A stretch of DNA of 64,000 nucleotides from an uncultured Patescibacteria group bacterium. GTDB lineage: Bacteria > Patescibacteriota > Microgenomatia > UBA1400 > PJMF01. This document shows, piece by piece, positions 1 through 64,000 of this stretch. Within the stretch, counting starts at the first letter, position 1. Every line of letters starts with the position of its first letter. Both the position numbers and the translations under genes were made by a program. Where the stretch lies: positions 309,892-373,891 of the forward strand of contig CAJQIG010000001.1 in NCBI GenBank assembly GCA_905478415.1, in the 5' to 3' direction. The notes beneath the pieces are model-generated. The model was not told the origin of the DNA, did not search any database, and was given only the letters and a program-made list of their open reading frames with translations.

Positions 1-503
1 TGAGCAACAAATCGCCCATTATAGACCGCAGTACCTTCGCATCGCTGAAAAATAATTTGACACAAACGTTCATTTGCATGAAGTACCAACGGATGAGGGC
101 TCAGGTTCGTAATCTCGAGTACTTGCCGATTACTGACCCCAGGCTGAATAAACCCAGCTGAAATATGAATTAATAATCCCAAGCGTGCAAACCGACTTCT
201 TCCTTCTAACCAACCACAAATATTGCTCGGTAAGGTTATCTTTTCTTTAGTGATTCCCAAAACTGTCTCATGTGGTTGCACCGTCAGTTTCTCTGTAATA
301 ATACTTTCAGTTATATCCATGTAGTCTGTAGCTTCTTGAAGATCGACTGCAGTAGTTTTCTCTGTACTAAAAACTCGAAACTCATTTGCCAAATGCAGAT
401 CGACTGAAGCCACACTAATTTGATCTTCAGATACAGGAGGATCCATTACAATAGTGCCCTGTTTCAACTCCTTTTGAATCTCGTCATGCGTGAGTACTGC
501 CAT
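1..503 (-). CDS. dcd: dCTP deaminase (dUTPase superfamily), 3'-partial (C-terminus beyond window start)
   Basis: Manual translation of rc(1..503) from ATG at 503: MAVLTHDEIQKELKQGTIVMDPP...VDLHLANEF...GWLEGRSRFARLGLLIHISAGFIQPG...; matches Dcd family motifs; not in ORF track because no stop in window. Confidence 0.75.
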   Translation of the reverse strand, partial: MAVLTHDEIQKELKQGTIVMDPPVSEDQISVASVDLHLANEFRVFSTEKTTAVDLQEATDYMDITESIITEKLTVQPHETVLGITKEKITLPSNICGWLEGRSRFARLGLLIHISAGFIQPGVSNRQVLEITNLSPHPLVLHANERLCQIIFQRCEGTAVYNGRFVA

Positions 504-584
504 GTTGCCTTTCTCTCTATTTGTTTGGTAAGTATAATCTGGCTATGATATAAAGAAAAGATACATACACGAAAAATCTTACTC

Positions 585-1352
585 ATGAAAAAAAGCCCCT
601 TCCTCCAAACTGGCCTGAAAGCCGTCAAAGTAGCTGAAAAAATAATCACTGAATACTTCAACACCTCTCTAGTAATCGACAGTAAACATGATGGTTCTCC
701 CGTCACCATTGCTGATAAGGAAGCTGAAGCTATAATTCGACAAATTATTACCAATGCCTTTCCCACCCATGGATTTATTGGCGAAGAGTATGGCAGTTCT
801 AACAGAACACACGAATATACCTGGGTTATAGATCCTATTGATGGCACAAAAAATTACTCTCGAGGTATCCCGCTCTTTGCAACAGAACTGGCTCTCTTTA
901 AGAGAGATGAACTTATACTTGGAATTTCAAACGCTCCCATGCAAAAAAAACTCCTGCATGCAGAAAAAGGAACAGGAGCGTATCTAAACGAAACTACAAA
1001 ACTTTCTGTCAGCACAATCTCTAAAGTCAGTGATGCCTATATCAGTGTGGGCAGTGTTAAGTACTTTAGCAAAACAGAAAAATACAATAAACTGGCTGAA
1101 ATAAATGAGGCTTGCTCTGCTATGAAAGGTTTTGGTGACACGTGGAGTTATCATTTTATAGCTGAAGGCAAACTTGATGCTATTCTCGAAGCAAAAACTA
1201 ACATCTGGGATGTGGCTGCCATGGCGGTTATTATTGAGGAGGCAGGGGGGACCGTCACTGATCTTGAGGGAAATCCGCTGAGTACCACTTCGGCATCTGC
1301 CCTTGCTACAAATGGATTACTTCACTCCCAACTATTAACTCTTTTACAGTAA
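585..1352 (+). CDS. inositol monophosphatase family protein (SuhB/HisN-like)
   Basis: Motifs GEEYG ... WVIDPIDGTKNY ... WDVAAM typical of IMPase fold. Confidence 0.75.
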   Translation: MKKSPFLQTGLKAVKVAEKIITEYFNTSLVIDSKHDGSPVTIADKEAEAIIRQIITNAFPTHGFIGEEYGSSNRTHEYTWVIDPIDGTKNYSRGIPLFATELALFKRDELILGISNAPMQKKLLHAEKGTGAYLNETTKLSVSTISKVSDAYISVGSVKYFSKTEKYNKLAEINEACSAMKGFGDTWSYHFIAEGKLDAILEAKTNIWDVAAMAVIIEEAGGTVTDLEGNPLSTTSASALATNGLLHSQLLTLLQ

Positions 1353-1382
1353 GCACGTTTTGCAATTTCTTATCCTATAATA

Positions 1383-1411
1383 TTGACACATGTTTCTTTT
1401 TTTGATATAAT
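1383..1411 (+). promoter_or_regulatory. sigma70-like promoter TTGACA-N17-TATAAT upstream of 1511..1915
   Basis: ttgaca at 1383-1388, 17-nt spacer, tataat at 1406-1411; GGAG RBS at ~1499. Confidence 0.6.
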
Positions 1412-1510
1412 ATATAGTATAGCGTATTGCTCACTGCGAGCATTTTGCTTTTTAAAACCTTATATAATAACAATATTTTTAAAGTTTCATAACTTTAAAG
1501 GAGCTAGAAC

Positions 1511-1915
1511 ATGAGTGTGTTAGCCTTTTCTTTTGGTGGAAATGAGTGGACAGTGCCATATGAAGAACTCATTGAAAAAATGAGGATCTTGTTACCAACA
1601 ACTCCTCCCACTTTACTGGCTGTAGCCAGAAGGGCAGGAACCTATTCTTTTGAGAATATGAATATTTCTGGTCTTGCTGCATTAGATGTTGAGATGCTTA
1701 TAAAATTGACACAGTCAATAGTGGCAACACCAAAACACCCCTTTATTGGAGAAGATGCCTTCTGCCCCTGTTGCGGACAGAAGTTGGACAATCTGACAAC
1801 AGGCATCTATGTAATAGAAAAGCATCGAAACCAGAAGTCAGTCTGCAACCTCTGCCTTCCTTTTATGGAAAAAAAAGGTTGGCGATTTGGCATGCAAGCC
1901 AAAAGTGTTTTATAA
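1511..1915 (+). CDS. hypothetical protein with C-terminal CxxC...CxxC zinc-ribbon
   Basis: ORF with RBS aaaggagc; CPCCGQK ... CNLC motifs. Confidence 0.55.
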   Translation: MSVLAFSFGGNEWTVPYEELIEKMRILLPTTPPTLLAVARRAGTYSFENMNISGLAALDVEMLIKLTQSIVATPKHPFIGEDAFCPCCGQKLDNLTTGIYVIEKHRNQKSVCNLCLPFMEKKGWRFGMQAKSVL

Positions 1916-1932
1916 GGATTATCTAGTAAAGC

Positions 1933-1958
1933 CTCGAATTATTTCGGGGCTTTTTTTG
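1933..1958 (+). terminator. rho-independent terminator-like hairpin plus T-run
   Basis: aagcctcgaa-ttat-ttcggggctt followed by ttttttt. Confidence 0.55.
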
Positions 1959-1975
1959 TAGTAAAAATAAAATAT

Positions 1976-2326
1976 CTATTTTTTCAACACTGCAATCTTC
2001 AAATCTGGAGTTAGCTCCAAAACACCTTCCCCAAAAAGTCGCCAAAGAATATCTTTACTTTCTGGATCACCATCGTTGACCCCCATATGTAAAAAAAGCT
2101 CGTGAATATTCCATTTTCTATCTGGTTGACTCTGGGTAACTGCTCTCATAGCAGCCTCTTTTTCTTCGGAACTTTCTGGCCTTACTAAAGGCTCTCCACT
2201 TAACAGAGAAAGAAATGTAAATGGATCTAAAATGGCAGTAGGATTTTCTTGCATTAGAGTTACTAGCACCTCCTGCAACTCAACCGGATCTCTTTTTTTC
2301 AGTGATTCAACTTGTTCAAGTAACAT
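1976..2326 (-). CDS. hypothetical acidic protein (116 aa), co-oriented with the upstream 808-aa gene
   Basis: ORF; 47-nt gap to upstream gene suggests operon. Confidence 0.5.
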   Translation of the reverse strand: MLLEQVESLKKRDPVELQEVLVTLMQENPTAILDPFTFLSLLSGEPLVRPESSEEKEAAMRAVTQSQPDRKWNIHELFLHMGVNDGDPESKDILWRLFGEGVLELTPDLKIAVLKK

Positions 2327-2373
2327 ACTTTTCCTCCTTCATCACTATTTATAGTACATAGAGTATACATTAT

Positions 2374-4800
2374 TCAGTTACTTGCCATCTCACCAGCTAC
2401 TTCCTTCAATAACCCTAGTGCCTGCTCTTTTGCGCTTGCTTTTACTTCTTCGGAATACTCAGGGTCAACAGTAATAAGTGCTAAAGAAGCAAGAATAGTT
2501 GAAAAACGAACATGCATCAGTTTTATCTTTGCTTTATGCAAGAACTGAGCTTCAACTTGAGTGTTTATTGCTTCGATAGATAACTCAGGAGAAGCCTCAC
2601 GTGCAGCAGCTACAGCTGCACGCACATGCTGCCATTCATGACGTTCTCGTATCGTGAGGCGTTTCGCCCCTCCTGGAGAAGAATCAAGCGCAACACCTCG
2701 AGAAGCTTGTGGTGAACATCCCGTAAAAAAACTAAGACCAATATGATCTTTAAAAATGGTATCAAAATGCCCAATGCTCGAAATTTGGTCTGTCCCCCCC
2801 TCTAAAACAGTAGCAACTTGTGAATAAAAAGTACGTAGTGAAGCAACAATTTCAGGAGCATTTAAACTATCAAGAACTTGTAGTAATCCTGCTGACTGCT
2901 GACACATTTTGGTGTCATCGTCAGAAAATGAGTATAGCGCTTGTAATTTTTTAAATATTTTATTTTGCTCCCCTACAACTGGACCTGATAGCAAGTCCTG
3001 AGTCTGAATATTAAGTACCTTCTGAATTACTTTTTTTAACCTTTCAACTCTCGTGAGAGCGAGTGGTTTTTTTTCTAAGAGTACATTGAGAAATTCGTCT
3101 AGGTTGGCACTGCTGGTCTTATCTGGAAGAGACATATTTGTAATAAAGTTTCGAATCAGCTTTCCTAAGTCTGTCCCTGTCGGGAACAATGAAATAGTTA
3201 AGTCGCCCACTTTGGGATCAACACAGTTAAACACAGTGGTTTCATTCAAACCCGCAATTGCAGTAGCAATTAAAGCTGACTGTGAGGGACTCAACGTTCC
3301 CTTCCTACCAACTTTAAACAGCTGTGCTAAGTCAGTAGAAAAAGCAACTCCAGTGGTACTCATCATTTGTGCTAAGTAACCTTCATCGTCATGTGCACGA
3401 TATATTGTTTTGGGTTGTTCCGGAGTAATCTCAGAAGCAACAAGGTCAATGCCAAGAGGGGCAAGTTGTTTGTGTAGTTTATACAAAATATACTGGCCTT
3501 GTTTCTCTGAGCAGTGAAAATGGTTGAAAACAACTTTTACTTGTTGTAGTTTTTTTTCTTCGTTTTCGATTAAAATGAGCTTGCAAATAGCTCCTTTAGC
3601 ACTAAACTCTTCGAGCTCGAGTTGTTCGGCACTATCTTGATTTGTGGTAACTTTAATCTCAAAGATCGGTTGTCGAGAATATTGATCTTCTCCGTCACGA
3701 TTCCGAATTGCGTTTTCAATCGATCTATTCAGTCTATCTCGCAATTGATTTCTTGCAATTTCTGAAGTGCTGTCAGCATTGAGTTCTGCTAATAACTCAA
3801 CAACTGGAACAGAAACGGGAGCCTTTCCCAGAAGCCTGGCTGGAGTTGCATCATCAGAGTACCCAAAGGCCATCCTGTCACCATCTCTGCGTGCACTAAT
3901 TTTCGGTGATTGAGAAGTTACTAATGCTCGAAATGCGCGAACTGGACCCCAGTCTTTTTGGCCAATTCTTGATGAATTAACTTCGTATACTGATTGTGAA
4001 TTTAAAATTTCTATAAACTGAGCTAACGTACCCGAGCGTACAGATTCGTCTGAGTATAGTTGCTCATAGGTGAAATCCTGCTGAATCCCTAATAAATCTC
4101 TCATCTCAGGAGTATCTCTGAGTTTATAAAACATCACCTGTGCAGCAACTTCCATATCAAAATATGCTTCGTACAATCCTTCTGTAACAGTACCTAGTAA
4201 ATCTCTTGGATTCCCAGAAAATGCTTTTTCAGATTCTTCTGGATTTATTTTGACATCTGACTCATAAAACCAGCTACCACTTACTCCGACCATTGTCTTA
4301 TCTCTGTCAAGATTGAACTCTAACTTTGCTTGTTTTTTTTCTTCATCAGTCGTAGCTTTAACAAGCTTTCTTTTATACTCCTGAATAGCCTCTTCTAAAC
4401 CAAACCGCATGTAGTTTGAGAAAAATGCGCCAGAAAAGCGTCTTCGAATCCGAGTGGCTATCTGCTCATCCCCTGGAGTATTTTCAGTTCTTGAAAAAAT
4501 GTGCTTAACCGAATCAGTAGCCGTGGCAAAAAAATCTTTGGAGGTAATAAGCAACCTTGATAAAGCTGGACCCGAACTGACAATTTTTGATAACCCAATC
4601 CTTTTCTGCCAAGCAACATCATCAAGCTTAACAGCAGCTGCAGCAACTTCCCCAACAGTAAGCGATGACGTTACTAACTCGGCTGTGCCCTCAATATCTG
4701 GAAGTTGGTCCGGCTGTGGAGCATACAAAAAAATGGTCTCATGATCTTTTAATCTAGAAGATCTCAAAGCAAATACTTGGGTAGTGTCGTGTTCGGGCAT
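2374..4800 (-). CDS. large hypothetical protein (808 aa); no Walker A, no recognised catalytic motif
   Basis: Long uninterrupted ORF; nested short ORFs on other frames are spurious. Confidence 0.6.
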   Translation of the reverse strand: MPEHDTTQVFALRSSRLKDHETIFLYAPQPDQLPDIEGTAELVTSSLTVGEVAAAAVKLDDVAWQKRIGLSKIVSSGPALSRLLITSKDFFATATDSVKHIFSRTENTPGDEQIATRIRRRFSGAFFSNYMRFGLEEAIQEYKRKLVKATTDEEKKQAKLEFNLDRDKTMVGVSGSWFYESDVKINPEESEKAFSGNPRDLLGTVTEGLYEAYFDMEVAAQVMFYKLRDTPEMRDLLGIQQDFTYEQLYSDESVRSGTLAQFIEILNSQSVYEVNSSRIGQKDWGPVRAFRALVTSQSPKISARRDGDRMAFGYSDDATPARLLGKAPVSVPVVELLAELNADSTSEIARNQLRDRLNRSIENAIRNRDGEDQYSRQPIFEIKVTTNQDSAEQLELEEFSAKGAICKLILIENEEKKLQQVKVVFNHFHCSEKQGQYILYKLHKQLAPLGIDLVASEITPEQPKTIYRAHDDEGYLAQMMSTTGVAFSTDLAQLFKVGRKGTLSPSQSALIATAIAGLNETTVFNCVDPKVGDLTISLFPTGTDLGKLIRNFITNMSLPDKTSSANLDEFLNVLLEKKPLALTRVERLKKVIQKVLNIQTQDLLSGPVVGEQNKIFKKLQALYSFSDDDTKMCQQSAGLLQVLDSLNAPEIVASLRTFYSQVATVLEGGTDQISSIGHFDTIFKDHIGLSFFTGCSPQASRGVALDSSPGGAKRLTIRERHEWQHVRAAVAAAREASPELSIEAINTQVEAQFLHKAKIKLMHVRFSTILASLALITVDPEYSEEVKASAKEQALGLLKEVAGEMASN

Positions 4801-4958
4801 CTCTCTAGTAATACTATCAAAATATAAAAGTAAAAAACACTACTACGTACAAAAAAAATTAGGCTTTATTCTGAAAGGTCTCTACCTCACTCGTCTAAAG
4901 CTTTCTCATCAAAAACATCCCCTAAAGCAACTTTGATCATGTATACTACTAAGCATTC

Positions 4959-7226
4959 ATGAAAAAGATTCACCTTATCCTCAACTACATACTTACCCCT
5001 CTTGTTCTAGCAGCAATTTTCTTTGTCAGCTACGTTGCCTTGTTTTCTAACGATTCAATCCAAAATGTTGCCCAAGTGCAACAACTCTATGGCCAAAATG
5101 GTATCTGGCTTCTAGACGCGCTCCTATTGATCTTAGTTGTGCCAGTCGCACTCAGACTCATGGAGATTATTACTGGTGAAGTTGGTCTCGAACGTTTTAA
5201 ACGAATTGCTGCCATTAGTATCGGCATGACTACACTTAGTTTCGCAGCTCTTCAATTTATTGGGGCAATTGCTACCTCTTCTGCAGAAGGAGCAACTGTT
5301 GTTGTAGAAATCATTCAGCAAATGGCTCACTTCGCTCAACACGGGCAGCTCGAGCAGTATGGTCTTGTGGGTATGTTAACTTCCGATGCCTCCGGTCCTT
5401 GGAACTCGAGCATCTTTCCACTGATTATTCTTATTGTTTGGTTTATCCGCCGAAAACATGTTGGTATAGAAACTAAGCAACTTCATATACCTATGACTGT
5501 CCAGTGGATTTTATACGGTCAGCAATTTCTCTTTGGACTCGACCTGCAGTACACACTTCTAGAAATTATTTTGATGGGAATCACTGGCTCAATTTTTGTA
5601 TGGGGCATGGTTAGCTTTATGGTTTCTATGTTCAAAGAAGCAGAAAAGGCTGAAGAACAAGCTGCTCAATCAGTCACTGCAATCGATACAAATAAGAAAT
5701 CAAATAGCTATTCAAAAGCTATCACTGGCATTGCCCAAAAAGCATTTACTATTTTAACATTCAACCCACTCAACAAAAAAGTTGATTCAGCTGACTATAA
5801 AATTAAACAAAAAATGGGTGGCTTTGGAAATATTGGGAAAAGTTATGTACTTATGAATGCGCTCCAACTCACCATAGCTATGACTGTGGCTATGTTCGCA
5901 TTGGTTACTGCTATCCAATTCATTGCTGTTCAATTAAAGATGAGTGATGCTGAGGCTGCGCTTTTTGGAACTGCAGGACTCACCAGTGCCCCTGAAGCAT
6001 TTGTGGCTCTAGCAGTTGGCCCTTATATAAATGCCCTCTTACTTGTAGGAAGTAACATCATTGACGGCTGGATGTCTGCTATCGGTCAGATAGTACTCCT
6101 CAGCTATGCTGAAATTGTCAGTGCTGGAGCCATCTCTTCGATTCCACTCCATCCTGCTATCCGCTTCTTAACGTTCCTCTCATGGACTCAGGGGATGATT
6201 GTTTGGGCCGGACTCGGATTGTATGCTCACCGCATTAATAAGAGTCAACACAAACGACTGATCACACTTACTACTATCGGCTTCCTCATCCTCTCTATTG
6301 TCTATTACTTTGGCGGAGCTTGGTACAGTGCTCAGGCCTTAGGTTATGGGGCCGATTATGCCAAAGAAAGCCTTGTTTTTAGAACTCTCAGTAGTATTGT
6401 CAACTTCTTTGCTGATAGCCCTGCACAACAAGTTGCCCTGACTGCAAATATTGTCGGCCTTGGAGCTCTTGTCTTTTGGTGGTCAGGCATCTCTAAAAAA
6501 CTGGGTGCAATTATGCAACCAAGCGAAGATCGAGAAATTGATAGTAGCGTTATTGAACTCAAAACTAAGATTAACTCCCGCCTCAAACGAGAAGACCAAC
6601 AAGTCATTATTGTTCTTGATACTAGTTTGGACATGGACACAGCTGGATCTTTCTTTAAAAATAAGTGGATTGACCTCGTGTTCAGACAAGCTGCAGCACT
6701 GGGATTTGTACTGGATGACGACGGACATATTCCTGTTTTCATAACTCACGATGGGACAGTTGAAAAAAGCACTCACTTATTAACTCAAAAAAACGCGGAT
6801 AATTTTATCAAAAAATATGTTGGTCGAAAAACACAAGGCACTGTCCAATATACGCCAGTGCTCAAAAAAATATATGCAGATTATCAAAATACCTTAACCA
6901 AAGATCATGATCCTGTACTAGTGCTCTTTATAACCGCTGGTGGCGGGACAGATAAACAAACCACCATGGAACTCTTTATTCAGATGGAGGAGCGCCCTCT
7001 TTTCGTTCAATTTTTAGAAATTTATGGAAATACTCCTCACAAAAACACAAGTATTCTTAAAGAAATTGCAGAGCACCCAGGTAAAAGCATTGATAACTCT
7101 GGACTCTCTTCTCTACCACTATTCCGTTTAACTGATGCAAACCAAATTGTCGAAGAAGTACTTAATGAGTACCCTGAATACTTACAAAAAGCTGTAAAAC
7201 TAAATATACTTAAAAAAGCTGCCTAA
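4959..7226 (+). CDS. polytopic membrane protein with C-terminal vWA/TerY-like domain
   Basis: About 10 predicted TM segments N-terminal; C-terminal VIIVLDTSLDMD ... FITAGGGTD resembles vWA/MIDAS-like fold. Confidence 0.5.
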   Translation: MKKIHLILNYILTPLVLAAIFFVSYVALFSNDSIQNVAQVQQLYGQNGIWLLDALLLILVVPVALRLMEIITGEVGLERFKRIAAISIGMTTLSFAALQFIGAIATSSAEGATVVVEIIQQMAHFAQHGQLEQYGLVGMLTSDASGPWNSSIFPLIILIVWFIRRKHVGIETKQLHIPMTVQWILYGQQFLFGLDLQYTLLEIILMGITGSIFVWGMVSFMVSMFKEAEKAEEQAAQSVTAIDTNKKSNSYSKAITGIAQKAFTILTFNPLNKKVDSADYKIKQKMGGFGNIGKSYVLMNALQLTIAMTVAMFALVTAIQFIAVQLKMSDAEAALFGTAGLTSAPEAFVALAVGPYINALLLVGSNIIDGWMSAIGQIVLLSYAEIVSAGAISSIPLHPAIRFLTFLSWTQGMIVWAGLGLYAHRINKSQHKRLITLTTIGFLILSIVYYFGGAWYSAQALGYGADYAKESLVFRTLSSIVNFFADSPAQQVALTANIVGLGALVFWWSGISKKLGAIMQPSEDREIDSSVIELKTKINSRLKREDQQVIIVLDTSLDMDTAGSFFKNKWIDLVFRQAAALGFVLDDDGHIPVFITHDGTVEKSTHLLTQKNADNFIKKYVGRKTQGTVQYTPVLKKIYADYQNTLTKDHDPVLVLFITAGGGTDKQTTMELFIQMEERPLFVQFLEIYGNTPHKNTSILKEIAEHPGKSIDNSGLSSLPLFRLTDANQIVEEVLNEYPEYLQKAVKLNILKKAA

Positions 7227-7292
7227 GATTAGTCCCTTTTTTCAAGTGAACGTACCTTGTAATCTAATCCTCATATCAGTTAGAATAGTATT

Positions 7293-8102
7293 GTGGACTT
7301 TTTTTTAACACTTTCCCCTATTACGCAAGCCTTTTTAGCAACACTCTTCACCTGGGGTGTCACCGCACTTGGAGCAGCTGGAGTGTTCTTATTCAAAACA
7401 ATTAACCCTAAAATTCTTAATGCCATGTTAGGCTTTGCGGCAGGAGTCATGATAGCAGCCAGCTTCTGGTCCCTCTTGGCTCCCTCAATTACTCTGAGTG
7501 AAGAACTCGGACAAACTCCTTGGGTTCCTCCGGCCGTGGGATTCTTGCTTGGTGGTATATTTCTATGGACGATGGATAAGCTCATCCCTCATCTCCACAT
7601 TGGACTCCCTATTAAACAAGCAGAGGGAGTCAAAACAAACTGGCGAAAAACCTTTCTGCTGTTCCTCGCAATTACCCTCCACAACATTCCTGAGGGACTC
7701 GCTATTGGAGTCGCCTTTGGCGCAGTTGCACATGGTATTCCCGGAGCCACTCTTGCTGGAGCTATGGCTCTAGCTTTTGGTATTGGAATTCAGAACTTCC
7801 CCGAAGGTTTTGCCGTTTCAATTCCCTTTAGACGCGAGGGTATGAGTAAATTTAAAAGTTTTATGTACGGACAATCGTCTGCAATTGTAGAGCCAATCGC
7901 AGCTGTTTTAGGGGCATTAGCTGTGATGACACTACGCCCCTTACTTCCCTATGCTCTTGCCTTCGCAGCTGGTGCTATGATCTACGTTACTATCGAAGAA
8001 ATTATTCCAGAAGCCCAAAACCATGGACATGCAGACATTGCAACCACTGGGGCTATGATTGGGTTTACTATCATGATGATCCTAGATGTAGCACTTGGAT
8101 AA
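7293..8102 (+). CDS. zupT: ZIP family zinc transporter
   Basis: HNIPEGLAIG and GIQNFPEGFAVS motifs. Confidence 0.75.
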   Translation: MDFFLTLSPITQAFLATLFTWGVTALGAAGVFLFKTINPKILNAMLGFAAGVMIAASFWSLLAPSITLSEELGQTPWVPPAVGFLLGGIFLWTMDKLIPHLHIGLPIKQAEGVKTNWRKTFLLFLAITLHNIPEGLAIGVAFGAVAHGIPGATLAGAMALAFGIGIQNFPEGFAVSIPFRREGMSKFKSFMYGQSSAIVEPIAAVLGALAVMTLRPLLPYALAFAAGAMIYVTIEEIIPEAQNHGHADIATTGAMIGFTIMMILDVALG

Positions 8103-8168
8103 AGTATCGCTACCTACACATCGGTGAAACCTTGAAAAAAATCACTGTTTCACTGACAATACAGCCCT

Positions 8169-8969
8169 ATGCACTTTGAAGCTATCACTCCCACCGAACC
8201 ATCTCAGTCCTTCCTTAAGTTTAGGTTTCTACTTGCTCAAGTAACCTGGTTTATTACCGAGAAGGCTACTAGGCTAGAATCACTCTCAAAAGAGAGCTTG
8301 GCTAACCTAGAGCAGGCAAACCAACTCTTAGAAACTCACTCGGGAGTCGTTTATCTCAATCACAGAGAAAAAAAAGATGCGGCACTCGCAATTGGGCTAG
8401 TTCTTAAATACCTCCCCAATGCTCATACCATGTTAGGACCTGCTGGACTGAAACACTTTGATAAAGACCGTGATCGCAGTAGTGCCATGTTATACAAATT
8501 GATTCGATACTTACATGTCTATGCACTACCAGTCTTTCAACATAATGACAAAATGCAAGATCGCTACTCTCCCGAAGAAATTGCCTTTATGAGCACCCAA
8601 CTCAGAGAACTTTCGAGTCTACTTATGGGAAATGCCCACACTATCTATGGTATTACACCAGAAGGTACTAGAAACGAAGATGGAATCTTAACCAAAGCTC
8701 GAACTGGACTAGGAAGACTTGAACAATACCACACCCCATCCGAAACATTTTACCTCCCCGTAGGACTTATCTACCCACCACATGCAGAAAAAAACACTAT
8801 CGAAGTTGGAAAACCCATTCTACTTCCAGATAGTATTGATTTTTCGACTCTGCCGCTACCAAACTCTACAGAAGATGCCCGACATCGAGCTGAGATGATC
8901 ACGGATGAATTGATGCGTTACCTAGCCCAACTACTACCTGAAGAAAGTAGAGGCTACTACGGGACCTAG
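8169..8969 (+). CDS. PlsC-family acyltransferase-like protein
   Basis: NHREKKD (HX4D) and PEGTR motifs. Confidence 0.5.
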   Translation: MHFEAITPTEPSQSFLKFRFLLAQVTWFITEKATRLESLSKESLANLEQANQLLETHSGVVYLNHREKKDAALAIGLVLKYLPNAHTMLGPAGLKHFDKDRDRSSAMLYKLIRYLHVYALPVFQHNDKMQDRYSPEEIAFMSTQLRELSSLLMGNAHTIYGITPEGTRNEDGILTKARTGLGRLEQYHTPSETFYLPVGLIYPPHAEKNTIEVGKPILLPDSIDFSTLPLPNSTEDARHRAEMITDELMRYLAQLLPEESRGYYGT

Positions 8970-8973
8970 GAAT

Positions 8974-9276
8974 TTATTTCTTTTTCTTGTCAATTTTATC
9001 GAGACCAAGACCTTTGACTCCATAATACACTACTAAAGCAATTACCAAAAAATCAATCAAAACTCCAATAAAACTTCCGAGCATAATGTCTACTGATCCA
9101 AGTGAAATAACCGCGGTACTCAGCCCACCGGTGGCACCCAAGATGACACCAAGAATTGGATTAATAATGTCAGTCACAAGCGAGGTTACAACCTTAGAAA
9201 CAGCGCCACCTAAAATAAAACCAGTTGCCAAACCCACGACACCTTGTTCTCTAATAAAATCCATAAAACCCTTCAT
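8974..9276 (-). CDS. mscL: large-conductance mechanosensitive channel
   Basis: MKGFMDFIREQGVVGLATGFILGGA... classic MscL N-terminus, 100 aa. Confidence 0.8.
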   Translation of the reverse strand: MKGFMDFIREQGVVGLATGFILGGAVSKVVTSLVTDIINPILGVILGATGGLSTAVISLGSVDIMLGSFIGVLIDFLVIALVVYYGVKGLGLDKIDKKKK

Positions 9277-9329
9277 AAAGGCCTTTCTCTCTAAGATACA
9301 CTATCTATAATTGTAGCATGCGCAAGTTA

Positions 9330-10013
9330 TCAGTCGACCCGCTGGCGCACTGTTTCAAGTATCGTATTCCTCGTCACCAGAGACCATCCATGAGACTCAG
9401 CCAGCTTTTTTAACTCATCTTGAGCTGGCTCATACAAAAAACCATGTGTGACTGCATCGAGCAAAGCTTCATCTCCAGAAGAATCGCCGAACCCGAATGA
9501 CACACTGTTTTGCTGTCTCTTGAGTAGATGAGCTATCTCTTTTGACTTTGCCGCCTCGTCAAGAATTTTTGTCACTCTCTGAGTATAAACACCATTCTTT
9601 ATTTCTATTGTTGAAGCAAAGCTCTTTACACCTAAATACTTAGCAATATGAGTCACAATTGGTTCAATCGAAGCCGAGACAATATAAACCTCAAACCCGC
9701 TCTTTTTAAGAAAAGAAAAAAGCTCAGAAACATAGGAAAATAGTTTCTGAGTTTGAAAAAATTCCTCTTGCCATTGCTTCACCTCAAGAACAGTGTGTCC
9801 GGCAACAACTTTTCCACTCAGTCGTACTGCTTCTGCAGTAGCTTGACCATAAGTAATCAGTCCTTGGCTATAATCAGCAAGGAGCGCCTCAGCCATAGCC
9901 TTATCTTCTTTTTGAATCAGCCCCCTTGGAATAGCGTATCCAAATAAGAAATCGACCATTGAGTAGCCATCATATAAAGTTTTATCTAAATCAAAAAAAG
10001 CAAGTGTGTTCAT
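9330..10013 (-). CDS. HAD-IB family hydrolase (phosphoserine phosphatase-like); start moved to internal Met
   Basis: MNTLAFFDLDKTL HAD motif I; ATG at 10013..10011 avoids a 5' overlap with the divergent gene. Confidence 0.65.
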   Translation of the reverse strand: MNTLAFFDLDKTLYDGYSMVDFLFGYAIPRGLIQKEDKAMAEALLADYSQGLITYGQATAEAVRLSGKVVAGHTVLEVKQWQEEFFQTQKLFSYVSELFSFLKKSGFEVYIVSASIEPIVTHIAKYLGVKSFASTIEIKNGVYTQRVTKILDEAAKSKEIAHLLKRQQNSVSFGFGDSSGDEALLDAVTHGFLYEPAQDELKKLAESHGWSLVTRNTILETVRQRVD

Positions 10014-10093
10014 ATGCGGAATTTTAGCATAGATAGTAATATGCCACCGTGAGACTTTTTGGTATACTGCAACCATTACCGAAAGGAGACCCT

Positions 10094-10702
10094 ATGCAAT
10101 TTTCGACTAAAGCCACACTTTTGACACTCACCACAAGTACACTCTTACTTGCAGCCTGTATCAAAAAACCAGCCGACAACACTGTAAAAAACGTGGCTGA
10201 ATCACAGGAAATGGCCATGGCCATTCAAAATGATACTCCTCTGAAGTGTATGATTACTGACTCATCTGGCACCACCATTGAGTATGCTGTTAAAGGCCAA
10301 AAAATGCGCATGACCATTCCTCAAGAAGATAGCCTCAGTTACATGATTAATGATGGTGAATATGTATATATGTGGGAAGAGGGTGCAACTGAAGGTATTA
10401 AAAACCGAATTCTTTCCGAAGATGAGCTCACAGAAACTGCTGAACAAATGGAAGACTACACCACCGACCTGCCAGACTTTTATAATGAAGAAGCTATCTC
10501 AGAGTATGAAGATACTGGCCACACGGTCGATTGCCAAAAAGACTCTTTCGGTGATGAACTCTTTATGACCCCTCAAGGAGTAACCTTTGTCAGTCTCGAA
10601 GAAAAAATGCAAGAGGCTTTTGATGGAATGCAAAAAAGTGTAGAAGGTGTACCAAACATAGAGCTTCCAACTGAAGCTAATGGGATGATGCCTCCTCGCT
10701 AA
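10094..10702 (+). CDS. putative lipoprotein
   Basis: RBS gaaaggag then ATG at 10094; signal peptide with lipobox LLLAAC. Confidence 0.55.
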   Translation: MQFSTKATLLTLTTSTLLLAACIKKPADNTVKNVAESQEMAMAIQNDTPLKCMITDSSGTTIEYAVKGQKMRMTIPQEDSLSYMINDGEYVYMWEEGATEGIKNRILSEDELTETAEQMEDYTTDLPDFYNEEAISEYEDTGHTVDCQKDSFGDELFMTPQGVTFVSLEEKMQEAFDGMQKSVEGVPNIELPTEANGMMPPR

Positions 10703-10705
10703 AAA

Positions 10706-11179
10706 TTAACGAGTGACAGAAAGCTCACTTTTTTCTGCTTTGCAAGCTGCAACGATTATCTCTCCTTTTTCCGATATAGTCACACTATATCCAGATGTGC
10801 TGGCCGTTTTCTCAAAACTTGGGTCTCGCGGCAAAACAGCAAGGTACGAAGCCAACTCACTTGCAAGGTCAATACAGACATCCTGTGCTTTAGGACAAGC
10901 ACTCATTCCACTATCAAAACACGTACCGAGTTGCTTCTCTTGCATACCGAGAGTTAAACCTGCTGGCAAGCTATTTCCCGTGTCAACAGTGCGTTGATGA
11001 ATAGCAGTAATTATTGTAGTGATATCTTCAGTACGCTGAGCATCACGAACATCAGCTAGAGGATCATAGGGACTAAAAACAATAAGTGAAATAAAAGCTG
11101 TCGTTGCTAACACAAAAATAATCAAAAAAAGCTCTAGTAAAGTAAGCGATTTTTTGCGGTCAACTGACAATTCAACCAT
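10706..11179 (-). CDS. prepilin-type N-terminal domain protein (pilin/pseudopilin-like)
   Basis: N-terminus KKSLTLLELFLIIFVLA resembles class III signal peptide (xFTLxE) with S at the cleavage position. Confidence 0.5.
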   Translation of the reverse strand: MVELSVDRKKSLTLLELFLIIFVLATTAFISLIVFSPYDPLADVRDAQRTEDITTIITAIHQRTVDTGNSLPAGLTLGMQEKQLGTCFDSGMSACPKAQDVCIDLASELASYLAVLPRDPSFEKTASTSGYSVTISEKGEIIVAACKAEKSELSVTR

Positions 11180-11261
11180 GGACAGATTTCTAAGCGTTGT
11201 GCTGTATACAGTAAACCATATTTACAGACGCTGGTAAATCACTTAGTTACACCAGAACCAG

Positions 11262-11798
11262 ATGCCATATGCTAAGATAGCAGCTATCATGATCACTGCC
11301 GAATCCTATCACTCCACCGTTAAACATATTCTCGATATACTCACCCAACACTCGTGTTGGTTTGAAACTTTCGAACACGAGGCAGTTCGAACAAGTGAAG
11401 AAGCAGCCAAAATAAGAACTGGTTATTCACTTTCCCAAGGAGCAAAAGCCCTTATCATTCAAGCTAAAAGAAGCAGTACAGATCGATTTTTTGCGATGAT
11501 CGTCATCCCTGGCAACAGGACTTTCGACTCTAAACTAGTTAAAAAAATCCTAGGAGTCAAATCGATTCGATTTGCAACTCCAGAAGAAGTAACTGAGGTA
11601 ACCAATGGTATTCAAGTGGGTGGTGTCCCCCCCTGGGGAAGTTTATTCAAACTGGAAACGTATGTAGATGCCACGCTCCTAAAACATGAAGCCATCATTT
11701 TTAATGCTGGGGATCGTAGGTTTTCTATTGCAATGAAAACTGCAGACTATATAAAACTCAATGCATCTAAAAAAGTGAACGTTACTTCTGTCAATTAA
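11262..11798 (+). CDS. YbaK/ProX-type aminoacyl-tRNA deacylase domain protein
   Basis: Family-typical GAKALIIQ ... GGVPP motifs. Confidence 0.55.
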   Translation: MPYAKIAAIMITAESYHSTVKHILDILTQHSCWFETFEHEAVRTSEEAAKIRTGYSLSQGAKALIIQAKRSSTDRFFAMIVIPGNRTFDSKLVKKILGVKSIRFATPEEVTEVTNGIQVGGVPPWGSLFKLETYVDATLLKHEAIIFNAGDRRFSIAMKTADYIKLNASKKVNVTSVN

Positions 11799-12280
11799 CG
11801 ATGTGATGAGCCAATCAAAGCCAGCTGTGTTTGGCTCCAAGGGTACTGCTTCACAAGCAGCACAAGTTCAGACTGGGTATCTGAATAAAGCTCAGCCTCT
11901 TGCCCAATTTCGATGCTGCGTATTTGCGTAACTGTGTACGTATAGCGACCATTATTGCTACCTGTTACAACCAAACTGTCTCCAATTTTTAATCCCTTAC
12001 CCGATAAAAACATGTTTCTATCTTGAGCTTCTAAAACTACCGAGTTAGTCGTTCCTAACCCCTGAGAACTCACTTCTCTAACTACTGTAGTTTTTGTTTT
12101 TGACACTAAGTACTCTTTTCCAAGTGTGGGTATAGCAATACTTTCAGTTGAAACAACATGTTCTCTGATCAAAAAATCTGGCACTGCCTGAACTTGTATC
12201 GAAGGTTGTAATACAGCTACCGAAACACCCAAACCCAGTCCCAATCCCATACTCGCTACTAAAAAAAGTCTGTTCTTCAT
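11795..12280 (-). CDS. secreted hypothetical protein (no Cys, so not a sortase)
   Basis: Signal peptide; beta-rich; 4-nt overlap with upstream gene. Confidence 0.45.
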   Translation of the reverse strand: MKNRLFLVASMGLGLGLGVSVAVLQPSIQVQAVPDFLIREHVVSTESIAIPTLGKEYLVSKTKTTVVREVSSQGLGTTNSVVLEAQDRNMFLSGKGLKIGDSLVVTGSNNGRYTYTVTQIRSIEIGQEAELYSDTQSELVLLVKQYPWSQTQLALIGSSHR

Positions 12281-12304
12281 ATATATGTTTATAGTATATC
12301 AAAA

Positions 12305-13396
12305 TTGGACGTAATAGACCAGAAACTTAAAAAAAGGTATACTCTGACCATGGTAAAAAATAGCTTCATTACTTTCTTTCTGATCCTCCTCGCTTTTGTT
12401 GGCGGTCTTGCTGCCTCAAAAGTCCCAGACTACTTTTTTGAAGAAAATGGGGAGCTCTTAATCCCAACCATCATTAACCCCATGGCGCAAAAGAAAGAAC
12501 CTCCTCTACAAAGGTATGCTATTCCCAGACTCAAAGAGCTACCTATTTCGACTGAGAAACTACTGGCCTACGAAGAACTAGATAAAACAAGTAGCTACAC
12601 CAGTTATCTTTTCACCTGGGAAACACTGGGTAAAGTTATGACTGGCCAAGTCAATATTCCAACTAAAATCGAAAAAGAAAATCCTAAAACCATAGTGCTA
12701 CTCAGGGGCTATGTGCCAGAAGAGATCTATGAAACTGGAGTAGGTACTGCAAATGCTGCAGCAGTGTTCGCAAAAAATGGCTACGTCACCGTCGCCCCCG
12801 ACTTCTTTGGATACGGTGGCAGTGATCCAGAGCCCATCGACACTTGGCAAGCTCGCTTCGAAAAACCACAAATTGTCATGGAGTTACTGCAATCGATTGC
12901 TCAGGCTGGTATTCAGGTTGGCGAAACGCAACTTATTTCTTCAATAAATGTAGGAATCTGGGCCCATAGTAACGGAGGTCAAATTGCACTCTCCACCCTA
13001 GAATCTTACGAGCTCCAAACACCAACGACTCTTTGGGCTCCTGTCTCAGCCCCCTTTCCTTACGCTATCCAGTTTTTTTCTGATGAACTTGCAGACGAAG
13101 GAAAAACACAACGCAAATGGATTTCAATCTTCGAAGACACCTATGATACCTTTGATTTTTCGGTCACTCAGCATATCACCCAACTCAAAGCCCCACTACA
13201 GTTTCACCATGGAGAACTTGATGATGCCGCTCCTATTGCATGGAGTAACGAATTTGTAGAAAAAATTGAAACTCAAAACGAAGACCTACCACTCACCTAC
13301 TACACATACAAAAATACTGATCATAATATGCAGCCATCCTGGAATACAGCTATCTCTCGAGATTTGAGCTTCTTTAAAGAGTATCTGGAACAGTGA
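12305..13396 (+). CDS. membrane-anchored alpha/beta hydrolase (GxSxG: HSNGG)
   Basis: N-terminal TM; nucleophile-elbow-like AHSNGG. Confidence 0.5.
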   Translation: MDVIDQKLKKRYTLTMVKNSFITFFLILLAFVGGLAASKVPDYFFEENGELLIPTIINPMAQKKEPPLQRYAIPRLKELPISTEKLLAYEELDKTSSYTSYLFTWETLGKVMTGQVNIPTKIEKENPKTIVLLRGYVPEEIYETGVGTANAAAVFAKNGYVTVAPDFFGYGGSDPEPIDTWQARFEKPQIVMELLQSIAQAGIQVGETQLISSINVGIWAHSNGGQIALSTLESYELQTPTTLWAPVSAPFPYAIQFFSDELADEGKTQRKWISIFEDTYDTFDFSVTQHITQLKAPLQFHHGELDDAAPIAWSNEFVEKIETQNEDLPLTYYTYKNTDHNMQPSWNTAISRDLSFFKEYLEQ

Positions 13397-13464
13397 CATT
13401 TCTAAAAGACGGGTACTTAAAACCTGTGTTAGAATAATTTTAGAACTAAATTTGAAGGACCAAT

Positions 13465-13938
13465 ATGCAAAATAGTGAAACCAAAGTCAGACCAGACACC
13501 CCAGAAATGATACGGGTAAAAACACTGGAAAGTGAAATTCTCTCACTGGCAGCTGTGAATGGTCAAGTGGATTCTGAGCAATATACTGAAGTACGAGAAA
13601 AAGTACGCGTATTTGCTCAAGAAGCAGCAATAAGTGGCAACGAAGATACACTTGGTTTAGCTAGACATTTAGTAGGTATGCTTCAAACTCAAGAAGAAAA
13701 TATTCGTTTCGATCTATTACGACATGAACTTACTACTTTAGAAGAACAAGTTGTTACAACCGATAACGATAACATTAGTGAATTATCAATGTTAAGTAGT
13801 AAAATATACGAACTCATTCAGAAAATGGAGCGGATGTCAGCAGAACGAAATATGACGGCCGTACTTGAAACCGCAAGAAATCTCAGAGCAGGTGTTGAAG
13901 AAAGACTGCAACAAAGCCTTTTTTCTCCAAGTTCTTAA
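13465..13938 (+). CDS. hypothetical protein
   Basis: ORF only. Confidence 0.4.
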   Translation: MQNSETKVRPDTPEMIRVKTLESEILSLAAVNGQVDSEQYTEVREKVRVFAQEAAISGNEDTLGLARHLVGMLQTQEENIRFDLLRHELTTLEEQVVTTDNDNISELSMLSSKIYELIQKMERMSAERNMTAVLETARNLRAGVEERLQQSLFSPSS

Positions 13939-13940
13939 AC

Positions 13941-15176
13941 TCAATTAAGAACTTCAGCTTCTGCCTCGACAACCGTGTCTAATAATCCTCCAGATGAATG
14001 TGCTCGCACCTTTTCAACCCGCTTCTGCATCTGGCGAACACGCGTCCCCGAAAGTTCTTCATAACTTGTCTGCAACGTTTTGATAGCTCGACCATACTTA
14101 TCCAAAGATGCCACAAACTTTTCCCACTCCATTGAAAATTGATCTACATGTTTGATAACTTCTTTGAGCTGATCACCAATCATAAAGTTGCGATAACTTT
14201 CCATGACAGTCCGGGCCACAATCAGGAACGTAAAGGGTGACACCAAAAGCACTCGTTGTTGCAAAGCTCTATCAACTAAATGTGGTAACTTTTGGTTAAT
14301 AAACGAAAATACCATCTCATTTGGCACAAACATAATAGCGTAATCGAGCGTGTTAAATTCTGGCACAATGTACTCGGCCACCTTATCAATTTTTTTCTTG
14401 AGATCAATCTCGAACTGCTTTAAGTGTGCTGTCCGAGCAACCTTTGTTTGAGCTTCAGCCAATTTCTGCATCTCGCTATACGGAAACTTCACATCAACCG
14501 CGACTAAACGATCATTTGGAAGCAAGAGGGTGATATCGGGAATTAATTTTGATGTCCCTAGTTTTGCTTGTCGTTTATAGTGCAAACCTTCTTGCATGCC
14601 ATGAGACGTCAATAAGTCTTCAATAATTCGTTCTCCCCAAGCTCCTCTAGACTGGTTATTTGAGAGCACTTTCGAAAGCTGTTCTGTCGAAATTTTAAGA
14701 TCATTCGTAATTTCGCGCTGCGTTTCGAGAGCAGAGACAATCTCAGTAAACTTCTCAACCCGGTCATTCTCAATTTTTCTAATTTCTGTTTGGCGAGTAT
14801 CCATGTCTTTTTGTAACTGTTTGACTAAGCGCTCCATCATCAGGTGCTTATTTTCTAAATCCACCTTAATGGCTTCTTTTTCTCCAGCTAATATGTGTCG
14901 ACTTTGTTCGGCAATTTTTTGAGCAGACATGCCGAATACTCTGTCGACAGTTTTTTCAATATCAGATTCCCGCTTGGTATCAAACAATTTTTTCTGAAAG
15001 AAAAGAATGGCTGCAAAACCAGTAATAAGTAGTAATGAAATAACAATCAGTTCAAATGACATATACAATCCCTTGGTTAGTCTAGCTTTCAAAAATGAAA
15101 GTAAGTACAGTATACTAAAGTTAGTACAAAATACTAATCTGATCGCGCACCTCCAAGTATGGATACACACCACCAC
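13941..15176 (-). CDS. rmuC: DNA recombination protein RmuC
   Basis: N-terminal TM plus coiled coil plus C-terminal RmuC-like region (VDVKFPYSEM...FVPNE). Confidence 0.7.
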   Translation of the reverse strand: MVVCIHTWRCAIRLVFCTNFSILYLLSFLKARLTKGLYMSFELIVISLLLITGFAAILFFQKKLFDTKRESDIEKTVDRVFGMSAQKIAEQSRHILAGEKEAIKVDLENKHLMMERLVKQLQKDMDTRQTEIRKIENDRVEKFTEIVSALETQREITNDLKISTEQLSKVLSNNQSRGAWGERIIEDLLTSHGMQEGLHYKRQAKLGTSKLIPDITLLLPNDRLVAVDVKFPYSEMQKLAEAQTKVARTAHLKQFEIDLKKKIDKVAEYIVPEFNTLDYAIMFVPNEMVFSFINQKLPHLVDRALQQRVLLVSPFTFLIVARTVMESYRNFMIGDQLKEVIKHVDQFSMEWEKFVASLDKYGRAIKTLQTSYEELSGTRVRQMQKRVEKVRAHSSGGLLDTVVEAEAEVLN

Positions 15177-15663
15177 ACTACTTCACCAGATCGAGCCCGA
15201 TCACGTTTGAAAAAAACTAGTCCTGTTAAGAATCGTTCACGAACATCTTCTGTTCCTTCTCCACTCTTACAAAAATATCTACGATTCAGTCCTTTGCTTC
15301 TCATTGCAGCTGTAAATGGCATAGTCATTTGGAATGTCATAACTCGTGTTGACCCTCAAAAGCTACAGCATATGATTATTCCTAATAGCTATGCACCGAT
15401 GTTGCTGTTGCTCATGAGCCTAAGTTTCTTTTTAGGAAGTTACTTATTTTTAAATACTGGTCGAGGAGCACGAATTGCTCTCATAACCGGTCTCTACTTT
15501 TTTCTTAAATTTCAACATGTATTTTTTTCATTGTCAGTGTATCTTTTCTTACTCGTGCTCTTCTTTGGACTCGAAAGTAGTAGTTTTATAAAAAAGTGGA
15601 AGTTCGGGTCGAAAAATCGCCCTAAATAGATTACAATACCAGAGGAAATAAAAATACGAGCCC

Positions 15664-17091
15664 ATGAAAAAAAACTACTATATTACTACCACCCTCCCCT
15701 ATGTTAACGCCGAACCACATATTGGTTTTGCACAAGAAATAATTGCTGCCGATGTCCTGGCCCGTTTTCACAAAGAACTGTTGAGAGAAACCATTATCTT
15801 CAACACTGGTACGGACGAACATGGTCAAAAAATTCATCAAAAGGCACTTGAAGCAGGTGTTCCTACACAAGCATATGTAGATACCTATGCCGCCAAATTT
15901 TCTGAACTCAAAGAACTCTTAGCCATTGAATATACTCATTTTATCCGAACAACAGATCCGGCACATAAAAAGGCAGCACAAGAATTTTGGCGTCGCTGCG
16001 AAACAAATGGAGATATCTATAAGAAAGAGTACACACTTTCGTACTGTGTTGGCTGTGAGCTTGAGAAACAGAGCTCTGATCTTGTTGATGGACGATGTCC
16101 CCTACATCCCAATAAGGAAATTGAAATTAGAGAAGAAGAAAATTACTTTTTCAAGTTCTCCCGTTATCAAGATGCCCTCCTCAAACTTTACTCTGATCAT
16201 CCAACTTTTGTGGAACCAGATAGTAAGATGAAAGAAATAACTGCCTTTGTCAAAGGTGGGCTCAAGGACTTTAGTATCTCCCGACTCAAAGAAAAAATGC
16301 CCTGGGGTGTACCAGTGCCAGGTGATGAAGATCACGTCATGTATGTGTGGTTCGACGCCCTCGTCAACTATGTTTCCACACTTGGGTGGCCAGAAGAATC
16401 ATCTGAATTTCAAGCATTTTGGCCAGGAACCCAAGTTGCTGGTAAAGATAATCTTCGTCAGCAATCAGCTATGTGGCAAGCCATGTTAGCCTCAGCTGGA
16501 CTCCCTTTTAGCAAACAAATTTTCATCAATGGTTTTATTAGTGTTGATGGACAAAAAATGAGTAAATCTTTAGGAAATGTCATTGCTCCCACTGAGATGG
16601 TGGCTCGGTATGGAACCGAAGCTACTCGTTTCTTGTTAATGGAACTCGGTCCATTCGGTACCGATATGGATGTTACCTGGGAAAAACTTGATACCACATT
16701 TACAGCACATCTTTCTAATGGGTTAGGTAACCTCTGTTCTCGGGTGGCTAAAATGTGTGAAAAAAATGGCAGTGACTTTAGTAAAGATGAACAAGCTCCG
16801 GTAACATCTGAAGAATATACTTCAGACTTACATGCTGGGAGAGTTAAAGAAGCACTTGAGTTAACCTTTAATCTTATTTCCACTGGTGATCAATTTCTCA
16901 GTGAAATGAAACCATGGAAAGAAGAAGGCGACACACAAACGAAAATCCTCCAAACAGCTGTTTCCAACATCTTACAGATAGCAACTCAGCTCACCCCATT
17001 CATGCCAGAGACTGCTGCAACTATTGCTACACATTTTTCTCAAACACACATCCTTGCTTTGAGTCCACTCTTTCCACGACTGGAGAAGTAA
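15664..17091 (+). CDS. metG: methionine--tRNA ligase (short form, no C-terminal tRNA-binding extension)
   Basis: HIGF (HIGH-like) motif, KMSKS motif, CxxC...CP zinc knuckle. Confidence 0.85.
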   Translation: MKKNYYITTTLPYVNAEPHIGFAQEIIAADVLARFHKELLRETIIFNTGTDEHGQKIHQKALEAGVPTQAYVDTYAAKFSELKELLAIEYTHFIRTTDPAHKKAAQEFWRRCETNGDIYKKEYTLSYCVGCELEKQSSDLVDGRCPLHPNKEIEIREEENYFFKFSRYQDALLKLYSDHPTFVEPDSKMKEITAFVKGGLKDFSISRLKEKMPWGVPVPGDEDHVMYVWFDALVNYVSTLGWPEESSEFQAFWPGTQVAGKDNLRQQSAMWQAMLASAGLPFSKQIFINGFISVDGQKMSKSLGNVIAPTEMVARYGTEATRFLLMELGPFGTDMDVTWEKLDTTFTAHLSNGLGNLCSRVAKMCEKNGSDFSKDEQAPVTSEEYTSDLHAGRVKEALELTFNLISTGDQFLSEMKPWKEEGDTQTKILQTAVSNILQIATQLTPFMPETAATIATHFSQTHILALSPLFPRLEK

Positions 17092-17111
17092 CATTCACCG
17101 AAATTCCAATT

Positions 17112-17960
17112 ATGCATATTTTCGATACTCACTGCCATTACAACCTCGACCCTCTTGCCACTAATTGGGAAGCACACTGGAGTAAAGCACAAACTGCAGG
17201 GGTTACACACTCCATAATTGTGGGAACTGATATAGAGTCAAGCCAAATGGCACTCACTCAAGCCAAAAGTCAAAAACAACTCTTTGCAAGTGTTGGGATA
17301 CATCCTGGTTCACTCGAAGATATATTTCACCCAGAAATGAAACCACGAGATATTGAAGTGATACTTGAAAAATTGACTCTAAAATTGACTACCCTCTTAC
17401 AATCTAATCCTGTTGCACTTGGAGAAGTCGGACTTGACTACTATCGTCTCCGTTCAAAAGGACTTAAACGCGAATTTCTAGAAAACATTCAAAAAACTAT
17501 GCTTATTATCCAACTCAACCTTGCTAAAACATATAACCTACCAGTCATTGCTCACGTTCGGGATCAGATAGACCGCACCGAAGAAAATGCCTACTTTGAT
17601 TTCCTCAAGATCATTGAAAAATACCCTCCCACCAAATTTGTGCTGCACTGTGCATCCGGACCTCTCGCATATATTGAGAAAGCAATCGAAATGGGAGCCT
17701 CTATTGGTGTTGATGGCAATGTAACCTACGACTCTGCCGAACACATCCGAAAAATTGTTGCACTCACGCCATCTGAGAAACTACTACTCGAGACAGATGC
17801 TCCGTATCTTGCCCCTAATCAACACAAAGGAGAAATCTGTGAGCCCTGGATGATCAGTGAGACAGCTCAGTATCTAGAATCAGAACTCACTCAAAATCTC
17901 GAACAAATCTATCAAAATAGCTTTTCCTTTTTTGATCTGGAGAGAAATCAAGTACAATAG
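17112..17960 (+). CDS. tatD: TatD family deoxyribonuclease
   Basis: MHIFDTHCHY N-terminus at internal ATG 17112; the track ORF start at 16914 overlaps metG. Confidence 0.75.
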   Translation: MHIFDTHCHYNLDPLATNWEAHWSKAQTAGVTHSIIVGTDIESSQMALTQAKSQKQLFASVGIHPGSLEDIFHPEMKPRDIEVILEKLTLKLTTLLQSNPVALGEVGLDYYRLRSKGLKREFLENIQKTMLIIQLNLAKTYNLPVIAHVRDQIDRTEENAYFDFLKIIEKYPPTKFVLHCASGPLAYIEKAIEMGASIGVDGNVTYDSAEHIRKIVALTPSEKLLLETDAPYLAPNQHKGEICEPWMISETAQYLESELTQNLEQIYQNSFSFFDLERNQVQ

Positions 17961-17969
17961 AGACTGTTT

Positions 17970-19475
17970 ATGGGAAACTTTTTACGTCGTTATATTAACC
18001 GCCATCCAATCCGATCACAACGATTTTTGGAAATTTTACCAGGATTCGTCTCGTGGTCATTGATTTTGTTTCCATTCTGGGGTTCATTGATTGTTCCTGA
18101 GTTTGTAGCTTATTTTGTGATTGTCTTTGCAGTTTACTGGCTCTATCGATCTATCTCAATGTCAATTCTGGCAGTCATGGGACACTTCAGAATTAAAGCT
18201 GCAACTTCATTTAACTGGATTGAGGACCTTAAAAGAACATTCCCAAAAAAATGGAATAGTATTCATCATGTGATTATTATTCCCACTTATAAAGAGCCAC
18301 TTGAAACGCTTGAAAGAACTCTCGATGGACTTTCAAAACAATCATACTTGCTCTCCAACATTCATATTATGCTTTCATTTGAAGAGCGTGAAGGTACGGA
18401 AGCTGATCAAAAAGCTACTGTGCTCTTAAAAAAATATGGAAAAACCTTTGGACATCTTTGGACTACTAAACACCCAGATATCAAAGGTGAAGTTAAGGGT
18501 AAATCGTCTAACACAGCTTGGGGAGGCCAAATCGCCAAGAAAAAATTGGTTGATGAACTCAAATTTGATCTTGATACTATTACCATTAGTAGTGAAGACG
18601 CCGATGCACTCTTTCATAAAGACTACTTTAGCAATATCACCTTCGAATTTTTAAGTACTGACTCTCCTTATAACAAAATCTGGCAAGGCGCAGTTGTTTT
18701 TTACAATAATATCTGGAAAGTACCACCACCCATTAGAGTTCTCGCCTCGATGTTTTCGGTTATTCAGATTCATATTTTGATGCGCAGTGATCGCCTGATT
18801 AACTTCTCAACCTATACCACCTCACTTAAACACATAGTTGAAATTGGTTTTTGGGATACAGATGTAATTCCCGAAGATTATCGACTCTTTTTTAAATCCT
18901 ATTTTGCAAAAAAAGGAAATTTTGAAGTCAAGCCAATATTTCTTCCCATTTATTCTGACGCCGCCGAGTCAAACACTTGGTGGTCAACCTTTGCTAACCA
19001 GTACGAACAGCTGAAACGCTGGGCTTGGGGAGTCAGTGATGATGCCTACATCATCAAACAATACATTTTAGCAACCGAAATTCCCTTTTGGGAGAAGACC
19101 GTACGTGTTTCAAAAACCATTGAAGACCACTTCTTGTGGCCAGTTAACTGGTTTATTGTGACTATCGCTGCCTTTCTCCCACCACTCTTAAATCCAGCCT
19201 TTAATAGAACCACAATTGGTAAGACACTGCCTCAGGTGACTTCTTCACTCTTAACTCTTTCTCTCGTTTCTATGGTTATTATCTTTATCATTGATGCTAT
19301 CAACCGTCCTCCCCGCCCAAACAAGCGAAATCCTTTTTCATATATTTTCCAACCTCTCGAGTTCTTGATGCTACCAATCATTGGCTTCTTTTTCTCAGCT
19401 CTACCGGGGATTGATGCTCATACCCGCCTAATGCTGGGCAAATACATTGAGTACAAAGTCACCGAAAAAATCTAA
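17970..19475 (+). CDS. membrane glycosyltransferase-like protein (GT2-like core)
   Basis: N-terminal TM helices; IIIPTYKEPLETL resembles GT2 N-terminal motif; C-terminal TM helices. Confidence 0.45.
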   Translation: MGNFLRRYINRHPIRSQRFLEILPGFVSWSLILFPFWGSLIVPEFVAYFVIVFAVYWLYRSISMSILAVMGHFRIKAATSFNWIEDLKRTFPKKWNSIHHVIIIPTYKEPLETLERTLDGLSKQSYLLSNIHIMLSFEEREGTEADQKATVLLKKYGKTFGHLWTTKHPDIKGEVKGKSSNTAWGGQIAKKKLVDELKFDLDTITISSEDADALFHKDYFSNITFEFLSTDSPYNKIWQGAVVFYNNIWKVPPPIRVLASMFSVIQIHILMRSDRLINFSTYTTSLKHIVEIGFWDTDVIPEDYRLFFKSYFAKKGNFEVKPIFLPIYSDAAESNTWWSTFANQYEQLKRWAWGVSDDAYIIKQYILATEIPFWEKTVRVSKTIEDHFLWPVNWFIVTIAAFLPPLLNPAFNRTTIGKTLPQVTSSLLTLSLVSMVIIFIIDAINRPPRPNKRNPFSYIFQPLEFLMLPIIGFFFSALPGIDAHTRLMLGKYIEYKVTEKI

Positions 19476-19542
19476 TTCTCTCTAGCGAAGAAGTAGCTCA
19501 TTGCTGTATAGTGAAGAGTACTAGTAGTACAGAACACCTGCC

Positions 19543-21168
19543 GTGAAACACTCACTTCTCTCAAAGATCATCAAAGTTGATAAACTCCTTGATCAGCAAT
19601 TCCCACTTTTTATTGCTTTAGTGTTACTCATGCTGTTACGTGTCCCTAATTTCGTTGAACCTTATTGGTACGGAGATGAAGCCATCTATCTGACCATCGG
19701 CCAATCAATGAATAAAGGTGCCATTCTCTATAAAGAAATTATTGATCATAAAACTCCACTTATCTACTTTTTAGCCCAGACGCATACACAAGAAAACTTT
19801 AGAGTGCTCCTTTGGGGTTGGATGTTAGTAACAACTATTGCTTTCTACTACTTTGCCCAAACACTCTTTTCGAATAAGAAATGGCCAACGTTTATTGCAA
19901 CCATCCTATTTGTACTGGCAACCTCGCTACCAACTTTCGAAGGCAATATTCCCAATGGCGAACTCTTTGTGATGGGCTTTGTTTTGGTTGGAATGCTTGT
20001 TTTATCCCAAACTTCATATGCAACCTCATTTCTTCATCCAAAAGCAAAAAAGGTAAAAGACTCTCCTGCCTGGATGTATATTATTTCTGGCTCCTTCCTT
20101 TCCCTTGGGGTCCTCACAAAAGTACCCGCTATTTTTGACGTAGCCGCTGCAGCGGGGTTTGGATTTTTTGAAAGTACTAATGCTCTTCTAGCTGCACAAA
20201 AAAATCGTCTACTTATTCTTAAAAAGAAGTTCGTCAAAATTGTACCGATATGGTTTTTCTTGGGTGTGGGAATTGTACTGCCAATACTTCTCTCGATCGC
20301 TTACTTTGTTAAACTTGACGCTGGTTCAGAGTATCTTCAGTTCGGCCTCATGTATAACTTTAGATATGCTGGCAGTTGGGGACTACCATTCGACAATCCT
20401 ATCTTAGTATTCTTTTTCTCACTACCAGGTAAACTGGTAGCCATGTCTTTCCTAACAATGCTACTAGTAGTAACTAAAAAATACATTTCACCCGCATTTC
20501 AATTTATTCTTTTTTGGTTTGGTCTTTCACTGTTTGCAAGTCTGCTCTCAAACCGCCCCTATCCTCACTACTACCTCCAGATTGCACCAGCACTCTCACT
20601 GCTTGTAGCAGGAACGGTGTATGAAGGCATCAAGATGCTCTTTAAACGCACAGCTCTTCAGAATAAGAATATTTTGGGCCCATTCCTTGCAACGGTGATT
20701 TTCACTGGCTTCGTTGCTATCTTATTTCTACTCAAAGTTCAAAAGTATCCAACAGTTGCCTACTATACATCTTTTATTCAATTGGCTAAAAGAGAAATTT
20801 CTGTTGCAGACTACAACCAACGATTTGACTCACTTATGAGTGATAACTACCGGGTAGTAGAAACAATGAAAGCTTGCCCTGATGACCATCTCTTTATTTG
20901 GGGAACAAATCCAACGCTCTATGCTCTGGCTGATAAAATGCCAACTGGGAGATTTACTGTTTCGTTCCACATAAAAGACTTTAATGCTTATGATGAGACG
21001 TTTAACGACTTCGTTGAAGATAACCCAAACTATGTAGTAGTTATGAATAAAGAAGATGGGGCCTTTCCACAATTCTATCAATATCTCAGAAAAAACTATC
21101 GACCGAGTCAGACTCAATTTGACAATTTTGCTCTCTGGCATAGAATAGAGTGCACAGTCACTAAGTAA
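19543..21168 (+). CDS. GT-C fold glycosyltransferase (ArnT/PMT-like, polyprenyl-phosphate-sugar dependent)
   Basis: Polytopic; early periplasmic loop YWYGDEAIY; about 12 TM. Confidence 0.55.
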   Translation: MKHSLLSKIIKVDKLLDQQFPLFIALVLLMLLRVPNFVEPYWYGDEAIYLTIGQSMNKGAILYKEIIDHKTPLIYFLAQTHTQENFRVLLWGWMLVTTIAFYYFAQTLFSNKKWPTFIATILFVLATSLPTFEGNIPNGELFVMGFVLVGMLVLSQTSYATSFLHPKAKKVKDSPAWMYIISGSFLSLGVLTKVPAIFDVAAAAGFGFFESTNALLAAQKNRLLILKKKFVKIVPIWFFLGVGIVLPILLSIAYFVKLDAGSEYLQFGLMYNFRYAGSWGLPFDNPILVFFFSLPGKLVAMSFLTMLLVVTKKYISPAFQFILFWFGLSLFASLLSNRPYPHYYLQIAPALSLLVAGTVYEGIKMLFKRTALQNKNILGPFLATVIFTGFVAILFLLKVQKYPTVAYYTSFIQLAKREISVADYNQRFDSLMSDNYRVVETMKACPDDHLFIWGTNPTLYALADKMPTGRFTVSFHIKDFNAYDETFNDFVEDNPNYVVVMNKEDGAFPQFYQYLRKNYRPSQTQFDNFALWHRIECTVTK

Positions 21169-21187
21169 TGAGTGAGAGGTTCTACGT

Positions 21188-21556
21188 TTGATGTCTAAAT
21201 CTACTACAAAAGCGCGAATCCAACTCACGTTACCAACAGAAACAAAAAGACCTACGGCTCTTTCAACTGGACTTATTTTGATCAATATCGCCGCAGCACT
21301 GCTTGGTTACTTCACTACCCAACCTGATATCCCATTATTTTATTCATTGGCACAAAATAATCAGCAACTTGTTGGTAAAGAATATATCTTTATCTTGCCG
21401 ATCTTAGCAATTGTTTTTGGTATTATGAATATGCTGATTATTACCATACTCAAAAAGTACGATAAATTACTGCTGACTCTTTTTTCTTGGGTAACAACAA
21501 TCTTTCAAGCCTTACTCACCTTTGCGCTTTTAAGAATACTTTTTATAGTTTCATAA
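21188..21556 (+). CDS. small membrane protein (3-4 TM)
   Basis: ORF; hydrophobic. Confidence 0.45.
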   Translation: MMSKSTTKARIQLTLPTETKRPTALSTGLILINIAAALLGYFTTQPDIPLFYSLAQNNQQLVGKEYIFILPILAIVFGIMNMLIITILKKYDKLLLTLFSWVTTIFQALLTFALLRILFIVS

Positions 21557-21558
21557 CT

Positions 21559-22614
21559 ATGTGGGCATTTTTCCTCTCTTTCATCATTGCATCAAGTACT
21601 GCTCCTCTAGTAATTTGGTTGTATAAAAAAAACAACTGGCTTGATAATCCTGAGACAGACACCCACATTAAAAAAACCCACACGAAACCAGTGCCAAGAG
21701 GAGGTGGGCTGGTTATCTTTTCTGCATTTCTCATAAGCTCACTACTTTTACTCCAGATTGATAAACACTTACTTGCTATTATCATCGCAGCTGCTCTACT
21801 AACAATTGTTGGTTTTCTCGATGACATTTGGGATATCAGCCCCAAAATTAGACTGGTAACTGGACTGCTCGCAGCTGGCATTGTGGTAGCCTCAGGGATT
21901 GGTATTGCCTACATAACAAACCCCTTTGGACCAGGAGTAATTCACCTCAACCAACCACAACTTGCGTTTGAACTCTTAGGAAAAGTCAGAACTATTTGGA
22001 TAGTAGCAGACATTTTCGCTCTCTTTTTCATTCTCTGGAATATGAATAGTGTTAACTGGTCAAAAGGAGTCGATGGCCAACTACCTAGTTTTGTAACGGT
22101 AGGCATGATTGTCATTGGTATTTTTTCCAGCAGGTTTGTCGATGACCCAACTCTTTTCCATACCACTACTTTTTCATTTATCGTCGCTGGAGCCTTTGCA
22201 GGCTTGCTCCTTTGGAATTGGTATCCTCAAAAAATGATGCCAGGCTATGGAGCAGGTTCACTAGCTGGCTTCTTTTTAGGTGTCACGGCTATTATAAGTG
22301 GCGCTAAGGTAGCTACTATTGTGTTAGTGCTTGGAATTCCGACCGCTGACGCCCTTTTTACAATCCTGAGAAGATTGGCTGAGAGAAAATCACCACTTTG
22401 GGGAGATAGGGGTCATCTCCATCACATTTTACTGGATAACTACAACTTTACACAAAGACATATTTCCCTTTTCTACCTTACCAGTAGTCTTGTCTTGGGG
22501 GGAGTTGCTCTGTATTTGAATACTACCCAAAAATTGATTACAATGGCAGTAATCTTCGTGTTTGTATTCGGGCTTCATAGTATTACTCGTGTACGCAAAC
22601 AGAAAAAAAGGTAG
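21559..22614 (+). CDS. glycosyltransferase family 4 (WecA/MraY-like polyprenyl-phosphate N-acetylhexosamine-1-phosphate transferase)
   Basis: Start at ATG 21559, 2 nt after preceding stop; polytopic; DDxxD-like LDDIWD and C-terminal HHIL motifs. Confidence 0.65.
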   Translation: MWAFFLSFIIASSTAPLVIWLYKKNNWLDNPETDTHIKKTHTKPVPRGGGLVIFSAFLISSLLLLQIDKHLLAIIIAAALLTIVGFLDDIWDISPKIRLVTGLLAAGIVVASGIGIAYITNPFGPGVIHLNQPQLAFELLGKVRTIWIVADIFALFFILWNMNSVNWSKGVDGQLPSFVTVGMIVIGIFSSRFVDDPTLFHTTTFSFIVAGAFAGLLLWNWYPQKMMPGYGAGSLAGFFLGVTAIISGAKVATIVLVLGIPTADALFTILRRLAERKSPLWGDRGHLHHILLDNYNFTQRHISLFYLTSSLVLGGVALYLNTTQKLITMAVIFVFVFGLHSITRVRKQKKR

Positions 22615-22619
22615 ACGAT

Positions 22620-23573
22620 ATGTCACTACTACTTGGAATCATTAAAACCGCCCGCCCACAACAATGGATTAAAAACCTTGCCCTGTATGCAGCCCTTATT
22701 TTTTCTGGTTTCTTCTTCTATGTACCAGTCGATGCGCCTGCCTATTTTTGGACTGTTTCATATGCCTTCGTGACCTTTTGTGTGCTCACTTCAAGCATCT
22801 ACTTCATCAATGACCTCTTTGATTATGAAGCTGATAAAAAGCATCCCTTTAAGAAAAAACGACCAATCCCTTCAGGGGTTGTCTCAAAAAAACTAGCCAT
22901 GTTGATAGCCGCTACAGGGCTAGTGATTACCTTTCTACTTTCACTTAAATTGACTCTCTTCTTTCAACTATTAGTCTTAGGATATGCGGTACTCCAATTC
23001 TGGTACTCAAAACAACTCAAGCACATTCCCATCCTTGATATCAGTACCATTGCTACCGGCTTCTTGATTAGAATTTACGCTGGATCAGTTGTGGTTAATC
23101 TCCATATGAGTGTCTGGTTTCTGCTCACTGTTATCTCAGCTTCACTCTTTTTAGCAGTTGGAAAACGTCAGAGCGAGCGCACACTGCTCCAAGCAAATGG
23201 GGGCAGTTCAGTTGGTGAAACTCGAAAAATTCTTACTCGATACTCACAGCGGTTACTTGACCAATACACAGCAATGTTTGCAATGGCAACCTGGCTTACC
23301 TATGCCCTTTTTGCCTTTCAAAACGAAATTAGCACACCAGAGTCATTTTTTGCTGATGTATACACGCTCTTACCAAAAGCGTTACATTCTCAAAAACTCC
23401 TGATGCTTTCGGTCCCTTTCGTTATTTTTGGAGTCATGAGATATCTACAACTCATTTATGAGAGCAATAAGGGTGAATCTCCAGAAAAAGTACTCCTACA
23501 AGATAAACCACTTAAAATTACAGTGCTTCTCTTCGGGGTTCTAGTAATGATCATTATTTACCTTCTCACCTAG
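22620..23573 (+). CDS. UbiA-family prenyltransferase, decaprenyl-phosphate phosphoribosyltransferase-like
   Basis: NDLFDYEADKKHPFKKKRPIPSG matches the NDxxDxxxD ... KxRP.xSG signature of the DPPR synthase branch. Confidence 0.6.
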   Translation: MSLLLGIIKTARPQQWIKNLALYAALIFSGFFFYVPVDAPAYFWTVSYAFVTFCVLTSSIYFINDLFDYEADKKHPFKKKRPIPSGVVSKKLAMLIAATGLVITFLLSLKLTLFFQLLVLGYAVLQFWYSKQLKHIPILDISTIATGFLIRIYAGSVVVNLHMSVWFLLTVISASLFLAVGKRQSERTLLQANGGSSVGETRKILTRYSQRLLDQYTAMFAMATWLTYALFAFQNEISTPESFFADVYTLLPKALHSQKLLMLSVPFVIFGVMRYLQLIYESNKGESPEKVLLQDKPLKITVLLFGVLVMIIIYLLT

Positions 23574-23583
23574 ATAACTCACT

Positions 23584-24990
23584 ATGACAACAGATTCTTG
23601 GATTAAAAAGTACTATGGCTCTCTCTTGCTTGGTATTCTTTTTTTCTCATTTGTAACTCGAATATATAACCTTCACATTCCAGAACGATATATCTTTGAC
23701 GAAGTGTATCATGCAGTAACTGCCAAACTTATTGCTCAAAATGACCCTAGAGCGTTTGAATGGTGGAACCCACCTCCAGAAAAAGATACAGCTGTCGACT
23801 GGCTGCACCCCCCACTTGCAAAATATACTCAAGCGCTAGCGATGAATTTTTTTGGAGAAAATTCGTTTGGCTGGAGAATAAGTTCCGCTTTTTTTGGTGT
23901 ACTAGTTATTTTTCTGATTGCAAAACTCTCCTTATCCCTTACCAAGGATTACACCATTAGTATTTTAGCCACACTCTTTGCCGCACTTGAAGGGTTGCTT
24001 CTTGTCATGTCCCGGATCGCCATGAATGATATCCATGTTACCTTTGCCATCTTACTGACTCTGCTCCTGTACCTTAAAACAAAGCCGTTCAGTGTTAAAA
24101 AAGATCTGAGTCACCCTATTGGGTGGTATGTGCTCACTGGACTGAGTGCTGGTGTAGCAATTGCTTCAAAATGGTCAGGTATCTTTGTACTCGGCATCAT
24201 CTTCTTCTACGAATTACTTCAAATTGCTGAACAACTCTACCATACAATTGAAACAAAAAAGAGAAAAATACAAAAAAAATATTTCGTTGAAGCTCTAGCT
24301 CAACTCGGACTTGTTATGGTCGCACTCATCGTTGTGCCCAGCATAGTATATATTGCCAGCTATACCCAAATGTTTTTACAAGGTAAGGATTTTACTCACT
24401 TTATCGAACTTCATAAACAAATCTGGTGGTATCAAAGCGGGTTGACCGCTACCCACACCTACCAATCAACACCACTCGAATGGGTTATCAATAAACGGCC
24501 TGTTTGGATGCACGTTACCTATACCGAAACTGGTGAACGAGGAGACATCTATGCGCACGGAAACTCAATAGTTTTACTTGCTGGTTTACTCGCAGTACTT
24601 TTTTATAGTTTTTCACTTCTCAAAAAACTTTTAAATAGCCCTGATTCAAAACAACCATTTGCCGCTGTTCTCGCCACATTCAGAACTCCCATTGCGTTCA
24701 CAGTACTCAGTTACTTTACTATGTGGATTATCTGGATCAGATCACCCCGGATTATGTTCTTCTACCATTACACACCAGCCATTCCATTTCTGGTTATTAT
24801 TTTAAGCATTTTTCTGAAAAAGGTGTTTGATTTGCCCGAAAAATACCAGCCACTAGCTCAAGCAACAGTGATAACAACCATCATTCTATCGCTTATCTAC
24901 TTTATCGTTTTCTTGCCACACTGGCTGGGAATTCCGCTTCCCATCAAGTTTGTAGATAGTGTCTTCTTCTTTTTTGAGAGCTGGAAATAA
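23584..24990 (+). CDS. PMT_2 / phospholipid-carrier-dependent glycosyltransferase (GT-C)
   Basis: YIFDEVYHA N-terminal motif typical of PMT family; polytopic. Confidence 0.6.
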   Translation: MTTDSWIKKYYGSLLLGILFFSFVTRIYNLHIPERYIFDEVYHAVTAKLIAQNDPRAFEWWNPPPEKDTAVDWLHPPLAKYTQALAMNFFGENSFGWRISSAFFGVLVIFLIAKLSLSLTKDYTISILATLFAALEGLLLVMSRIAMNDIHVTFAILLTLLLYLKTKPFSVKKDLSHPIGWYVLTGLSAGVAIASKWSGIFVLGIIFFYELLQIAEQLYHTIETKKRKIQKKYFVEALAQLGLVMVALIVVPSIVYIASYTQMFLQGKDFTHFIELHKQIWWYQSGLTATHTYQSTPLEWVINKRPVWMHVTYTETGERGDIYAHGNSIVLLAGLLAVLFYSFSLLKKLLNSPDSKQPFAAVLATFRTPIAFTVLSYFTMWIIWIRSPRIMFFYHYTPAIPFLVIILSIFLKKVFDLPEKYQPLAQATVITTIILSLIYFIVFLPHWLGIPLPIKFVDSVFFFFESWK

Positions 24991-25042
24991 TAGAGCTTTT
25001 AGTCTTGTGTGAGGTATAGGGAAGTACTGACTAGCTAGCTAC

Positions 25043-28000
25043 TCAATCATCTGAGGAATAAACAAGAGCATCAAGGAAGCTCAAGCTTTTAATCTCACGC
25101 ATGACTTCAATAATCAGTTTTTTGAGTTCAGCAACTTCTTCTCTTGAAATAGTAAAGCTACGAGAAACTATTTTGCCTGTTTTTGTTGGCTCAACAAATT
25201 CAAATACTGTTTCAGCCACAGAGTACGGAAAACTGGAGTCAAGTTCGGCGAGCAATACATAAAAAACGAGCTGACGTTTATAGGCACCTCGAATTGATTC
25301 AGGCAATCCCTGCTCTCGTTCTGAGAGAAAACTCAAGCTTGTCTGAGTAGTAGCTTCAATCACATTTGCACTTTTAGCTGTGCCTGTTTTGTAATCAATC
25401 AAACGGACCTTTTTGGTGACTGGGTCTATCAAGTCAATGCGATCTAATCGTCCACTTAAAGGAATTTGGTGTTCTCCATCAAATAAAAGAGTTTTGCTAA
25501 AGGTGCCACCAAAAAATCGTTCTGTAAACAATGGCTTTTTAATTGAAGGGGCATATGTTTCATAATACACAGCTAAAGCCTCTGTGCCTTTTTTAGACCA
25601 ATCTGCATAGTCCTTTTCCAAAAGTACTTCTTTTGCTAAAGCTGTAGTGAAACTAGTTTGCAGGGCACTGAGTGACATCCCTCCATCTGCAGCACTGCTA
25701 TAAAAATCTTCGAGGGCCTTATGCATCGCCGTTCCAAAACTTAAGTGAGCTAGCTTGGCTCTGGGAATTTTAAGTAGCGAGTTATAGATAAACTCTTTGG
25801 GATCTTTTAGGTAGGTGTTTAAAGCAGTTACTGATAAAGTAAAGTCTTCAACCAACGAAGCAAAGAACTCTTTCTCTTGAGCAGTCACATCAACGTTTGC
25901 TGTACTCGGAACTGAGGTGAGAAGGCGAGTTTCAACTGTTTGAGCTAACAACTGGAGTGTTGACTCACTCTCAGTTAGTAAGCTATCACCAATTTCTTCC
26001 AGGAACATACTTCCTACAAAATTTCTAACTACTTTTCCTTCAACCAAAGACTTTGGATAGCTGAGTAAAGTTCCCTTTTTTGCTCGAGTAATGGCTACAT
26101 AAAACAAGCGACGATCTTCTTCATTTTTTTCCAATTTTGAAACATCAACATGAGAAAGAATACCATTAGGAAGTGCTAGTAACTCACGGGAGACAGTATT
26201 GCCCCACTTTTTATCGACTAATCGCATCACAAATACATACTCCCACTCACGCCCTTTGGCTTTGTGAATACTTGAAAGAGTCACCTTGTTTTGAGTCGTC
26301 GCCGGCTGTTGCGTTTTGAAAACCAGCCCATGTTCGGTCATTGTTTGTAAAGCTAACAAAAAATCTGAAAGTCCAAATTGTTTTGAAACTTGCAACCATT
26401 TTTTTATTTCGTTAAAAAGAGTTTGCACGGCTAACAGATGTTCTTTGGCACCTGCTTTTTCAACCAACCAAGAAAATAGTCCCAAACCATTTTCATCGGC
26501 AATAAGTGTCTCAAACCAAGTAGTAAATAAGACGTTTTTTTCTAGAGCAGCTAATGACTCAAGCTTTATTTTAAAAGACTGTAACTGTGTAAAGCCATCA
26601 ACATCAAGTGAAAAATCAGGCGTCAAAGTATCGACATCTCTCTCAAGAACCGTTGCGAAAGTAACTCGTAGTTTACTTGCAATTCGAGCCGTTTGAAACA
26701 CAGCCAACCGTGGCAACTTCAGCCAATCCAGTAAAAAGACTTCAAACAGCAAACCGCTCTCTTCTGTCTCTCCCAGATTCTTAATCACCTGCATAACCTG
26801 TAGTAACTGTTGAATATAGACGTCATCCAAAACATTATTAGAATTATCTGTCTCAAAAGGAATAGCTGCTTCTAAAAGTAGGTCTTGTAGCTCGTAGGCG
26901 TCAGCATGGTTTTTATAGAGCACTGCAATTTCCTGTGGCTCAACCCCACTATCTAGTAAGCGTGAAATCTCTGTAGCTATGTAGTTATTTTCCAGTACCA
27001 CTGTAGCTGCTGGCACCAACTTAAGCTGATCTTGCTGCTTTGATTTTTGCGTTTGGGCTGACTGTAAGCACGTTGTCAGGGCAGTCCTCAGCACCTCGTC
27101 ATGTTCTGGCAAAAATGAGCCTGCTGACGTTTGCAAAGATACGGTATTTTTAACAATGGTCTGGTGAGCAGCGTCATAGAGTTTTTGTGGACACCTATAG
27201 CCTGTTTTGAGTGTGATTACCGTGGCTGTTGGGTATCTTTCAAGAAACCCAAGCATGTTTTCGACAGAAGCTCCTTGAAACCGAAAAATTGACTGATGTG
27301 GGTCACCAACTACAAACAGATTTGCTTGTTCTCCCCACCAACTAGCCAAGTGATCAACAATGGTATTTTGAGCGGTATTGGTATCTTGATACTCATCGAC
27401 CAAAATATATTGAAGTTTTTCTTGATACTCTAATAATAACTCCTCGTGTTCCGAAAAAGCAGTGGTCACAAACGTAATCATGTCGTCAAAGTCATATCGG
27501 TTACGCTGTTGCAGCTGAGCCTGATACTTTACATATAACGTTAACAACTCTTTCTGCTTAGCAAGATTTTTTTCTCGTTTTGTCAGCTGTGTTTTTTTGA
27601 GGTCATTCCGTTCTTGCTCTAAAACTTCCGACTCTACTCTAAGAATTTCCTCAAACTCAGTAGGAGAAACACCCTCACGCTTAAGGTTTGATATTTGAGA
27701 CTGCACTGTTCGCAAGTAGTACAACGGTCTACTTAATGGCTTGAGCACCGTAAGGTTTGAAGAACTCAGTAGCTCTTCAAACAACTCGTATTTTTCTAAA
27801 TCTGAAAGTGGTTGACTAGTGATATCGAGATCAAAGTATTCTGGATGCTCAGTAATAACTTCACTACAAAATGAGTGAAAGGTAGTAATGGCCACATGGT
27901 AGCCAGCTGTACCCATCATCTGTACCAATCGCTCACGCATATTTTTAGCAGCAGCATCAGTAAAGGTCAGTGCCAAAATATTTGAAGGCTCTATGTCCTG

Positions 28001-28159
28001 TTGCTCTAAGATGTGCGCAATGCGGCAAGCTAGTACATGCGTCTTGCCAGTACCAGGACCTGCAATCACCATGACAGGACCTTCGGTGGTAGTCACCGCT
28101 CGTCTCTGCTCTGGATTGAGCATCTGGAACGTCTCTTTAAAAGAGAGTTTGGGCTTCAT
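25043..28159 (-). CDS. UvrD/PcrA-like superfamily 1 helicase with C-terminal PD-(D/E)XK (RecB-like) nuclease domain
   Basis: N-terminal AGPGTGKTH Walker A plus later helicase motifs; C-terminal RLDRIDLID...IDYKTG nuclease motif. Confidence 0.75.
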   Translation of the reverse strand: MKPKLSFKETFQMLNPEQRRAVTTTEGPVMVIAGPGTGKTHVLACRIAHILEQQDIEPSNILALTFTDAAAKNMRERLVQMMGTAGYHVAITTFHSFCSEVITEHPEYFDLDITSQPLSDLEKYELFEELLSSSNLTVLKPLSRPLYYLRTVQSQISNLKREGVSPTEFEEILRVESEVLEQERNDLKKTQLTKREKNLAKQKELLTLYVKYQAQLQQRNRYDFDDMITFVTTAFSEHEELLLEYQEKLQYILVDEYQDTNTAQNTIVDHLASWWGEQANLFVVGDPHQSIFRFQGASVENMLGFLERYPTATVITLKTGYRCPQKLYDAAHQTIVKNTVSLQTSAGSFLPEHDEVLRTALTTCLQSAQTQKSKQQDQLKLVPAATVVLENNYIATEISRLLDSGVEPQEIAVLYKNHADAYELQDLLLEAAIPFETDNSNNVLDDVYIQQLLQVMQVIKNLGETEESGLLFEVFLLDWLKLPRLAVFQTARIASKLRVTFATVLERDVDTLTPDFSLDVDGFTQLQSFKIKLESLAALEKNVLFTTWFETLIADENGLGLFSWLVEKAGAKEHLLAVQTLFNEIKKWLQVSKQFGLSDFLLALQTMTEHGLVFKTQQPATTQNKVTLSSIHKAKGREWEYVFVMRLVDKKWGNTVSRELLALPNGILSHVDVSKLEKNEEDRRLFYVAITRAKKGTLLSYPKSLVEGKVVRNFVGSMFLEEIGDSLLTESESTLQLLAQTVETRLLTSVPSTANVDVTAQEKEFFASLVEDFTLSVTALNTYLKDPKEFIYNSLLKIPRAKLAHLSFGTAMHKALEDFYSSAADGGMSLSALQTSFTTALAKEVLLEKDYADWSKKGTEALAVYYETYAPSIKKPLFTERFFGGTFSKTLLFDGEHQIPLSGRLDRIDLIDPVTKKVRLIDYKTGTAKSANVIEATTQTSLSFLSEREQGLPESIRGAYKRQLVFYVLLAELDSSFPYSVAETVFEFVEPTKTGKIVSRSFTISREEVAELKKLIIEVMREIKSLSFLDALVYSSDD

Positions 28160-29369
28160 CTTTTGGTGTTTCTAAAGAAGCGGTTTCTTCTTCATTTAGT
28201 TTGGATTCGGGTAATTCTAAATGCTGGATTGTAGGGAGTGCACCACCAATAATACCTTGCAAATCTCCGTACAGTGCTGAGGTGCTCATAACCACTGTTT
28301 CAAGTTCTTTTTCGCGCTTATTCCAAATACGTTGGAATGAACGCTTCTCTGTTTCTAAGTCTTGCTTCATATTCATGAACGCCATAACAATGTTTTCAAT
28401 TCTATTTTTGAACTGCGAACCACTCAAGTAACCAAACAGAACTTCCATTTTTTCATCTCGACCAACGAGTGACTGTTTGACTTTTGAAAGCTCAATAATA
28501 TGCATTCTTAGTGCCGAAGCTAGTGGCACCACATGAGTATGACCAACAACCCACACACCATTTTTAAGACCAAAACCTTTGATATCATCAGGAAGTGCTT
28601 GTGAAACTAAAATGGCTACATCAGCTTTGACAATACCTTGATCCCCCTTCAGTTTAGAAATCCATTTTTCGCTAAAGGCTTTGGTGTTTTTTGATTCCCA
28701 CAATATTGTTCCTGCTTTGGCACCAATTTGAGCATTAACGTTTTGAATGAGATCTGCTCCTTTCACGCCTTGAGGAACATCAGTAACCTCATCTTTCATA
28801 AAAGTAGATGAAAGTAGTTCTTTGAGCTGATCTTCCTGGACTTCACCTTGAATCTGCATGGAACCCTGTTCTGCTTTTCGCTTCAGATCATCAATTTGCT
28901 TACGCATAATTTCAAGTTGTTTATCTTTTTCTTGAAGTTTGAGTCCCTGCTGTTCTGCTTCTGATTTTTTTGTTTGTTCGATAATTTTGGCGCGCTCTTC
29001 GTCGATTTTGCGAGTCATCTCTAACTCAATCTTTTTTTCTCTCTCTTCAAGATCTCTGGATTTTTTTCTTAACTCCAACTCTATTTTTTCTGATTCTTCA
29101 AGCTTTTTTGAATTTTCTTTAAGTTGTTCTTGTAGATCTTTTAGCTCTTTGTGTTGTTTTTCAGCAGCCTTCTCTTGGGCAACTTGCCAAAGGCGTTTCT
29201 TTTCTTTGACTGCCTTTTCTTCAAGTTCCGCGCGGAGTTTTTCTTCAAATATAATCTTTTGTTTTTCCAATTGGTGTTTGAGTTTGTGTCCTACTTGCTC
29301 TGAAAGTGCTTTCGTTAACGGAATTTGTGCTCCACAATCGGGGCAAGTAATAGTTTGATCTTCTGGCAT
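28137..29369 (-). CDS. DUF2130-family protein (N-terminal CxxC zinc ribbon, long coiled coil, conserved C-terminal domain)
   Basis: MPEDQTITCPDCGAQIPL ... KE-rich coiled coil; overlaps the helicase start by 23 nt. Confidence 0.6.
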   Translation of the reverse strand: MPEDQTITCPDCGAQIPLTKALSEQVGHKLKHQLEKQKIIFEEKLRAELEEKAVKEKKRLWQVAQEKAAEKQHKELKDLQEQLKENSKKLEESEKIELELRKKSRDLEEREKKIELEMTRKIDEERAKIIEQTKKSEAEQQGLKLQEKDKQLEIMRKQIDDLKRKAEQGSMQIQGEVQEDQLKELLSSTFMKDEVTDVPQGVKGADLIQNVNAQIGAKAGTILWESKNTKAFSEKWISKLKGDQGIVKADVAILVSQALPDDIKGFGLKNGVWVVGHTHVVPLASALRMHIIELSKVKQSLVGRDEKMEVLFGYLSGSQFKNRIENIVMAFMNMKQDLETEKRSFQRIWNKREKELETVVMSTSALYGDLQGIIGGALPTIQHLELPESKLNEEETASLETPKDEAQTLF

Positions 29370-29383
29370 TTGGTCGGACTTTC

Positions 29384-29641
29384 TTATGAATGTTCTTCTG
29401 TATCGCGTGTTTGGAGTCGAGAAATACTGCGATCAACTTGAGCTCTCTTTATACCAACCATATCCTTGACAGTACCTTCAGAAGCAAACTCCGCTCTGAC
29501 AAGTTTTTTTCGCTCTGTCTGAGCTTTCTGCAACCGGGAATTCATCTCTTCCGCTCGTCGCTGTCCAAATGACGAGGGAGCAGCACTTCGCTCAGCAGAA
29601 GAATCAGATTTTTTAACGGGGGTTGGACGTAAAAATTTCAT
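29384..29641 (-). CDS. small basic hypothetical protein (85 aa), first gene of the DUF2130 operon
   Basis: ORF; a TATACT -10 on the minus strand at 29651-29656 sits just upstream of the ATG. Confidence 0.45.
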   Translation of the reverse strand: MKFLRPTPVKKSDSSAERSAAPSSFGQRRAEEMNSRLQKAQTERKKLVRAEFASEGTVKDMVGIKRAQVDRSISRLQTRDTEEHS

Positions 29642-29675
29642 CGTGCACTTAGTATAGCAAAGAAGGTGAAATTTT

Positions 29676-29698
29676 GGCGGCGCGACTTGCGCGCCGCC
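29676..29698. repeat. perfect GC-only 9-bp-stem hairpin ggcggcgcg-acttg-cgcgccgcc
   Basis: Read directly; composition outlier in an AT-rich intergenic region. Confidence 0.8.
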
Positions 29699-30044
29699 AT
29701 TCTTATAATAATCTCAAAACGTTACTGAGAGCGCATCTGCTGAACCCGGGCATTCGGGTCAGATGCACTTCCGGTTGGCTCCAAAGGAAACCCTTCTGAC
29801 CAACCAAAACGAAAATTCACAACAGCCATGGGCAAAGAAACTACGTTTCTTATCAGTCTCCAGGCCCAAAAACCAGTTTTAACTTCTCTTGCTTCCCACC
29901 GTCGTATCACCGTTGGGTTTTTTGTAACCATTTAGTAAGATCCTCCTAGTTGATGAGATTTTTAAAGAAGTCGTTATTATACCCAATCAGTTTAAATAGA
30001 TACAGCAGGAAAAAAACAGCCAATGTGATATAGTATGTCATACT

Positions 30045-30446
30045 ATGAAAGAAAAACACCGCTCCTCTCCAGAAATTAGAATTCTTCTCGCCGAAGATAA
30101 TCATAATTGGCAACAGTTAGTTGATAGAATTGTCACTGAACTGGGAGGAACCCTGGTCCTTACCGTTGATACACTAGAAGAAGCCTTAGCAGCAATAGTT
30201 CTCATGGAAAAACTCCAAATTGACCTAGCCATCTTGGGTGGAAACCTTGGAGCCTTCGAGGAAGGTAACCCAGATGCAGTTGCTATGCTTGAAGCTATGG
30301 CCGTTCATGCTCCAACTGTTAAAACCGTTGGCCTTTCTGGAGACACTATTCCAGGTGCTGATGTTGATCTTGGTAAACAGAATGTTGATCAGTTAGAGAC
30401 AACAATTTTTGAACTGTTTACTGAGCCTGAAACTACCCAAGAATAG
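30045..30446 (+). CDS. stand-alone receiver (CheY-like) domain protein
   Basis: RILLAEDN start typical of REC domain; no output domain. Confidence 0.45.
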   Translation: MKEKHRSSPEIRILLAEDNHNWQQLVDRIVTELGGTLVLTVDTLEEALAAIVLMEKLQIDLAILGGNLGAFEEGNPDAVAMLEAMAVHAPTVKTVGLSGDTIPGADVDLGKQNVDQLETTIFELFTEPETTQE

Positions 30447-31800
30447 TTACTACCAAAAAATATAAAAAGAAACTAAATGCTGACAACATTGTCAACTTTC
30501 TTACTATGCCTGGATGGTACCGCTTTGGAAGCTCTCTTCTATTCAAAAAGTACACAAACCCAAAGGACATCATCATGGCCGCAGCATTAAGAATAGCTGA
30601 AAAAGTAATTAAAACTCTTGGTTCAGTGATACCCCACATATAAATACCGATACCAAGTAAAATCTGCAACCACAACACAATATAAAACCCTTTTGAAACA
30701 TTTACTTTTTGTCCTTTTTTATACGTAAGCAACAACACATTTTCAGAAATAATTCGGGCAGAAGATTCTAATACTCCTAACTGGGTTGAAAAAAGCATCA
30801 AAGCAGCGAGTAATAAGAAGAATATCTTTACCGTTGTCCCCAATGCATCACCAATAACGTTTGCTTCCATATACAAAAAACTGAGCCCTGACTCTACCAC
30901 CCGACCATACACTGTGGCTCTGGCTAGAGCTGAAAGCACAATAATACTCAAAAGTCCCAAGGTCCAAAAAACCATGAAGTGTTCAAGTGTTACCATCTTC
31001 CACCAAGCTTTCCATCGTTTTCTATTGGTGGGTGTATCAGAAAACAGATGCCCTTCAATTGAAATCGGCTGAGCATCCTTTGAAAAAAGTGAGCTAATTT
31101 TGGCTGCATACTTGCCCATTCCAAAACCCTTTTCCTTGACGTAATACGACTGAGCTAAATTTAAATTTCCCCCAGCACCTGCATAAGCAAACGCACCCAG
31201 AAAACTTGCTATCGAAACACCAGACGGGAAAAACCACCAATTTTCACCTCGCCCCATAAGTCCAAGGGCTACTTCTTGCCAATCCGTGCCCTTGGTTAAC
31301 AGTAGGGCAACTATAAATAAAAATGGTAATCCTAATAGGATAACCGTTTTTTGAAATCGTTCCATGGTCGCATAAATTGACTTTCCTGCTGTCAAGATGA
31401 GTCCTGTGATCAAAAGCAAACCAATAGCCACCATCTTTTCTGGCATCCAAGGAATAAATGAACTTAAAATCTCAGAGGCTGCAGATGAAAATCCCGGAAT
31501 TGACCAGGGAATAAAGGTAGAAATGATATACCACAGTGTCACAAGAACACCCATGCGCCGAAATCCCAGAAATACACTCTCACCCCGAGCCAAACTGTAT
31601 CGCATCACCTCGGTATTGAGAACGTATTGAAATGAGATACCAACTAATGCTCCCCACAATAATCCCAAACCATAGTTCGCGGCTAAGTAGGGCCACAAGA
31701 TAAGTTCACCACTGCCTAGTGCTAATCCTAGTAGAATAAATGAAGGGCCAAGTGTCTTGGAAAGAGAAGGTGGAGTACCTAAAGTAAATTTTTTGGGCAT
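30433..31800 (-). CDS. Nramp/MntH-like divalent metal transporter family membrane protein
   Basis: 11-12 TM; N-terminal GPSFILLGLALGSGELILWP resembles Nramp signature. Confidence 0.5.
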   Translation of the reverse strand: MPKKFTLGTPPSLSKTLGPSFILLGLALGSGELILWPYLAANYGLGLLWGALVGISFQYVLNTEVMRYSLARGESVFLGFRRMGVLVTLWYIISTFIPWSIPGFSSAASEILSSFIPWMPEKMVAIGLLLITGLILTAGKSIYATMERFQKTVILLGLPFLFIVALLLTKGTDWQEVALGLMGRGENWWFFPSGVSIASFLGAFAYAGAGGNLNLAQSYYVKEKGFGMGKYAAKISSLFSKDAQPISIEGHLFSDTPTNRKRWKAWWKMVTLEHFMVFWTLGLLSIIVLSALARATVYGRVVESGLSFLYMEANVIGDALGTTVKIFFLLLAALMLFSTQLGVLESSARIISENVLLLTYKKGQKVNVSKGFYIVLWLQILLGIGIYMWGITEPRVLITFSAILNAAAMMMSFGFVYFLNRRELPKRYHPGIVRKLTMLSAFSFFLYFLVVTILG

Positions 31801-31899
31801 GGCTGGATAAGATCCTGTATCTTATTCTAGATGAATTTTGAATAGCAGACAAGTGGAGTGAAAAAAATGCCGCCCAAATACTTTGAACGGCATACAATC

Positions 31900-32103
31900 T
31901 TAGGTTAGGACAAATAGTAACAGAAGTCCCCAACCAAAACCAATAATGAGCGCAGTAAAACCTGACCCATAGAGCATTAATATGGCGGCATACTTGCGCT
32001 TTGTTGGATCCTTTAGATACCAGTCATTTTGAAAAAGCAAACTGGCAAGAATCAACAACAGAATTCCAATGACTAAAAAAACAATTGGACCTGTGATACC
32101 CAC
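31900..32103 (-). CDS. small two-TM membrane protein, GTG start
   Basis: AGGAGG RBS 7 nt upstream of GTG at 32103. Confidence 0.45.
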   Translation of the reverse strand: MGITGPIVFLVIGILLLILASLLFQNDWYLKDPTKRKYAAILMLYGSGFTALIIGFGWGLLLLFVLT

Positions 32104-32204
32104 AAAAATTCCTCCTTTTTGTGTGAATTACCCAAATTATAACATATAATATAAGCTCTTGTGGAGATGAGAACCCTACTCGTTCCCAATGGTATACTAA
32201 CCTT

Positions 32205-32927
32205 ATGTCTTCTCTAGTATCTTTCAAAACATATGGTTCAGGTCAAACCACCCTAGTCTGCTTTCCTGGTTGGCTCCATCCACTCGAAAAAGAACCACTC
32301 TTTTTAAAACTTTTGAGCAAAGAATTCACTGTTATCTCGGTACTCTTACCTGGATACATGGGTACTGCCGATGCAGATTCCCTCTCTGACTTTCCTGCTT
32401 TAGCACAAGATATTCATTCGTTTCTAAAAAAAATTCACAGTAAAAAAATTGTTTTAGTGGGGTTTTCTTTAGGCTGCCGACTGATAATGGAACTAGAAAA
32501 ACAGTTCCCCAGTGCTCACCCAAAAATCTTTGTTGGTTGCCCTATTGGTAGCTACCAGATTCCCTTTTGGGCAAAGCCTTTACTTTCGAAATCAAAGATT
32601 GTAAATGTATTGAGAAAAAGCAGTGTAATCAAGAAAAAAATTGTTACAATGGCACTGAGAAAACTCAGCACAAGGAAAGCGATTTTTAGAGATACATCTG
32701 TTTCTCTTACTGGCGCCTTTGACTCTTTAGTTGCCTTACTACTCAGCAAGACTGATGATTCCTTGTTTACTCAGAATGCTCTCTTTATTTATGGGGAAAA
32801 TGATGCTTACACTCAGCTTGCAAAAGTGCTTTCGCCAAAAAATATCATCTTTATTAAAAATGCAGAACACAACTGCGTTAGATCTAATGAAAAAAGAGTT
32901 ATAAAACACATGAGAGAATTTATTTAG
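32205..32927 (+). CDS. alpha/beta hydrolase
   Basis: GFSLG nucleophile elbow. Confidence 0.55.
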   Translation: MSSLVSFKTYGSGQTTLVCFPGWLHPLEKEPLFLKLLSKEFTVISVLLPGYMGTADADSLSDFPALAQDIHSFLKKIHSKKIVLVGFSLGCRLIMELEKQFPSAHPKIFVGCPIGSYQIPFWAKPLLSKSKIVNVLRKSSVIKKKIVTMALRKLSTRKAIFRDTSVSLTGAFDSLVALLLSKTDDSLFTQNALFIYGENDAYTQLAKVLSPKNIIFIKNAEHNCVRSNEKRVIKHMREFI

Positions 32928-32948
32928 TAAAAAAGTTAGGAGTTACAA

Positions 32949-33326
32949 ATGATACAACAAGAACAAAAAAGAAGAATGCCAACACAAGCTGAAGCAAATC
33001 AGCGTCACGGGCATGTCTACATTACTCGTTTGATGAACACAGAGGACTTACAAACAATAGAAGCAGACTTTGGCCAAATTGCATTAGCTTTCAGAAGAAT
33101 TAAAGCTGAAGAAATTGGTTCAAGCTTTCATCCAGGATTAATTGAAACGAGGTACTTAGCTTTGGCTGGCAGTTTTGTTCCTAAGTATCTTGATAAACTG
33201 GTACAAGGAAATGCAACCGGTGACGATGCCACATCAATTAGATCAGCAATTGAATCTGTCGAACTTGGAGAAGTTGAGTATCCAGTTACGGTTACAACTT
33301 TGAAAAAGTTGTTCGTTGGTTTGTAA
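32949..33326 (+). CDS. hypothetical protein
   Basis: ORF with RBS aggag. Confidence 0.4.
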   Translation: MIQQEQKRRMPTQAEANQRHGHVYITRLMNTEDLQTIEADFGQIALAFRRIKAEEIGSSFHPGLIETRYLALAGSFVPKYLDKLVQGNATGDDATSIRSAIESVELGEVEYPVTVTTLKKLFVGL

Positions 33327-33343
33327 AGAAATACTGTAAAATT

Positions 33344-33368
33344 GAATGTGCTTGGAACTTATTTTGTA
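33344..33368. repeat. degenerate copy of array repeat (gaatgtgcttggaacttattttgta)
   Basis: Shares tgttggaact core; gene stop TAA (33359-33361) lies inside. Confidence 0.4.
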
Positions 33369-33841
33369 TAGTATTCTCTATTTCTCTTAGCCTCATTAGT
33401 ACTCCAAGCCATGGCTTTCTGTGCATCATCTTGACTTTGCAATGGAATACTTTCCACCCATTTTAAATCTTCTGGCAATAAATGATCAAAATCTTTACCT
33501 GGCAAAATGGTATAAAAATCTCCTGGTATTTCTTCTGGGGGAAAACCCGTATTAATTAAAATCTTTAACCCAGCAGCAGAATCAGTGACGCTCGTCATTG
33601 AAATATTAGTTATCGAAACTGCACTATGACCAGTAATTTGCACTAGCCTTATCTGGTATTTAGAAAGATCAACTTTTTCAATAAGCATTTTTGCTATTTT
33701 AACTGCTTTTCTATGGCAAATATCATTATGTAAATTTTCATTTCCCAGTGCTTCTAGAATTACTGCTTTCAACTCTGTTTCTAGTTGCACTAATTCCTGC
33801 TTTGAAAAAGGGGTTTTGTCAAAACCTGATATTTCTGTCAT
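33359..33841 (-). CDS. hypothetical cargo protein 6 of repeat-delimited array
   Basis: ORF; stop overlaps degenerate repeat copy. Confidence 0.5.
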   Translation of the reverse strand: MTEISGFDKTPFSKQELVQLETELKAVILEALGNENLHNDICHRKAVKIAKMLIEKVDLSKYQIRLVQITGHSAVSITNISMTSVTDSAAGLKILINTGFPPEEIPGDFYTILPGKDFDHLLPEDLKWVESIPLQSQDDAQKAMAWSTNEAKRNREYYTK

Positions 33842-33897
33842 AAAACAAATTCTACTATTTTTATAAAAAAATATCGAACACAGATGTACAGTATCGA

Positions 33898-33927
33898 GAA
33901 TTTAGGGTGTTATTGGAACTACTCTAA
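33898..33927. repeat. array repeat copy A (gaatttagggtgttattggaactactctaa)
   Basis: About 80% identical to copies B and C over the ggaactactctaa core. Confidence 0.65.
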
Positions 33928-34379
33928 ACTGATAATGACGATTTAGTGGTATGTTTATTCCTTCTAAATCCGGTTTCTTGATCTATAATTACTGATTCTC
34001 CGTCAAGATGAATAAGTTCTATTTTATTTTTTTTAGTTGTAAGGAAATGTAAAAAATAGTGATTCGACATTTCAATAAATAATTCTAAAGAATCTTTAAA
34101 TAGTTTGGTCGACTCAACACTCATTCCAATTAACTGGTTAAAAAACAAGATAATATCTTCTGAATCATAACTGTCATCAATTTTAGTTCTTCCCGAATCT
34201 AGAACTTCCCAATTCTTACCAATATATAAAATAAGATTACCAGTTTTTTGATTCTGTTTTGAACCAAAATAAAGTGCTAACTCATTGAAAAAGACCTCAA
34301 CATGTAATAGTTCTAAATTCTCTAAATTATAAAATTCTTCTTCGATATCTAAAAATGATTCTTGTGTCATGTTATTCAA
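33924..34379 (-). CDS. hypothetical cargo protein 5 (151 aa)
   Basis: ORF; stop TAG supplied by repeat copy A. Confidence 0.5.
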   Translation of the reverse strand: MNNMTQESFLDIEEEFYNLENLELLHVEVFFNELALYFGSKQNQKTGNLILYIGKNWEVLDSGRTKIDDSYDSEDIILFFNQLIGMSVESTKLFKDSLELFIEMSNHYFLHFLTTKKNKIELIHLDGESVIIDQETGFRRNKHTTKSSLSV

Positions 34380-34430
34380 CTATACATTAAAAAATAGATA
34401 CTCATAAATACTTTATTCAAGATTTTTTTC

Positions 34431-34449
34431 ATATTAATTACTCTAAAAA
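34431..34449. repeat. degenerate array repeat copy E (ttaattactctaaaaag)
   Basis: Matches tactctaa...aaaag of copy B. Confidence 0.35.
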
Positions 34450-35456
34450 GTATTTTCGTACCACTTAAGTGCTCTAATGAGACCTTGATTACAATATTCC
34501 TGTCTGACAACCTCTTCGACATCTTTTTCAGATTTCATCCACCCTTTTAGGGGATCTATCATAGATTTTAAAATATCTTTAGCTTCCTCAATAGAAAATT
34601 TATTTTTTTCACACTCATTTTTAGAAAGACTTATCAGTTCTTCTAGCGGAACTGTCTCAAGTCTAATTCTGTCTGTAGAAGATCTTCTTATACCCCAAGG
34701 AGAAAAGAGTAAAATGCTTTTATTCGATAGTTCGGTACTCAGCACCTCATATAAAACTTTTGCCTGAATAAACGATACAGGACTTTTTCTTTCCCTCGCT
34801 TGTTTTATGGCATGAGTTGTAAAATTTCTGTGCTCTGTACGAAAGTAATCAAGGTCAAAGATCGCAACTTTATAAGGACCATGTTCTTCACCGTTAGTAA
34901 TCTCTTCTAACCAAGAAGTGCCCTTTGTTACCAAATTATAGTTTTGATATGTTTTATTTTCATCTAAAATAAGTTGATAAAAAAACGTGTCTTCAGAAGT
35001 CAGATCTTCTTGTGCTTCTAAAATTGAACCATCATCAAAATATATTTTTAGTACTTTTGATTCTTCACTTACTTCTAAGTTCTTGATTATAAGGGTAGTA
35101 TCTACCAATGTTACTAGTTCATCAGCTACCGCAAGCATATGATACTGTTCATCAATAAACTCATTCTTGAAAACGGAAATTTCTCTACCTTTAGCGTTTT
35201 TCCAACTCCATGTATCTGTTCCAATTGATAAGTGATAGTTAGCTTCATGTTTTTTTGAATATATTGAGATAAATAGTTGCTTTGTGTCTGAAGAACTATT
35301 TTGAATAGTTACTATTCTCAAGCCACTCAAATGATTATTTAACCTGGTTTGTGCCTCTTTGTAAGACAGTTTGTTTGTTTGGTAAAAATTACTCATGTAT
35401 TTATTATACAGTAAGTGTGTGAGGAAGAAGATTTGCAGATTTTCTGTCTTACTCAC
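34443..35456 (-). CDS. hypothetical cargo protein 4 (337 aa)
   Basis: ORF; stop TAG inside degenerate repeat attactctaa. Confidence 0.5.
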   Translation of the reverse strand: MSKTENLQIFFLTHLLYNKYMSNFYQTNKLSYKEAQTRLNNHLSGLRIVTIQNSSSDTKQLFISIYSKKHEANYHLSIGTDTWSWKNAKGREISVFKNEFIDEQYHMLAVADELVTLVDTTLIIKNLEVSEESKVLKIYFDDGSILEAQEDLTSEDTFFYQLILDENKTYQNYNLVTKGTSWLEEITNGEEHGPYKVAIFDLDYFRTEHRNFTTHAIKQARERKSPVSFIQAKVLYEVLSTELSNKSILLFSPWGIRRSSTDRIRLETVPLEELISLSKNECEKNKFSIEEAKDILKSMIDPLKGWMKSEKDVEEVVRQEYCNQGLIRALKWYENTF

Positions 35457-35496
35457 ATAGAATTAAATTTTGTTTAACTTTTTGTAAGAAGCAGAC

Positions 35497-35817
35497 TTAG
35501 GATCGAAAGTGGCCTTGACCACGATAGATCTCAATATCTACTCGTACATATCCCAGATTTGTTGCAAATTCCTTACGATAAAATGCTCGGTTCTGCCCGG
35601 CACTTGCGCCACCTACAGCCCCATCAATGGCTCGTTTTGCGGCATCGATTGCATTACGAAAATCTTGACGATTTCGCAATGAACTATAATAACGGCACGA
35701 TTCCTCGTAAACCTCTTCCAACAATTGCTTGCCTTCTGAGCGTGAACAAGAACCACCGTTATAACTTCGGCTGGCAATATTCTCGCTGCGTACTTGAACT
35801 TGGAATGCTACACTCAT
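35497..35817 (-). CDS. hypothetical cargo protein 3 (106 aa; Gly/Ala/Arg-rich, two CxxC-like pairs)
   Basis: ORF; the antisense track ORF 35559..35819 is judged spurious. Confidence 0.45.
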   Translation of the reverse strand: MSVAFQVQVRSENIASRSYNGGSCSRSEGKQLLEEVYEESCRYYSSLRNRQDFRNAIDAAKRAIDGAVGGASAGQNRAFYRKEFATNLGYVRVDIEIYRGQGHFRS

Positions 35818-36000
35818 GATTTTTACCCCTTGTTTTGAGTGAGGGACAAAATCAACTGCAAATCTTCTTCACTTAAAGAACAGCTATTATCGAGAACTTC
35901 ATACGCAGATGAAGTCCACTAAAAATAACTACGAGGATTATAACATGATTAATATATAACTTAGTATCAAAAGATATCAAAAACTATTGTTTAAAAAACC

Positions 36001-36040
36001 TCGATGTCGGGGGTTTAGAACGATGTTGGAACTACTCTAA
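36001..36040. repeat. array repeat copy B (tcgatgtcgggggtttagaacgatgttggaactactctaa)
   Basis: Read directly; contains internal direct repeat gatgtYgg and terminal inverted repeat ttaga/tctaa. Confidence 0.7.
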
Positions 36041-36355
36041 GTAAAAAGCGGGGTTAACACATCTGACGCTTGAAAAAACGGTTGACTCTACTACTCCATC
36101 AGAAGTTCCTATTAAATTTGTGCCAACAGTACCAGTACGATTAGAGAATACTCGAACATTATCTGGCAATGATGTAACCATCTCATCAAATTTAGACTTC
36201 GGAATCTCACTCAATATCCTGATTCCTATTTTGTCTGGCTTGTCAATTCTCTCATAAAGGTAATTCCCAAAAGGAGAAGCATCTATAATTACTTTTAACT
36301 CATGATATCGAGCTTCTGTTTCATGCAAGTCTATCTCTTCCATACTGCCTTTCAA
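36032..36355 (-). CDS. hypothetical cargo protein 2 (107 aa)
   Basis: ORF; RBS gaaagg; last codons YLE* encoded by repeat copy B. Confidence 0.5.
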   Translation of the reverse strand: MKGSMEEIDLHETEARYHELKVIIDASPFGNYLYERIDKPDKIGIRILSEIPKSKFDEMVTSLPDNVRVFSNRTGTVGTNLIGTSDGVVESTVFSSVRCVNPAFYLE

Positions 36356-36432
36356 TTCTAAAAAGTTATTAATCTTTGAGACAACTCAAATATAACATAT
36401 CAGCATAAAAAAATATCGCCATTTTTTTCTAT

Positions 36433-36470
36433 GCGTCGGGTGTTTGGGACGATGTTGGAACTTTAGTTAA
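36433..36470. repeat. array repeat copy C (gcgtcgggtgtttgggacgatgttggaactttagttaa)
   Basis: 27/29 match to copy B over tcggg..ggacgatgttggaact. Confidence 0.7.
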
Positions 36471-36475
36471 AGAAA

Positions 36476-36904
36476 CTATTCAGTAATAACAGGTGGCCTC
36501 GATACATAGTTTGTATGCCTCCACCAATCAGGAATAAACTTTAAAAAGAGTGTTTTGTCACTTTCATATGATTTAGATTGGGGAAACTTCTTGTAGTGTA
36601 TTGCCGTAATCTTTTCAATCTCTGAGCTGGTTTCAACTAGATAGATTGTTCCACTCAACTGCAGTGTCTGCTTGAGTTCTTCAGTTGTTCCAATAACGAG
36701 CGAAGCATGACACTGTTTAGCATCTGTAAGTTTTTCAACTTTTTTTGTACTACTTTCTGTAAAGAAATATATTTCAAGTGGATCTGGATTACAAGAATAC
36801 AACATGGCAGCTGCATGAACCTTTTCCAAAGGTAATGATGTTGCCAAAACGCTTACGCGTTGTCGTAACAAAAAACTTAATACTTCTTTCGGCAGTGTTT
36901 TCAT
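36476..36904 (-). CDS. pyridoxamine 5'-phosphate oxidase-like (FMN-binding split barrel) family protein
   Basis: N-terminal EVLSFLLRQRVSVLAT...LYSCNPD... pattern typical of the PNPOx-like family. Confidence 0.45.
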   Translation of the reverse strand: MKTLPKEVLSFLLRQRVSVLATSLPLEKVHAAAMLYSCNPDPLEIYFFTESSTKKVEKLTDAKQCHASLVIGTTEELKQTLQLSGTIYLVETSSEIEKITAIHYKKFPQSKSYESDKTLFLKFIPDWWRHTNYVSRPPVITE

Positions 36905-36907
36905 ATC

Positions 36908-37297
36908 TCAAATCACTTTCACAGCTTTTGCATTACGCATCTTTGCATCTGCATACTCAAAAAGCACACCCTGTTTTGACGTAGAATTATTTCTAACAGC
37001 ATGTGAGAGGTTTGGTGGAATTTCAAAAAGTAGAACGGTATCCCCTGACTGCATAGTAACTTCATGTGTAACATCCTCTGCATCTACCCAAAATAAAGAT
37101 AAATCATCCATTGTCACAAACCACTCAGTCCGAGGGTGCGTATGATTACCTCCATAACTGCCAGGAGCTAAAAGAATAATCTGCTGATCTTTAATAAGGT
37201 TTTTCTCAATTGGAAGATCATCTGTGTTTAATACCCAGACCTTTGGATCTTGTTTTTGGTATGAATAATTAAGTTTGGTTATCTTGGGTTCTAACAT
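36908..37297 (-). CDS. cupin domain protein; start moved to internal Met to avoid tRNA overlap
   Basis: GGNHTHPRTEWFV cupin motif 1 and GDTVLLFEIPPNLSHAV motif 2; the track ORF extends over the tRNA gene. Confidence 0.55.
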   Translation of the reverse strand: MLEPKITKLNYSYQKQDPKVWVLNTDDLPIEKNLIKDQQIILLAPGSYGGNHTHPRTEWFVTMDDLSLFWVDAEDVTHEVTMQSGDTVLLFEIPPNLSHAVRNNSTSKQGVLFEYADAKMRNAKAVKVI

Positions 37298-37347
37298 AGA
37301 GCTATCATAGCAGATCACAGGTATTTGCAGAGAATAAAATCGAGGTG

Positions 37348-37421
37348 TCGGGTTGACTGGACTCGAACCAGCGACCTCACGCACCCCATGCGCGCACTCT
37401 AGCCATCTGAGCTACAACCCG
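37348..37421 (-). tRNA. tRNA-Pro (anticodon GGG)
   Basis: Manual cloverleaf: acceptor CGGGTTG/CAACCCG, D-arm GCTC..GAGT, anticodon stem CGCGC/GCGTG, loop AUGGGGU (T33, GGG, G37), T-arm GCTGG-TTCGAGT-CCAGT, discriminator A; 74 nt, CCA not encoded. Confidence 0.8.
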
Positions 37422-37517
37422 GCTTGTATTCTGATATTCTTCCTACTGAAGATGTCAGAATACACTCGTATTATACATATAGTTTTTAATCCAATACTAC
37501 GTAAATTCTCTATAGCA

Positions 37518-37538
37518 AAAGCATGTAAAGTATGCTTT
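37518..37538 (+). promoter_or_regulatory. perfect 7-7 palindrome AAAGCAT-N7-ATGCTTT about 50 nt upstream of recA (candidate operator)
   Basis: Read directly; overlaps the predicted -35 region for a TAATAT -10 at 37544-37549. Confidence 0.4.
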
Positions 37539-37585
37539 AGTAGTAATATAAAAGAATAAAAAACCCAAAACAGTAAGGAGTTTCT

Positions 37586-38644
37586 ATGGCTAGAACAAAG
37601 AAGACTGACACACCAACAAAAGATGGTAAATCAGTTGAACAAAACGCTAAATTACAAGCCGTTAACATTGCAATGCAACAAATTGAAAAAGAGTTTGGCA
37701 AAGGCTCAGTCATGAAAATGGGTGACTCACTCAAAAACATGACCATCATCCCAGCCGTCTCAACTGGCTCCCTCTCGCTCAATCTGGCGTTAGGTGTTGG
37801 TGGCTTTCCAAAAGGAAGAATCGTTGAAATTTACGGACCAGAGGCATCAGGTAAAACCACTATTTGTCTGCACGCTATCGCTGCAACTCAAAAACAAGGT
37901 GGAGTAGCTGCCTTTATTGACGTTGAACATGCTCTTGATCCAACCAGAGCTGAAAAAATCGGTGTTAACCTCGATGATATGATCATTTCTCAACCAGATT
38001 ACGGTGAACAGGCCCTCGAAATTGCCGAAACGCTTATCCGATCGGGTGGTGTGGACATTGTAGTTATCGATTCAGTTGCAGCCTTAGTCCCTAAGTCAGA
38101 AATTGAAGGCGAGATGGGCGATCACCAAATGGGTACTCAAGCACGACTCATGTCTCAAGCAATGAGAAAACTGACTGCAGCTATCAGTAAAACAAAAACC
38201 CTGGTTATCTTCACCAACCAGATTCGACACAAAATTGGAGTCATGTTTGGAAGTCCAGAAACAACTACTGGTGGTAATGCCCTCAAGTTTTATGCTTCGC
38301 AAAGACTCGATATTAGAAAAATTGGCAACATCCAAGAAGGTGATCAGATTGTTGGTAGCAGACACAGAGTCAAAGTTAAGAAAAATAAATTAGCTCCACC
38401 ATTTAGAGTAGCTGAGTTTGATATGGACGAGAATGGTGTTTCTATGACTGGAGACGTGGTCGACATTGGAGTCAGTGAAGGTGTCATAGAAAAGGCAGGT
38501 AGTTTCTATAAATACGATGGTAATGTGCTGGCACAAGGACGAGAGGCCACTAAGAAACATTTTGATGCAAATCCTGATTTCATGAAGAAAATTCAAAAGG
38601 AAATCTGGGCTAAAATCAAAGAAAAGAACCAAATTTCAGATTAA
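37586..38644 (+). CDS. recA: recombinase RecA
   Basis: GPEASGKTT Walker A, full-length conservation, AGGAG RBS. Confidence 0.95.
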
Positions 38645-38668
38645 GAAATCATTTTGTCAAAAACCCAG

Positions 38669-38695
38669 GTACGTTGCTAAAAAATTGCAACGTAC
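38669..38695 (+). terminator. 9-bp-stem hairpin downstream of recA (no clear U-tract)
   Basis: gtacgttgc-taaaaaatt-gcaacgtac. Confidence 0.35.
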
Positions 38696-38730
38696 GTCTG
38701 GTGAAAATAGATTTTAAAATGAGTTTATCA

Positions 38731-38759
38731 TTGACTCTACACTGCTCGTAGAGTACAAT
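38731..38759 (+). promoter_or_regulatory. sigma70-like promoter TTGACT-N17-TACAAT with inverted repeat CTCTAC..GTAGAG inside the spacer; drives rny via a ~265-nt leader
   Basis: Read directly. Confidence 0.5.
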
Positions 38760-39023
38760 GAGGGCATCATATAGTGAGAAACACTAAAAACTTAAATAGT
38801 TAAAGAAAATTGAATACCAGAGTAACCAAATAAACTATGAACATACTACGACTGACACATCCTACTTTTAAAGAGTAGTTAGCTACCTCAGCACTGTCTT
38901 TGTCGTACCCACATATTTTTTCTCTTCAAATTTTCTCAAGTTTTTATCTTTCTCAAAAATGCAATCAAATAGCTATTGTGATTGTGGGTACAAAACAGTA
39001 CTTACAAACACAAAGGAGAACTT

Positions 39024-40580
39024 ATGTCATTATTTAGTAATCTATCAACGCTCTTCAATGCGGAAGTAGATAAAAAGAAACCACAAAAACCAAACGCGTC
39101 GTCAAAAAAACGTCGACCTCGAAGAAAACCAAAAAGACGGCCACAAAAGAAACAAGCTGTCGCACTTTCTCAGCACGAACTCGTTCGAGAAGCCACAGCC
39201 AAAGCCCGAGAAATTATTGTCGAAGCAAAAGCTGAAGCACTCTCAATTCGTAGCAAATCTGAGCGTGAAGCAAGTGAGGAATTCAGAAAAATTGAAGGCC
39301 AACAACAAAGCTTAGACTCAAAATTAAGCCGAGTAGAAGACAAACTTTCAACACTCGAGCAAAAAGAATCAAACCTTTCAAAAGAAAAACAAAAACTGGT
39401 ACAAAAACAAGCAGAAATCGAGAAAGAACGAGGAAAGATCATTACTGAACTCGAAGAAGTCTCTGGTTTAACCACCGAAGAAGGTAAACAAATTCTCTTC
39501 TCTCGATTAGAAGAAAAACTAAACCGTCAGCTAGCAGCCTTCGTCCGCGAAAAAGAAGAGCAAGCCCAAGCAGAAGCCAACGAAAAAGTTCAGGAAATCT
39601 TAGTTGATGCCATGAAACACGGAGCAACTGATGACGTCCCTGAATACACTGTCTCTGTGGTTCAACTTCCAAATGAAGAAACTAAGGGAAAAATTATTGG
39701 TAAGGCTGGACGCAACATTAATGCGTTTGAACATCGTACTGGAGTTGATCTTGATTTAGATATGTCTCCAACCGAAGTTCGTCTTTCATGTTTTGACCCA
39801 GTTCGCCGCCAAGTTGCTCGAATTGCCTTGGAAAGACTTATTAAAGATGGTCGTATCCAACCAACCAGAATTGAAGAAGTTGTTGCCAAAGTTGAGAAAG
39901 AACTTGCCAAGGTTATGCTCGAAGCAGGTAAAAAGCTTTGTCATGATGTCGGCGTCTACAACCTCCCAATTGAGTTAATGAGAATGCTCGGAAAGTTTAA
40001 GTACCGTTTCTCATATGGACAGAATCTTATTGCTCACACTTTAGAAGAAACAAAAATTGGTATCAAAATTGCTCATGAACTTAAAGTTGATGTCAACATT
40101 GTTAAAATGGGGTGTTTGCTGCACGACATTGGAAAAGTTTCAGAAGAAGTTGAAGGTAGTCATGTAGAGCTGGGAGTTAAAATCGCAAAACGATTTAATT
40201 TACCACAGCCAGTTATTGACTGTATTGCTCAGCATCACGAAGATGAACCATTCAGTGGACCTGAACAGATGGTCGTCTATATTGCCGATGCAATTTCTGG
40301 AGCCAGACCTGGTGCTCGATATGAAAACTATGAAGAATATGTCAAACGCTTGACTCAGCTAGAAGAAATTGCCATGCAGTATGACATGGTTAAACAAGCC
40401 TATGCTATTCAAGCAGGACGTGAAGTCAGAGTGCTCTTGGAGCCAGAAAAAAGCCATGATGATGATGTAACTATCCTCAGTACCAAAATTCGAGATGAGA
40501 TCAAAGAAAAAATGACCTACCCTGGAACGGTAACCGTAACTGTTATTAGAGAACTTCGCGGCCAACAAGTCGCAAAGTAG
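39024..40580 (+). CDS. rny: ribonuclease Y
   Basis: N-terminal TM/basic region, coiled coil, KH domain (IIGKAGRNI), HD domain (HTLEE...LLHDIGK); start at ATG 39024 with AGGAGA RBS. Confidence 0.85.
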   Translation: MSLFSNLSTLFNAEVDKKKPQKPNASSKKRRPRRKPKRRPQKKQAVALSQHELVREATAKAREIIVEAKAEALSIRSKSEREASEEFRKIEGQQQSLDSKLSRVEDKLSTLEQKESNLSKEKQKLVQKQAEIEKERGKIITELEEVSGLTTEEGKQILFSRLEEKLNRQLAAFVREKEEQAQAEANEKVQEILVDAMKHGATDDVPEYTVSVVQLPNEETKGKIIGKAGRNINAFEHRTGVDLDLDMSPTEVRLSCFDPVRRQVARIALERLIKDGRIQPTRIEEVVAKVEKELAKVMLEAGKKLCHDVGVYNLPIELMRMLGKFKYRFSYGQNLIAHTLEETKIGIKIAHELKVDVNIVKMGCLLHDIGKVSEEVEGSHVELGVKIAKRFNLPQPVIDCIAQHHEDEPFSGPEQMVVYIADAISGARPGARYENYEEYVKRLTQLEEIAMQYDMVKQAYAIQAGREVRVLLEPEKSHDDDVTILSTKIRDEIKEKMTYPGTVTVTVIRELRGQQVAK

Positions 40581-40598
40581 TGCTAAAATAAGGAAACT

Positions 40599-40814
40599 AT
40601 GCAGACTGCATTACTCATCTTACAAATTGTCTTTTCAATTGGCATCATCATTGCTGTTCTTCTTCAGCCAGAAGGGACCGGACTCGGATCAACCTGGGGC
40701 GGTGGAGGTGGAACCTATCACACCAAACGTGGTGTTGAGAAAGTTCTCTTCTATGGAACAATTGTTATCATCGTGCTTTTTACCATTAATAGCTTAGTGC
40801 TACTTATTATTTAA
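40599..40814 (+). CDS. secG: preprotein translocase subunit SecG
   Basis: 71 aa, two TM helices, LLQPEGTGLGSTWGGGGG typical of SecG. Confidence 0.7.
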   Translation: MQTALLILQIVFSIGIIIAVLLQPEGTGLGSTWGGGGGTYHTKRGVEKVLFYGTIVIIVLFTINSLVLLII

Positions 40815-40835
40815 AGTTCGTAAAAAGTCTCTGTT

Positions 40836-42242
40836 ATGAGAAAACTCTATTGGTATCTAACGGCGTACATTAAGAAACATGGGCTCGTTGTCATCGGTTC
40901 TGTGTTGTTAGCAATGCTGGTTTTCTCTTTTACCATTCCTACTTTAGTGACACGACTTGAAAAAAGGTCCCAACAACACATTGGTATTGTGGGCGAATAC
41001 ACGCTCACAAACTTACCTCCGTTAATCTCATCACAACTGAGTGCTGGTTTAACAAAAATCACCGAGAACGGGACAACAGAACCAGCATTAGCCGAAAGAT
41101 GGACTATTGAAAACGAGGGTACAACCTATAGATTCGTCATTAAAGACAATATTTTTTGGCAAGATGGAAAAAAACTCACTCCGGATGATGTCAGCTACTC
41201 TCTGAGAGATGTAGAAACTATTGTCACCCCAAATGATATTGTTTTTAAATTACCAGGTCCGTTTTCGCCTTTTCCTACTGTCGTCACTGCCCCAATTTTT
41301 CGCTACAAAGAATCAAAACACAAACTCTTCTTAACTCGCCCAATGTTGATTGGCATAGGAAAGTACAAAGTTGTTGACTACACACTTGGGTCTTCAGATT
41401 TTCTTACCCAACTAGTTATAGATGGCTCTAACGAACGATTTATCTATCGTTTCTATCCAACTGAGACAGCTGCTGTGACTGCATTTAAGCATGGCAAAAT
41501 TGATGCTATCGATAACCTCAACACTACGTATGATATCTTTGATTGGAATACAGTATCTGTTTCCAAATCACTAAACGAAGATCACTATTTAGCCATATTT
41601 TTTAATATCCGTGAACCAATTTTTGATAAAAATGTTCGTCAGGCTCTCTCCTATGCACTTGAAAAGCCAGATACATCAATCCGTGCCACAGGACCAATTA
41701 GTCCTAAATCGTGGGCATATTTTTCTGGTGGAAAAGACTATGAGAAAAATACAGACCGAGCAGTTGAGCGTTTACTCGATGCAATTCCTCCCTTTCCATT
41801 AGAGCTAAACTTAACTACGACAGCACTCTACCAGGAAACTGCAGAAAGAGTAAAAGATGAATGGGAAGCATTTGGTGCTACCGCCTATGACGCCTGCCGA
41901 AGTTCTGATAAAGTTGAAGACAAAGCAGAGTGTGAAAAAGTAAAAATTACCGTTACTATCAACATTACTAACTTCCCCGATCTTTCTAACTTTCAACTCC
42001 TCTTAATTGGACAAGCAGTCCCAACAGATCCTGACCAATACCCCTTATGGCACTCAACAGAAGCTACAAACTTCACTGGGTATACCAACACTCGTATCGA
42101 TAGTTTACTTGAGAAAGGACGCCAAACATTTGATATCAAGGAAAGAACAGAAATTTATCAGGAGTTTCAACAATTTTTTCTCGAAGATGCCCCTGCAATA
42201 TTTTTACGGTATCTTGATAACTACTCGGTTCAAAGAAACTAA
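40836..42242 (+). CDS. ABC transporter substrate-binding protein, family 5 (peptide/nickel type), membrane-anchored
   Basis: N-terminal TM anchor; SBP_bac_5-like sequence features. Confidence 0.55.
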   Translation: MRKLYWYLTAYIKKHGLVVIGSVLLAMLVFSFTIPTLVTRLEKRSQQHIGIVGEYTLTNLPPLISSQLSAGLTKITENGTTEPALAERWTIENEGTTYRFVIKDNIFWQDGKKLTPDDVSYSLRDVETIVTPNDIVFKLPGPFSPFPTVVTAPIFRYKESKHKLFLTRPMLIGIGKYKVVDYTLGSSDFLTQLVIDGSNERFIYRFYPTETAAVTAFKHGKIDAIDNLNTTYDIFDWNTVSVSKSLNEDHYLAIFFNIREPIFDKNVRQALSYALEKPDTSIRATGPISPKSWAYFSGGKDYEKNTDRAVERLLDAIPPFPLELNLTTTALYQETAERVKDEWEAFGATAYDACRSSDKVEDKAECEKVKITVTINITNFPDLSNFQLLLIGQAVPTDPDQYPLWHSTEATNFTGYTNTRIDSLLEKGRQTFDIKERTEIYQEFQQFFLEDAPAIFLRYLDNYSVQRN

Positions 42243-42244
42243 GA

Positions 42245-43267
42245 TTACAAACGGCGAAGTTTTCTTCGCATATATTCAAACAGATACACTACCCAATACT
42301 GCCTCTTGAGTGGAATATCTTGAGCCTCCAGGTACGGCACTTCAAATCCACCAAATCCACGTTTAAAAAGAGAAACCCCTGCAAACCGATGTTCATGCTC
42401 TTCTTTTGGAGCAATTCCCCAAAAGTTATATCGAGTGCAACCTCTAGTTTTAGCTTCTGCAATCGCGCGCCACTGGCAAGCATAGCTTCCTGGAAGTCGA
42501 TGATTTAATTCAGTAGAAATACCATAATGGTACACAGCCTCTCCATTATAAAAGAGTACAAAAGCAGAAGCTAACAATTCCCTCTCTTGCGTATAGGCAT
42601 GTACCAAAGCTACTTGATTATCTTGTAAAAAAACTTCAAACTGTCGCTGTAAAAATTCGTATGAAAAAGGAATAAAACCTTGGCGCTCAGCCACAGCTTT
42701 TTGCTCCTCAAAAAACTGTTGTATTTGATTGATATCCTGAGTTACCTCTGTAGTGATACCTTCGCGCTCAGCTTTACGAATGGCAGATCGAGTATTTTTC
42801 CTCATATCTTTGAGGAGTTCATCATCACTCTTGTGGAGATCTAGTTGTAATGTCAGATCGGCCGTTACATGCATCGGAGCAATAACCGTCTTGATTGTAG
42901 TAAGTAGATCACCATTGATGTTACTTTCGATTTCTTGTGGACGGAAACGAATAAAGATACAGTCATGACTATGAGCAATTTCTTTGAGCTGATCTATAAC
43001 AGCTCGTACTACGGCTGTGTCACTCCAGTCAAGCAGAGGTCCTCCGGCGAGCGCTACATACCGACCACGTTTTGCATCTTCGATCACACAACTAGCTAAA
43101 GCGATCACTCTATCTTTACGAGTAGCCATCAGTCTCACGACCCTCTTGCCCAATGACTCTTGAAAGAGTCCCCAATTATATGACTGCAAAAAATTTGCCT
43201 CTGGAAATGCAGACATAGCTGATTCCCAAGTCTCTTTTTCGATATCGGTTGAGAAAGTGATATTCAT
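42245..43267 (-). CDS. FemAB-family peptidoglycan interpeptide-bridge aminoacyltransferase
   Basis: 340 aa; FemAB/GNAT-like pattern; 4-nt overlap with DegT gene. Confidence 0.55.
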   Translation of the reverse strand: MNITFSTDIEKETWESAMSAFPEANFLQSYNWGLFQESLGKRVVRLMATRKDRVIALASCVIEDAKRGRYVALAGGPLLDWSDTAVVRAVIDQLKEIAHSHDCIFIRFRPQEIESNINGDLLTTIKTVIAPMHVTADLTLQLDLHKSDDELLKDMRKNTRSAIRKAEREGITTEVTQDINQIQQFFEEQKAVAERQGFIPFSYEFLQRQFEVFLQDNQVALVHAYTQERELLASAFVLFYNGEAVYHYGISTELNHRLPGSYACQWRAIAEAKTRGCTRYNFWGIAPKEEHEHRFAGVSLFKRGFGGFEVPYLEAQDIPLKRQYWVVYLFEYMRRKLRRL

Positions 43268-44532
43268 GACTGAGCTGTTTCTATTAGTTCAATAATTCTA
43301 TAAGCATCTTGCTGCGAAATAGTTCGATGAGTCGGCAAAGTAAGCACATGCTCAGCAACGTGTTCTGCCTGAGGAGCAGTGGTTAATCGGTAAAGACTTT
43401 TACAGCCCAAAGTTCCACAATCAACGGCTTCTCTGTACCATCTATCCGTGAGGTAAACTTCATCATTTTGAAGCCTTTTTGCAACCTGACTCGGATTCTT
43501 GACTAATACTGGATATCGAAGGCCTGAACCTTGATCCAAGGTACTGGAACTAAACGTGGCTGCTGTAGTACCAAATCGCTCCTGATAGACAGAAACAATG
43601 GCTTTTCTATGTTGTAGTTCTGATTCAACAGAAGAATATTGAGTTCTCAACAGCGGCACATAACTCAAAGGTAATGGCACTGCTTTCTGAGTTGTAACCA
43701 GTAGCGGAGACTGTAAAAAGTGAGTCTTTTTTCCCAAAAAAAGTAGCACTTTTCCCACCGTGATCGGCCCAACTCCCCAATTCCAGGTCTTCCTCATGAT
43801 AAGCGTATACAATGGATAAACTAACTCTCGAATCTGAACTTTCATAGGAACTGCCTCAGAAAGACTATCCATCCAAGCTCCCAGTCGTGACCGCTGTGTT
43901 TTTGTGAGCTTTCGAAAACAACAAGCCCCACCACTAACTGCATCAATAATCTTATCTCTACCAAATGAAAAAATAACAGCATCTCCGTACTGGCCAACTG
44001 GTGCGCCAGATTCTGTTTGGCCTCCAAAGCCTTGGGCTAAATCTTCAATTAATAGTAATGAATGTGCATCACAAAAAGCACGAATTTTTTCGATCTCAGC
44101 CATTGTTCCCAATGAGTACTGCACAATAACTGCTTTTGGGTTTTGATTTGAATGATCCTGAAAACTTTTTTGTAGTGTTTGAGCCGTCAGGTTTACTCCA
44201 TCTGAGCCGATATCTACATAAAGCGGCTGTGCCCCAGTCCTAAGAATTGCTTCTTCTAAGGCGTAACAAGTAAAAGCTTGGGTTAGTACAACATCTCCAC
44301 TGCCAATTCCATACGCTCTGAGTGTTGCTTCAATAGCATCTCGACCTTTGTAAAAAAAGAATGTTTCACCAGAAAATCTTTTGTCAAAATCCTGTTTCAA
44401 ATCCTGTAACTGGGCTGCAAGAATCTGAGGAAAAAGAAATGATCCAACAAGCCCATGAATAGCCTGAACAGAATCAACAAGTGAGTAGTTTGAACCGAGG
44501 CTGCTAAAAAGAGGTTTCATTCTAAATCCCAT
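43264..44532 (-). CDS. DegT/DnrJ/EryC1/StrS family PLP-dependent aminotransferase
   Basis: Fold-typical sequence pattern; operon with the Mur ligase gene. Confidence 0.55.
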   Translation of the reverse strand: MGFRMKPLFSSLGSNYSLVDSVQAIHGLVGSFLFPQILAAQLQDLKQDFDKRFSGETFFFYKGRDAIEATLRAYGIGSGDVVLTQAFTCYALEEAILRTGAQPLYVDIGSDGVNLTAQTLQKSFQDHSNQNPKAVIVQYSLGTMAEIEKIRAFCDAHSLLLIEDLAQGFGGQTESGAPVGQYGDAVIFSFGRDKIIDAVSGGACCFRKLTKTQRSRLGAWMDSLSEAVPMKVQIRELVYPLYTLIMRKTWNWGVGPITVGKVLLFLGKKTHFLQSPLLVTTQKAVPLPLSYVPLLRTQYSSVESELQHRKAIVSVYQERFGTTAATFSSSTLDQGSGLRYPVLVKNPSQVAKRLQNDEVYLTDRWYREAVDCGTLGCKSLYRLTTAPQAEHVAEHVLTLPTHRTISQQDAYRIIELIETAQS

Positions 44533-44550
44533 ACGAATACTTCAATCCTA

Positions 44551-46038
44551 CTATATACCAAGTACTTCAAGAACCCAACCTGGCATCTTACCTTCAAGGA
44601 GGACGACTTCATCTTTAGTCAGGCCTGAGAGCACAGCTCTTGCTTCATCCATCGTAAAAATACCATCAGAACCCAACACTTCTTTGGCAATGACCAAGCT
44701 ACTATCACCAACATACACAACACTATCAGCAGCGACCTTTGCTTTTTCTAGTAATCTGGCATGAATAGCATCAGATTGCTCACCCAAGTCTACAATTCCA
44801 GGGGTCACCAGTACTTTTCTTTTTCCGGGGATAGCGGTGAGAAGAGTCAAAGCTTGCTCAAAACCGGCTGGATTACTACTGCCCCCATCATCTATGACTA
44901 ACGCTCCAGAATGTGTTCTTTTTTTTGTAATAAACTGCTCTGTTGGCACAAAGGATTCTAATCCCGCCTGTATTTCGGCGTCAGATAAAAATTCTTGAGC
45001 TACTTGCCACACCAAGACACAATTTTCAACATAATGTCCACCAATAAGCTGGGAATGAATAGTTCTTCCCTGATACGTAAACGAAACGGTTCCTTGATTT
45101 GAAACCGTACTTTTTTGACTAAGTGTACGCCATTGACTACACACCGGCACTGCCTTACTCTTTCGAACACCTCTGGAAACAATCTCAGCAACTTCGTGGT
45201 ATGAGTCTGTATAATACACAGGATCACCTTCGGCTAATGCCGCTACTAATTCAGATTTCGCCTCGATAATACGATCTGCCGATCCAAATAATCCCAGATG
45301 CTGCGGTGTAAAACCTGTGACCACTGCGCGACTTGGTTTGAAGTAACTTGCTAACTTCTCAATCTCTTTGGGACCATAGGCGGCATATTCTAAAATAGCA
45401 ATCTTTTGTTTTGAAAAACCTTTTAAAATACTTCGTGCTACAGACAAGAGCGTATTATAAGACTTCGGAGTAAAGAACACCTCATACTTCTGAGAAAGCA
45501 CGTGTGCCAATATCAGTTTGGTGCTCGACTTGCCAAAACTACCAGTAATACCAATCACCAGTGGTTTTTGTTGTCTAAAGAGAGCTTGTGCTCTTCGAGC
45601 TGTCCAACGTGTTATAAAAAGATGTACTGCAGCCGTAGGAGTAACCGCTACCAGAATGAAAAGTGGCGCAAAAACAATCAATATTAAGACTAAAAAGATA
45701 ATCATCAAGCTTTTAACCATGATTGAAAGTGGACTAAGTGACAAAAGAGTTCCTGTCACAAGAGCCGTAACTAACAGGCCTGTGAGAACCATAACGAAAA
45801 GCATTCGAATAGTTACTGCCGGTCGCTTACAACCAAGGCGAGTAAAGTCTGACTTACGGGGAATGATACGAATAAGTTCTTTCCGCCCTGCTTCCGAACG
45901 AATAAACAGCCATAATCTATCGGGACGATATTCTTTCTGTTGCGTGTAGGCAAACCAACGTAGATATCTAATTCCCATACTAGAAAAAACCGTGAATAAA
46001 AAAAGAAGTGTCTTCATGATAAAAATTGAGTAATACAC
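44551..46038 (-). CDS. Mur ligase family protein (MurF-like) with N-terminal TM segments
   Basis: IGITGSFGKSST P-loop of the Mur ligase family; central and C-terminal Mur domains. Confidence 0.65.
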   Translation of the reverse strand: MYYSIFIMKTLLFLFTVFSSMGIRYLRWFAYTQQKEYRPDRLWLFIRSEAGRKELIRIIPRKSDFTRLGCKRPAVTIRMLFVMVLTGLLVTALVTGTLLSLSPLSIMVKSLMIIFLVLILIVFAPLFILVAVTPTAAVHLFITRWTARRAQALFRQQKPLVIGITGSFGKSSTKLILAHVLSQKYEVFFTPKSYNTLLSVARSILKGFSKQKIAILEYAAYGPKEIEKLASYFKPSRAVVTGFTPQHLGLFGSADRIIEAKSELVAALAEGDPVYYTDSYHEVAEIVSRGVRKSKAVPVCSQWRTLSQKSTVSNQGTVSFTYQGRTIHSQLIGGHYVENCVLVWQVAQEFLSDAEIQAGLESFVPTEQFITKKRTHSGALVIDDGGSSNPAGFEQALTLLTAIPGKRKVLVTPGIVDLGEQSDAIHARLLEKAKVAADSVVYVGDSSLVIAKEVLGSDGIFTMDEARAVLSGLTKDEVVLLEGKMPGWVLEVLGI

Positions 46039-46715
46039 TCAGCTACTTCAGATGGATGAGTAAATTGAGGTGAATGACGAGCATGTTTGACCGTACAGAG
46101 TCGAGCATTAGGGATAGTATTCAAGAAAAACTGCGCGTTACGATAGGGTGCACTTGTGTCACCATCTCCCCAAACTAGCTGAACTGGACAAGCTAACTTT
46201 GGTAAATCAGTCTTAATTTCATCAGCTAAAATAGTGCTCATAGTTTTTTTCATGACTGGTGGAGCCACTTCGTAATCATGTTCTCCCACCAGTTTATAAA
46301 AAAATGATTTCACTTGAGGATGAGAAAAAAATATTTTACCAACTTTTGCAATATAAAAGAAGACAAAGCGTTTGCAACGAGCTCGCAGACTCATATCTCT
46401 GACACCAGCACTTGCAACCAAAATAAGTTTTTTAATTTGTTCAGGATGTGTGGCAGCATAGCGCACTGCTAACTGGCCCCCAAAAGAGTGTCCTAACAGA
46501 AGAATATTTTTTTGAGATCCTAGCTCTTCTTCTAACCAGGTTACATAGTCACCCAGTGACCAAGGTTTTTCGAGTGGAGACGAAAGTCCTGGTAGTTTGA
46601 GGAATGTTGAAGCTATTCCGTTTTCAGAAAGTGCTTTCCTAAAATGAGCCCACTTGACTTCATTCTGAGCGCTAATTGCCCAGCCATGGAGAATAATTAC
46701 GTGTGTATTTTTCAT
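46014..46715 (-). CDS. alpha/beta hydrolase (GHSFGG)
   Basis: Nucleophile elbow GHSFGG; catalytic His near C-terminus. Confidence 0.55.
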   Translation of the reverse strand: MKNTHVIILHGWAISAQNEVKWAHFRKALSENGIASTFLKLPGLSSPLEKPWSLGDYVTWLEEELGSQKNILLLGHSFGGQLAVRYAATHPEQIKKLILVASAGVRDMSLRARCKRFVFFYIAKVGKIFFSHPQVKSFFYKLVGEHDYEVAPPVMKKTMSTILADEIKTDLPKLACPVQLVWGDGDTSAPYRNAQFFLNTIPNARLCTVKHARHSPQFTHPSEVAECITQFLS

Positions 46716-46871
46716 AATTTATTGAGTATTTATTTATTGTAGCACGGAGAGCCTTGTAGCATTAGAAAAGAATTTGAGATTGCCAATTAAGATGAAATCC
46801 TTATACTATGGAGTAGTGTGACCTAACGGCCCCATGGAAAATATACAGCATTTATAGAACAAAGGCTCACC

Positions 46872-47591
46872 ATGAAATTCTTCAATAGTATCCTAGCAAT
46901 TACTTTGAGTGGAGTCATACTGGCTGCTTGCACTGGTCCACAACCAAAAGAAAAGCAAATGCTGCAGTTAGATTCAGACACATCAGCAGCTGGTGACACA
47001 GCTTTGCTCTCAGATATTGAAGTCAGCCTTACTGATACAACAACAGGAGAAGAAAGTACTGTACAAAATACAACAGGAGAAACAACTATGAACACAGATG
47101 GTGCCGAAAAAACACTTGCCGATTTTGAAACAATCAATGCTTCGGAAGTTACCTTAACAACAACAAAGGGTGCTATCACCTTTGAGATCTACACTGATAA
47201 AGTCCCCCTTACTGCTCAAAACTTTTTAAACTTGGCTCAGAGTGGTTTCTATGATGGTATTGTCTTCCATCGAGTTATTGCTGACTTCATGGCTCAGGCA
47301 GGAGATCCTCTAAGTAAAGATCCAAGCAAACAAGCTATGTGGGGAACTGGCGGACCTGGATATGTAATCGCAGATGAGTTTAGCACTGATCTAACTCATG
47401 CAACAGCTGGAACCGTTTCAATGGCCAATAAAGGGACACCTACTACCGGCGGAAGTCAGTTTTTCATTACCTTTGCTCCAACTCAGTGGCTCGATGGCAA
47501 ACACACCGTCTTTGGAAAAGTTACTGAGGGTCTAGATGTCCTTATGACTATCGAGCAAGGTGACGTTATTAACTCAGTTACGTTCAAATAA
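46872..47591 (+). CDS. peptidyl-prolyl cis-trans isomerase, cyclophilin type, lipoprotein
   Basis: Lipobox ILAACTG; FHRVIADFMAQAGDP ... GTGGPGY ... FFIT motifs. Confidence 0.8.
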   Translation: MKFFNSILAITLSGVILAACTGPQPKEKQMLQLDSDTSAAGDTALLSDIEVSLTDTTTGEESTVQNTTGETTMNTDGAEKTLADFETINASEVTLTTTKGAITFEIYTDKVPLTAQNFLNLAQSGFYDGIVFHRVIADFMAQAGDPLSKDPSKQAMWGTGGPGYVIADEFSTDLTHATAGTVSMANKGTPTTGGSQFFITFAPTQWLDGKHTVFGKVTEGLDVLMTIEQGDVINSVTFK

Positions 47592-47620
47592 AATCAAGTC
47601 TACCTTGTACGAATAAGAGA

Positions 47621-49321
47621 GTGAATGTAATGAAAACGAAAGTATTCGTACTGCGAAGTCTTTTTATAGGAATTGGAATCTTTTGTTTTTTGGGTCTCTT
47701 TGTTTTAATTTCGAGTATCGGACTTCTTAATGGAATCAAATCGAGAAAGGTGGCGGCTGTGGCGCGCCACAGCCGCCACCTCCACCTACTCTCTCAGCCA
47801 CTCTCCGTCCTAACTTTAAAAAGTAATGCTACGATCGAAACAGTTACTGCCAGCCTTGGGATACTCTCTCAAAGTGAGGCTGCCCAACAGGCAGTAACAG
47901 AAATCGTTCAAGCTACTGCAACCCAGGATATCGAATTACAACCACTCCTTCAGTTGGTAATCGACATACAACCAGAGCTCGAAACATTGCAAAAAAACCT
48001 ACCCAACTGCCACCTGTGTACTTCAAACATTCCGAGTGAGTACCAAACTTCTTTGTCTCAGGTACTTGCTACTGCACTAGATATAAGTGCTGCCAGCGAA
48101 ACTCTCATTGAGGGTGAGCACTCTTACCTAGTCCTCTTCCAAAATTCAGATGAACTCAGAGCAACGGGAGGCTTTATTGGCTCGTATGCACGCATTACCA
48201 TTATTGACGGTCATGTACTACCCATAACTGTCGAAGACATTTATGCTGCAGACGGACAGTTCACTGGCTCTATTCCCGCTCCTCCAGGAGTCAAAGAGTA
48301 TCTCAGCTCAGATAGAGGTCTTAGACTTCCAGACTCCAATTGGGAAGCCCACTTCCCGACGAGTGCTAAACAGGTCCTTCAATTTTTTGCACTCGGAAAT
48401 TCATCAAACTATGAAGGTGTCATTGTTATCACCGATAGCTACTTCCAATCACTGCTCGAGCTTACTGGCCCTATCTGGCTTCCTGATTATCAGCTCTCAG
48501 TCACTTCAGAAAACTTAGGTGAAGTACTCAGAACCGATCGAGATCAATTCTTTGCAGGCAGCATTCAAAAACAACACCTCCTTGAGCAGTTCAAAAACCA
48601 ACTCTTAATCAAACTGACAGCAGATGAGTTCGACTTTACTCAGTTGCTTGGAATCACTCTGCAACACGCCACTCAAAAAAATATTTTATGGTATTTTACC
48701 GATGAAAATCTACAGAACATTGCTCACCGCTTCGCTCTTGATGGAGCACTTTTGGGGAGCGACTCCCCAAATTTCTTAGGATTCATCGAGTCAAATGTAG
48801 GCATCAATAAAGCTAATAAAGGCATCTCGCGCGCACTCTCACTCTCAAAAAAAGGAACGACTATGACCGCTTACTACTATCTTGAAAATACTAATTCTCC
48901 ACCACAAAGAACTGAACTACAAGCACTCGTTACAGACCCTGATATAAAAAAGACTGCCACCGCTGCAGCTACGCACCTAGGTTACATTAACTACCAACGT
49001 GTTGTGTACCCTTCAGGCTGGCAACTGACAAAAATTGCGCTGCCTGACCAAACACAGCCTCAAATTACTACCAGAAACTTCTCGCTTTCAACTGGACAAA
49101 GCATCCAAGAAAGTGGTTTTCTCGTCACCGTTCCCGAACAATCAGCAACGCTTTTAGAACTCACCTTTACTCTACCTTCAGACACTAGTAGCAACTCACT
49201 CGAACTCTATAAACAACCAGGCACCTCCCCCGTGCCCATCTGGTTATTATCAACTGATGACCAGCCATTTGAAGGTGAACCAGATCTGATACTCGAGAAA
49301 AATCGTGTTACAATGCTGTAA
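47621..49321 (+). CDS. DUF4012 domain-containing membrane-anchored protein
   Basis: N-terminal TM; large conserved extracytoplasmic region typical of DUF4012. Confidence 0.5.
47749..47780. repeat. perfect 32-nt GC-rich palindrome GGTGGCGGCTGTGGCG|CGCCACAGCCGCCACC inside the DUF4012 CDS
   Basis: Read directly; the reverse complement is identical. Confidence 0.85.
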
Positions 49322-50415
49322 TGAAACAAGACGTTCGAGATCGTATTACCGACTTACTTTCAAAATGGCAGACGCTGAAAGATGATATTGATTTGCCCAC
49401 GCTTCAAGAAAACTACTCTCAGCTTGAAGCCACCACCTATGCCACTGATTTTTGGTCACAACCAACAGCTCAAAAAACAATGCGAGATCTATCCCTCCTC
49501 AAAGAGCGAATTACAACTATCGAACACCTTCACACTATAGCTGCAGATATCCAGACTTACCAAGCTCTTTCTCTCGAAGACCCAGAATCATACGACTCAT
49601 TTGCCACGGAACTTGCGAACCTACTTACAACTTTTAAAAAAGATATTAAAACCTTCGAACTTTCAAAATACCTTCAAGGAAAATATGACCCTTCCGGGGC
49701 GCTTGTCTCGATTCACTCAGGACAGGGTGGGACCGAAGCTATGGACTGGGCAGACATGCTCAAACGCATGTACCAACGCTACTTCGAAAAAAAAGGCTGG
49801 AAAGCTACACTCATTTCTGAATCTCGTGGAGAAGAAGCGGGCATTAAATCTGCCGAGTTCGAAGTCACTGCCAACTATGCCTATGGCTATCTTAAAAATG
49901 AACGAGGAGCCCACAGACTTGTTCGCCAGAGCCCCTTTAATGCGGATAATTTGCGCCAAACATCCTTTGCCCTTGTCGAAGTGCTTCCTATTGTTGACGA
50001 AGCTGACCTAGATTTAAAAATTCCTGAAAGCGAACTCGAATGGAACTTTACCCGAGCGGGCGGAGCTGGTGGACAAAATGTTAATAAAGTAAACACCGCT
50101 GTCGAACTAACCCACACGCCAACAGGCATAGTCGTAAAATGCCGAGAAGAACGCAGTCAAATTCAAAATAAAGAACGAGCCCTCCAAAAACTCAGATCAA
50201 AATTAGCTCAGATCGAAGAGGAGAAGCGTCTGGAAGCCCTTTCGAAAGAAAAAGGAGTGCACCAAAATGCTAGCTGGGGCAACCAAATTCGCAACTACGT
50301 CCTCCACCCCTACCATTTAGTCAAGGATACCCGTACTAAAATAGAAACCAGTGATACCACGGCTGTACTTGATGGCGAACTTGACGAGTTTATTCAAGCT
50401 GAAATTCAGTTGTAA
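49321..50415 (+). CDS. prfB: peptide chain release factor 2 (single uninterrupted ORF, no programmed frameshift)
   Basis: SPF and GGQ motifs (RQSPFNADN; [11 protein letters not shown]). Confidence 0.85.
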
Positions 50416-50419
50416 AAAG

Positions 50420-51220
50420 CTACTGATTCTTTTTTCCTAATACATTCTTTAGCTCTTCTACGTACCCTAAAACTGCTCCTTCAAGTTTCTCTGCGGCGTG
50501 TTTCTTTTCATCTCTATCAGCCGCTGCTTTAACTTCTCTAGATAACAGTTCTATCTGCTTTTGTTTTTGCTTCAACTCTGTAACATCACGCTCCAAATCA
50601 GATCCAAGCGCATTTGTAAACTGACCTGTGTAACTAACAATACTAGCTAACAAGTTATTTTTTACTCGATTTCTCTCGAAGAAGGCAGAAAACGGCCCTC
50701 TGTATTTGCCATCAACTAACACATCAAAAACATTGCTCATACTACTTCTCCACTCTCGTCGAACGGTATGATCATCTTGATGATCAATAATGATGGGTGA
50801 ATCTAACCAATACCTAATTGACTCTACTGTCTCATCAAAAAATTCAAGTAAGTCTTCTCTATCCAGATCATCAAGATCTGAATCTTGAGTACTCTCCTGG
50901 AGTAACCGTCTACTTTCAGTAACCGAATTATCACTCAGCGTTACTCCCCAATTTATATCTGACCGAGCCTTTCCCTGAACCAAATCTCTAAAAATTACTT
51001 GACTCAACTGAGTAAAACTCGTCATTTTTTCAAGTTTAGCTCGAGTCATTGGGCTTATTTTTTCGAAAAGATCTGGATCCGAATCAATACACGTCACTAT
51101 TCGATCTGGAGAAAAAAGAAATTCTTGCTCTGGATGCTTGCTGACATAGCTAGCAACTGATCTATCCAGTGCCTCCATAGCTGGTACTACCTGGTAACCC
51201 TCTTGAGATTCTAATGTCAT
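50420..51220 (-). CDS. hypothetical acidic protein with C-terminal coiled coil
   Basis: ORF. Confidence 0.4.
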   Translation of the reverse strand: MTLESQEGYQVVPAMEALDRSVASYVSKHPEQEFLFSPDRIVTCIDSDPDLFEKISPMTRAKLEKMTSFTQLSQVIFRDLVQGKARSDINWGVTLSDNSVTESRRLLQESTQDSDLDDLDREDLLEFFDETVESIRYWLDSPIIIDHQDDHTVRREWRSSMSNVFDVLVDGKYRGPFSAFFERNRVKNNLLASIVSYTGQFTNALGSDLERDVTELKQKQKQIELLSREVKAAADRDEKKHAAEKLEGAVLGYVEELKNVLGKKNQ

Positions 51221-51362
51221 AGTAAGAGTATCTTACACGATTTACATCACTTGTAAAACTTATTAATGCTGTACGCTCCATCTTAAAATGAACAGCTGAT
51301 CTAGTAAAAACAGACAAAACAGCCTGTACACAAGTTGTGTTCTATTCTGCTATACTGGACGC

Positions 51363-51953
51363 ATGCAAAAACTAAATCTCTCTAAACCCACGCAGAGTGA
51401 AGACGAAATATCGGTTGACTCAGGTGTGCTTGTGGCAGATAATGTGGACTCTGAAGGCGATGACAGTGAGTACGCAGTAGAAATTCCCACGCTTTCAGTA
51501 CAAGAACCCATGAAAAAATCTCAAAAAACTTTTTTCGTATTTGCCTTTGTAGCCGTCTTTTTAGGCGTCGTGACTGGATTTAGTGGCTATAAGCTGTATG
51601 CCAGCTCAAACACAACTGGCAAGCAAACAAGTGAGGATGTCCCAACCGTGGTCGAAGGAAAAATCAAAAAAGGCGATGTCTTTGGCAGTAATAGCGAAAC
51701 CTTCAAAGATACTGCAAAAGGTTACCTCGAAGGTGGCGGCTTTGATGCCGAAGGCTCACACAAACTTCTTCGTCCAGGTGGTGAAACACAAACGGTCTAC
51801 TTAACCTCTTCAGTCACTGACCTCAGTGAGTTCGAGGGCATGGAAATTGAAATTTGGGGAGAAACCTTCCAAGGACAGAATGTTGGCTGGCTGATGGATG
51901 TTGGTCGAGTTAAAGTCCTCGAGACTGAGGCTGAAGCTCCATCAGAAAACTAG
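51363..51953 (+). CDS. hypothetical membrane-anchored protein
   Basis: ORF with one TM. Confidence 0.4.
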   Translation: MQKLNLSKPTQSEDEISVDSGVLVADNVDSEGDDSEYAVEIPTLSVQEPMKKSQKTFFVFAFVAVFLGVVTGFSGYKLYASSNTTGKQTSEDVPTVVEGKIKKGDVFGSNSETFKDTAKGYLEGGGFDAEGSHKLLRPGGETQTVYLTSSVTDLSEFEGMEIEIWGETFQGQNVGWLMDVGRVKVLETEAEAPSEN

Positions 51954-52088
51954 TTTTCACTCACTATTCGTTTTTTATCTACCTTTTCTGTGTTATCTAA
52001 CACTACATGTTGTGGTTTGCTACCTCAAGAAACCAGAGTATTTTCCCATTGCCTTTGAATCTGGAAGAAGTTATAGTGAGAGTGTTAT

Positions 52089-53207
52089 ATGATAGTCTTC
52101 AAGTCCGTTTACAAGACTTTTGACCCAGATGAGTCAGGAGTTAAAGATATTTCTTTCCATGTTAAACCTGGAGAGCTGGTTATGGTGACCGGACATTCTG
52201 GTAGTGGAAAAACTACGCTGATGCGCCTGCTCACCAAAGAATATACTCCTAATAAAGGTGATATTGAGTTTGATGGTGAAAATCTCAGCAAAATCAAGCG
52301 AAGCCGGCTGCATGAGCATCGTCGCAAGATTGGAGTCGTATTTCAAGATTATCGTCTCGTTCCCGAAATGAATGTCTGGGAAAACATAGCCCTACCACTT
52401 TCAATTTTAGGTAAAACTCAAGATGAAATTGAAGAACGTGTCACTGATCTCCTCAACTTGGTCCAACTGACTCAAAAAGCCCACCTCTTCCCTAGTCAAT
52501 TATCTGGAGGTGAAGCACAACGAATCAGTATCGCCCGTGCGCTTGCCATTGCCCCCAGCGTTATTTTTGCTGACGAACCAACAGGCAATCTTGACCAAGA
52601 CACGTCACTTTCCATTGCCCAACTCCTCAAACAAATTAATGAACTTGGCACCACACTTATTTTTGCTACTCACGATCCTAAAGTACTCTCGGTCTTCGCC
52701 GACAAACGTCATCTCCACTTGAAAGAAGGTGCATTAGCATTTGATACTGCCGAGAAAGCATCAGAAAAATCCAAAAAGAAAGCTTCAAAAGAAGATACAG
52801 AAGAAAAAACTGATACCTCAGCTGAAGAGCTTGATGAGAAAGTAGAAACTAAAAAGCCAGATTCCTCTCAAGAAGATACAGACAAGGAATCAGAACGTGA
52901 CGAAGAATCAGTTGAAGCAGATTCAAAAGATCTTGAAGAAAAACAGAAAAAGACCCGTGCCACTGGTTTTTGGAGTCGTTTCTTCAAACCAAAGGAAGCT
53001 ACAAAGTCCATTGAAACAACACCTGAAAACGACGAAATGGATGAAGATACTGAAAAAGAGGGTGACACTGCCAGCGAAGAAGATTCCAAAGAAACCGCAG
53101 ATTCTTCTCAAGAAGAAACAAATTCCGAAGATACTAAAGAACCCAAAGAAGCTAAAAAAACTAAGAAAACCAGAAAGAAAAAAGTACCTAAAAAGAAAAA
53201 GGCATAG
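52089..53207 (+). CDS. ftsE: cell-division ABC transporter ATP-binding protein FtsE with ~150-aa K/E/D/S-rich C-terminal tail
   Basis: GHSGSGKTT Walker A, LSGGEAQR signature, Walker B IFADEPTGNLD; low-complexity extension from about 52764. Confidence 0.8.
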   Translation: MIVFKSVYKTFDPDESGVKDISFHVKPGELVMVTGHSGSGKTTLMRLLTKEYTPNKGDIEFDGENLSKIKRSRLHEHRRKIGVVFQDYRLVPEMNVWENIALPLSILGKTQDEIEERVTDLLNLVQLTQKAHLFPSQLSGGEAQRISIARALAIAPSVIFADEPTGNLDQDTSLSIAQLLKQINELGTTLIFATHDPKVLSVFADKRHLHLKEGALAFDTAEKASEKSKKKASKEDTEEKTDTSAEELDEKVETKKPDSSQEDTDKESERDEESVEADSKDLEEKQKKTRATGFWSRFFKPKEATKSIETTPENDEMDEDTEKEGDTASEEDSKETADSSQEETNSEDTKEPKEAKKTKKTRKKKVPKKKKA

Positions 53208-53219
53208 AAACGATCTCTC

Positions 53220-54089
53220 ATGAATGCTCTCACCTCTGCCCTCACCACCATCCGTCGCTCTCCCTACCAGGCTCTCGTCTCAATTCTGATGGTCTCGGTT
53301 ACCTTTTTTGTTGTCTACATGTTCAGTTTTTTTGTGGCTGGAACGCAAAAAGTCCTCACCTACTTCGAAACACAGCCACAAGTTATTGCTTTTTTTGAAC
53401 TGGAAACCCCAGAAACTAGCATCACCGCACTTGAGAAAAAAATGACTGAGCAGTGGTATGTTGACTCAGTCAAAGTTGTTACTCAAGATGAAGCCCTTAA
53501 AATCTATCAAGAAGATAATAAAAATGATCCTCTTCTCCTTGAGTTAGTCACGGCAGATATTCTCCCAGCCAGCATCGAAGTAGCTGCTAAGGATCTTGAT
53601 TCTCTCGTCCTGGTCAAAGAAGAACTTGAAAAAGCTTCTGATGTCGAAGACGTCGAGTACCAAGAAGGCATTGTTGAAACGCTCTCATCTTGGACTGCAT
53701 CAGTTCGCACTATTGGCATCGTTGCAATCTTTACCCTTTCGACTATTTCGTTCTTAATTATCATGGTCATCATCGCCATCAAAGCCACACATAAACGCAA
53801 TACCATTAAGATTATGCGCTTTATTGGAGCCACTTCTTGGTACATTAAAGCTCCGTTTGTGGTCGAAGGCATGCTGTATGGCATCATGGGCTCAGTACTT
53901 GGTTTTGGAGCAACTGTAGCCACCCTCATGTATAGTTCTCCCTGGATTTCAGAGTTTCTCGGCGATATTCAGATTTTTCCAATCCCAACAGAACTTTTTG
54001 CTATCCAAGTAGGTGTTGGAACTCTAGGAGGCATAGTTCTCGGTGGCTTTGCCGGACTGTTAGCAGTCCAACGACTCATTAAACAATAA
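53220..54089 (+). CDS. ftsX: cell-division permease FtsX
   Basis: N-terminal TM, periplasmic domain, three C-terminal TM; immediately downstream of ftsE. Confidence 0.75.
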   Translation: MNALTSALTTIRRSPYQALVSILMVSVTFFVVYMFSFFVAGTQKVLTYFETQPQVIAFFELETPETSITALEKKMTEQWYVDSVKVVTQDEALKIYQEDNKNDPLLLELVTADILPASIEVAAKDLDSLVLVKEELEKASDVEDVEYQEGIVETLSSWTASVRTIGIVAIFTLSTISFLIIMVIIAIKATHKRNTIKIMRFIGATSWYIKAPFVVEGMLYGIMGSVLGFGATVATLMYSSPWISEFLGDIQIFPIPTELFAIQVGVGTLGGIVLGGFAGLLAVQRLIKQ

Positions 54090-54094
54090 TTCTT

Positions 54095-55393
54095 ATGAAG
54101 AAACTCCACACTTCCACCCTCATCACTTTGAGTACTGTGGCTGACCAAGTTTGGCGCGGAATGTTGTTAGTGATGTTGCTTCTCTTCTTTGGCTTTTCTC
54201 TTTCTGTTAGCGCTCAGCCAGTAACTGCGGCGGCTTGTGACGAATACAGCTGTAATAAGGACGATGAGACTGATGTTTACTTAAAGTGTATTTCTGAAAA
54301 AAAGTCCTGTGTAGAGGACCAACTCGATGTCATTTCGGAAGAAAAGAACACCCTCACCAGCACCATCAGCCTTCTCAATGGACGAGTTCGCGTTCAAGAA
54401 CTCCAGATCTACCAAACGGTAGCTGAAATCGATGCACTCGAAAAACAAATCACTGAACTCGAGGAGCGAATCGGCGGCCTCAATATTTCGCTCGATCGAT
54501 TAACTACTCTACTTGTCAACAGAATTCGCACCCAGTACAAGCGTAACCGCATTTCTCCGATCGCCCTCTTCACCTCCGCTCAGGGCTTCAATCAGGTCTT
54601 AACGCAGTATAAATACATCGGCCAAGCAGGAGAGCAAACGGCTAAAGCCATGAGCTTAGCCGAGTCGCAACGTATTCTCTACGACGATCAAAAAGCTCTC
54701 AAAGAAGAAAAACAGTATGAGTTCCAGAGCAAAACTACGCAGCTTAAAAACGAAAAAGCAGAACTCGATCGTCAAAAATCCGAACAACAAACCCTCTTAG
54801 CCAGTACCGAAAATAATGAAAGTAAATACCAACAACTCCTAGCCGAAGCTCAAAAAGAGCTCCAACAAATTGCCAATGCTGCAAATATTGTTATCCGAGA
54901 CGGCAACGGTGTACCAGTTAAAAAAGGTGAAACTATTGGTACCATGGGAAACTCTGGCTTCTCTACTGGAGCACATCTTCACTTTGGCGTCTATAAATAC
55001 AGTGCCGAAGAATTCCAAGATACCTCCGAGTGGAGTTGGTACTACAGCAACTACATTAACCCTGTTGATAAACTCGAGTCTACCTCTGTAACCTGGGATA
55101 CTAGCTGTAGCTATAACCCAAGTGGCACCCAAAATTCTGGTGGAGGTAGCTGGCGCTGGCCAATGAACGATGTCCGCATTACCCAAGGCTATGGATCTAA
55201 CACCTGCTACAACTGGATGTACGGCAACAAGCCACATCCTGCTATCGATATTGTTGGCATGGGCTCAAAGTCTGTGATGTCTGTTGCAGACGGCGAAGCC
55301 TACTTCTGCCGTAACTGTCTTGGCGATGGTGGAAACGGTGTCTTTGTCTTCCATGATGATAACTACATGACGTTGTACTGGCACTTAAAGTAG
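54095..55393 (+). CDS. M23 family metallopeptidase with coiled-coil region (EnvC-like FtsEX partner)
   Basis: N-terminal TM, long coiled coil, C-terminal GNSGFSTGAHLHFGVY M23 motif. Confidence 0.7.
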   Translation: MKKLHTSTLITLSTVADQVWRGMLLVMLLLFFGFSLSVSAQPVTAAACDEYSCNKDDETDVYLKCISEKKSCVEDQLDVISEEKNTLTSTISLLNGRVRVQELQIYQTVAEIDALEKQITELEERIGGLNISLDRLTTLLVNRIRTQYKRNRISPIALFTSAQGFNQVLTQYKYIGQAGEQTAKAMSLAESQRILYDDQKALKEEKQYEFQSKTTQLKNEKAELDRQKSEQQTLLASTENNESKYQQLLAEAQKELQQIANAANIVIRDGNGVPVKKGETIGTMGNSGFSTGAHLHFGVYKYSAEEFQDTSEWSWYYSNYINPVDKLESTSVTWDTSCSYNPSGTQNSGGGSWRWPMNDVRITQGYGSNTCYNWMYGNKPHPAIDIVGMGSKSVMSVADGEAYFCRNCLGDGGNGVFVFHDDNYMTLYWHLK

Positions 55394-55440
55394 CTATCTC
55401 AAGCCAGTTTTTCCTTCATTTTGAATAAATCCTATAACTA

Positions 55441-55469
55441 TTGACAACGTGATGTACTGGTGATATACT
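55441..55469 (+). promoter_or_regulatory. sigma70-like promoter TTGACA-N17-TATACT
   Basis: Read directly; drives the small secreted protein gene. Confidence 0.6.
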
Positions 55470-55547
55470 TTGTATCAGTAATAACAGCAGATCCTTTGTT
55501 GGCCTTACAACCAACCGACTTCGCGATTCTGCATAAAGGAGTAACAC

Positions 55548-55883
55548 ATGAAAGCATTAAAAATCACCTTAGCAGGTGTGCTTGCTACAGCAGTTATGCT
55601 GAGCTTCTCAAGTGCTGTTTCTGCAGACACCGCTGAGCAATCTCAATCTGCTGATCAAACAGTTACAGTCAAATGTACTACTGGTTCTTATGGACAAGAT
55701 TCAACTTGTGAAGCATCCGGTGAACAGTCTCTTGAACAAAATCAAAAGATTGAGTACACAACTGTACTTGGCAAAACCCATGTTCCTGCTGACACCGCTC
55801 TCGATTTTGGTACTGCATCTGCAGCTGCCATGAGCATGATCACAGGCGCTGGCGCCTTTCTTCTTAAGAAGAAAATTGCCTAA
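55548..55883 (+). CDS. small secreted protein with C-terminal hydrophobic anchor and KKK tail (sorting-signal-like)
   Basis: AGGAG RBS; signal peptide; C-terminal ...ASAAAMSMITGAGAFLLKKKIA. Confidence 0.6.
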   Translation: MKALKITLAGVLATAVMLSFSSAVSADTAEQSQSADQTVTVKCTTGSYGQDSTCEASGEQSLEQNQKIEYTTVLGKTHVPADTALDFGTASAAAMSMITGAGAFLLKKKIA

Positions 55884-55907
55884 TTTATTTTAACTAATAA
55901 CTCAAAA

Positions 55908-55932
55908 AAGCCTCCTACTTGGAGGCTTTTTT
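55908..55932 (+). terminator. rho-independent terminator
   Basis: aagcctcc-tactt-ggaggctt followed by tttt. Confidence 0.8.
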
Positions 55933-56069
55933 AGTGGTCCTCTTGATTGACAACTCTCTCATAATATCCTATAATTAATATATGTGACATAGCTTATGAT
56001 GTATATCAAAAAGACGTGTCACTATTGCTATTTAACTTAATTGATTTTTTTGCCCTTTAGGAGGCTATC

Positions 56070-56873
56070 TTGACTAAAAAAAATGTCCACAAAACAAAAA
56101 GCCAAGGATGGATTAAACGATTCATGGCTTTTTCGGACAAACCAGCAATCCAAGTGATTGCTCCATTTTTATTCGTCTGGATGTTTACCCTCTCGTTTGG
56201 GCAACTCCAGTTTGGCATCGCCATGACCTTGAGCATGGTTCTCCATGAGCTTGGCCATGCCTATGTCTTGAAAGAGAATGGAATCCTCTGGAAAATTCTG
56301 TGGCTGTTCCCCCTCGGGGCAGTAGCCGCACCGCTGAATGAGGCGGAAAACAAAAGATCAGACTTGCTTGCCTGGTGGAAATTAACCTGGTTAATGCTGG
56401 CTGGACCAGCTGTAAATGTTGGTTTGATGTTTGTGGGTGTGCTTCTAACTAGTATTAATCCTGTCTGGAGCGCAGCCTTGATCACAACTAATGGATATCT
56501 GTTAGTGATTAACTTGATTCCAGTTGGGTCTTTAGACGCAGGTCAACATTTCAAACTCATCTTTACGTCTCTCAATGAGCGTGAAGAGAAAGTGCTGTTG
56601 ACTTTCTTCGCCGCTATTATGGTTGTGTTTTTCGGCCTTTTGTCCTGGAGTGGGTATGGATCTATCCTTTTGACTCTGGTCATGAACATTGGCTGGGTGG
56701 CACTAATCCCCATCATTGTGATTGCCGTTTTTTCGGCCTCAATGAAAGATGATGAGACTTTGTCTGAATCCCCTTTAGCCATGACCAACACTCAAGCCGC
56801 CATTGCGACTTTGTCGTATATGGGCTTAGTTCTAGCCATGTTGGTCATGTGGGTTGGACCGCTGGTGCTCTAA
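56070..56873 (+). CDS. M50 family (site-2 protease-like) intramembrane zinc metalloprotease
   Basis: HELGH in TM helix and NLIPVGSLDAG (LDG) motif; AGGAGG RBS. Confidence 0.7.
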   Translation: MTKKNVHKTKSQGWIKRFMAFSDKPAIQVIAPFLFVWMFTLSFGQLQFGIAMTLSMVLHELGHAYVLKENGILWKILWLFPLGAVAAPLNEAENKRSDLLAWWKLTWLMLAGPAVNVGLMFVGVLLTSINPVWSAALITTNGYLLVINLIPVGSLDAGQHFKLIFTSLNEREEKVLLTFFAAIMVVFFGLLSWSGYGSILLTLVMNIGWVALIPIIVIAVFSASMKDDETLSESPLAMTNTQAAIATLSYMGLVLAMLVMWVGPLVL

Positions 56874-56892
56874 CAAAATCAAATAAGTTAGA

Positions 56893-56925
56893 AAGACCCT
56901 TCAAATTGAAGGGTCTTTTTGCTTT
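56893..56925 (+). terminator. rho-independent terminator
   Basis: aagacccttcaa-att-gaagggtctt followed by tttgctttt. Confidence 0.7.
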
Positions 56926-56938
56926 TAAGTCCTATAGT

Positions 56939-56967
56939 ATTGACAATTCGCAATGATGGTGTTATAA
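56939..56967 (+). promoter_or_regulatory. consensus sigma70 promoter TTGACA-N17-TATAAT
   Basis: Read directly; the upstream 20 nt resemble the 55441 promoter. Confidence 0.65.
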
Positions 56968-57329
56968 TGTACGTATTAGTGATATACAACTATTACTAAG
57001 ATACAACCAACCTTACATACTTTTTTTCCTAAATGTTGGTTGCAAACCGAACTTTGATTATTGTTGATAGATGCTTGGCATTCACGAATGCTCTTCACCT
57101 GTCAACATACCGCCCGAAGGCATTGCTGCTTTCACTGGTGGGTGCGACAGAAGACGTTTCTAAGTTTACTTAGAAACTGAACCTTAACAGGTATACAGAA
57201 ATATAAAAATTGAATGAACACTATACGTGTATCGTTTCTTTTTCTCCGTGGTTTTATTTTTAACTCTCTCTTTTGTTGGTTTCCGTGTGGCCCACAGTGG
57301 GCGCGTACTGGTTGTAACGTGCTCGCTGT

Positions 57330-57435
57330 GGGCTGCAGGGCCCTTCAGAAATTTTTAGAACGGAAGGTCATCCGTCAAATGACCCTTGGCTTTCCGCCAA
57401 GTTCTTATTTTTCATCTGGCTCTGCAGCCCGCAGG
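57330..57435 (+). promoter_or_regulatory. GC-rich multi-hairpin structured 5' leader element upstream of lipoprotein gene
   Basis: Outer pairing GGGCUGCAG (57332-57340) with CUGCAGCCC (57422-57430); inner hairpins GGUCAU-ccgucaa-AUGACC and UUGGC-uuucc-GCCAA. Confidence 0.45.
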
Positions 57436-57508
57436 ACCAGGACTTATTGAAAATGTTGAAAAAATGCCCCATCCTTGGGCAATAATTTCCATTGGAGGAA
57501 ATAAAAAA

Positions 57509-58630
57509 ATGAAGCGTACTAGCATTTTGTTCCTATTTTTAATCTTATCAACTATCGCGTTAACAGCATGTGACTGGCGTTTACGGTCACCAATCGTCAA
57601 GGAAACGCCGGCCCCCTATGTTGTAACTCCCGAACCCACCCCAGTGGTGGTGAAAGAATACTGGAGTCCTACTGAAGGGGCCACGTGGAACCATTTAACT
57701 GAAGACGCAGATTACCAAGAATATGAAAATTTGGTAATTCCTGTCTGTGGCCCAGTCGGATACCCAGATGAAGCAGAAGTTAAAGTTATCCGTGGTGGTC
57801 AAGATGGTAAGGATGTAAGCGTGTTTTTCAACTGTAATCTGTTCCGCACACACGTGCTGGGACTGCCTACATTGGCTGAAATTTACGAAAGCACTCCTGA
57901 ACCAATTGACAACAGCATCGAAGCTGAAGCCAACTCCTGCCCCGAAGACGCCGATATGATCGAAACCGCACTGGCCGATGGCTATGTGCACTTCGTGTTT
58001 GATGGCGAATCTGTTTCGTGGGACCCCTGCAAGTGGCACGGGTACACGGAAGACGGGTTGACGCTGGAAAATGCTGATTGGCAAGCAACCGTTGTGTTGC
58101 ATGATGGCGACGAGCAATCTGACCCCATCGTGTGGCGCGGCCCAGCTGAAATTGACGGCAACGTCAGCTTCACCCTCCGCTATATCGGCGAGGGCAGCGG
58201 CTATGCTGCTGACCACTGGGTCAACAATGACTGCCAGCTCCTGATTCAAGAATACGCATTCGGATTGCGCCGAGAGAACTGGGATTATCCCACTTTCGAA
58301 GGCAACGTTACCTGTGATGCTCTTGATGACCTTTTGGCCAACGAAGTTGACGTCAACGACCTCCCCAACGCCTACACAATCGCAGCCGTTTTCGGTGGCG
58401 AGTCCCCCATGTGGACAGTGAAAGATTGGGAAGGCGGCGCGCATTTGTTTGCCGCCGGCGAACATGCTGATGGCAGCATGAACTTCATCAAGCTTGAGGT
58501 CCCCAGCTGGGCCGACAGCTGTGAGATTGATTATTGGAATGGCGAGACAGGCGCTGCTGACAAGCTGATGCCCGGCGACCCCGGCATCTCCTTGAACGAA
58601 GCGTCCCTGCACTGTCACGCGGACCAATAA
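57509..58630 (+). CDS. acidic lipoprotein of unknown function, GC-rich (compositionally foreign)
   Basis: GGAGGA RBS 9 nt upstream of ATG 57509; MKRTSILFLFLILSTIALTAC lipobox; the antisense 310-aa track ORF is treated as a high-GC artefact. Confidence 0.6.
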   Translation: MKRTSILFLFLILSTIALTACDWRLRSPIVKETPAPYVVTPEPTPVVVKEYWSPTEGATWNHLTEDADYQEYENLVIPVCGPVGYPDEAEVKVIRGGQDGKDVSVFFNCNLFRTHVLGLPTLAEIYESTPEPIDNSIEAEANSCPEDADMIETALADGYVHFVFDGESVSWDPCKWHGYTEDGLTLENADWQATVVLHDGDEQSDPIVWRGPAEIDGNVSFTLRYIGEGSGYAADHWVNNDCQLLIQEYAFGLRRENWDYPTFEGNVTCDALDDLLANEVDVNDLPNAYTIAAVFGGESPMWTVKDWEGGAHLFAAGEHADGSMNFIKLEVPSWADSCEIDYWNGETGAADKLMPGDPGISLNEASLHCHADQ

Positions 58631-58652
58631 ATAATTTTTTCTGTATAACCTG

Positions 58653-58683
58653 TTGCCCCGACGCTTTTAAAGTGTCGGGGCAA
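58653..58683 (+). terminator. 10-bp GC-rich stem hairpin downstream of lipoprotein gene
   Basis: ttgccccgac-gcttttaaagt-gtcggggcaa; weak U-tract. Confidence 0.5.
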
Positions 58684-58711
58684 TACCAGAGTTCATAATT
58701 ACTTTGTAATT

Positions 58712-60055
58712 GTGGCCTGTGGTATGCCAAAAAACATAAAAAACATACTGGCAAAATATGACACTACGGAAACGTTGTTAATCATATCTTTATATCCCCA
58801 CAAGGGTGAGACCTACTCATCTGGGACCACTGGGGTGGCTTCTTATACCAAGAATGTAGTTAAAAATATGAACCGCAACACGGTTGTTATTGCTGACTAC
58901 AAAAAACAAAGCAGTCACTATGTCGAAAAAGACACATTAGTACTCAGACACTTCAAACATGGCAAAATGTCTATGTGGACTGAGTTACTCCAAAGTGTAA
59001 CTCAATTTAAGAATGCAAAAAATGTACTTATTCAGTTTGATTTCTCTATGTATGGAAGTATGCTGGTATCAGCAACACTACTTCCATTCTTAGCTGTTCT
59101 TAAGTCACTAGGATATAAGACTCACGTTGTTTCTCATCATGTAGTCATGGATGTTGGAAAACTTTCTGGACACATGGGACTGACGAACTCATTCCGCGAC
59201 TCAATCAAGACTCGTGCATTTAACGTAGCCTTTCACTCGTTCTATAGAGCGCTTGGCTTAGTTAGTAACTCTGTTATTGTTCTTGAAGATATCCTCAAAG
59301 AGAGACTGTCTAAATATATTCCTGCTAAAAAAATAATTGCTATTCCTCATGCTGTCGACACTAATTTAGAAAAAATTTCTAAAGCAGAGGCGCGTAAAAA
59401 ACTTGGAATTGCTGCTTCTGAAAAAGTGGTGCTCTTCTTCGGTTTTGTAAACTGGTTTAAAGGTGCAGATATCTTTGCAAAAAACTTTGCAAAGACTCAG
59501 AAGCTTCTTGGAAAAAAAGCTCGCTTTATTATTGCTGGAGGTGAAAGTATTACCTTATCTTCAAAAGAATACTATAAAGAATTTTATAATGGCGTTGTAA
59601 ATACAACCCAAAATTCTTCTTCTGTAGATATCACTGGATATGTTCCTCAAGAAAAAATTGTTGAATACTTCTCTGCTGCGGATTTAATTGTCTTTCCGTA
59701 CAGAGAGTTTATGTGTGCTTCTGGAGTACTATCATTAGCTTTCTCATATAAAAAACCATTTATTGTTTCTGACAAATTAGAACCAATGTTAACTGCACCT
59801 GATTTCTCAGAAGCTATGAAAGACTTTGGCCTAACTACTAGCGATTTATCGTTCGAACTTTCAAAAGAATCAATGCTTAAACAAACAACAAAAGTCTTAA
59901 GAAATGGTCTAAAACGTAAAATGTCACTCATGGGAGCTCAAATTAGAAAACAACGTAGTTTTCAAAATACGGCTAAGACCTATGAACGAGCTATATTTGC
60001 ACCAAGTTCAAAGCTTCATAAATCGCCTAGAGTCAGGTATGCTTATGGTGCATGA
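58712..60055 (+). CDS. glycosyltransferase family 1 (GT-B; GT4-like)
   Basis: C-terminal pattern GGE...FPYREFMCASG resembling the EX7E region. Confidence 0.55.
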   Translation: MACGMPKNIKNILAKYDTTETLLIISLYPHKGETYSSGTTGVASYTKNVVKNMNRNTVVIADYKKQSSHYVEKDTLVLRHFKHGKMSMWTELLQSVTQFKNAKNVLIQFDFSMYGSMLVSATLLPFLAVLKSLGYKTHVVSHHVVMDVGKLSGHMGLTNSFRDSIKTRAFNVAFHSFYRALGLVSNSVIVLEDILKERLSKYIPAKKIIAIPHAVDTNLEKISKAEARKKLGIAASEKVVLFFGFVNWFKGADIFAKNFAKTQKLLGKKARFIIAGGESITLSSKEYYKEFYNGVVNTTQNSSSVDITGYVPQEKIVEYFSAADLIVFPYREFMCASGVLSLAFSYKKPFIVSDKLEPMLTAPDFSEAMKDFGLTTSDLSFELSKESMLKQTTKVLRNGLKRKMSLMGAQIRKQRSFQNTAKTYERAIFAPSSKLHKSPRVRYAYGA

Positions 60056-61773
60056 AAAAAATAGCACCCTGGTTACTTTTAGCTGCTCTTAGCATCTTTC
60101 TTTGTTACTATTTTTTATTTAGAGCTCAAGTACAGCTTGGAGGTGATATCGTAGAGTATTACGGTATTACTGAATCAGTAAAAAATCACTTTAGTTTTGA
60201 ACTTACAGTAGAAGATAGAACTAATCTGGAACAAGTACTGCATAAAGCTTACTTTGAAGATCCTGGCTATTACATATCAGGCACTGATCAAAAACGCTAT
60301 CCTGTTCACTTTATCTTTTACTCACTGCTTGCACTACCATTCCGGCTACTTCTTGAGGCACTTAATCTCAATCCACTCCGATCACTTTGGTTACTAAATA
60401 TTTTTTCATACCTTACTATGATTGGGATTATCTGGGCTAAATATATTCATAAGAGTGGCCATCGTATCGCCTTTTTACTTCTTACATTTATATCTCCGCT
60501 TATGTCCTTTTTTATATGGCCTGGACCAGATCTCTTTGTCATTACGTTACTCACTGTCTCCTTGTTTGCCTTTGCTAAAAAAGAATATCTTTTTGCAATA
60601 CTTTTGAGCACAGTTGCCTCATGGCACAGTCAACCAGTACTGATTGTGACATTCTTCTTTCTCCTCTCCTATGTTGTCATTGGCCATACTCAACAAAAAA
60701 AGTTTGCAATTACTACTAAGATCTTAGCTACTGCTTTTGGTGTTGGCTTACTATCACTAATTCCCTACCTTTATAACTACCTTGCATTTGGTGTTTTAAC
60801 ACCGTGGACACTTCTTCAAGATGGATGGACTACAGTACGTGGTTTCGGATTACACAACGCTTCGGTACAAAAATTTTACGAACAATTTTTTGACCTTAAT
60901 ATTGGTATTTTTTGGTATTCTCCAATACTTTTTATAGCTTCACTGTTTTATTTTATGAGGAATCATACAAAAAACACACTGCTCAATTACTTTTATCTAG
61001 CTATTTTTTGTCTCACACTACTCTTTTATCAAACAAATCCTGGCTGGCATTATGGAACATCTGGTTTCGGTCCTGGTCGGCATTCAATTATTGTTTTAGC
61101 GTTACTTTTTTTCATTACCACTCAACTTATAGCTTCACAAACTAAAAAATTTACGATTGGATTTATTGCGTTTCTGCTAGTGATTCAAGGAAGTATTTTG
61201 TCTAAAAATAATTTTCTCGAGCCAAAACTAGAGAATACTCTCCATAATAGTTTTTTTGCTTCTTTCATTCTCGATTCTCTGCCAGAACTCTATAACCCTA
61301 CCCCTGAGATTTTTGTTGATAGAACAAACCATACAGATAATACTCAACTAGAGTCAGCCTATTATATGAAAGATGGAATCTGCAAAAAAGCCTTTGTACT
61401 GTACTCAGACCTCCCCTTCTTAAAAGAACACTGTCCTAATAATGCAAAACTCTCTGCCACACTCATGTTCGAAGACCCATTTAAAAGAAGCGCTAGCTAT
61501 CCAAGAACTATCATTTTAGACGAAGCCACTTTCTGGCCTGAACCAAGAGCTTGTGACAATAACTTTAAGCATCAATATTTTGTTTGTCCAAAAACAACAG
61601 ATGATTTTATGTCCGAGACGGGAATATCAGACGAACTTAGAATCACCACACTTGCTGAGTTTCCATCTCCTGGCATATGGAAACTCAGCAAAGGAGCCCC
61701 AATTAAAGTTACTGTTCCTCCCGGATACATTTTAGACTACACTGCAACAGATGGTATCTATGTCAACTTTTAA
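60052..61773 (+). CDS. polytopic membrane protein, GT-C-like (possible arabinofuranosyl/mannosyl-transferase)
   Basis: More than 10 TM; 4-nt overlap with preceding gene. Confidence 0.4.
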   Translation: MKKIAPWLLLAALSIFLCYYFLFRAQVQLGGDIVEYYGITESVKNHFSFELTVEDRTNLEQVLHKAYFEDPGYYISGTDQKRYPVHFIFYSLLALPFRLLLEALNLNPLRSLWLLNIFSYLTMIGIIWAKYIHKSGHRIAFLLLTFISPLMSFFIWPGPDLFVITLLTVSLFAFAKKEYLFAILLSTVASWHSQPVLIVTFFFLLSYVVIGHTQQKKFAITTKILATAFGVGLLSLIPYLYNYLAFGVLTPWTLLQDGWTTVRGFGLHNASVQKFYEQFFDLNIGIFWYSPILFIASLFYFMRNHTKNTLLNYFYLAIFCLTLLFYQTNPGWHYGTSGFGPGRHSIIVLALLFFITTQLIASQTKKFTIGFIAFLLVIQGSILSKNNFLEPKLENTLHNSFFASFILDSLPELYNPTPEIFVDRTNHTDNTQLESAYYMKDGICKKAFVLYSDLPFLKEHCPNNAKLSATLMFEDPFKRSASYPRTIILDEATFWPEPRACDNNFKHQYFVCPKTTDDFMSETGISDELRITTLAEFPSPGIWKLSKGAPIKVTVPPGYILDYTATDGIYVNF

Positions 61774-64000
61774 AAAAATTGTTACCCATATTCACTTCGC
61801 TCCAGTCTCATTACTTGTCAGTATTTTAGTAATTTTCATTATTTCTCAATTTCCAAGTACTACAAACTTGATTGGATGGGATGCAGTAAGTCCAGAACTC
61901 AACTACTCTGCAAACTTTAGTCGGGCGCTTAATTCTAGCTGGCAAGAAAACTATGGATTAGGAGCTTTAATAGGGCACGGGGTAGGAACAACCTTTATAC
62001 ATACTGGGGTAGTATACCTAATTGACCTGTTTGCACCTAGCCATGCAGTAAGAGCAATTTTTCATTTTTTATCTTTCAGTGTTGGAGCAGTAGGAATGTA
62101 TTTTCTTTCCTACCACATTCTTTCTTCTTTAAAAAATGATGTATCTAAACAACTACTTACATTTATTTCATTACTAGCAGCACTCTTTTATACATTCAAC
62201 TTAGGAACAACACAGCTTTTTTATCTACCATTAGAAGCGTTTAGTGTCCATTTTGCTGGACTTCCATGGGCACTTTTATTATTACTGAGATACATACATA
62301 GTCCAAGTAAAAAGAACTTATTCATACTATTTATTGTAAATATTTTCTTTTCGATGCAAGGCTTCATCCCATCACTTTTTGTCGCATATCTCTTTTCAAT
62401 TGGAGTGTATACCACAACTTTTTTTCTGCTCAATAAAAACAAAAAAAAGAATGGCACACATATCTTATTTGCTTTATTTATCATCTTATTAGCGAATAGC
62501 TATTGGCTAACATCATTCACTTTTTATACTTTGTTTAGAAACCAAAATTTTCTCGAAGCATATAATAACTTGAGTTCAACTGAACAATTTATACAGCAAA
62601 GCATGAAGTATGGTGATGTACTAAACGTTGGATTGTTAAAAAGTTTTTATCTTGATACTTCAGTAGCTGACACTCAAGTTTTTCAAAGCTGGAACCAATT
62701 CTTTCAAAATTCTGCTATTCTCTTTTTTTACTTCCTTTTTTTCTTAGTTAGTGTATTAGGACTCATTGTTTCTACTTTTAAACGGTATAGAAAAATAATG
62801 CTTCCACTTTCAAGTGTCTATCTTTTTTTCTTTTTAGGACTGACTACAGCAACCCCCCCTTTTTCTTTTGCTTCTAAACTTTTACAACTACTCCCCCTCT
62901 ATAAACAAGCTTTTAGAACTACATTCACTAAGCTTGGTACTGGTATGGCCCTTAGTTACAGCATATTTTTAGGTCTTGGCTTACTGTTTCTTTTTTCTAA
63001 AAAGAGCAAATTCTCTCATGCCTTTTTATGGTTTCTTTTAGCTATAAGTACCACAGTACTCGTTCTTCCTCATTTTATTTTTCCTGCCTTCTACGAGAAT
63101 GAATCAATACGTATTCCACAGGCATACAGAGATGTCACTAACGAATTTAATCAAAAGGGATATGCTCACATCGCGATGCTCCCCGCAGATTGTTCAGAAG
63201 GTTGGTATAACTACAACTGGAACTATGTTGGTTCTGGATTTCTTTGGTATGGTGTTAAACAACCAATTATTGAACGTTTTTCTGATGTGTGGAGTGCTAA
63301 CAATGAACAATACTTTTGGGAACTCTCGTCTGCACTACACGCAAATAACACAGAGCAACTTTCAAATATTTTTATGAAGTATGACATAAAATGGTTACTC
63401 ATTGATGAAAACCTTGAACACTGCAGTAATTTTAATGGTTTTTCTCAACAAAAGCTTCTCATAGATCGCTTAACAAGCTCAAATCAATTCCAACTTATTT
63501 TTGAAACAGATAAAGGAGTAGAAAAACCGATAAGAATCCTTGAAAATACTCAGCATAGTAATTATAATTTTATTTCAAGTTCATCTGTTACAAAAGTTTC
63601 TACTACTCGCACCTGGATGTTAGAGGATACTCTCTTTGCATCAAAAAAATCTTATGTTTCTAACCCAACAGAAATACTTAGCGATGAATATTTTGTCTTC
63701 CCAAGTATTTTTTCTCAAAGAGGAAATGCAGTATCTTCTTCCCAAATAGAAAATACTAACGCTACTCTCACTTTTATTTCTCCAGAAAAAACAAATACAG
63801 ATAGACAAATTAACTTAGTGGTTTCATATGCTGAGGACCCTATTCCATTCTCAACTACTATTGAACAGTTGAATGATCTTTATTCATTACAAATGAATCT
63901 CGACTTTCCGCTAGTTGTTATTGGAAGTCAAGAATTTGACGTCGATACAACAATTAATCTGGGGGAACTTTCCATTGATGAAACAACAGATATTGCACTA
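61760..64000 (+). CDS. large polytopic membrane protein, 3'-partial (no stop before window end); overlaps preceding gene by 14 nt
   Basis: Manual reading from ATG 61760 (MSTFKKIVTHIHF...) found no in-frame stop to 64000; absent from the ORF track presumably because it has no stop. Confidence 0.55.
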   Translation, partial: MSTFKKIVTHIHFAPVSLLVSILVIFIISQFPSTTNLIGWDAVSPELNYSANFSRALNSSWQENYGLGALIGHGVGTTFIHTGVVYLIDLFAPSHAVRAIFHFLSFSVGAVGMYFLSYHILSSLKNDVSKQLLTFISLLAALFYTFNLGTTQLFYLPLEAFSVHFAGLPWALLLLLRYIHSPSKKNLFILFIVNIFFSMQGFIPSLFVAYLFSIGVYTTTFFLLNKNKKKNGTHILFALFIILLANSYWLTSFTFYTLFRNQNFLEAYNNLSSTEQFIQQSMKYGDVLNVGLLKSFYLDTSVADTQVFQSWNQFFQNSAILFFYFLFFLVSVLGLIVSTFKRYRKIMLPLSSVYLFFFLGLTTATPPFSFASKLLQLLPLYKQAFRTTFTKLGTGMALSYSIFLGLGLLFLFSKKSKFSHAFLWFLLAISTTVLVLPHFIFPAFYENESIRIPQAYRDVTNEFNQKGYAHIAMLPADCSEGWYNYNWNYVGSGFLWYGVKQPIIERFSDVWSANNEQYFWELSSALHANNTEQLSNIFMKYDIKWLLIDENLEHCSNFNGFSQQKLLIDRLTSSNQFQLIFETDKGVEKPIRILENTQHSNYNFISSSSVTKVSTTRTWMLEDTLFASKKSYVSNPTEILSDEYFVFPSIFSQRGNAVSSSQIENTNATLTFISPEKTNTDRQINLVVSYAEDPIPFSTTIEQLNDLYSLQMNLDFPLVVIGSQEFDVDTTINLGELSIDETTDIAL

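What the first reader, a model, noticed from the sequence alone, without database searches (positions are those of the whole stretch)
25043..29641. Three-gene operon: small basic protein, DUF2130 zinc-ribbon/coiled-coil protein, UvrD-helicase fused to PD-(D/E)XK nuclease
The tightly overlapped genes (23-nt and 14-nt junctions) combine an SF1 helicase-nuclease with the uncharacterised DUF2130 family. The SF1 helicase-nuclease is AddA-like but has no AddB partner. The linkage suggests DUF2130 acts with the helicase-nuclease in DNA-end processing, or in a defence or recombination function not yet assigned.
Basis: partly seen in the sequence, partly recalled or inferred. Interest (0 to 1): 0.55.

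Follow-up and report, generated by a model that had tools for sequence, protein, structure and literature searches.

The report
Coiled-coil nuclease paired with helicase-nuclease
In a tiny-genome (CPR) bacterium, an uncharacterised DUF2130 gene that is itself a predicted DNA-cutting enzyme sits in one operon with a DNA-unwinding-and-cutting enzyme. In sister lineages the look-alike nuclease RmuC occupies the same slot, which points to a so far undescribed two-part DNA-repair machine rather than a phage-defence system.

Summary
The three minus-strand genes are real: an 85-aa basic protein, a 410-aa DUF2130 protein and a 1038-aa helicase-nuclease. The last two overlap by 23 nt.

- DUF2130 is a PD-(D/E)XK nuclease with invariant catalytic residues, one CPxC knuckle (not a full zinc ribbon) and a ~150-residue helix.
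- The helicase core is PcrA/UvrD-like rather than AddA-like, and its RecB-type nuclease lacks the Fe-S cysteines of sister clades.

The DUF2130-helicase linkage recurs only in the window's Pace-/Woesebacteria-like clade:
- 10 of the 14 closest species genomes have it.
- At least 28 of 69 close DUF2130 clusters share a contig with a close helicase cluster.
- None of the other 66 DUF2130 loci has it, except one 5 kb apart.
- 0 of 61 independently sampled helicase loci have it adjacent; one has DUF2130 two genes upstream.

In another helicase clade (Beckwithbacteria, WWE3), RmuC fills the same upstream slot despite different flanks. RmuC has the same coiled-coil plus PD-(D/E)XK architecture.

The window context is housekeeping (RecA, RNase Y, MetRS, TatD, RmuC, cell-wall genes), not a defence island. 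Elsewhere, however, some DUF2130 genes sit beside Gabija, OLD-family or type I RM genes.

Best reading: a co-expressed nuclease plus helicase-nuclease DNA repair/recombination module. The mechanism is inferred, not shown.

The parts
29384..29641 (-). Small basic protein (85 aa, pI 10.4), first gene of the operon. Conserved motif P-x-S/T-F-G-x-K/R-R-A ... E-R-x-K-L-x-R-A-x-F/Y-A.
   Evidence: ORF. No Pfam, NCBIfam, PADLOC or PDB match. Homologues 28-54% identical lie directly upstream of DUF2130 in L001, L003-L006, L008, L009, L049 and L163, and about 3.5 kb upstream in L002 and L027. It stays next to DUF2130 in L005 and L006, where the helicase is absent.
28137..29369 (-). DUF2130 protein (410 aa): a predicted coiled-coil PD-(D/E)XK nuclease.
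   Evidence: PF09903, E 4e-62. 50-85% identical to CPR homologues. AlphaFold model with mean pLDDT 79.
29334..29345 (-). Single C-P-x-C knuckle (Cys9, Cys12) in an N-terminal beta-hairpin.
   Evidence: C9, P10 and C12 are conserved in 72 of 76 diverse members, and none has a second CxxC. Strands 6-8 and 15-17 in the model.
28875..29318 (-). Long uninterrupted helix (aa 18-165), presumed coiled-coil stalk.
   Evidence: Helix H18-165 in the model, pLDDT 80-87. Its length varies by insertions among homologues.
28545..28841 (-). PD-(D/E)XK nuclease core (aa 177-275) with E179, D193, D206 and E225-S-K227.
   Evidence: Residues invariant or nearly so in 76 representatives. pLDDT above 90. Foldseek hits only to PD-(D/E)XK or restriction-endonuclease folds: PDB best E 5e-3 (MspJI, DdmD nuclease, Bax1); BFVD 9 hits at E<=1e-3, best 5e-9. 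Listed as a PD-(D/E)XK family in PMC3424549.
28248..28541 (-). C-terminal helical hairpin (aa 277-374).
   Evidence: Helices H277-316 and H318-374 in the model.
28140..28214 (-). Disordered acidic tail (aa 386-410) ending in Q-T-L-F.
   Evidence: pLDDT below 50. An x-S/T-L-F/L terminal motif is present in about a third of close homologues (44 of 120). Its function is not established.
28137..28159 (.). 23-nt overlap of the DUF2130 3' end with the helicase start (translational coupling likely).
   Evidence: The same short junctions (-35 to +88 nt) occur in L001, L004, L007, L008, L009, L024, L049 and L163.
25043..28159 (-). PcrA/UvrD-type SF1A helicase fused to a RecB-family nuclease (1038 aa).
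   Evidence: Pfam domains. Invariant Walker A (G34-T40), D255-E256-x-Q258-D259 and R692. Closest solved relatives are PcrA and UvrD.
26054..28120 (-). Helicase core (aa 14-702).
   Evidence: PF00580 and PF13361.
25088..25840 (-). C-terminal RecB-family nuclease domain (aa 774-1024) with H813, E817, D906, (D)-Y923-K924, Q963 and Y967. It contains no cysteines.
   Evidence: PF12705, E 1e-20. Invariant residues. No Cys in the last 290 aa, whereas clade B and C orthologues carry the C...CxxCx5C pattern.
29675..29699 (.). GC-rich hairpin (10-bp stem, 9 G-C pairs) separating the operon from the upstream 69-aa ORF.
   Evidence: No role has been tested.
13941..15176 (-). RmuC-family protein of the same genome. 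It is not part of the operon, but it belongs to the family that occupies the DUF2130 slot in sister lineages.
   Evidence: PF02646, E 8e-59. It lies next to MetRS and TatD, as in Beckwithbacteria L171, where the helicase-nuclease directly follows RmuC.

Best explanation
This is a housekeeping operon for DNA repair or recombination in a CPR (Pace-/Woesebacteria-like) bacterium.

Proposed mechanism, all steps inferred:
- DUF2130 is a dimeric endonuclease on a coiled-coil stalk: a CPxC knuckle, a ~150-residue helix and a PD-(D/E)XK core.
- It is made together with, and works with, a 3'-5' PcrA/UvrD-type helicase that carries its own RecB-family nuclease.
- DUF2130 (or RmuC in sister lineages) makes or trims the DNA entry point, for example at broken, blocked, hairpin or branched DNA.
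- The helicase-nuclease then unwinds and resects from that point to give RecA a single-stranded substrate.
- Together the pair supplies one motor and two nucleases, the same parts list as AddAB, AdnAB and RecBCD, although no AddB gene lies beside it in the window or in the related loci.

Shown: the gene structure, the domains and catalytic residues, the lineage-restricted but recurrent linkage, the RmuC substitution, and the housekeeping context.

Inferred: physical or functional cooperation, the substrates, and the order of action.
For: Operon structure:
- Same strand, 23-nt overlap and 14-nt spacer.
- Junctions stay short (-35 to +88 nt) in 8 related loci.

Recurrent linkage:
- The helicase-nuclease lies directly downstream of DUF2130 in L001, L003 (across an assembly gap), L004, L007, L008, L009, L024 and L049. 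It is 1-2 genes away in L002 and L027.
- It is also linked in L161, L162, L163 and L164.
- 28 of 69 close DUF2130 clusters on contigs of at least 10 kb share an exact contig length with a close helicase cluster.
- Linked members are scattered through helicase clade A.

Slot substitution:
- In helicase clade C, RmuC (PF02646) lies directly upstream on the same strand in about 13-15 of the 61 testable loci. The gap is -59 to +64 nt, most often -4 to +5.
- This holds in Beckwithbacteria (flanked by MetRS and TatD) and in WWE3 (flanked by GroES/EL and GreA), so the pair survives rearrangement.

Both proteins look active:
- DUF2130 E179, D193, D206, E225 and K227 are invariant or nearly so.
- Helicase motifs and RecB nuclease motifs are invariant.

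Housekeeping context:
- RecA, RNase Y, MetRS, TatD, RmuC, a Mur ligase, a release factor and cell-wall genes surround the operon.
- Synteny with RecA and PMT-UbiA-GT4 is conserved.
- Base composition shows no anomaly at the locus.
- PADLOC gives only generic partial UvrD hits and a coiled-coil artefact.

From the literature, RmuC is SOS-induced in Vibrio cholerae (PMC5963079).
Against: - Linkage is absent from most of the DUF2130 family. None of the other 66 loci has the helicase adjacent, and these include L005 and L006 at 62-63% identity. One (L072) has it 5 kb away.
- Linkage is also absent from an independent sample of helicase orthologues. 0 of 61 are adjacent, including about 17 clade-A members, and one (L144) has DUF2130 at position -2.
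- Much of the adjacency sits inside one larger syntenic block (RecA ... DUF2130-helicase | PMT-UbiA-GT4). Shared descent therefore explains part of it.
- In L002 an opposite-strand gene separates the two genes.
- Homology between DUF2130 and RmuC could not be shown (hhalign E 0.04). The 'same slot' argument rests on shared architecture only.
- There is no expression, interaction or biochemical evidence. I could not check whether the genome lacks AddB, RecC or RecD elsewhere.
Confidence: 0.5

Rival explanations
1. Neighbours without partnership. DUF2130 and the helicase-nuclease are independent housekeeping DNA-metabolism genes. They stay adjacent in one lineage because of inherited gene order, and at most share a promoter.
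For: The whole region is syntenic in the linked genomes, including unrelated PMT, UbiA and GT4 genes and RecA/RNase Y. Adjacency is lost in L005 and L006, in all other DUF2130 lineages and in 61 of 61 sampled helicase loci. Upstream neighbours of the helicase elsewhere are unrelated genes such as Dus, an acyltransferase and an HhH-GPD glycosylase.
Against: The overlapping stop and start and the consistently short junctions argue for co-expression. The pair persists down to 51% (DUF2130) and 42% (helicase) identity. A second nuclease family of the same architecture, RmuC, independently holds the same co-oriented slot in two CPR lineages with different flanks. That is unlikely if position carried no functional meaning.
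Confidence: 0.25
2. An anti-phage or anti-plasmid defence module: a nuclease plus a UvrD-type helicase-nuclease that degrades foreign DNA, comparable in logic to Gabija, Shield (RmuC-domain ShdA) or the UvrD-Cas4 fusions linked to RM systems.
For: - On an Aliarcobacter plasmid, DUF2130 lies 1 nt upstream of a full-length Gabija pair (GajA 633 bits, GajB 897 bits).
- Other members lie in type I RM operons (L045, L062, Chryseobacterium plasmid) or next to OLD-family ATPase-TOPRIM genes (L054, L062, L073).
- Plasmid copies lie beside NB-ARC, RT-like, and PIN plus SIR2 genes.
- The RmuC domain is used by the Shield system (PMC10952713).
- UvrD-Cas4-like fusions were predicted to be defence components (PMC5704561).
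Against: The window locus has no GajA, RM, toxin or mobile-element genes nearby and lies among core genes. Its position is conserved across species rather than variable. DUF2130 is 50-85% identical across CPR lineages, which is typical of core genes. The window helicase matches GajB models only partially (240 bits in two stretches, against 897 for a true GajB). Base composition is not atypical.
Confidence: 0.12
3. DUF2130 is a replisome- or SSB-tethered nuclease recruited through its acidic C-terminal tail ending in x-S/T-L-F. The tail resembles a beta-clamp-binding or SSB-tail-type peptide. Under this reading the helicase link is secondary.
For: A disordered acidic tail ends in QTLF. Tails such as QESLL, QQSLL, EQSLF and KSLFDE occur in about a third of close homologues. 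They resemble the QL[SD]LF clamp-binding consensus (my own knowledge).
Against: The motif is absent from about two thirds of close homologues. The spacing from Q to L varies. The motif occurs both with and without an adjacent helicase.
Confidence: 0.08

Closest known systems
AddAB / AdnAB / RecBCD helicase-nuclease end-resection complexes
   Same: An SF1A 3'-5' helicase core is followed by a RecB-family nuclease in one polypeptide. The operon as a whole supplies two PD-(D/E)XK nucleases and a motor. RecA is encoded 8 kb away.
   Different: No AddB, RecC, RecD or AdnA-type second helicase-like subunit lies in the window. Scores are far below the AddA and RecB equivalog cut-offs (135 against 707; 108 against 696). 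The helicase core is closer to PcrA/UvrD than to AddA, AdnB or RecB. The candidate second nuclease is a coiled-coil protein unrelated to AddB.
UvrD-Cas4-like (PF12705) fusion proteins described by Hudaiberdiev et al. 2017 (PMC5704561)
   Same: Same domain architecture. Sister clades B and C of this family carry the Cas4/AddB-type four-cysteine pattern and hit PF01930.
   Different: That paper reports type III RM, Dcm/Vsr or non-conserved contexts, not DUF2130 or RmuC. The window clade has lost all four cysteines, and its context is housekeeping.
RmuC (PF02646; E. coli YigN)
   Same: Same architecture: an N-terminal long helical or coiled-coil part followed by a PD-(D/E)XK core. Both families are listed in the PD-(D/E)XK superfamily (PMC3424549). 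RmuC occupies the identical slot upstream of the orthologous helicase-nuclease in Beckwithbacteria and WWE3.
   Different: No significant sequence or profile similarity. The DUF2130 protein does not match PF02646. The window genome encodes both proteins. DUF2130 has a CPxC knuckle.
Gabija (GajA OLD-type nuclease plus GajB UvrD-type helicase)
   Same: The logic is a nuclease plus a UvrD-family helicase. One DUF2130 gene sits directly upstream of a bona fide Gabija pair on an Aliarcobacter plasmid.
   Different: The window has no GajA (ATPase-TOPRIM). The helicase matches GajB models only partially and carries its own nuclease. The context is not a defence island.
SbcCD / Mre11-Rad50 (analogy only)
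   Same: A nuclease activity is attached to a long coiled coil bearing a single CxxC motif that could form a shared zinc site between two chains. This is inferred and from general knowledge of the Rad50 zinc hook.
   Different: DUF2130 has no ABC ATPase head and no Mre11-type phosphoesterase. The CxxC is at the N-terminus, not at a coiled-coil apex. Zinc binding is untested.

Membership tests
DUF2130 (PF09903 / COG4487) | Match to the Pfam model above the gathering score | tested here: met
   210.2 bits against a cut-off of 26.7, model positions 3-253 of 255.
PD-(D/E)XK nuclease superfamily (DUF2130 protein) | Catalytic signature: E on the first core helix, D on a beta strand, and (D/E)-x-K on the next strand | tested here: met
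   E179 in 75 of 76 and D206, E225, K227 in 76 of 76 family representatives. In the model they fall on helix 177-189 and strands 207-214 and 217-227.
PD-(D/E)XK nuclease superfamily (DUF2130 protein) | Restriction-endonuclease-like alpha/beta fold | tested here: met
   Core pLDDT above 90. BFVD has 9 hits at E<=1e-3 to Mrr, restriction-endonuclease and PD-(D/E)XK proteins. PDB hits are weaker (E>=5e-3) but all are PD-(D/E)XK nucleases.
PD-(D/E)XK nuclease superfamily (DUF2130 protein) | Nuclease activity | not testable with these tools
   Needs biochemistry.
Zinc ribbon | Two CxxC/H knuckles giving four zinc ligands in one chain | tested here: not met
   There is only one C-P-x-C. 0 of 76 members have a second CxxC.
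RmuC (PF02646) | Match of the DUF2130 protein to the RmuC model, or profile-profile homology | tested here: not met
   No PF02646 hit. hhalign E 0.36 and 0.04, probability below 2%.
SF1A UvrD/PcrA/Rep helicases | Conserved helicase motifs (Walker A, DExQD, motifs III-VI) and model matches | tested here: met
   PF00580 E 7e-71 and PF13361 E 5e-30. G34-T40, D255-E256-Q258-D259, R293 and R692 are invariant. PcrA structure 374 bits.
AddA / RecB (AddAB, RecBCD) | Score above the NCBIfam equivalog cut-off | tested here: not met
   TIGR02785 135 against 707.65; TIGR00609 108 against 696; PcrA TIGR01073 315 against 911.
AddA / RecB (AddAB, RecBCD) | Adjacent partner subunit (AddB, or RecC/RecD) | tested here: not met
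   No second helicase-like or AddB-like gene lies in the 64-kb window or next to the orthologues. The rest of the genome could not be searched.
AddA / RecB (AddAB, RecBCD) | C-terminal RecB-family nuclease motifs | tested here: met
   PF12705 E 1e-20. H813, E817, D906, Y923-K924, Q963 and Y967 are invariant.
UvrD-Cas4-like fusion (PMC5704561) | UvrD helicase plus a PF12705 nuclease in one protein | tested here: met
UvrD-Cas4-like fusion (PMC5704561) | Cas4/AddB-type four-cysteine Fe-S cluster site | tested here: not met
   The last 290 residues of the window protein and of L001 and L008 contain no Cys. The pattern is present in clade B and C orthologues.
Gabija | GajA (ATPase plus TOPRIM) encoded next to GajB | tested here: not met
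   No GajA hit for any operon protein or neighbour. The GajB hits are partial, whereas a true system scores full length.

The most novel reading that the evidence does not exclude
Coiled-coil PD-(D/E)XK nucleases of the RmuC and DUF2130 type are interchangeable partners of a UvrD/PcrA-type helicase-nuclease that is widespread in CPR bacteria. Together they would form a previously unrecognised two-component DNA-end or hairpin-processing machine that replaces AddAB/RecBCD in these reduced genomes. This would give the first mechanistic role to both RmuC, enigmatic since 2000, and DUF2130.
Probability: 0.3. Interest if true: 0.7.

Novelty: new variant of a known kind. Interest (0 to 1): 0.5.

Why it matters
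DUF2130 (COG4487) has thousands of members and no experimental characterisation. In the searchable literature it appears in only four papers, and only one assigns it anything: membership of the PD-(D/E)XK superfamily, function unknown. RmuC has been known genetically for over two decades without a mechanism.

The finding is that either family can sit in the same translationally coupled slot in front of one orthologous helicase-nuclease. This yields a concrete, testable hypothesis for both families: they cooperate with a UvrD-type helicase-nuclease. It may also explain how CPR bacteria process DNA ends for RecA. Whether their genomes really lack AddAB or RecBCD could not be checked here and is the assumption to verify first.

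The same family appears next to Gabija, OLD and type I RM genes elsewhere. This parallels the recruitment of RmuC into the Shield system and suggests the nuclease module has been recruited into defence more than once.

Tried and rejected
1. A 'Rosetta-stone' fusion of DUF2130 and the helicase in L003 (an ORF of 1189 aa) is an artefact. A run of N (read as X) joins the two genes. The 514-aa 'small ORF-DUF2130 fusion' in L009 came from my own ORF caller; the small ORF is in another frame.

2. Homology between DUF2130 and RmuC could not be demonstrated. hhalign of the DUF2130 alignment against the window RmuC gave E 0.36. A 76-sequence against 18-sequence profile comparison gave E 0.04 over 51 columns.

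3. The C-terminal x-S/T-L-F tail as a universal clamp- or partner-binding motif is rejected. It is present in only about a third of close homologues and in 15 of 75 species loci by my strict pattern. I left it as an unproven side idea.

4. Sequence search of DUF2130 against PDB chains returned only coiled-coil noise. The small ORF had no PDB, Pfam, NCBIfam or PADLOC match.

5. The PADLOC LmuB hit of DUF2130 (E 2e-6) aligns the coiled coil only. The same hit appears for the plasmid homologue, so I treat it as a compositional artefact.

6. The 351-aa and 101-aa genes upstream of the helicase in Pacebacteria L173 show no relation to DUF2130, RmuC or the small ORF.

7. The promoter and terminator scans found no more sites than in shuffled sequence.

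8. Literature searches on CPR plus AddAB or RecBCD gave nothing useful on the repair gene content of these organisms.

Full report
**What is there**

On the minus strand of the window lie three consecutive ORFs: 29384-29641 (85 aa), 28137-29369 (410 aa) and 25043-28159 (1038 aa).
- The helicase ATG lies 23 nt inside the 3' end of the middle gene.
- The small ORF's stop is separated from the middle gene's ATG by a 14-nt spacer, not an overlap.
- A GC-rich hairpin (29675-29699) separates the small ORF from the next ORF upstream.
- Pfam places the 410-aa protein in DUF2130/PF09903 (E 4e-62). The 1038-aa protein has UvrD-helicase, UvrD_C and PDDEXK_1 domains.
- The small ORF matches no family. It is basic (pI 10.4) and has homologues 28-54% identical in ten related genomes, nearly always directly upstream of DUF2130.

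- One junction is a spacer.
- The 'zinc ribbon' is a single CPxC knuckle.
- The helicase is 'AddA-like' in architecture only.
- DUF2130 is itself a nuclease family.

**Organism and context**

The closest homologues of all three proteins come from Candidate Phyla Radiation bacteria named Pacebacteria, Woesebacteria and Roizmanbacteria.

The window carries core genes:
- an RmuC-family gene (13941-15176), MetRS, TatD, RecA (37586-38644) and RNase Y;
- a Mur ligase, a FemAB-family gene, a release factor and an FtsE-like ABC ATPase;
- the PMT-UbiA-GT4 glycosylation genes, which converge on the helicase gene.

Base composition at the locus is unremarkable. I found no restriction, toxin, integrase or other defence or mobile-element genes within about 10 kb. 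This is not a defence island.

**The DUF2130 protein**

An alignment of 36 CPR homologues and a wider set of 76 representatives (clusters at 50% identity or less) show these residues:
- Cys9-Pro10-x-Cys12 is conserved in 72 of 76.
- Glu179 (75 of 76) and Asp193, Asp206, Glu225 and Lys227 (all 76 of 76) are invariant or nearly so.
- No member has a second CxxC.

The AlphaFold model (mean pLDDT 79) shows, in order:
- a short N-terminal beta-hairpin carrying the two cysteines;
- one uninterrupted helix of about 150 residues;
- an alpha/beta core (residues 177-275, pLDDT above 90) that places E179, D206 and E225-x-K227 on the elements expected for a PD-(D/E)XK active site;
- a long helical hairpin;
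- a disordered acidic tail.

Foldseek supports the fold assignment. It finds only PD-(D/E)XK or restriction-endonuclease-like proteins:
- PDB: MspJI, the DdmD nuclease domain and Bax1, best E 5e-3.
- BFVD: nine hits at E<=1e-3, best 5e-9.

This agrees with the only substantive literature mention. Steczkiewicz et al. 2012 list DUF2130/COG4487 as a PD-(D/E)XK family of unknown function (PMC3424549).

With only two cysteines per chain, zinc binding would need a dimer. A shared zinc site at the end of a parallel coiled coil is an inference, not a result.

**The helicase-nuclease**

- All SF1A helicase motifs and the RecB-family nuclease motifs are invariant among 26 orthologues.
- By profile score the core is closest to PcrA (374 bits), UvrD (303) and Rep (268). 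AddA (148), AdnB (147), RecB (81) and GajB (66) score much lower.
- It falls far below every NCBIfam equivalog threshold.
- The architecture is that of the UvrD-Cas4-like (PF12705) fusions described by Hudaiberdiev et al. 2017 (PMC5704561).
- Sister clades of this protein keep the Cas4/AddB-type C...CxxCx5C cysteines. The window's clade has none in its nuclease domain.

**Is the linkage recurrent? Starting from DUF2130**

I took 80 species-representative loci and searched them with the window helicase.
- The helicase-nuclease is immediately downstream on the same strand in L001, L003 (across an assembly gap), L004, L007, L008, L009, L024 and L049.
- It is one or two genes away in L002 and L027, and 5 kb away in L072.
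- It is absent within 8 kb in the remaining 65 or so loci.
- The loci without adjacency include two close relatives (L005, L006), all Gracilibacteria- and Peregrinibacteria-type loci, and all non-CPR loci.

Three further metagenome contigs, with DUF2130 proteins only 55-56% identical to the window's, also carry the pair. In two of them an unrelated small ORF is inserted between the genes.

In the two lists of the 120 best hits, 28 of 69 DUF2130 clusters on contigs of at least 10 kb share an exact contig length with a helicase cluster.

**Is the linkage recurrent? Starting from the helicase**

I took 80 metagenome loci of helicase orthologues at 32-48% identity.
- None of the 61 testable loci has DUF2130 adjacent.
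- One (L144) has it two genes upstream.

The association is therefore real and recurrent, but confined to part of one lineage.

**The most informative result**

In the helicase-centred sample, the most frequent neighbour is an RmuC-family protein (PF02646).
- It is co-oriented and immediately upstream, or one gene removed, in about 13-15 of the 61 testable loci.
- The gap is -59 to +64 nt, most often -4 to +5.
- A neighbour-joining tree of the helicases separates a DUF2130-linked clade A, which contains the window, from an RmuC-linked clade C.
- Named genomes confirm the RmuC-helicase pair. In Beckwithbacteria the genes overlap by 4 nt and are flanked by MetRS and TatD. In WWE3 the flanks are GroES/EL and GreA. 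The pair therefore survives rearrangement.

RmuC and DUF2130 share an architecture, a long helical N-terminal part followed by a PD-(D/E)XK core, and both are listed in the same superfamily. I could not demonstrate homology between them. The window genome has both. Its RmuC sits next to MetRS and TatD, just as in Beckwithbacteria.

Two different coiled-coil nucleases in the same translationally coupled slot, in front of orthologous helicase-nucleases, is the best evidence here for a functional partnership.

**Mechanism (inferred)**

I consider it most likely (about 0.5) that the operon is a housekeeping DNA repair or recombination module.
- DUF2130 would act as a dimeric structure- or end-specific endonuclease.
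- The 3'-5' helicase with its RecB-type nuclease would unwind and resect from the site DUF2130 creates.
- Together they supply one motor and two nucleases, as in AddAB, AdnAB or RecBCD, and feed RecA.

Three points from outside this analysis fit the idea. RmuC is SOS-induced in Vibrio (PMC5963079). It is known genetically to limit inversions at short inverted repeats in E. coli (my own knowledge). A Shield-system RmuC domain has nuclease activity (cited in PMC10952713).

None of the mechanistic steps is shown.

**Rivals**

- Inherited synteny without partnership (0.25). It is supported by the broad syntenic block and the frequent absence of linkage. The overlap and the RmuC parallel weaken it.
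- A defence system (0.12). The window context argues against it. It is kept alive by family members elsewhere:
  - DUF2130 lies 1 nt upstream of a full-length Gabija pair on an Aliarcobacter plasmid.
  - It lies within or beside type I RM operons (L045, L062, a Chryseobacterium plasmid).
  - It lies next to OLD-family ATPase-TOPRIM genes (L054, L062, L073).
  - On plasmids it lies near NB-ARC, RT-like, and PIN plus SIR2 genes.
- A clamp- or SSB-tethered role through the x-S/T-L-F tail (0.08). This rests on a motif present in only about a third of close homologues.

**Novelty and verdict**

Both families and the helicase-nuclease architecture are known. DUF2130 is experimentally uncharacterised. 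Neither its pairing with the helicase-nuclease nor the RmuC substitution appears in the literature I could search.

I rate this a new variant of a known kind (helicase-nuclease DNA-processing systems) and give it moderate interest (0.5). It offers a specific, testable role for two long-standing orphan nuclease families. The evidence, however, is comparative only, and the linkage is restricted to one lineage.

Noticed in passing
window 13941-15176 (-): A bona fide RmuC-family gene (PF02646, E 8e-59) lies about 10 kb from the operon, next to MetRS and TatD. In Beckwithbacteria (L171) the same RmuC-MetRS-TatD arrangement has the helicase-nuclease directly after RmuC.
   Followed up: yes
window 25088-25840 (-), compared with L101, L108, L117, L125, L134, L144, L148: The nuclease domain of the window helicase and of its clade has no cysteines. 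Orthologues in the two sister clades keep the Cas4/AddB-type C...CxxCx5C pattern, which implies loss of the Fe-S cluster in this lineage.
   Followed up: partly
window 28140-28214 (-); alignment A1 C-termini: DUF2130 has a disordered acidic tail ending in Q-T-L-F. Tails such as QESLL, QQSLL, EQSLF and KSLFDE occur in about a third of close homologues. They resemble beta-clamp-binding or SSB-tail-type peptides. Such tails looked commoner in the helicase-linked loci, but I ran no formal test and the motif is not exclusive to them.
   Followed up: partly
L165 (Aliarcobacter butzleri plasmid NZ_CP104379.1) 5593-10799: DUF2130 lies 1 nt upstream of a full-length Gabija pair (GajA 633 bits, GajB 897 bits), followed by a DNA methyltransferase and a RhuM-family gene. 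This is a single instance.
   Followed up: partly
L045 2237-9221; L062 2878-10883; L054 5804-9260; L073 8001-11905; L169 (Chryseobacterium plasmid) 1013-9478: Outside the window's clade, some DUF2130 genes are the last gene of, or lie beside, type I RM operons (HsdM confirmed by Pfam). Others lie next to OLD-family ATPase-TOPRIM nucleases. This is about 7 of some 66 loci, plus plasmid cases.
   Followed up: partly
L003 7998-11567: An apparent in-frame DUF2130-helicase fusion ORF of 1189 aa is produced by a run of N in the assembly. It is not a real fusion.
   Followed up: yes
window 29675-29699: A perfect 10-bp GC-rich hairpin (9 G-C pairs) lies between the 69-aa ORF (29722-29931) and the small ORF. 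Its T-rich tail is on the plus strand, where no gene ends.
   Followed up: no
window 32001-36000 and 60001-64000: G+C drops to 0.32-0.37, against about 0.40-0.44 elsewhere. The ORFs I scanned there gave no hit or only an alpha/beta hydrolase; the 60-64 kb stretch was barely sampled (one ORF, no hit). These may be laterally acquired or fast-evolving segments.
   Followed up: no
window 4959-7226 (+) and 2374-4800 (-): A 755-aa protein has a C-terminal vWA-TerF-like domain. Next to it is an 808-aa protein with no Pfam match.
   Followed up: no
L161 7289-7552; L164 4976-5287; L002 9297-9515; L027 9228-9455; L005 9227-9463: Unrelated small ORFs, two of them clearly membrane-like, are inserted directly after DUF2130 in several genomes (in L005 no helicase follows). 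L002 and L027 share one such family (46% identity).
   Followed up: partly

Follow-up and report, generated by a model that had tools for sequence, protein, structure and literature searches.

We consider it rather likely that the DNA at the 3' end of the tRNA-Pro(GGG) gene described here is an accretion island, in which site-specific insertions were stacked one behind another, probably by a large serine recombinase (LSR). Islands of this kind are already known; the present one was probably built by a serine recombinase, and it belongs to a little-studied phylum. Its host is a tiny-genome marine member of Patescibacteria, and recA lies near the tRNA-Pro(GGG) hotspot. The stretch of DNA analysed, 64 kb in full, is referred to below as the window.

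Seven minus-strand genes run on after tRNA-Pro(GGG). Counted from the tRNA, the order is cupin and PNPOx, repeat C, c107, repeat B, c106, c337 and c151, repeat A, and c160, with one to three genes in each inter-repeat unit. The features are as follows:

37347..37421, minus strand: tRNA-Pro(GGG) (ARAGORN; Rfam, 55 bits)
36908..37297, minus strand: cupin gene, 129 aa, unit 1 (Pfam Cupin_2 PF07883, 27.9 bits, 1.9e-6)
36476..36904, minus strand: PNPOx-like FMN-binding protein, 142 aa, unit 1 (Pfam PNPOx_N PF01243, 32.4 bits, 1.4e-7)
36434-36465, minus strand: repeat copy C, TAAAGTTCCAACATCGTCCCAAACACCCGACG, 1 mismatch to the 29-nt cross-species core
36032..36355, minus strand: c107, 103-107 aa, unit 2, without known domain, between repeats C and B
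36005-36036, minus strand: repeat copy B, 3 mismatches to the 29-nt core, overlapping the c107 stop codon
35497..35817, minus strand: c106, 106 aa, unit 3, first member of the conserved c106+c337 pair
34443..35396, minus strand: c337, 317 aa from the called ATG, unit 3, a very small family
33924..34370, minus strand: c151, 148 aa, unit 3, without known domain (gene call)
33892-33923, minus strand: repeat copy A, decayed, 9 mismatches to the 29-nt core (nhmmer E = 2e-7)
33359..33841, minus strand: c160, 160 aa, without known domain (gene call)
33332-33363, minus strand: possible remnant E, AATAAGTTCCAAG..., 20/29 mismatches, not statistically supported

The initial annotation of this DNA had correctly described a tRNA-Pro followed by a run of genes on the same strand in an AT-rich region. 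The GC content is 33.9% at 33340-37346 vs 40.1% for the whole window, which is in the lowest 1.3% of same-size windows. The gene count of six has to be raised to seven, the cupin gene at 36908-37297 having been missed. The statement that none of the genes has a recognisable domain does not hold for two of them (Cupin_2 and PNPOx_N, both Pfam calls above the gathering threshold), and the description of one gene per module is wrong for two of the four units.

The repeat core shared across species is ~30 nt long and reads AAAAGTTCCAACATCGTCCCAAACACCCGACA. Five copies had been reported in the window, of which A, B, and C are solid and share one orientation. Copies B and C, which flank c107 at a distance of 429 nt from each other, are 89% identical over 28 nt; A and B are 76% identical over 34 nt, and copy A overlaps the c151 stop codon. 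The 28-nt B/C pattern has zero matches in shuffled sequence. The other two copies did not stand: E has only AAGTTCCAA in common with the repeat and is insignificant even within the island alone (nhmmer E = 0.37), and D (34435-34450) was rejected as a copy, being the conserved 3' end of c337, whose L109 homologue ends alike. Mismatches to the core climb with distance from the tRNA (1, 3, 9, and 20 in C, B, A, and E). The alignment forms a single ~30-nt block without dyad symmetry, in which no second arm of the repeat was found.

The window copies are located at stop codons, some with T-runs or AT-rich hairpins behind them. These features would suit a gene-expression element (a terminator, an operator or a 3'-UTR RNA motif) within an island that varies for unrelated reasons, a reading that we regard as highly improbable. 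DNA folding of B and C on both strands gives z-scores of -0.8 to -1.3, and the only stronger fold, that of the copy A plus strand, is driven by flanking sequence; neither a terminator prediction nor an Rfam match was obtained at the repeat. Moreover, the orientation of the repeat follows the tRNA and not the neighbouring gene, within any one genome fragment examined it occurs at a single locus, and it shares its terminal core with the tRNA.

As for the cargo, the cupin gene adjoins tRNA-Pro(GGG) in the window. Its counterpart in the related locus L097 is 83% identical, but there four genes and two repeats separate it from the tRNA; L094 has a copy with 57% identity. The PNPOx-like protein also has 83% identity to its L097 counterpart. 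A homologous c106+c337 pair is present in L109, at an unrelated locus without repeat or tRNA. For c337, 7 matches were obtained among 1.84 billion representatives, and 14 clusters; its AF2 model (mean pLDDT 62) has no fold match in the PDB. No homolog of c160 was found in the relatives' loci; this gene represents the oldest unit or else belongs to the ancestral flank. The HMM and structure searches proposed at the outset yielded Cupin_2 and PNPOx_N, while the five unknown genes have no significant match in PHROG or NCBIfam. PADLOC returned a single weak and short Cas5f match for c160 (E = 0.0016, 16 bits), which was discounted, and no other cargo gene matches known defence families in this search. 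The suggestion of a defence or immunity set therefore finds no support.

Significant copies of the repeat are present in five species, represented by the window, L097/L082, L091, L094/L095, and L105, with RecA proteins 89-91% identical. In these, a search with a profile of the repeat detected significant copies only in the tRNA-Pro-proximal variable island, which lies downstream of the tRNA. The ~30-nt repeat is the only DNA common to all five islands, with 90-100% identity; the recA DNA identity of the window vs L082 is 78%. All copies lie on the tRNA strand irrespective of the orientation of neighbouring genes, and they separate unrelated cargo genes of either orientation; in L097 and L105, some copies are upstream of, or antisense to, genes. 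The cargo differs from species to species, and only cupin/PNPOx recur, at different positions and, in L097/L082, without a flanking repeat. The L094, L095, and L096 loci are strain variants with identical RecA. In L091, L097, L094, and the window, some well-preserved repeats enclose very small or empty units of 86-430 nt, and the decay gradient of the repeat is not monotonic in L094 and L097. In the window's own population, the array is identical across 16/16 contigs, with no presence/absence polymorphism of units among them; because of this invariance, there is no direct sign of activity here. With a repeat confined to the island, differing cargo in five species, and divergence at the tRNA 3' end, the initial proposal of tandem tRNA-targeted integrations or a cassette array was essentially right.

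The repeat and tRNA-Pro both end in CCCGACA, and the sequences part directly after it. The tRNA-Pro gene ends in ...GGTTCGAGTCCAGTCAACCCGAC, and the next base is the A at 37346. Fourteen aligned tRNA-Pro loci (the window and 13 relatives) diverge directly after CCCGAC(A): at the tRNA end, the genomes all part right past ...CAACCCGACA, and the repeat copies all part past ...CCCGACA. We propose that the tRNA-Pro 3' end could be an attB-type left half-site and the insertion point. The end-anchored identity of the repeats to the cognate tRNA is 12/17 for tRNA-Pro and 15/17 for tRNA-Ser (repeat r1 of L099), as against 8-9/17 for the non-cognate tRNA; the match to the terminal bases of tRNA-Pro has P of about 7e-4, and that of the tRNA-Pro repeat to tRNA-Ser is 8/17. 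This repeat exceeds the tRNA part by 5 nt, and Rfam does not detect it as tRNA-like. The distance from the outer GTTC motif to the junction is 28/29 nt in the Pro/Ser repeats vs 23/24 nt in tRNA-Pro/tRNA-Ser. In LSR attachment sites, the motif bound by the zinc-ribbon domain (ZD) is shifted by 5 bp in attP relative to attB, and the P-type half-site is ~5 bp longer (PMC3783163). As a correspondence between sequences, the GTTC offset fits this 5-bp rule. The sequences on the right-hand side of the array repeats are not related to one another and contain no second quasi-symmetric half-site; an approximately symmetric outer motif was seen only in the P' arms of the LSR elements of L096 and L099 (by eye, without statistics).

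LSRs were found in L096, L004, L098, and L099, and none in the window. L096 matches the array-bearing L094 at 100% identity over the 1,350 nt from tRNA to recA that the two have in common. The match runs up to the junction base, beyond which L096 carries a convergent LSR gene with Recombinase and Zn_ribbon_recom domains. Because the contig ends, the far junction of this element was not recovered. All three LSR domains (Resolvase, Recombinase, and zinc ribbon) are present in L004, the C-terminal half in L096, and a split gene in L099. The LSR ORF reads into the tRNA 3' end. Homologous LSRs in L098 and L099 lie directly against tRNA-Ser genes, at the 3' end. L099 contains a significant repeat copy, r1 (E = 1e-4), after a neighbouring one-gene unit, and a weak candidate, r2 (nhmmer E = 0.075), where the 3.4-kb LSR element is inferred to end on its far side. 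The two share one left arm, AAAA(G/A)TTCCAATATCGTCCC; in r1, this arm is joined to a sequence that mimics the tRNA-Ser 3' end, and in r2, no tRNA-end mimic was found in an ungapped alignment (6/17). Since the far junction of L096 was not recovered, the link between LSR and repeat rests on L099, that is, on another tRNA in another organism. A new recombination system, which the initial annotation had considered, is not needed, given the LSR at the exact site in L096 and the homologous LSR at tRNA-Ser with the same arm in L099.

Islands that target tRNA genes mostly use tyrosine integrases (PMC4383910), and the repeats might be att scars of such islands, or of another recombinase at tRNA-Pro, the LSR elements being unrelated visitors. 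The shared core of 8-9 nt, A(A/C)CCCGACA, exceeds the 2 nt needed by an LSR, and L005 contains a 20-nt exact duplication of its own tRNA-Pro 3' end, typical of tyrosine integrase scars. Nevertheless, we consider this origin quite unlikely. There is no tyrosine recombinase in the window or among the called genes of five relatives' islands (Pfam scan on a subset only), where LSRs are the only recombinases found. The repeat, with its 5 additional nucleotides and 12 of 17 matching terminal bases, does not look like a copied part of the tRNA, the 5-nt shift of the motif agrees with LSR geometry, and the same left arm and the same LSR family occur at a different tRNA in L099.

Under the preferred explanation of stacked insertions, small integrative elements would recombine with the last tRNA bases at the core CCCGACA, most probably by means of the LSR family found at tRNA 3' ends in other Patescibacteria-like genomes. 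Each insertion would shift older DNA farther from the tRNA and leave a P-type half-site with the core at the far junction, i.e., the ~30-nt repeat. We infer both the action of an LSR on the repeat and the origin of the recombinase-less units: these may be remnants after loss of the recombinase-bearing part or, alternatively, units left behind once that part was excised alone, as in SCC composite islands. The array in the window's genome looks static, or fossil, because no recombinase is encoded in the 64 kb, all contigs of the population have the same array, and the copies decay with distance (C < B < A < E). The absence of a recombinase, reported initially, was confirmed by reading ORFs of at least 150 aa by eye and by a Pfam scan of ten unidentified ORFs, and a nearby one, thought worth seeking, was not found within the 64 kb.

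Several observations count against stacked insertions. An element-encoded integrase is absent from the window and the five arrays, and no LSR pseudogene fragments were found in any of the five species' arrays. The P' arm of the LSR elements is missing to the right of the array repeats; therefore, the internal junctions are not full attP sites. Simple decay would need a recombinase removed precisely up to the junction, and the tiny or empty units between well-preserved repeats are awkward for a pure decay model. The L099 r2 repeat is only marginally significant and lacks a tRNA-end mimic, and the decay in L094 and L097 is non-monotonic.

An alternative is an active, integron-like serine-recombinase system, in which mini-cassettes of one to three genes, without a recombinase, would each have the repeat as their single site. 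Units carrying only the ~30-nt P-type site would be excised as circles, and a recombinase that is encoded elsewhere or transient would insert them into the tRNA end or into a repeat already in place; possibly, a transient tRNA-targeting LSR module serves to capture and deposit cassettes at the tRNA-Pro end and to pick them up there. The tiny or empty units between near-perfect repeats in four species, the arrays free of LSR remnants and P' arms, the fixed orientation of the repeat with free gene orientation, and the conservation of the repeat at 97-100% across species while the rest of the island DNA is unalignable all speak for it, as does L099, where behind an LSR module there is a distinct one-gene unit with a repeat of its own at the end. 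We still hold this system to be unlikely: no cassette together with its repeat has been seen at two different array positions, no repeat flanks cupin/PNPOx in L097/L082, the c106+c337 pair in L109 has neither repeat nor tRNA, the array is invariant in 16 contigs, the distal copies are decaying, and canonical LSRs require both half-sites (PMC3783163).

The tRNA-Pro(GGG) 3' end beside recA is a defined insertion hotspot with a conserved ~30-nt site in at least five species, and the LSR genes reading into tRNA 3' ends are a candidate recombinase family. Genomes of Patescibacteria (CPR) are about 1 Mb in size and have few recognisable mobile elements; to our knowledge, gene acquisition in this group is little described. 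The repeat provides a searchable signature for accessory genes and integrative elements in CPR metagenome bins. The compact candidate attB/attP pair with its integrase is a possible genetic tool for organisms with few tools. If the recombinase-less units can be mobilised, they would constitute a cassette system run by a serine recombinase, and if the integron-like reading is true, a serine-recombinase analogue of the integron would exist in ultra-small Patescibacteria genomes.

In their architecture only, the arrays resemble SCC composite islands (SCCmec and pseudo-SCC, with the LSRs CcrAB/CcrC), which arise by serial insertion at the 3' end of one conserved gene, rlmH/orfX. There, short same-orientation direct repeats (ISS/DR) lie between units of several to tens of kb, many units are recombinase-less, and a recombinase is found in some strains or units only. 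The 3'-end target in one gene, the same-orientation repeats, the recombinase-less units, and the recombinase in some strains are common to both, whereas the target here is a tRNA end and the units are 0.3-2 kb. Integron attC sites are imperfect palindromes of 55-140 bp (R''-L''...L'-R') that fold as single-stranded hairpins, and the tyrosine recombinase IntI and attI stand beside the array, being absent in CALINs. Integrons and CALINs share with our arrays short, mostly one-gene units, each closed by a same-orientation site-like repeat, and a content that varies among relatives. In contrast to them, there is no IntI, attI or Pc promoter here, the first site is the tRNA end, and the ~30-nt repeat has no dyad symmetry or single-strand hairpin. 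Membership among integrons or CALINs was rejected on the attC folds (z-scores as given for B and C) and the missing IntI.

The tycheposon islands of Prochlorococcus and Islander-type islands are likewise tRNA-adjacent and subject to repeated integration (10.1101/2020.12.28.424599; PMC4383910). A streamlined marine genome, newcomers that push older units inward, scattered degenerate att remnants, and a content that varies among close relatives are similar. In those islands, tyrosine recombinases predominate and the scars truly duplicate part of the tRNA; the scar here combines an element-type arm with a sequence that mimics the tRNA end only approximately, the recombinase found here is an LSR reading into the tRNA, and no replication or integrase remnants are left. 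Finally, phage LSR att sites (the Listeria A118/LI integrase model, PMC3783163) differ in that the array junctions have a single conserved arm and a tRNA 3'-end target; judged from sequence correspondence only, the two are alike in the P half-site longer by ~5 bp, the outer motif shifted by 5 bp, the short common core, and, in the LSR-bearing relatives, the integrase gene adjoining the att site.

The source genome is a Patescibacteria genome (CPR, 'Pacebacteria'-like), and its top RecA matches in reference genomes, all such MAGs, are 76–83% identical. The features of the island next to tRNA-Pro are as follows:

37347-37421, minus strand: tRNA-Pro(GGG), divergent from recA (37586-38644) and rny
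36908-37297, minus strand: cupin gene
36476-36904, minus strand: PNPOx-like gene
36434-36465: repeat copy C, orientation common to A, B and C
36032-36355, minus strand: c107, cargo gene
36005-36036: repeat copy B, orientation common to A, B and C
35497-35817, minus strand: c106, cargo gene
34443-35396, minus strand: c337, cargo gene
33924-34370, minus strand: c151, cargo gene
33892-33923: repeat copy A, orientation common to A, B and C
33359-33841, minus strand: c160, cargo gene

The initial annotation had described six genes without recognisable domains, one per module. Seven minus-strand genes are in fact present, with the same calls in public assemblies; the cupin and PNPOx-like products exceed the Pfam gathering thresholds, and two units are multi-gene in the order [cupin+PNPOx] C [c107] B [c106+c337+c151] A [c160]. 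The AT-richness it had noted was borne out: the GC content is 33.9% versus 40.1% for the window, placing the region in the lowest 1.3% among windows of the same size. The same array is found in all 16 contigs with an identical RecA, which represent the window's own population. A second AT-rich stretch (59000-64000, 32–37% GC) with glycosyltransferase-like and large membrane-protein genes can be noted; just before it lies a 1-kb bin (58001-59000) of unusually high GC (49.8%), in which a 414-aa ORF without an assigned function lies opposite a long antisense ORF.

Of the repeat copies A–E proposed earlier, A, B and C are solid and share one orientation. Copy D is not a repeat but the conserved 3' end of c337, and copy E, with only AAGTTCCAA in common with the repeat, does not reach significance. 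The 28-nt B/C pattern has zero occurrences in shuffled sequence. Mismatches to the 29-nt cross-species core of the repeat climb with distance from the tRNA in the window (1, 3, 9, 20); this gradient is not strict in the islands of the relatives L094 and L097. In an Rfam scan, the tRNA was the sole match and the repeat copies matched no family. Promoter and terminator counts were no higher than in shuffled sequence, and the copies were not called terminators. The attC (integron) reading was rejected, as single-strand folding of the copies gives no hairpin and there is no second arm. A plain partial copy of the tRNA was also rejected, the gapped local alignments to the tRNA being individually not significant (p = 0.06–0.2); the relation is clear only because of the end-anchored comparison and the tRNA-Ser counterpart described below. 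Viral contigs contained zero matches to the full repeat pattern, and the single match of its left arm was a chance match within a GC-rich phage tail-fibre gene.

The order tRNA-Pro(GGG)–recA–rny is widespread in the group, and the DNA downstream of the tRNA is different in every relative. A metagenome scan with a degenerate repeat pattern recovered window-identical fragments and one relative only, L082. Close RecA relatives yielded four more islands: L091, L094 (with strain variants L095 and L096), L097, which is the same lineage as L082, and L105; five islands, the window's included, were compared. The repeat profile found significant copies in the islands of every one of these relatives, all on the tRNA strand, between the tRNA and the conserved NRAMP-like/uvrD flank. 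Zero copies were found in 80 more distant loci, and in relatives with RecA identity of ≤83% the tRNA–recA neighbourhood is kept (L002–L008, L019) and the repeat is absent. The cross-species consensus is AAAAGTTCCAACATCGTCCCAAACACCCGACA, and both its edges are sharp. In the all-versus-all comparison of the five islands, a ~30-nt block was the sole DNA common to all, at 90–100% identity; for scale, recA DNA of the window and L082 is only 78% identical. In some lineages with RecA 83–88% identical (L001, L101–L103, L104), recA lies directly beside DUF2130 and uvrD; tRNA-Pro(GGG) and the island are both absent there, apparently through a joint loss or relocation.

Comparison of module presence and absence among relatives, as suggested initially, showed that the cargo varies between species. 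The cupin/PNPOx pair is the only recurrent cargo: it is adjacent to the tRNA in the window, separated from it by four genes and two repeats in L097, and located far distally in L094; no decayed flanking repeat was detected beside it in L082. An alpha/beta hydrolase is common to the window and L091, and no shared ancestry was detected between c160 and a 139-aa gene of L091. Genes neighbouring the repeats have either orientation, and some units are very short or hold no gene (L097: 281 nt, with a 72-aa ORF; L094: 332 nt; L091: 86 nt). In L095 (14-737), an IS1595-family transposase breaks a 70-aa cassette gene (L094 8533-8745), the rest of the strain being 100% identical to L094. Directly past the tRNA end, L097 (9715-9749) and L105 (5562-5595), whose first cargo genes differ, share a 35-nt stretch that includes the perfect small palindrome CATTGAAATATCAATG; this is possibly an ancestral tRNA-downstream arm or a terminator.

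HMM and structure searches assigned no function to the cargo. The products of c107, c106, c337, c151 and c160 have no Pfam family above the curated cut-off, no significant PHROG or NCBIfam match and no PDB sequence match. PADLOC gave a single weak Cas5f match among them (c160), which was discounted, leaving no evidence for the defence or immunity role suggested for this set. Among 1.84 billion proteins, the c337 family counts 7 representatives. Confidence in the AF2 model of c337 is limited to residues 1–170, a beta-rich N-terminal domain, and the model has no convincing counterpart among PDB folds (TM ≤0.21). Together, c106 and c337 form a conserved two-gene unit that is also present in another CPR genome (L109, 9583-10939), between NusB/ACP/RNase III/S16 genes and recG, where no tRNA or repeat accompanies it. 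The c337 proteins of the two genomes are only ~57% identical. An inverted repeat encloses the c106 ORF (35424-35438 and 35856-35870); its 15-nt core is exactly complementary (GAAGAAGATTTGCAG / CTGCAAATCTTCTTC), each arm extends imperfectly to ~38 nt, and the nucleotide sequence of both arms is retained in L109, an unrelated locus (~9530-9565 and ~9945-9985). Possible explanations are an invertible segment and a long-range RNA stem, e.g., an RNase III site, between c106 and c337.

L094 and L096 encode one and the same RecA protein, and their DNA is 100% identical along a 1,350-nt stretch that stops one base beyond the tRNA. From there, L094 goes on with CAGTATATTTTTC, and L096 with a convergent gene encoding Recombinase and zinc-ribbon domains, those of large serine recombinases (LSRs). 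A complete LSR occupies the same position in L004. The L096 protein has few homologs (16 clusters out of 5.8 billion); in those with usable context (L098, L099), the ORF again reads into a tRNA 3' end, that of tRNA-Ser. The LSR ORFs are:

L096, 3-779
L098, 14-1309
L099, 3844-4626
L004, 4229-5854

In each of these four loci, which are independent, the LSR ORF and the tRNA converge and the ORF overlaps the tRNA 3' end, with the stop inside or just past it; therefore, the attachment site overlaps the C-terminal codons of the integrase. The right-hand (P') arms of three of the four loci share TTCAATATC.

The L099 locus reads tRNA-Ser(GGA), a 3.4-kb LSR element, r2, a one-gene unit (260 aa), r1. 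Here r1 is a significant repeat copy (nhmmer E = 1e-4), and r2, at the expected end of the LSR element, is a weak candidate (E = 0.075). Both share the left arm AAAA(G/A)TTCCAATATCGTCCC with the repeats at tRNA-Pro. After this arm, r1 continues with ATCTGCCCCGCCA, which mimics the tRNA-Ser end ATCTCCTCCGCCA. In end-anchored comparison, the Pro repeat matches tRNA-Pro at 12/17 positions and r1 matches tRNA-Ser at 15/17, versus 8–9/17 for non-cognate pairs; r2 reaches 6/17 in ungapped alignment, without a tRNA-end mimic.

Every genome diverges directly past the tRNA end ...CAACCCGACA, and every repeat copy directly past ...CCCGACA. The core is thus shared, and the exchange must have occurred there. 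The outer GTTC motif starts 28–29 nt from the junction in repeats and 23–24 nt in tRNAs, an outward shift of 5 bp. In serine integrases, the zinc-ribbon-domain motif lies 5 bp further out in attP than in attB half-sites (Rutherford et al., PMC3783163), an equal shift. Given this shift and the tRNA-end match, the sequences suggest that the repeat is a P-type left half-site joined to the core and that the tRNA end is a B-type left half-site. In L005, the 3' end of tRNA-Pro (5630-5704) recurs exactly and in direct orientation over ~20 nt, AGTCCGACATCCCCGACA, at ~5545-5563, only ~55 nt downstream of the gene; this resembles a scar left by an insertion that was excised or almost wholly deleted.

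Serial insertion at the tRNA end would give the layout tRNA, newest unit, P+core, older unit, P+core and so on, which is the layout observed. The far junction of an L096-type insertion would read AAAAGTTCCAACATCGTCCCAAACA(C/G)CCGACA and then CAGTATATTTTTC. Simple decay of complete elements fails on three points: zero LSR fragments were found in the five arrays or in the whole window, the P' arm that LSR-bearing elements have beside the tRNA is missing on the right-hand side of the repeats in the arrays, and near-perfect repeats surround very small units. In a process like that of staphylococcal SCC, the LSR module would excise alone, leaving the neighbouring cargo unit behind, and may collect resident units via a more distal repeat. 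Such a process would explain the lack of LSR fragments and P' arms as well as the small units, and the L099 layout fits it. A fully trans-acting, integron-like system of mobile recombinase-less cassettes would be more novel; we consider it unlikely, given the cupin/PNPOx genes without a flanking repeat in L082, the c106+c337 pair amid housekeeping genes in L109 and the invariance of the array in the window's population. The repeats are likely to be recombination scars or sites; the full LSR-based account of the island is favoured with more reserve.

The feature is genuine: it represents a hotspot of site-specific insertion, general in type and already known as such, but from a phylum with few descriptions of these elements. 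A serine recombinase is probably used; in this genome, the array is apparently no longer active. The island lacks the defining features of an integron (no attC-like hairpin, no IntI). The closest architecture is that of the staphylococcal SCC composite islands, which combine an LSR, the 3' end of a conserved gene, direct repeats and recombinase-less units. The island also resembles tRNA-adjacent accretion islands, such as those that tycheposons build in Prochlorococcus, in which later arrivals displace earlier ones inward and degenerate att remnants remain. A limited literature search found no account of LSR elements at tRNA ends in Patescibacteria.

Follow-up and report, generated by a model that had tools for sequence, protein, structure and literature searches.

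The window (the whole stretch of DNA that was analysed, 64,000 nucleotides) carries a compact array of genes and short repeated sites downstream of a tRNA-Pro(GGG) gene, in the order tRNA-Pro, cupin and PNPOx-like genes, site C, 103-aa gene, site B, 106-, 317- and 148-aa genes, site A, 160-aa gene and a probable decayed site. The genes adjoining the array are the tRNA and recA. From the tRNA outwards, the features are:

37347..37421, minus strand: tRNA-Pro(GGG), identified with ARAGORN and Rfam, 3' end ...CAACCCGAC
36908..37297, minus strand: cupin gene, 129 aa (Pfam Cupin_2), the first gene after the tRNA
36476..36904, minus strand: PNPOx-like gene, 142 aa (Pfam)
36435..36470, minus strand: site C, an A-rich run, core AGTTCCAACATCGTCCCAAAC at 36442-36462 with 0 mismatches, then ACCCGAC at 36435-36441
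36032..36343, minus strand: single-gene cassette, 103 aa, no family, between sites C and B
36006..36040, minus strand: site B, core at 36013-36033 with 2 mismatches, then CCCCGAC at 36006-36012
33924..35817, minus strand: three-gene unit between sites B and A
35497-35817, minus strand: 106-aa gene of this unit
34443-35396, minus strand: 317-aa gene of this unit
33924-34370, minus strand: 148-aa gene of this unit
33893..33927, minus strand: site A, degenerate, core at 33900-33920 with 6 mismatches, then TCTCGAT
33359..33841, minus strand: 160-aa gene, between site A and the decayed site
33341..33361, minus strand: probable decayed fourth site, AGTTCCAAGCACATTCAATTT, 12/21 core positions, profile match E=0.066

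In gene orientation, an A-rich run precedes the 21-nt core AGTTCCAACATCGTCCCAAAC, after which come 7 nt resembling the 3' end of the adjoining tRNA; in site C these are identical to the last 7 nt of the tRNA-Pro. Of the copies proposed in the preliminary description, A, B and C were borne out, all in the same orientation and 3' of the tRNA, whereas copies D (about 35497) and E (34437-34447) are at most TAGAGTA-like or TAA strings and do not match the profile built from 22 copies that was used to assess them and the decayed copies. Scanning of the 64 kb by pattern search and nhmmer returned no copy besides A, B and C, and the 3-4 copies of the window are confined to 3.2 kb, the remaining 59 kb being free of the repeat. 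Site A is 76% identical to site B, shares with it alone the left extension TTAGAGT, and gives only a partial match to an independent profile (E=0.15). The match at 33341-33361 is likewise partial, covering the first 16 profile positions, and probably represents a fourth, decayed site at the distal end of the array. In an alignment of 29 copies the core halves GTTCCAAC and GTCCCAAAC are direct repeats only, and this internal repeat is phased at 11 nt. RNA and DNA folding of both strands of copies A, B, C, L041-1, L049-1 and L020a (L numbers denote loci of other genomes) left the core unpaired, with Z-scores of -1.6 to +1.4; comparison of the site with Rfam gave no match, and a consensus promoter scan at the sites found nothing.

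The cupin and PNPOx-like genes form one unit closed by site C, which is followed by an A/T hairpin at 36402-36434. Between the three genes of the B-A unit the profile search found no recognisable site. A sigma-70-like promoter, TCGATA-17-TAGAAT, ends 7 nt before the ATG of the 160-aa gene. A stand-alone receiver-domain gene lies near the array in the window, L038 and L034.

Altogether, 31 copies were found across the window and 15 other loci, forming arrays in which genes and sites alternate directly downstream of tRNA-Pro or tRNA-Gln, with copies spaced 86-2100 nt apart, genes enclosed between them and 10-kb backbone flanks without the motif. One of these tRNAs, itself intact, heads the array in 9 loci, and the 24 copies in these loci are without exception on the tRNA strand and 3' of it. 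Even with an inverted gene in the unit (L019, L041, L049), the site keeps to the tRNA orientation. An identical or near-identical tRNA-Pro heads the arrays of L019, L038, L041 and L049. In L041, the tRNA-Pro is followed by 5 sites and cassettes of 288, 70, 257 (inverted), about 70 and 162 aa, in L020 a tRNA-Gln is followed by 4 sites, one per gene, and L019, L030, L038 and L049 hold 2 sites each. Units measure 0.06-2 kb, carry no mobility genes and usually consist of one ORF with a short, often Shine-Dalgarno-less leader, several having a promoter and terminator of their own; units of about 61-65 nt in L049 and L038 contain no ORF. The cargo comprises small enzymes (HD, HAD, NUDIX-type neighbours, methyltransferase, UDG-like, cupin, PNPOx). 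Terminator hairpins stand 3' of the site in the window (C), L021, L027, L031, L041 and L047 and 5' of it in L030, and the next start is 12 to 292 nt away from the site. Matches in L018 (Methylococcales) and L025 (a GroEL-bearing contig) look like chance and were set aside, as was the viral-contig match L033, identical with L022, in which a variant 21-mer lies within a coding region, probably also by chance. Origin from phages or plasmids was rejected, blastn of both collections having returned no copy.

The 7 nt next to the core change with the tRNA, being ACCCGAC next to tRNA-Pro and CCAGC-like next to tRNA-Gln. Exact ACCCGAC occurs in 8 Pro-linked copies, and GAC at 7-mer positions 5-7 is present in 12 of 16 Pro-linked copies versus none of 8 Gln-linked ones (p=0.0013); the Gln-linked 7-mers match their own tRNA weakly (mean 4.1/7, versus 3.6/7 against the Pro end). 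Site C is identical at 30 of 30 positions to both sites of L049, in which the recA and tRNA DNA is only 84% identical (chance of this at that background, 0.84^30 = 0.005), and the same 21-mer is found in many unrelated contigs, with different flanks on either side, so that conservation of the repeat exceeds chance. Mismatches number 0-1 in the tRNA-proximal site of each of the 9 loci and 0-9 in distal sites (Mann-Whitney p=0.0003), a comparison that carries an ascertainment bias, several loci having been found through the motif itself, and that gives p=0.007 without those loci. In L030, the stretch of about 60 nt downstream of the tRNA-Gln 3' end occurs a second time after the most distal site. 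Partial tRNA copies lie within some arrays, namely 45-nt and 17-nt tRNA-Gln pieces in L030 and a degenerate tRNA-Pro piece in both L041 and L047.

Comparison of relatives reveals turnover of the array content. Among relatives whose RecA is 87-97% identical, the conserved backbone genes enclose completely different cassettes, and in one of them, L044, the island and the tRNA-Pro are both absent at the corresponding place. The strains L043 and L041 share 100% identity over 1350 nt spanning recA and the tRNA, and this identity ends exactly at the tRNA 3' end. The one cassette that recurs in two contexts is that of the 103-aa gene, whose 72%-identical homologue in L047 has different neighbours, with a tRNA-Pro-like 3' end on its left and its own site on its right; homology between the two cassettes extends from about 15 nt past the left 7-mer to the right-hand site. 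All-against-all BLASTP among the fetched loci yielded no shared cassette proteins. The window's own population is represented by about 40 contigs with identical gene order, and thus shows no direct sign that the array is active at present. The cupin-PNPOx pair beside the tRNA looks like backbone. The distance between the cupin gene and the tRNA is 3.3 kb in L019, whose cupin gene is 83% identical, and 5.7 kb in L041; the PNPOx homologues in L019/L034, L035 and L036 are followed by a NUDIX gene with no site. A NUDIX gene without a site after the pair (L019, L035, L036) does not fit the simple notion that units always insert at the tRNA end.

The repeat had been proposed to supply the stop codons of different genes in different registers, as a pre-existing element against which genes were captured. 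The individual stops agree with that account: the CTA at 33924-33926 in copy A ends a 148/151-aa ORF, the CTA at 36032-36034 in copy B ends a 103/107-aa ORF with the C-terminus ...FYLE, and the PNPOx-like ORF stops at 36476-36478, 6 nt outside the repeat as first delimited and 13 nt from the conserved core of site C. Relative to the core, the TAG of the 148-aa gene begins 6 nt before that of site A, the TAG of the 103-aa gene uses bases A1G2 of site B, and the 160-aa gene ends in a TAA (33359-33361) that takes in the first A of the decayed core; the A and B stops are in different frames because they lie 5 nt apart within the repeat. Among 21 co-oriented cassettes surveyed in 12 loci, 4 have a stop that overlaps the core, in either of two registers (TAG via core A1G2 or TAA via A1); the stop lies within 6 nt of the core in 8 and within 32 nt in 16, and is found 58-100 nt upstream of the core in the remainder. 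The expectation that ORF ends fall in the repeat in two frames is therefore upheld as to the two registers but not as to systematic placement: with overlaps in 4/21 and distances within 32 nt in 16/21, the tendency of ORF ends towards tight packing is real and is no systematic rule. Capture against a pre-existing repeat is unsupported, because the site travels with its own gene, the one upstream of it; the homologous ORFs of the window and L047 each run into their own downstream site, in different registers. Compaction against the A/T-rich left edge, where TAA or TAG is available in two frames, accounts better for these differing registers.

The arrays, their fixed orientation, the tRNA-matched 7-mer, the conservation, the turnover, the breakpoint at the tRNA end and the cassette in two contexts are observed directly, and we consider it probable, at roughly 0.6, that the repeat is the boundary site at which small mobile cassettes recombine and are stacked downstream of the tRNA, with the tRNA end as its attI-like counterpart. 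A recombinase encoded elsewhere, most plausibly a tyrosine recombinase, would join the site of a cassette to the tRNA 3' end; strand exchange would take place within the shared 7 nt, leaving the tRNA intact, and cassettes would pass through circular intermediates. Each new cassette would enter next to the tRNA, and older ones would be pushed outwards, where their sites would decay. The tRNA-Pro 3' end, which we propose as the anchor and attI-like partner site of the array, would thus take the role of attI and the 28-nt site that of attC, the latter being linear, one-sided and sequence-conserved, and ORFs would end at or in the site owing to tight packing and the A/T-rich left edge with TAA or TAG in two frames. 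Of the earlier suggestion of a cassette system, the type is retained, on the strength of one site per unit, turnover and the shared cassette, and the integron attC is not.

Several observations count against this cassette reading. No recombinase came out of Pfam scans that covered the window cassettes together with 30 ORFs from 8 related loci, and an HxLRH-type motif is absent from all 57 window ORFs. The three-gene B-A unit is site-less and the Gln-linked 7-mers match their tRNA weakly. The uniform gene order in the window's own population, the backbone-like cupin-PNPOx pair, the restriction of recurrence in two contexts to a single cassette and the ascertainment of several loci by the motif count on this side as well. 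At the presumed crossover the left side alone is conserved, with no inverted core-type half-site, and such one-sided conservation is unusual for a double-stranded tyrosine-recombinase site.

Less probably, perhaps one chance in several, the arrays are scars of serial tRNA-targeting integrative elements (tycheposon- or prophage-like), in which the motif would be an element-side attR next to a short tRNA-derived core and the apparent cassettes would be leftovers from the loss of integrase and replication genes, not individually mobile. Such elements would place the arrays and the strain breakpoint at tRNA 3' ends, would account for the true partial tRNA copies in L030, L041 and L047 as classic att scars and would leave the recombinase absent in cis, and stacking at one tRNA with decay is known from Prochlorococcus (10.1101/2020.12.28.424599). 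The structure of the units argues otherwise, since Pfam scans found an integrase or replication remnant in none of about 30 units, and mostly single-gene units packed to the nucleotide, with stops overlapping the site and the next start as near as 12 nt past the core, would not be repeatedly produced by random deletion. The ORF-less units of about 61-65 nt and the single-gene unit kept as such in two genomes also speak against it, as do the repeated sequence itself, which beyond 7 nt is not tRNA, and the lack of copies in the phage and plasmid collections, with one doubtful coding-region match in viral contigs.

A role in expression of the island genes, be it as operator, activator site, special promoter, termination signal or RNA-processing signal, is improbable. 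It would be in keeping with the direct-repeat halves GTTCCAACATC and GTCCCAAACAC, set in 11-bp phase as for winged-helix regulators, with the intergenic location and fixed orientation relative to most genes, with the several copies that stand 12-41 nt upstream of a Shine-Dalgarno-less ATG, and with the receiver-domain gene nearby in the window, L038 and L034. This role gives no reason, however, for a 7-mer that tracks tRNA identity, nor for a site that keeps the tRNA orientation beside an inverted gene (L019, L041, L049) and is missing elsewhere in the 64-kb window and in the 10-kb backbone flanks; no consensus promoter or terminator geometry, significant fold or Rfam match accompanies it. A terminator hairpin directly follows at least 5 copies and precedes the site in L030, and the next start lies anywhere from 12 to 292 nt away. 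Terminators on either side and a variable start distance speak against an expression signal.

About equally improbable is a portable homology anchor, by which natural transformation and homologous recombination between the tRNA (with recA) and the 21-28-nt motif would exchange the cassettes with no dedicated recombinase. That no recombinase was found, that L041 and L043 diverge where the tRNA homology ends and that the motif is perfectly identical across lineages would all follow, and its 21-28 nt are about the minimal length of a recombination segment. Even so, 21 nt is marginal for RecA-dependent exchange, and such an anchor leaves unexplained a 7-mer that reproduces the tRNA end and differs between tRNA types, the L030 junction in which a site is fused to the tRNA downstream flank, the strict single orientation and the intact tRNA-proximal copies.

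A genuine integron attC array, possibly a CALIN lacking its integrase, would likewise consist of units in one orientation, mostly with one ORF and a site after it, and would have ORF ends near or in that site; it can be dismissed as hardly credible, because the core is unpaired in folds of the tested copies on both strands, with no palindrome or hairpin through it, the R''/R' inverted core pair (RYYYAAC/GTTRRRY) is missing and GTTGGAA does not fit GTTRRRY (the terminal Y fails), the site measures about 28-33 nt against 57-141 nt for attC and is conserved in sequence across lineages where attC sites conserve structure, and IntI is absent nearby.

Other candidates were also rejected. A partial-tRNA att repeat, suggested by the shared GTCGGGT, matches the tRNA over only 7 nt in the window, the longer partial copies being those in the L030, L041 and L047 arrays; the 21-nt core aligns with the T-arm/acceptor region only with a 5-nt gap, at about 65% identity, and the Rfam tRNA model is blind to it. 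A dif/Xer site would have inverted rather than direct arms. Sigma-54, ECF and sigma-70 promoters on either strand lack a consistent -10/-12 partner at fixed spacing, a 3'-UTR RNA element or terminator is contradicted by the lack of a fold and by the real terminators on either side, CRISPR repeats by the 86-2100 nt spacing that encloses genes, and known RNA families by the lack of an Rfam match.

Like integron arrays and CALINs, the arrays have a fixed entry point from which compact units, mostly of one ORF and each with its own site, extend in one direction; ORFs finish next to or inside the site, some units lack an ORF, genes are occasionally inverted and cassettes are shared between arrays. 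Unlike integrons, they use a short linear site instead of a structure-conserved imperfect palindrome, have their entry at a tRNA 3' end with no integrase or Pc adjacent, and include several cassettes with their own promoter and terminator. XerC/XerD dif modules and IMEX likewise have sites of about 28 bp that bound small gene modules and a recombinase encoded elsewhere, but dif has inverted 11-bp arms, a 6-bp spacer and alternating site orientation, whereas the halves here are direct, the orientation is single and the site is tied to a tRNA end and not to the replication terminus or plasmids. REP, MITE and Correia-type repeats are also short, intergenic and placed at gene 3' ends, sometimes supplying a stop, but those are palindromic, genome-wide and present in both orientations, whereas this repeat forms no hairpin and is restricted to one-oriented arrays beside a tRNA. 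Prochlorococcus tycheposons, finally, share the specific tRNA target, the stacking that pushes older elements inward, the strain differences at the tRNA end and the decaying att copies scattered through the island, but their repeats are about 40 nt of partial tRNA and they carry their own integrase, replication genes and kilobases of cargo (10.1101/2020.12.28.424599), whereas here 7 tRNA-derived nt are joined to a non-tRNA 21-nt core.

In the literature on Patescibacteria/CPR we found no equivalent system described, and an integron-like gene collection beside tRNA genes in Patescibacteria-type bacteria is apparently undescribed. A wider proposal, which we advance tentatively and rate at a little below even, is that Patescibacteria (CPR) may possess their own integron-analogous form of gene capture, in which single-gene cassettes, each with a conserved linear site of about 28 bp, would be inserted at tRNA-Pro(GGG) and tRNA-Gln 3' ends by an unlinked putative recombinase, with the last 7 nt of the tRNA as crossover, so that small accessory arrays would be built and renewed in reduced genomes. 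The conserved 21-mer provides a probe for finding further arrays, cataloguing their cargo and identifying the recombinase by co-occurrence. If the proposal is true, integron-style stockpiling would have evolved with a short linear site and a tRNA-end mimic in place of the folded attC, and for Patescibacteria, which have tiny genomes and in which gene acquisition is little documented, a tRNA-tied cassette system would be a compact route of gene gain and loss.

Alignment of 29 copies of the site in gene orientation revealed a layout that opens with about 5 A-rich nucleotides, continues with the core AGTTCCAACATCGTCCCAAAC and closes with 7 nt. Three copies, A, B and C, lie in the window in the same orientation, and pattern and profile searches of the full 64 kb returned no further copy, a decayed fourth aside; the repeats D and E of the preliminary description gave no profile match and are not retained as copies. 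The relevant features of the window are as follows.

33341-33361: decayed fourth copy, closing the 160-aa gene, whose TAA overlaps the first core base
33893-33927: site A, 7-mer TCTCGAT
36006-36040: site B, 7-mer CCCCGAC
36435-36470: site C, 7-mer ACCCGAC
minus strand, outward from tRNA-Pro: genes for cupin (129 aa), PNPOx-like protein (142 aa), and proteins of 103 aa, 106 aa, 317 aa, 148 aa and 160 aa
37347-37421, minus strand: tRNA-Pro(GGG), bordering the cassette region opposite the conserved backbone
37586-38644, plus strand: recA, beyond tRNA-Pro
plus strand: RNase Y, beyond tRNA-Pro with recA

The 7-mer of site C matches the 3'-terminal 7 nt of the tRNA-Pro gene base for base. The core (36442-36462 in the window) is made up of a pair of direct half-repeats, GTTCCAACATC and GTCCCAAACAC, phased at 11 nt, which suggests possible tandem protein binding on one helix face; the 7-mer after the core (CCRAC) resembles a third partial unit. 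Folding either strand, as RNA or as DNA, left the core unpaired (z-scores −1.6 to +1.4), the site had no match in Rfam, and a consensus scan found neither a promoter nor a terminator at it. All genes between 33359 and 37297 are on the minus strand, and GC content drops from about 0.41 to 0.30-0.36 across 32-37 kb. The genes of the backbone on the other edge are those for a UvrD-like helicase, DUF2130, a receiver-domain protein and a 455-aa membrane protein. The stand-alone receiver-domain gene (30045-30446) overlaps the end of the membrane-protein gene, and both the window and two other loci, L038 and L034, conserve this pair where the island meets the backbone. A second low-GC stretch (0.32-0.37 versus about 0.42) at 59000-64000 is without a motif copy. 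The Patescibacteria-type source genome is seen repeatedly in ENA SOLA metagenomes (longest scaffold 584 kb), with identical gene order in all of its contigs from these metagenomes.

A pattern scan located the site at the syntenic tRNA-Pro/recA locus of a Candidatus Pacebacteria genome (L019) and in 13 metagenome contigs, five of which carry tRNA-Gln on the strand opposite the motif's plus-strand reading, that is, co-oriented in gene orientation, with the motif 3' of the tRNA in every one. Around these matches, a mismatch-tolerant search revealed four consecutive gene and site units following tRNA-Gln in L020 and two to three sites each in the contigs L030, L026 and L031. Contigs anchored on RecA relatives of the window's protein contributed L038 (two sites; RecA 91% identical), L041 (five sites; 90%), L049 (two perfect sites; 97%) and L044 (87%), in which DUF2130 and a 74-aa gene are followed directly by recA (9500-10000) with neither tRNA-Pro nor island, so the variable segment may include the tRNA itself. 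Two units are ORF-less: in L049 the first site lies only 61 nt past the tRNA-Pro end (1120-1178), and in L038 (8357-8421) the site starts are 86 nt apart, with about 65 nt between cores. The source of L041 (GCA_020632255.1, JACKFX010000002.1) names the assembly's RecA "Pseudomonadales bacterium", a label that looks wrong given the RecA identity and the Pacebacteria-type gene order. Phage and plasmid collections contained no match to the motif, and viral contigs gave a single doubtful one.

We read the site as a cassette-boundary recombination site, with a probability of about 0.6. In the nine tRNA-bearing loci, all 24 copies share the strand of the tRNA and are located 3' of it, and this orientation holds even where genes are inverted (302-aa and 72-aa genes of L019, methyltransferase gene of L041, 174-aa gene of L049). 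The 7-mer evidently follows tRNA identity, with GAC at positions 5-7 in 12 of 16 Pro-linked versus 0 of 8 Gln-linked copies (p=0.0013) and AGC in 0 of 16 versus 3 of 8 (p=0.028). Between the window and L049 the site is identical at 30/30 positions versus 84% identity for the recA and tRNA DNA, so that its conservation apparently exceeds neutral expectation. By tblastx, window positions 32950-37347 have no counterpart in L038 or L044 except the motif. The distance between the cupin gene and the tRNA varies: the two are neighbours in the window, lie 3.3 kb apart in L019 and, with five cassettes in between, 5.7 kb apart in L041. A strain breakpoint is provided by L043 and L041, whose recA and tRNA sequences show 100% identity and which are unrelated directly after ...ACCCGACA. 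In L047, among different neighbours, is a gene for a homologue 72% identical to the 103-aa protein, and the homologous stretch of this cassette begins about 15 nt past the left 7-mer, spans the ORF and reaches the right-hand site; the left 7-mer in L047 is part of a degenerate tRNA-Pro 3' end. The last site of L030 is fused to a duplicate of about 60 nt of the flank that also follows the tRNA-Gln 3' end. The tRNA-proximal site is intact (0-1 mismatch) in every locus and distal copies are degraded (p=0.0003; p=0.007 after leaving out motif-ascertained loci), the window cores showing 0, 2, 6 and 9 mismatches with growing distance from the tRNA.

Several further observations were made within these arrays. 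An IS1595-family transposase interrupts a 70-aa cassette in one strain (L042:14-858 versus L041:8625), the strains being otherwise 100% identical. Downstream of tRNA-Gln, L030 carries two partial copies of the tRNA 3' part, of 45 nt and 17 nt (5320-5567, 4140-4209), att scars of the classic kind. Directly after a site, L041 (8280-8476) and L047 (1017-1200) share, at 86% identity, a noncoding piece of about 170-195 nt in which a terminator hairpin, AAAAAAGATGGCTGAATAGCCATTTTTTT, precedes a degenerate tRNA-Pro-like sequence that bears insertions and ends AGTCCAGTCAACCCGA; in L047 the 103-aa cassette is joined to this pseudo-tRNA end, as though to a second entry point.

The relation of genes to the site was examined by taking the stop offset, the stop codon start relative to the first core base, in 21 co-oriented cassettes. 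The stop positions previously given for copies A, B and C agree with the window sequence and ORFs, and the proposal that ORFs end inside the repeat holds in part, since the stop overlaps the core in 4 of 21, in two registers, and lies further upstream in the other 17. Offsets were −1 (n=1), −2 (n=3), −3, −5, −6 and −6, with the remainder at −16 to −32 (n=8) and −58 to −100 (n=5), which indicates that genes sit tight against the left edge of the site that closes them; the closest start codon after the core is at 12 nt. The A/T-rich left junction (TA|AGTTCC or T|AGTTCC) supplies TAA or TAG in two registers, as in the 103-aa ORF, which stops at TAG through core A1G2 in the window and at TAA through A1 in the L047 homologue. 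Rather than genes having been captured against a pre-existing repeat, as had been proposed, the site fits a cassette 3' end that travels with its gene.

An expression signal is considered unlikely, as terminator-like hairpins lie directly 3' of the site (site C of the window, L021, L027, L031, L041 and L047) and a strong terminator precedes it instead in L030, the distance to the next start codon varies from 12 to 292 nt, the site was not found in backbone intergenic regions of the rest of the 64-kb window or of 10-kb backbone flanks of related loci, and copying of a tRNA's last bases would serve no purpose in a promoter or operator. Shine-Dalgarno sequences are absent from cassette genes and the backbone recA has AAGGAG (leader 37572-37585); the promoter of the 160-aa gene, TCGATA-17-TAGAAT (33849-33877), ends 7 nt before the ATG and is of leaderless type.

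For the recombination site, the most economical model is that the cassette site recombines with the tRNA 3' end by exchange inside the shared 7 nt, which would preserve the tRNA and place the new cassette beside it. Pfam scans of the window cassettes and of 30 ORFs in 8 of the related loci, together with a motif check of the window's 57 ORFs, revealed no recombinase. Conservation is confined to one side of the putative crossover, an atypical feature for a site of a double-stranded tyrosine recombinase. In the window, site C is separated from the tRNA by the cupin-PNPOx pair, which is followed elsewhere by a NUDIX gene without a site; this shows that the region is also shaped by other rearrangements. 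The suggested likeness to integrons stands insofar as the integron cassette array is functionally the closest system, but its defining attC and IntI features fail here. Tycheposon-built tRNA-anchored islands offer a similar setting; unlike in those islands, each unit here is a single gene that lacks mobility functions, and no more than 7 nt of the repeat are tRNA sequence. In literature searches no account of such arrays in Patescibacteria was found; they are apparently undescribed there and would represent a site-specific cassette array, a kind already known.
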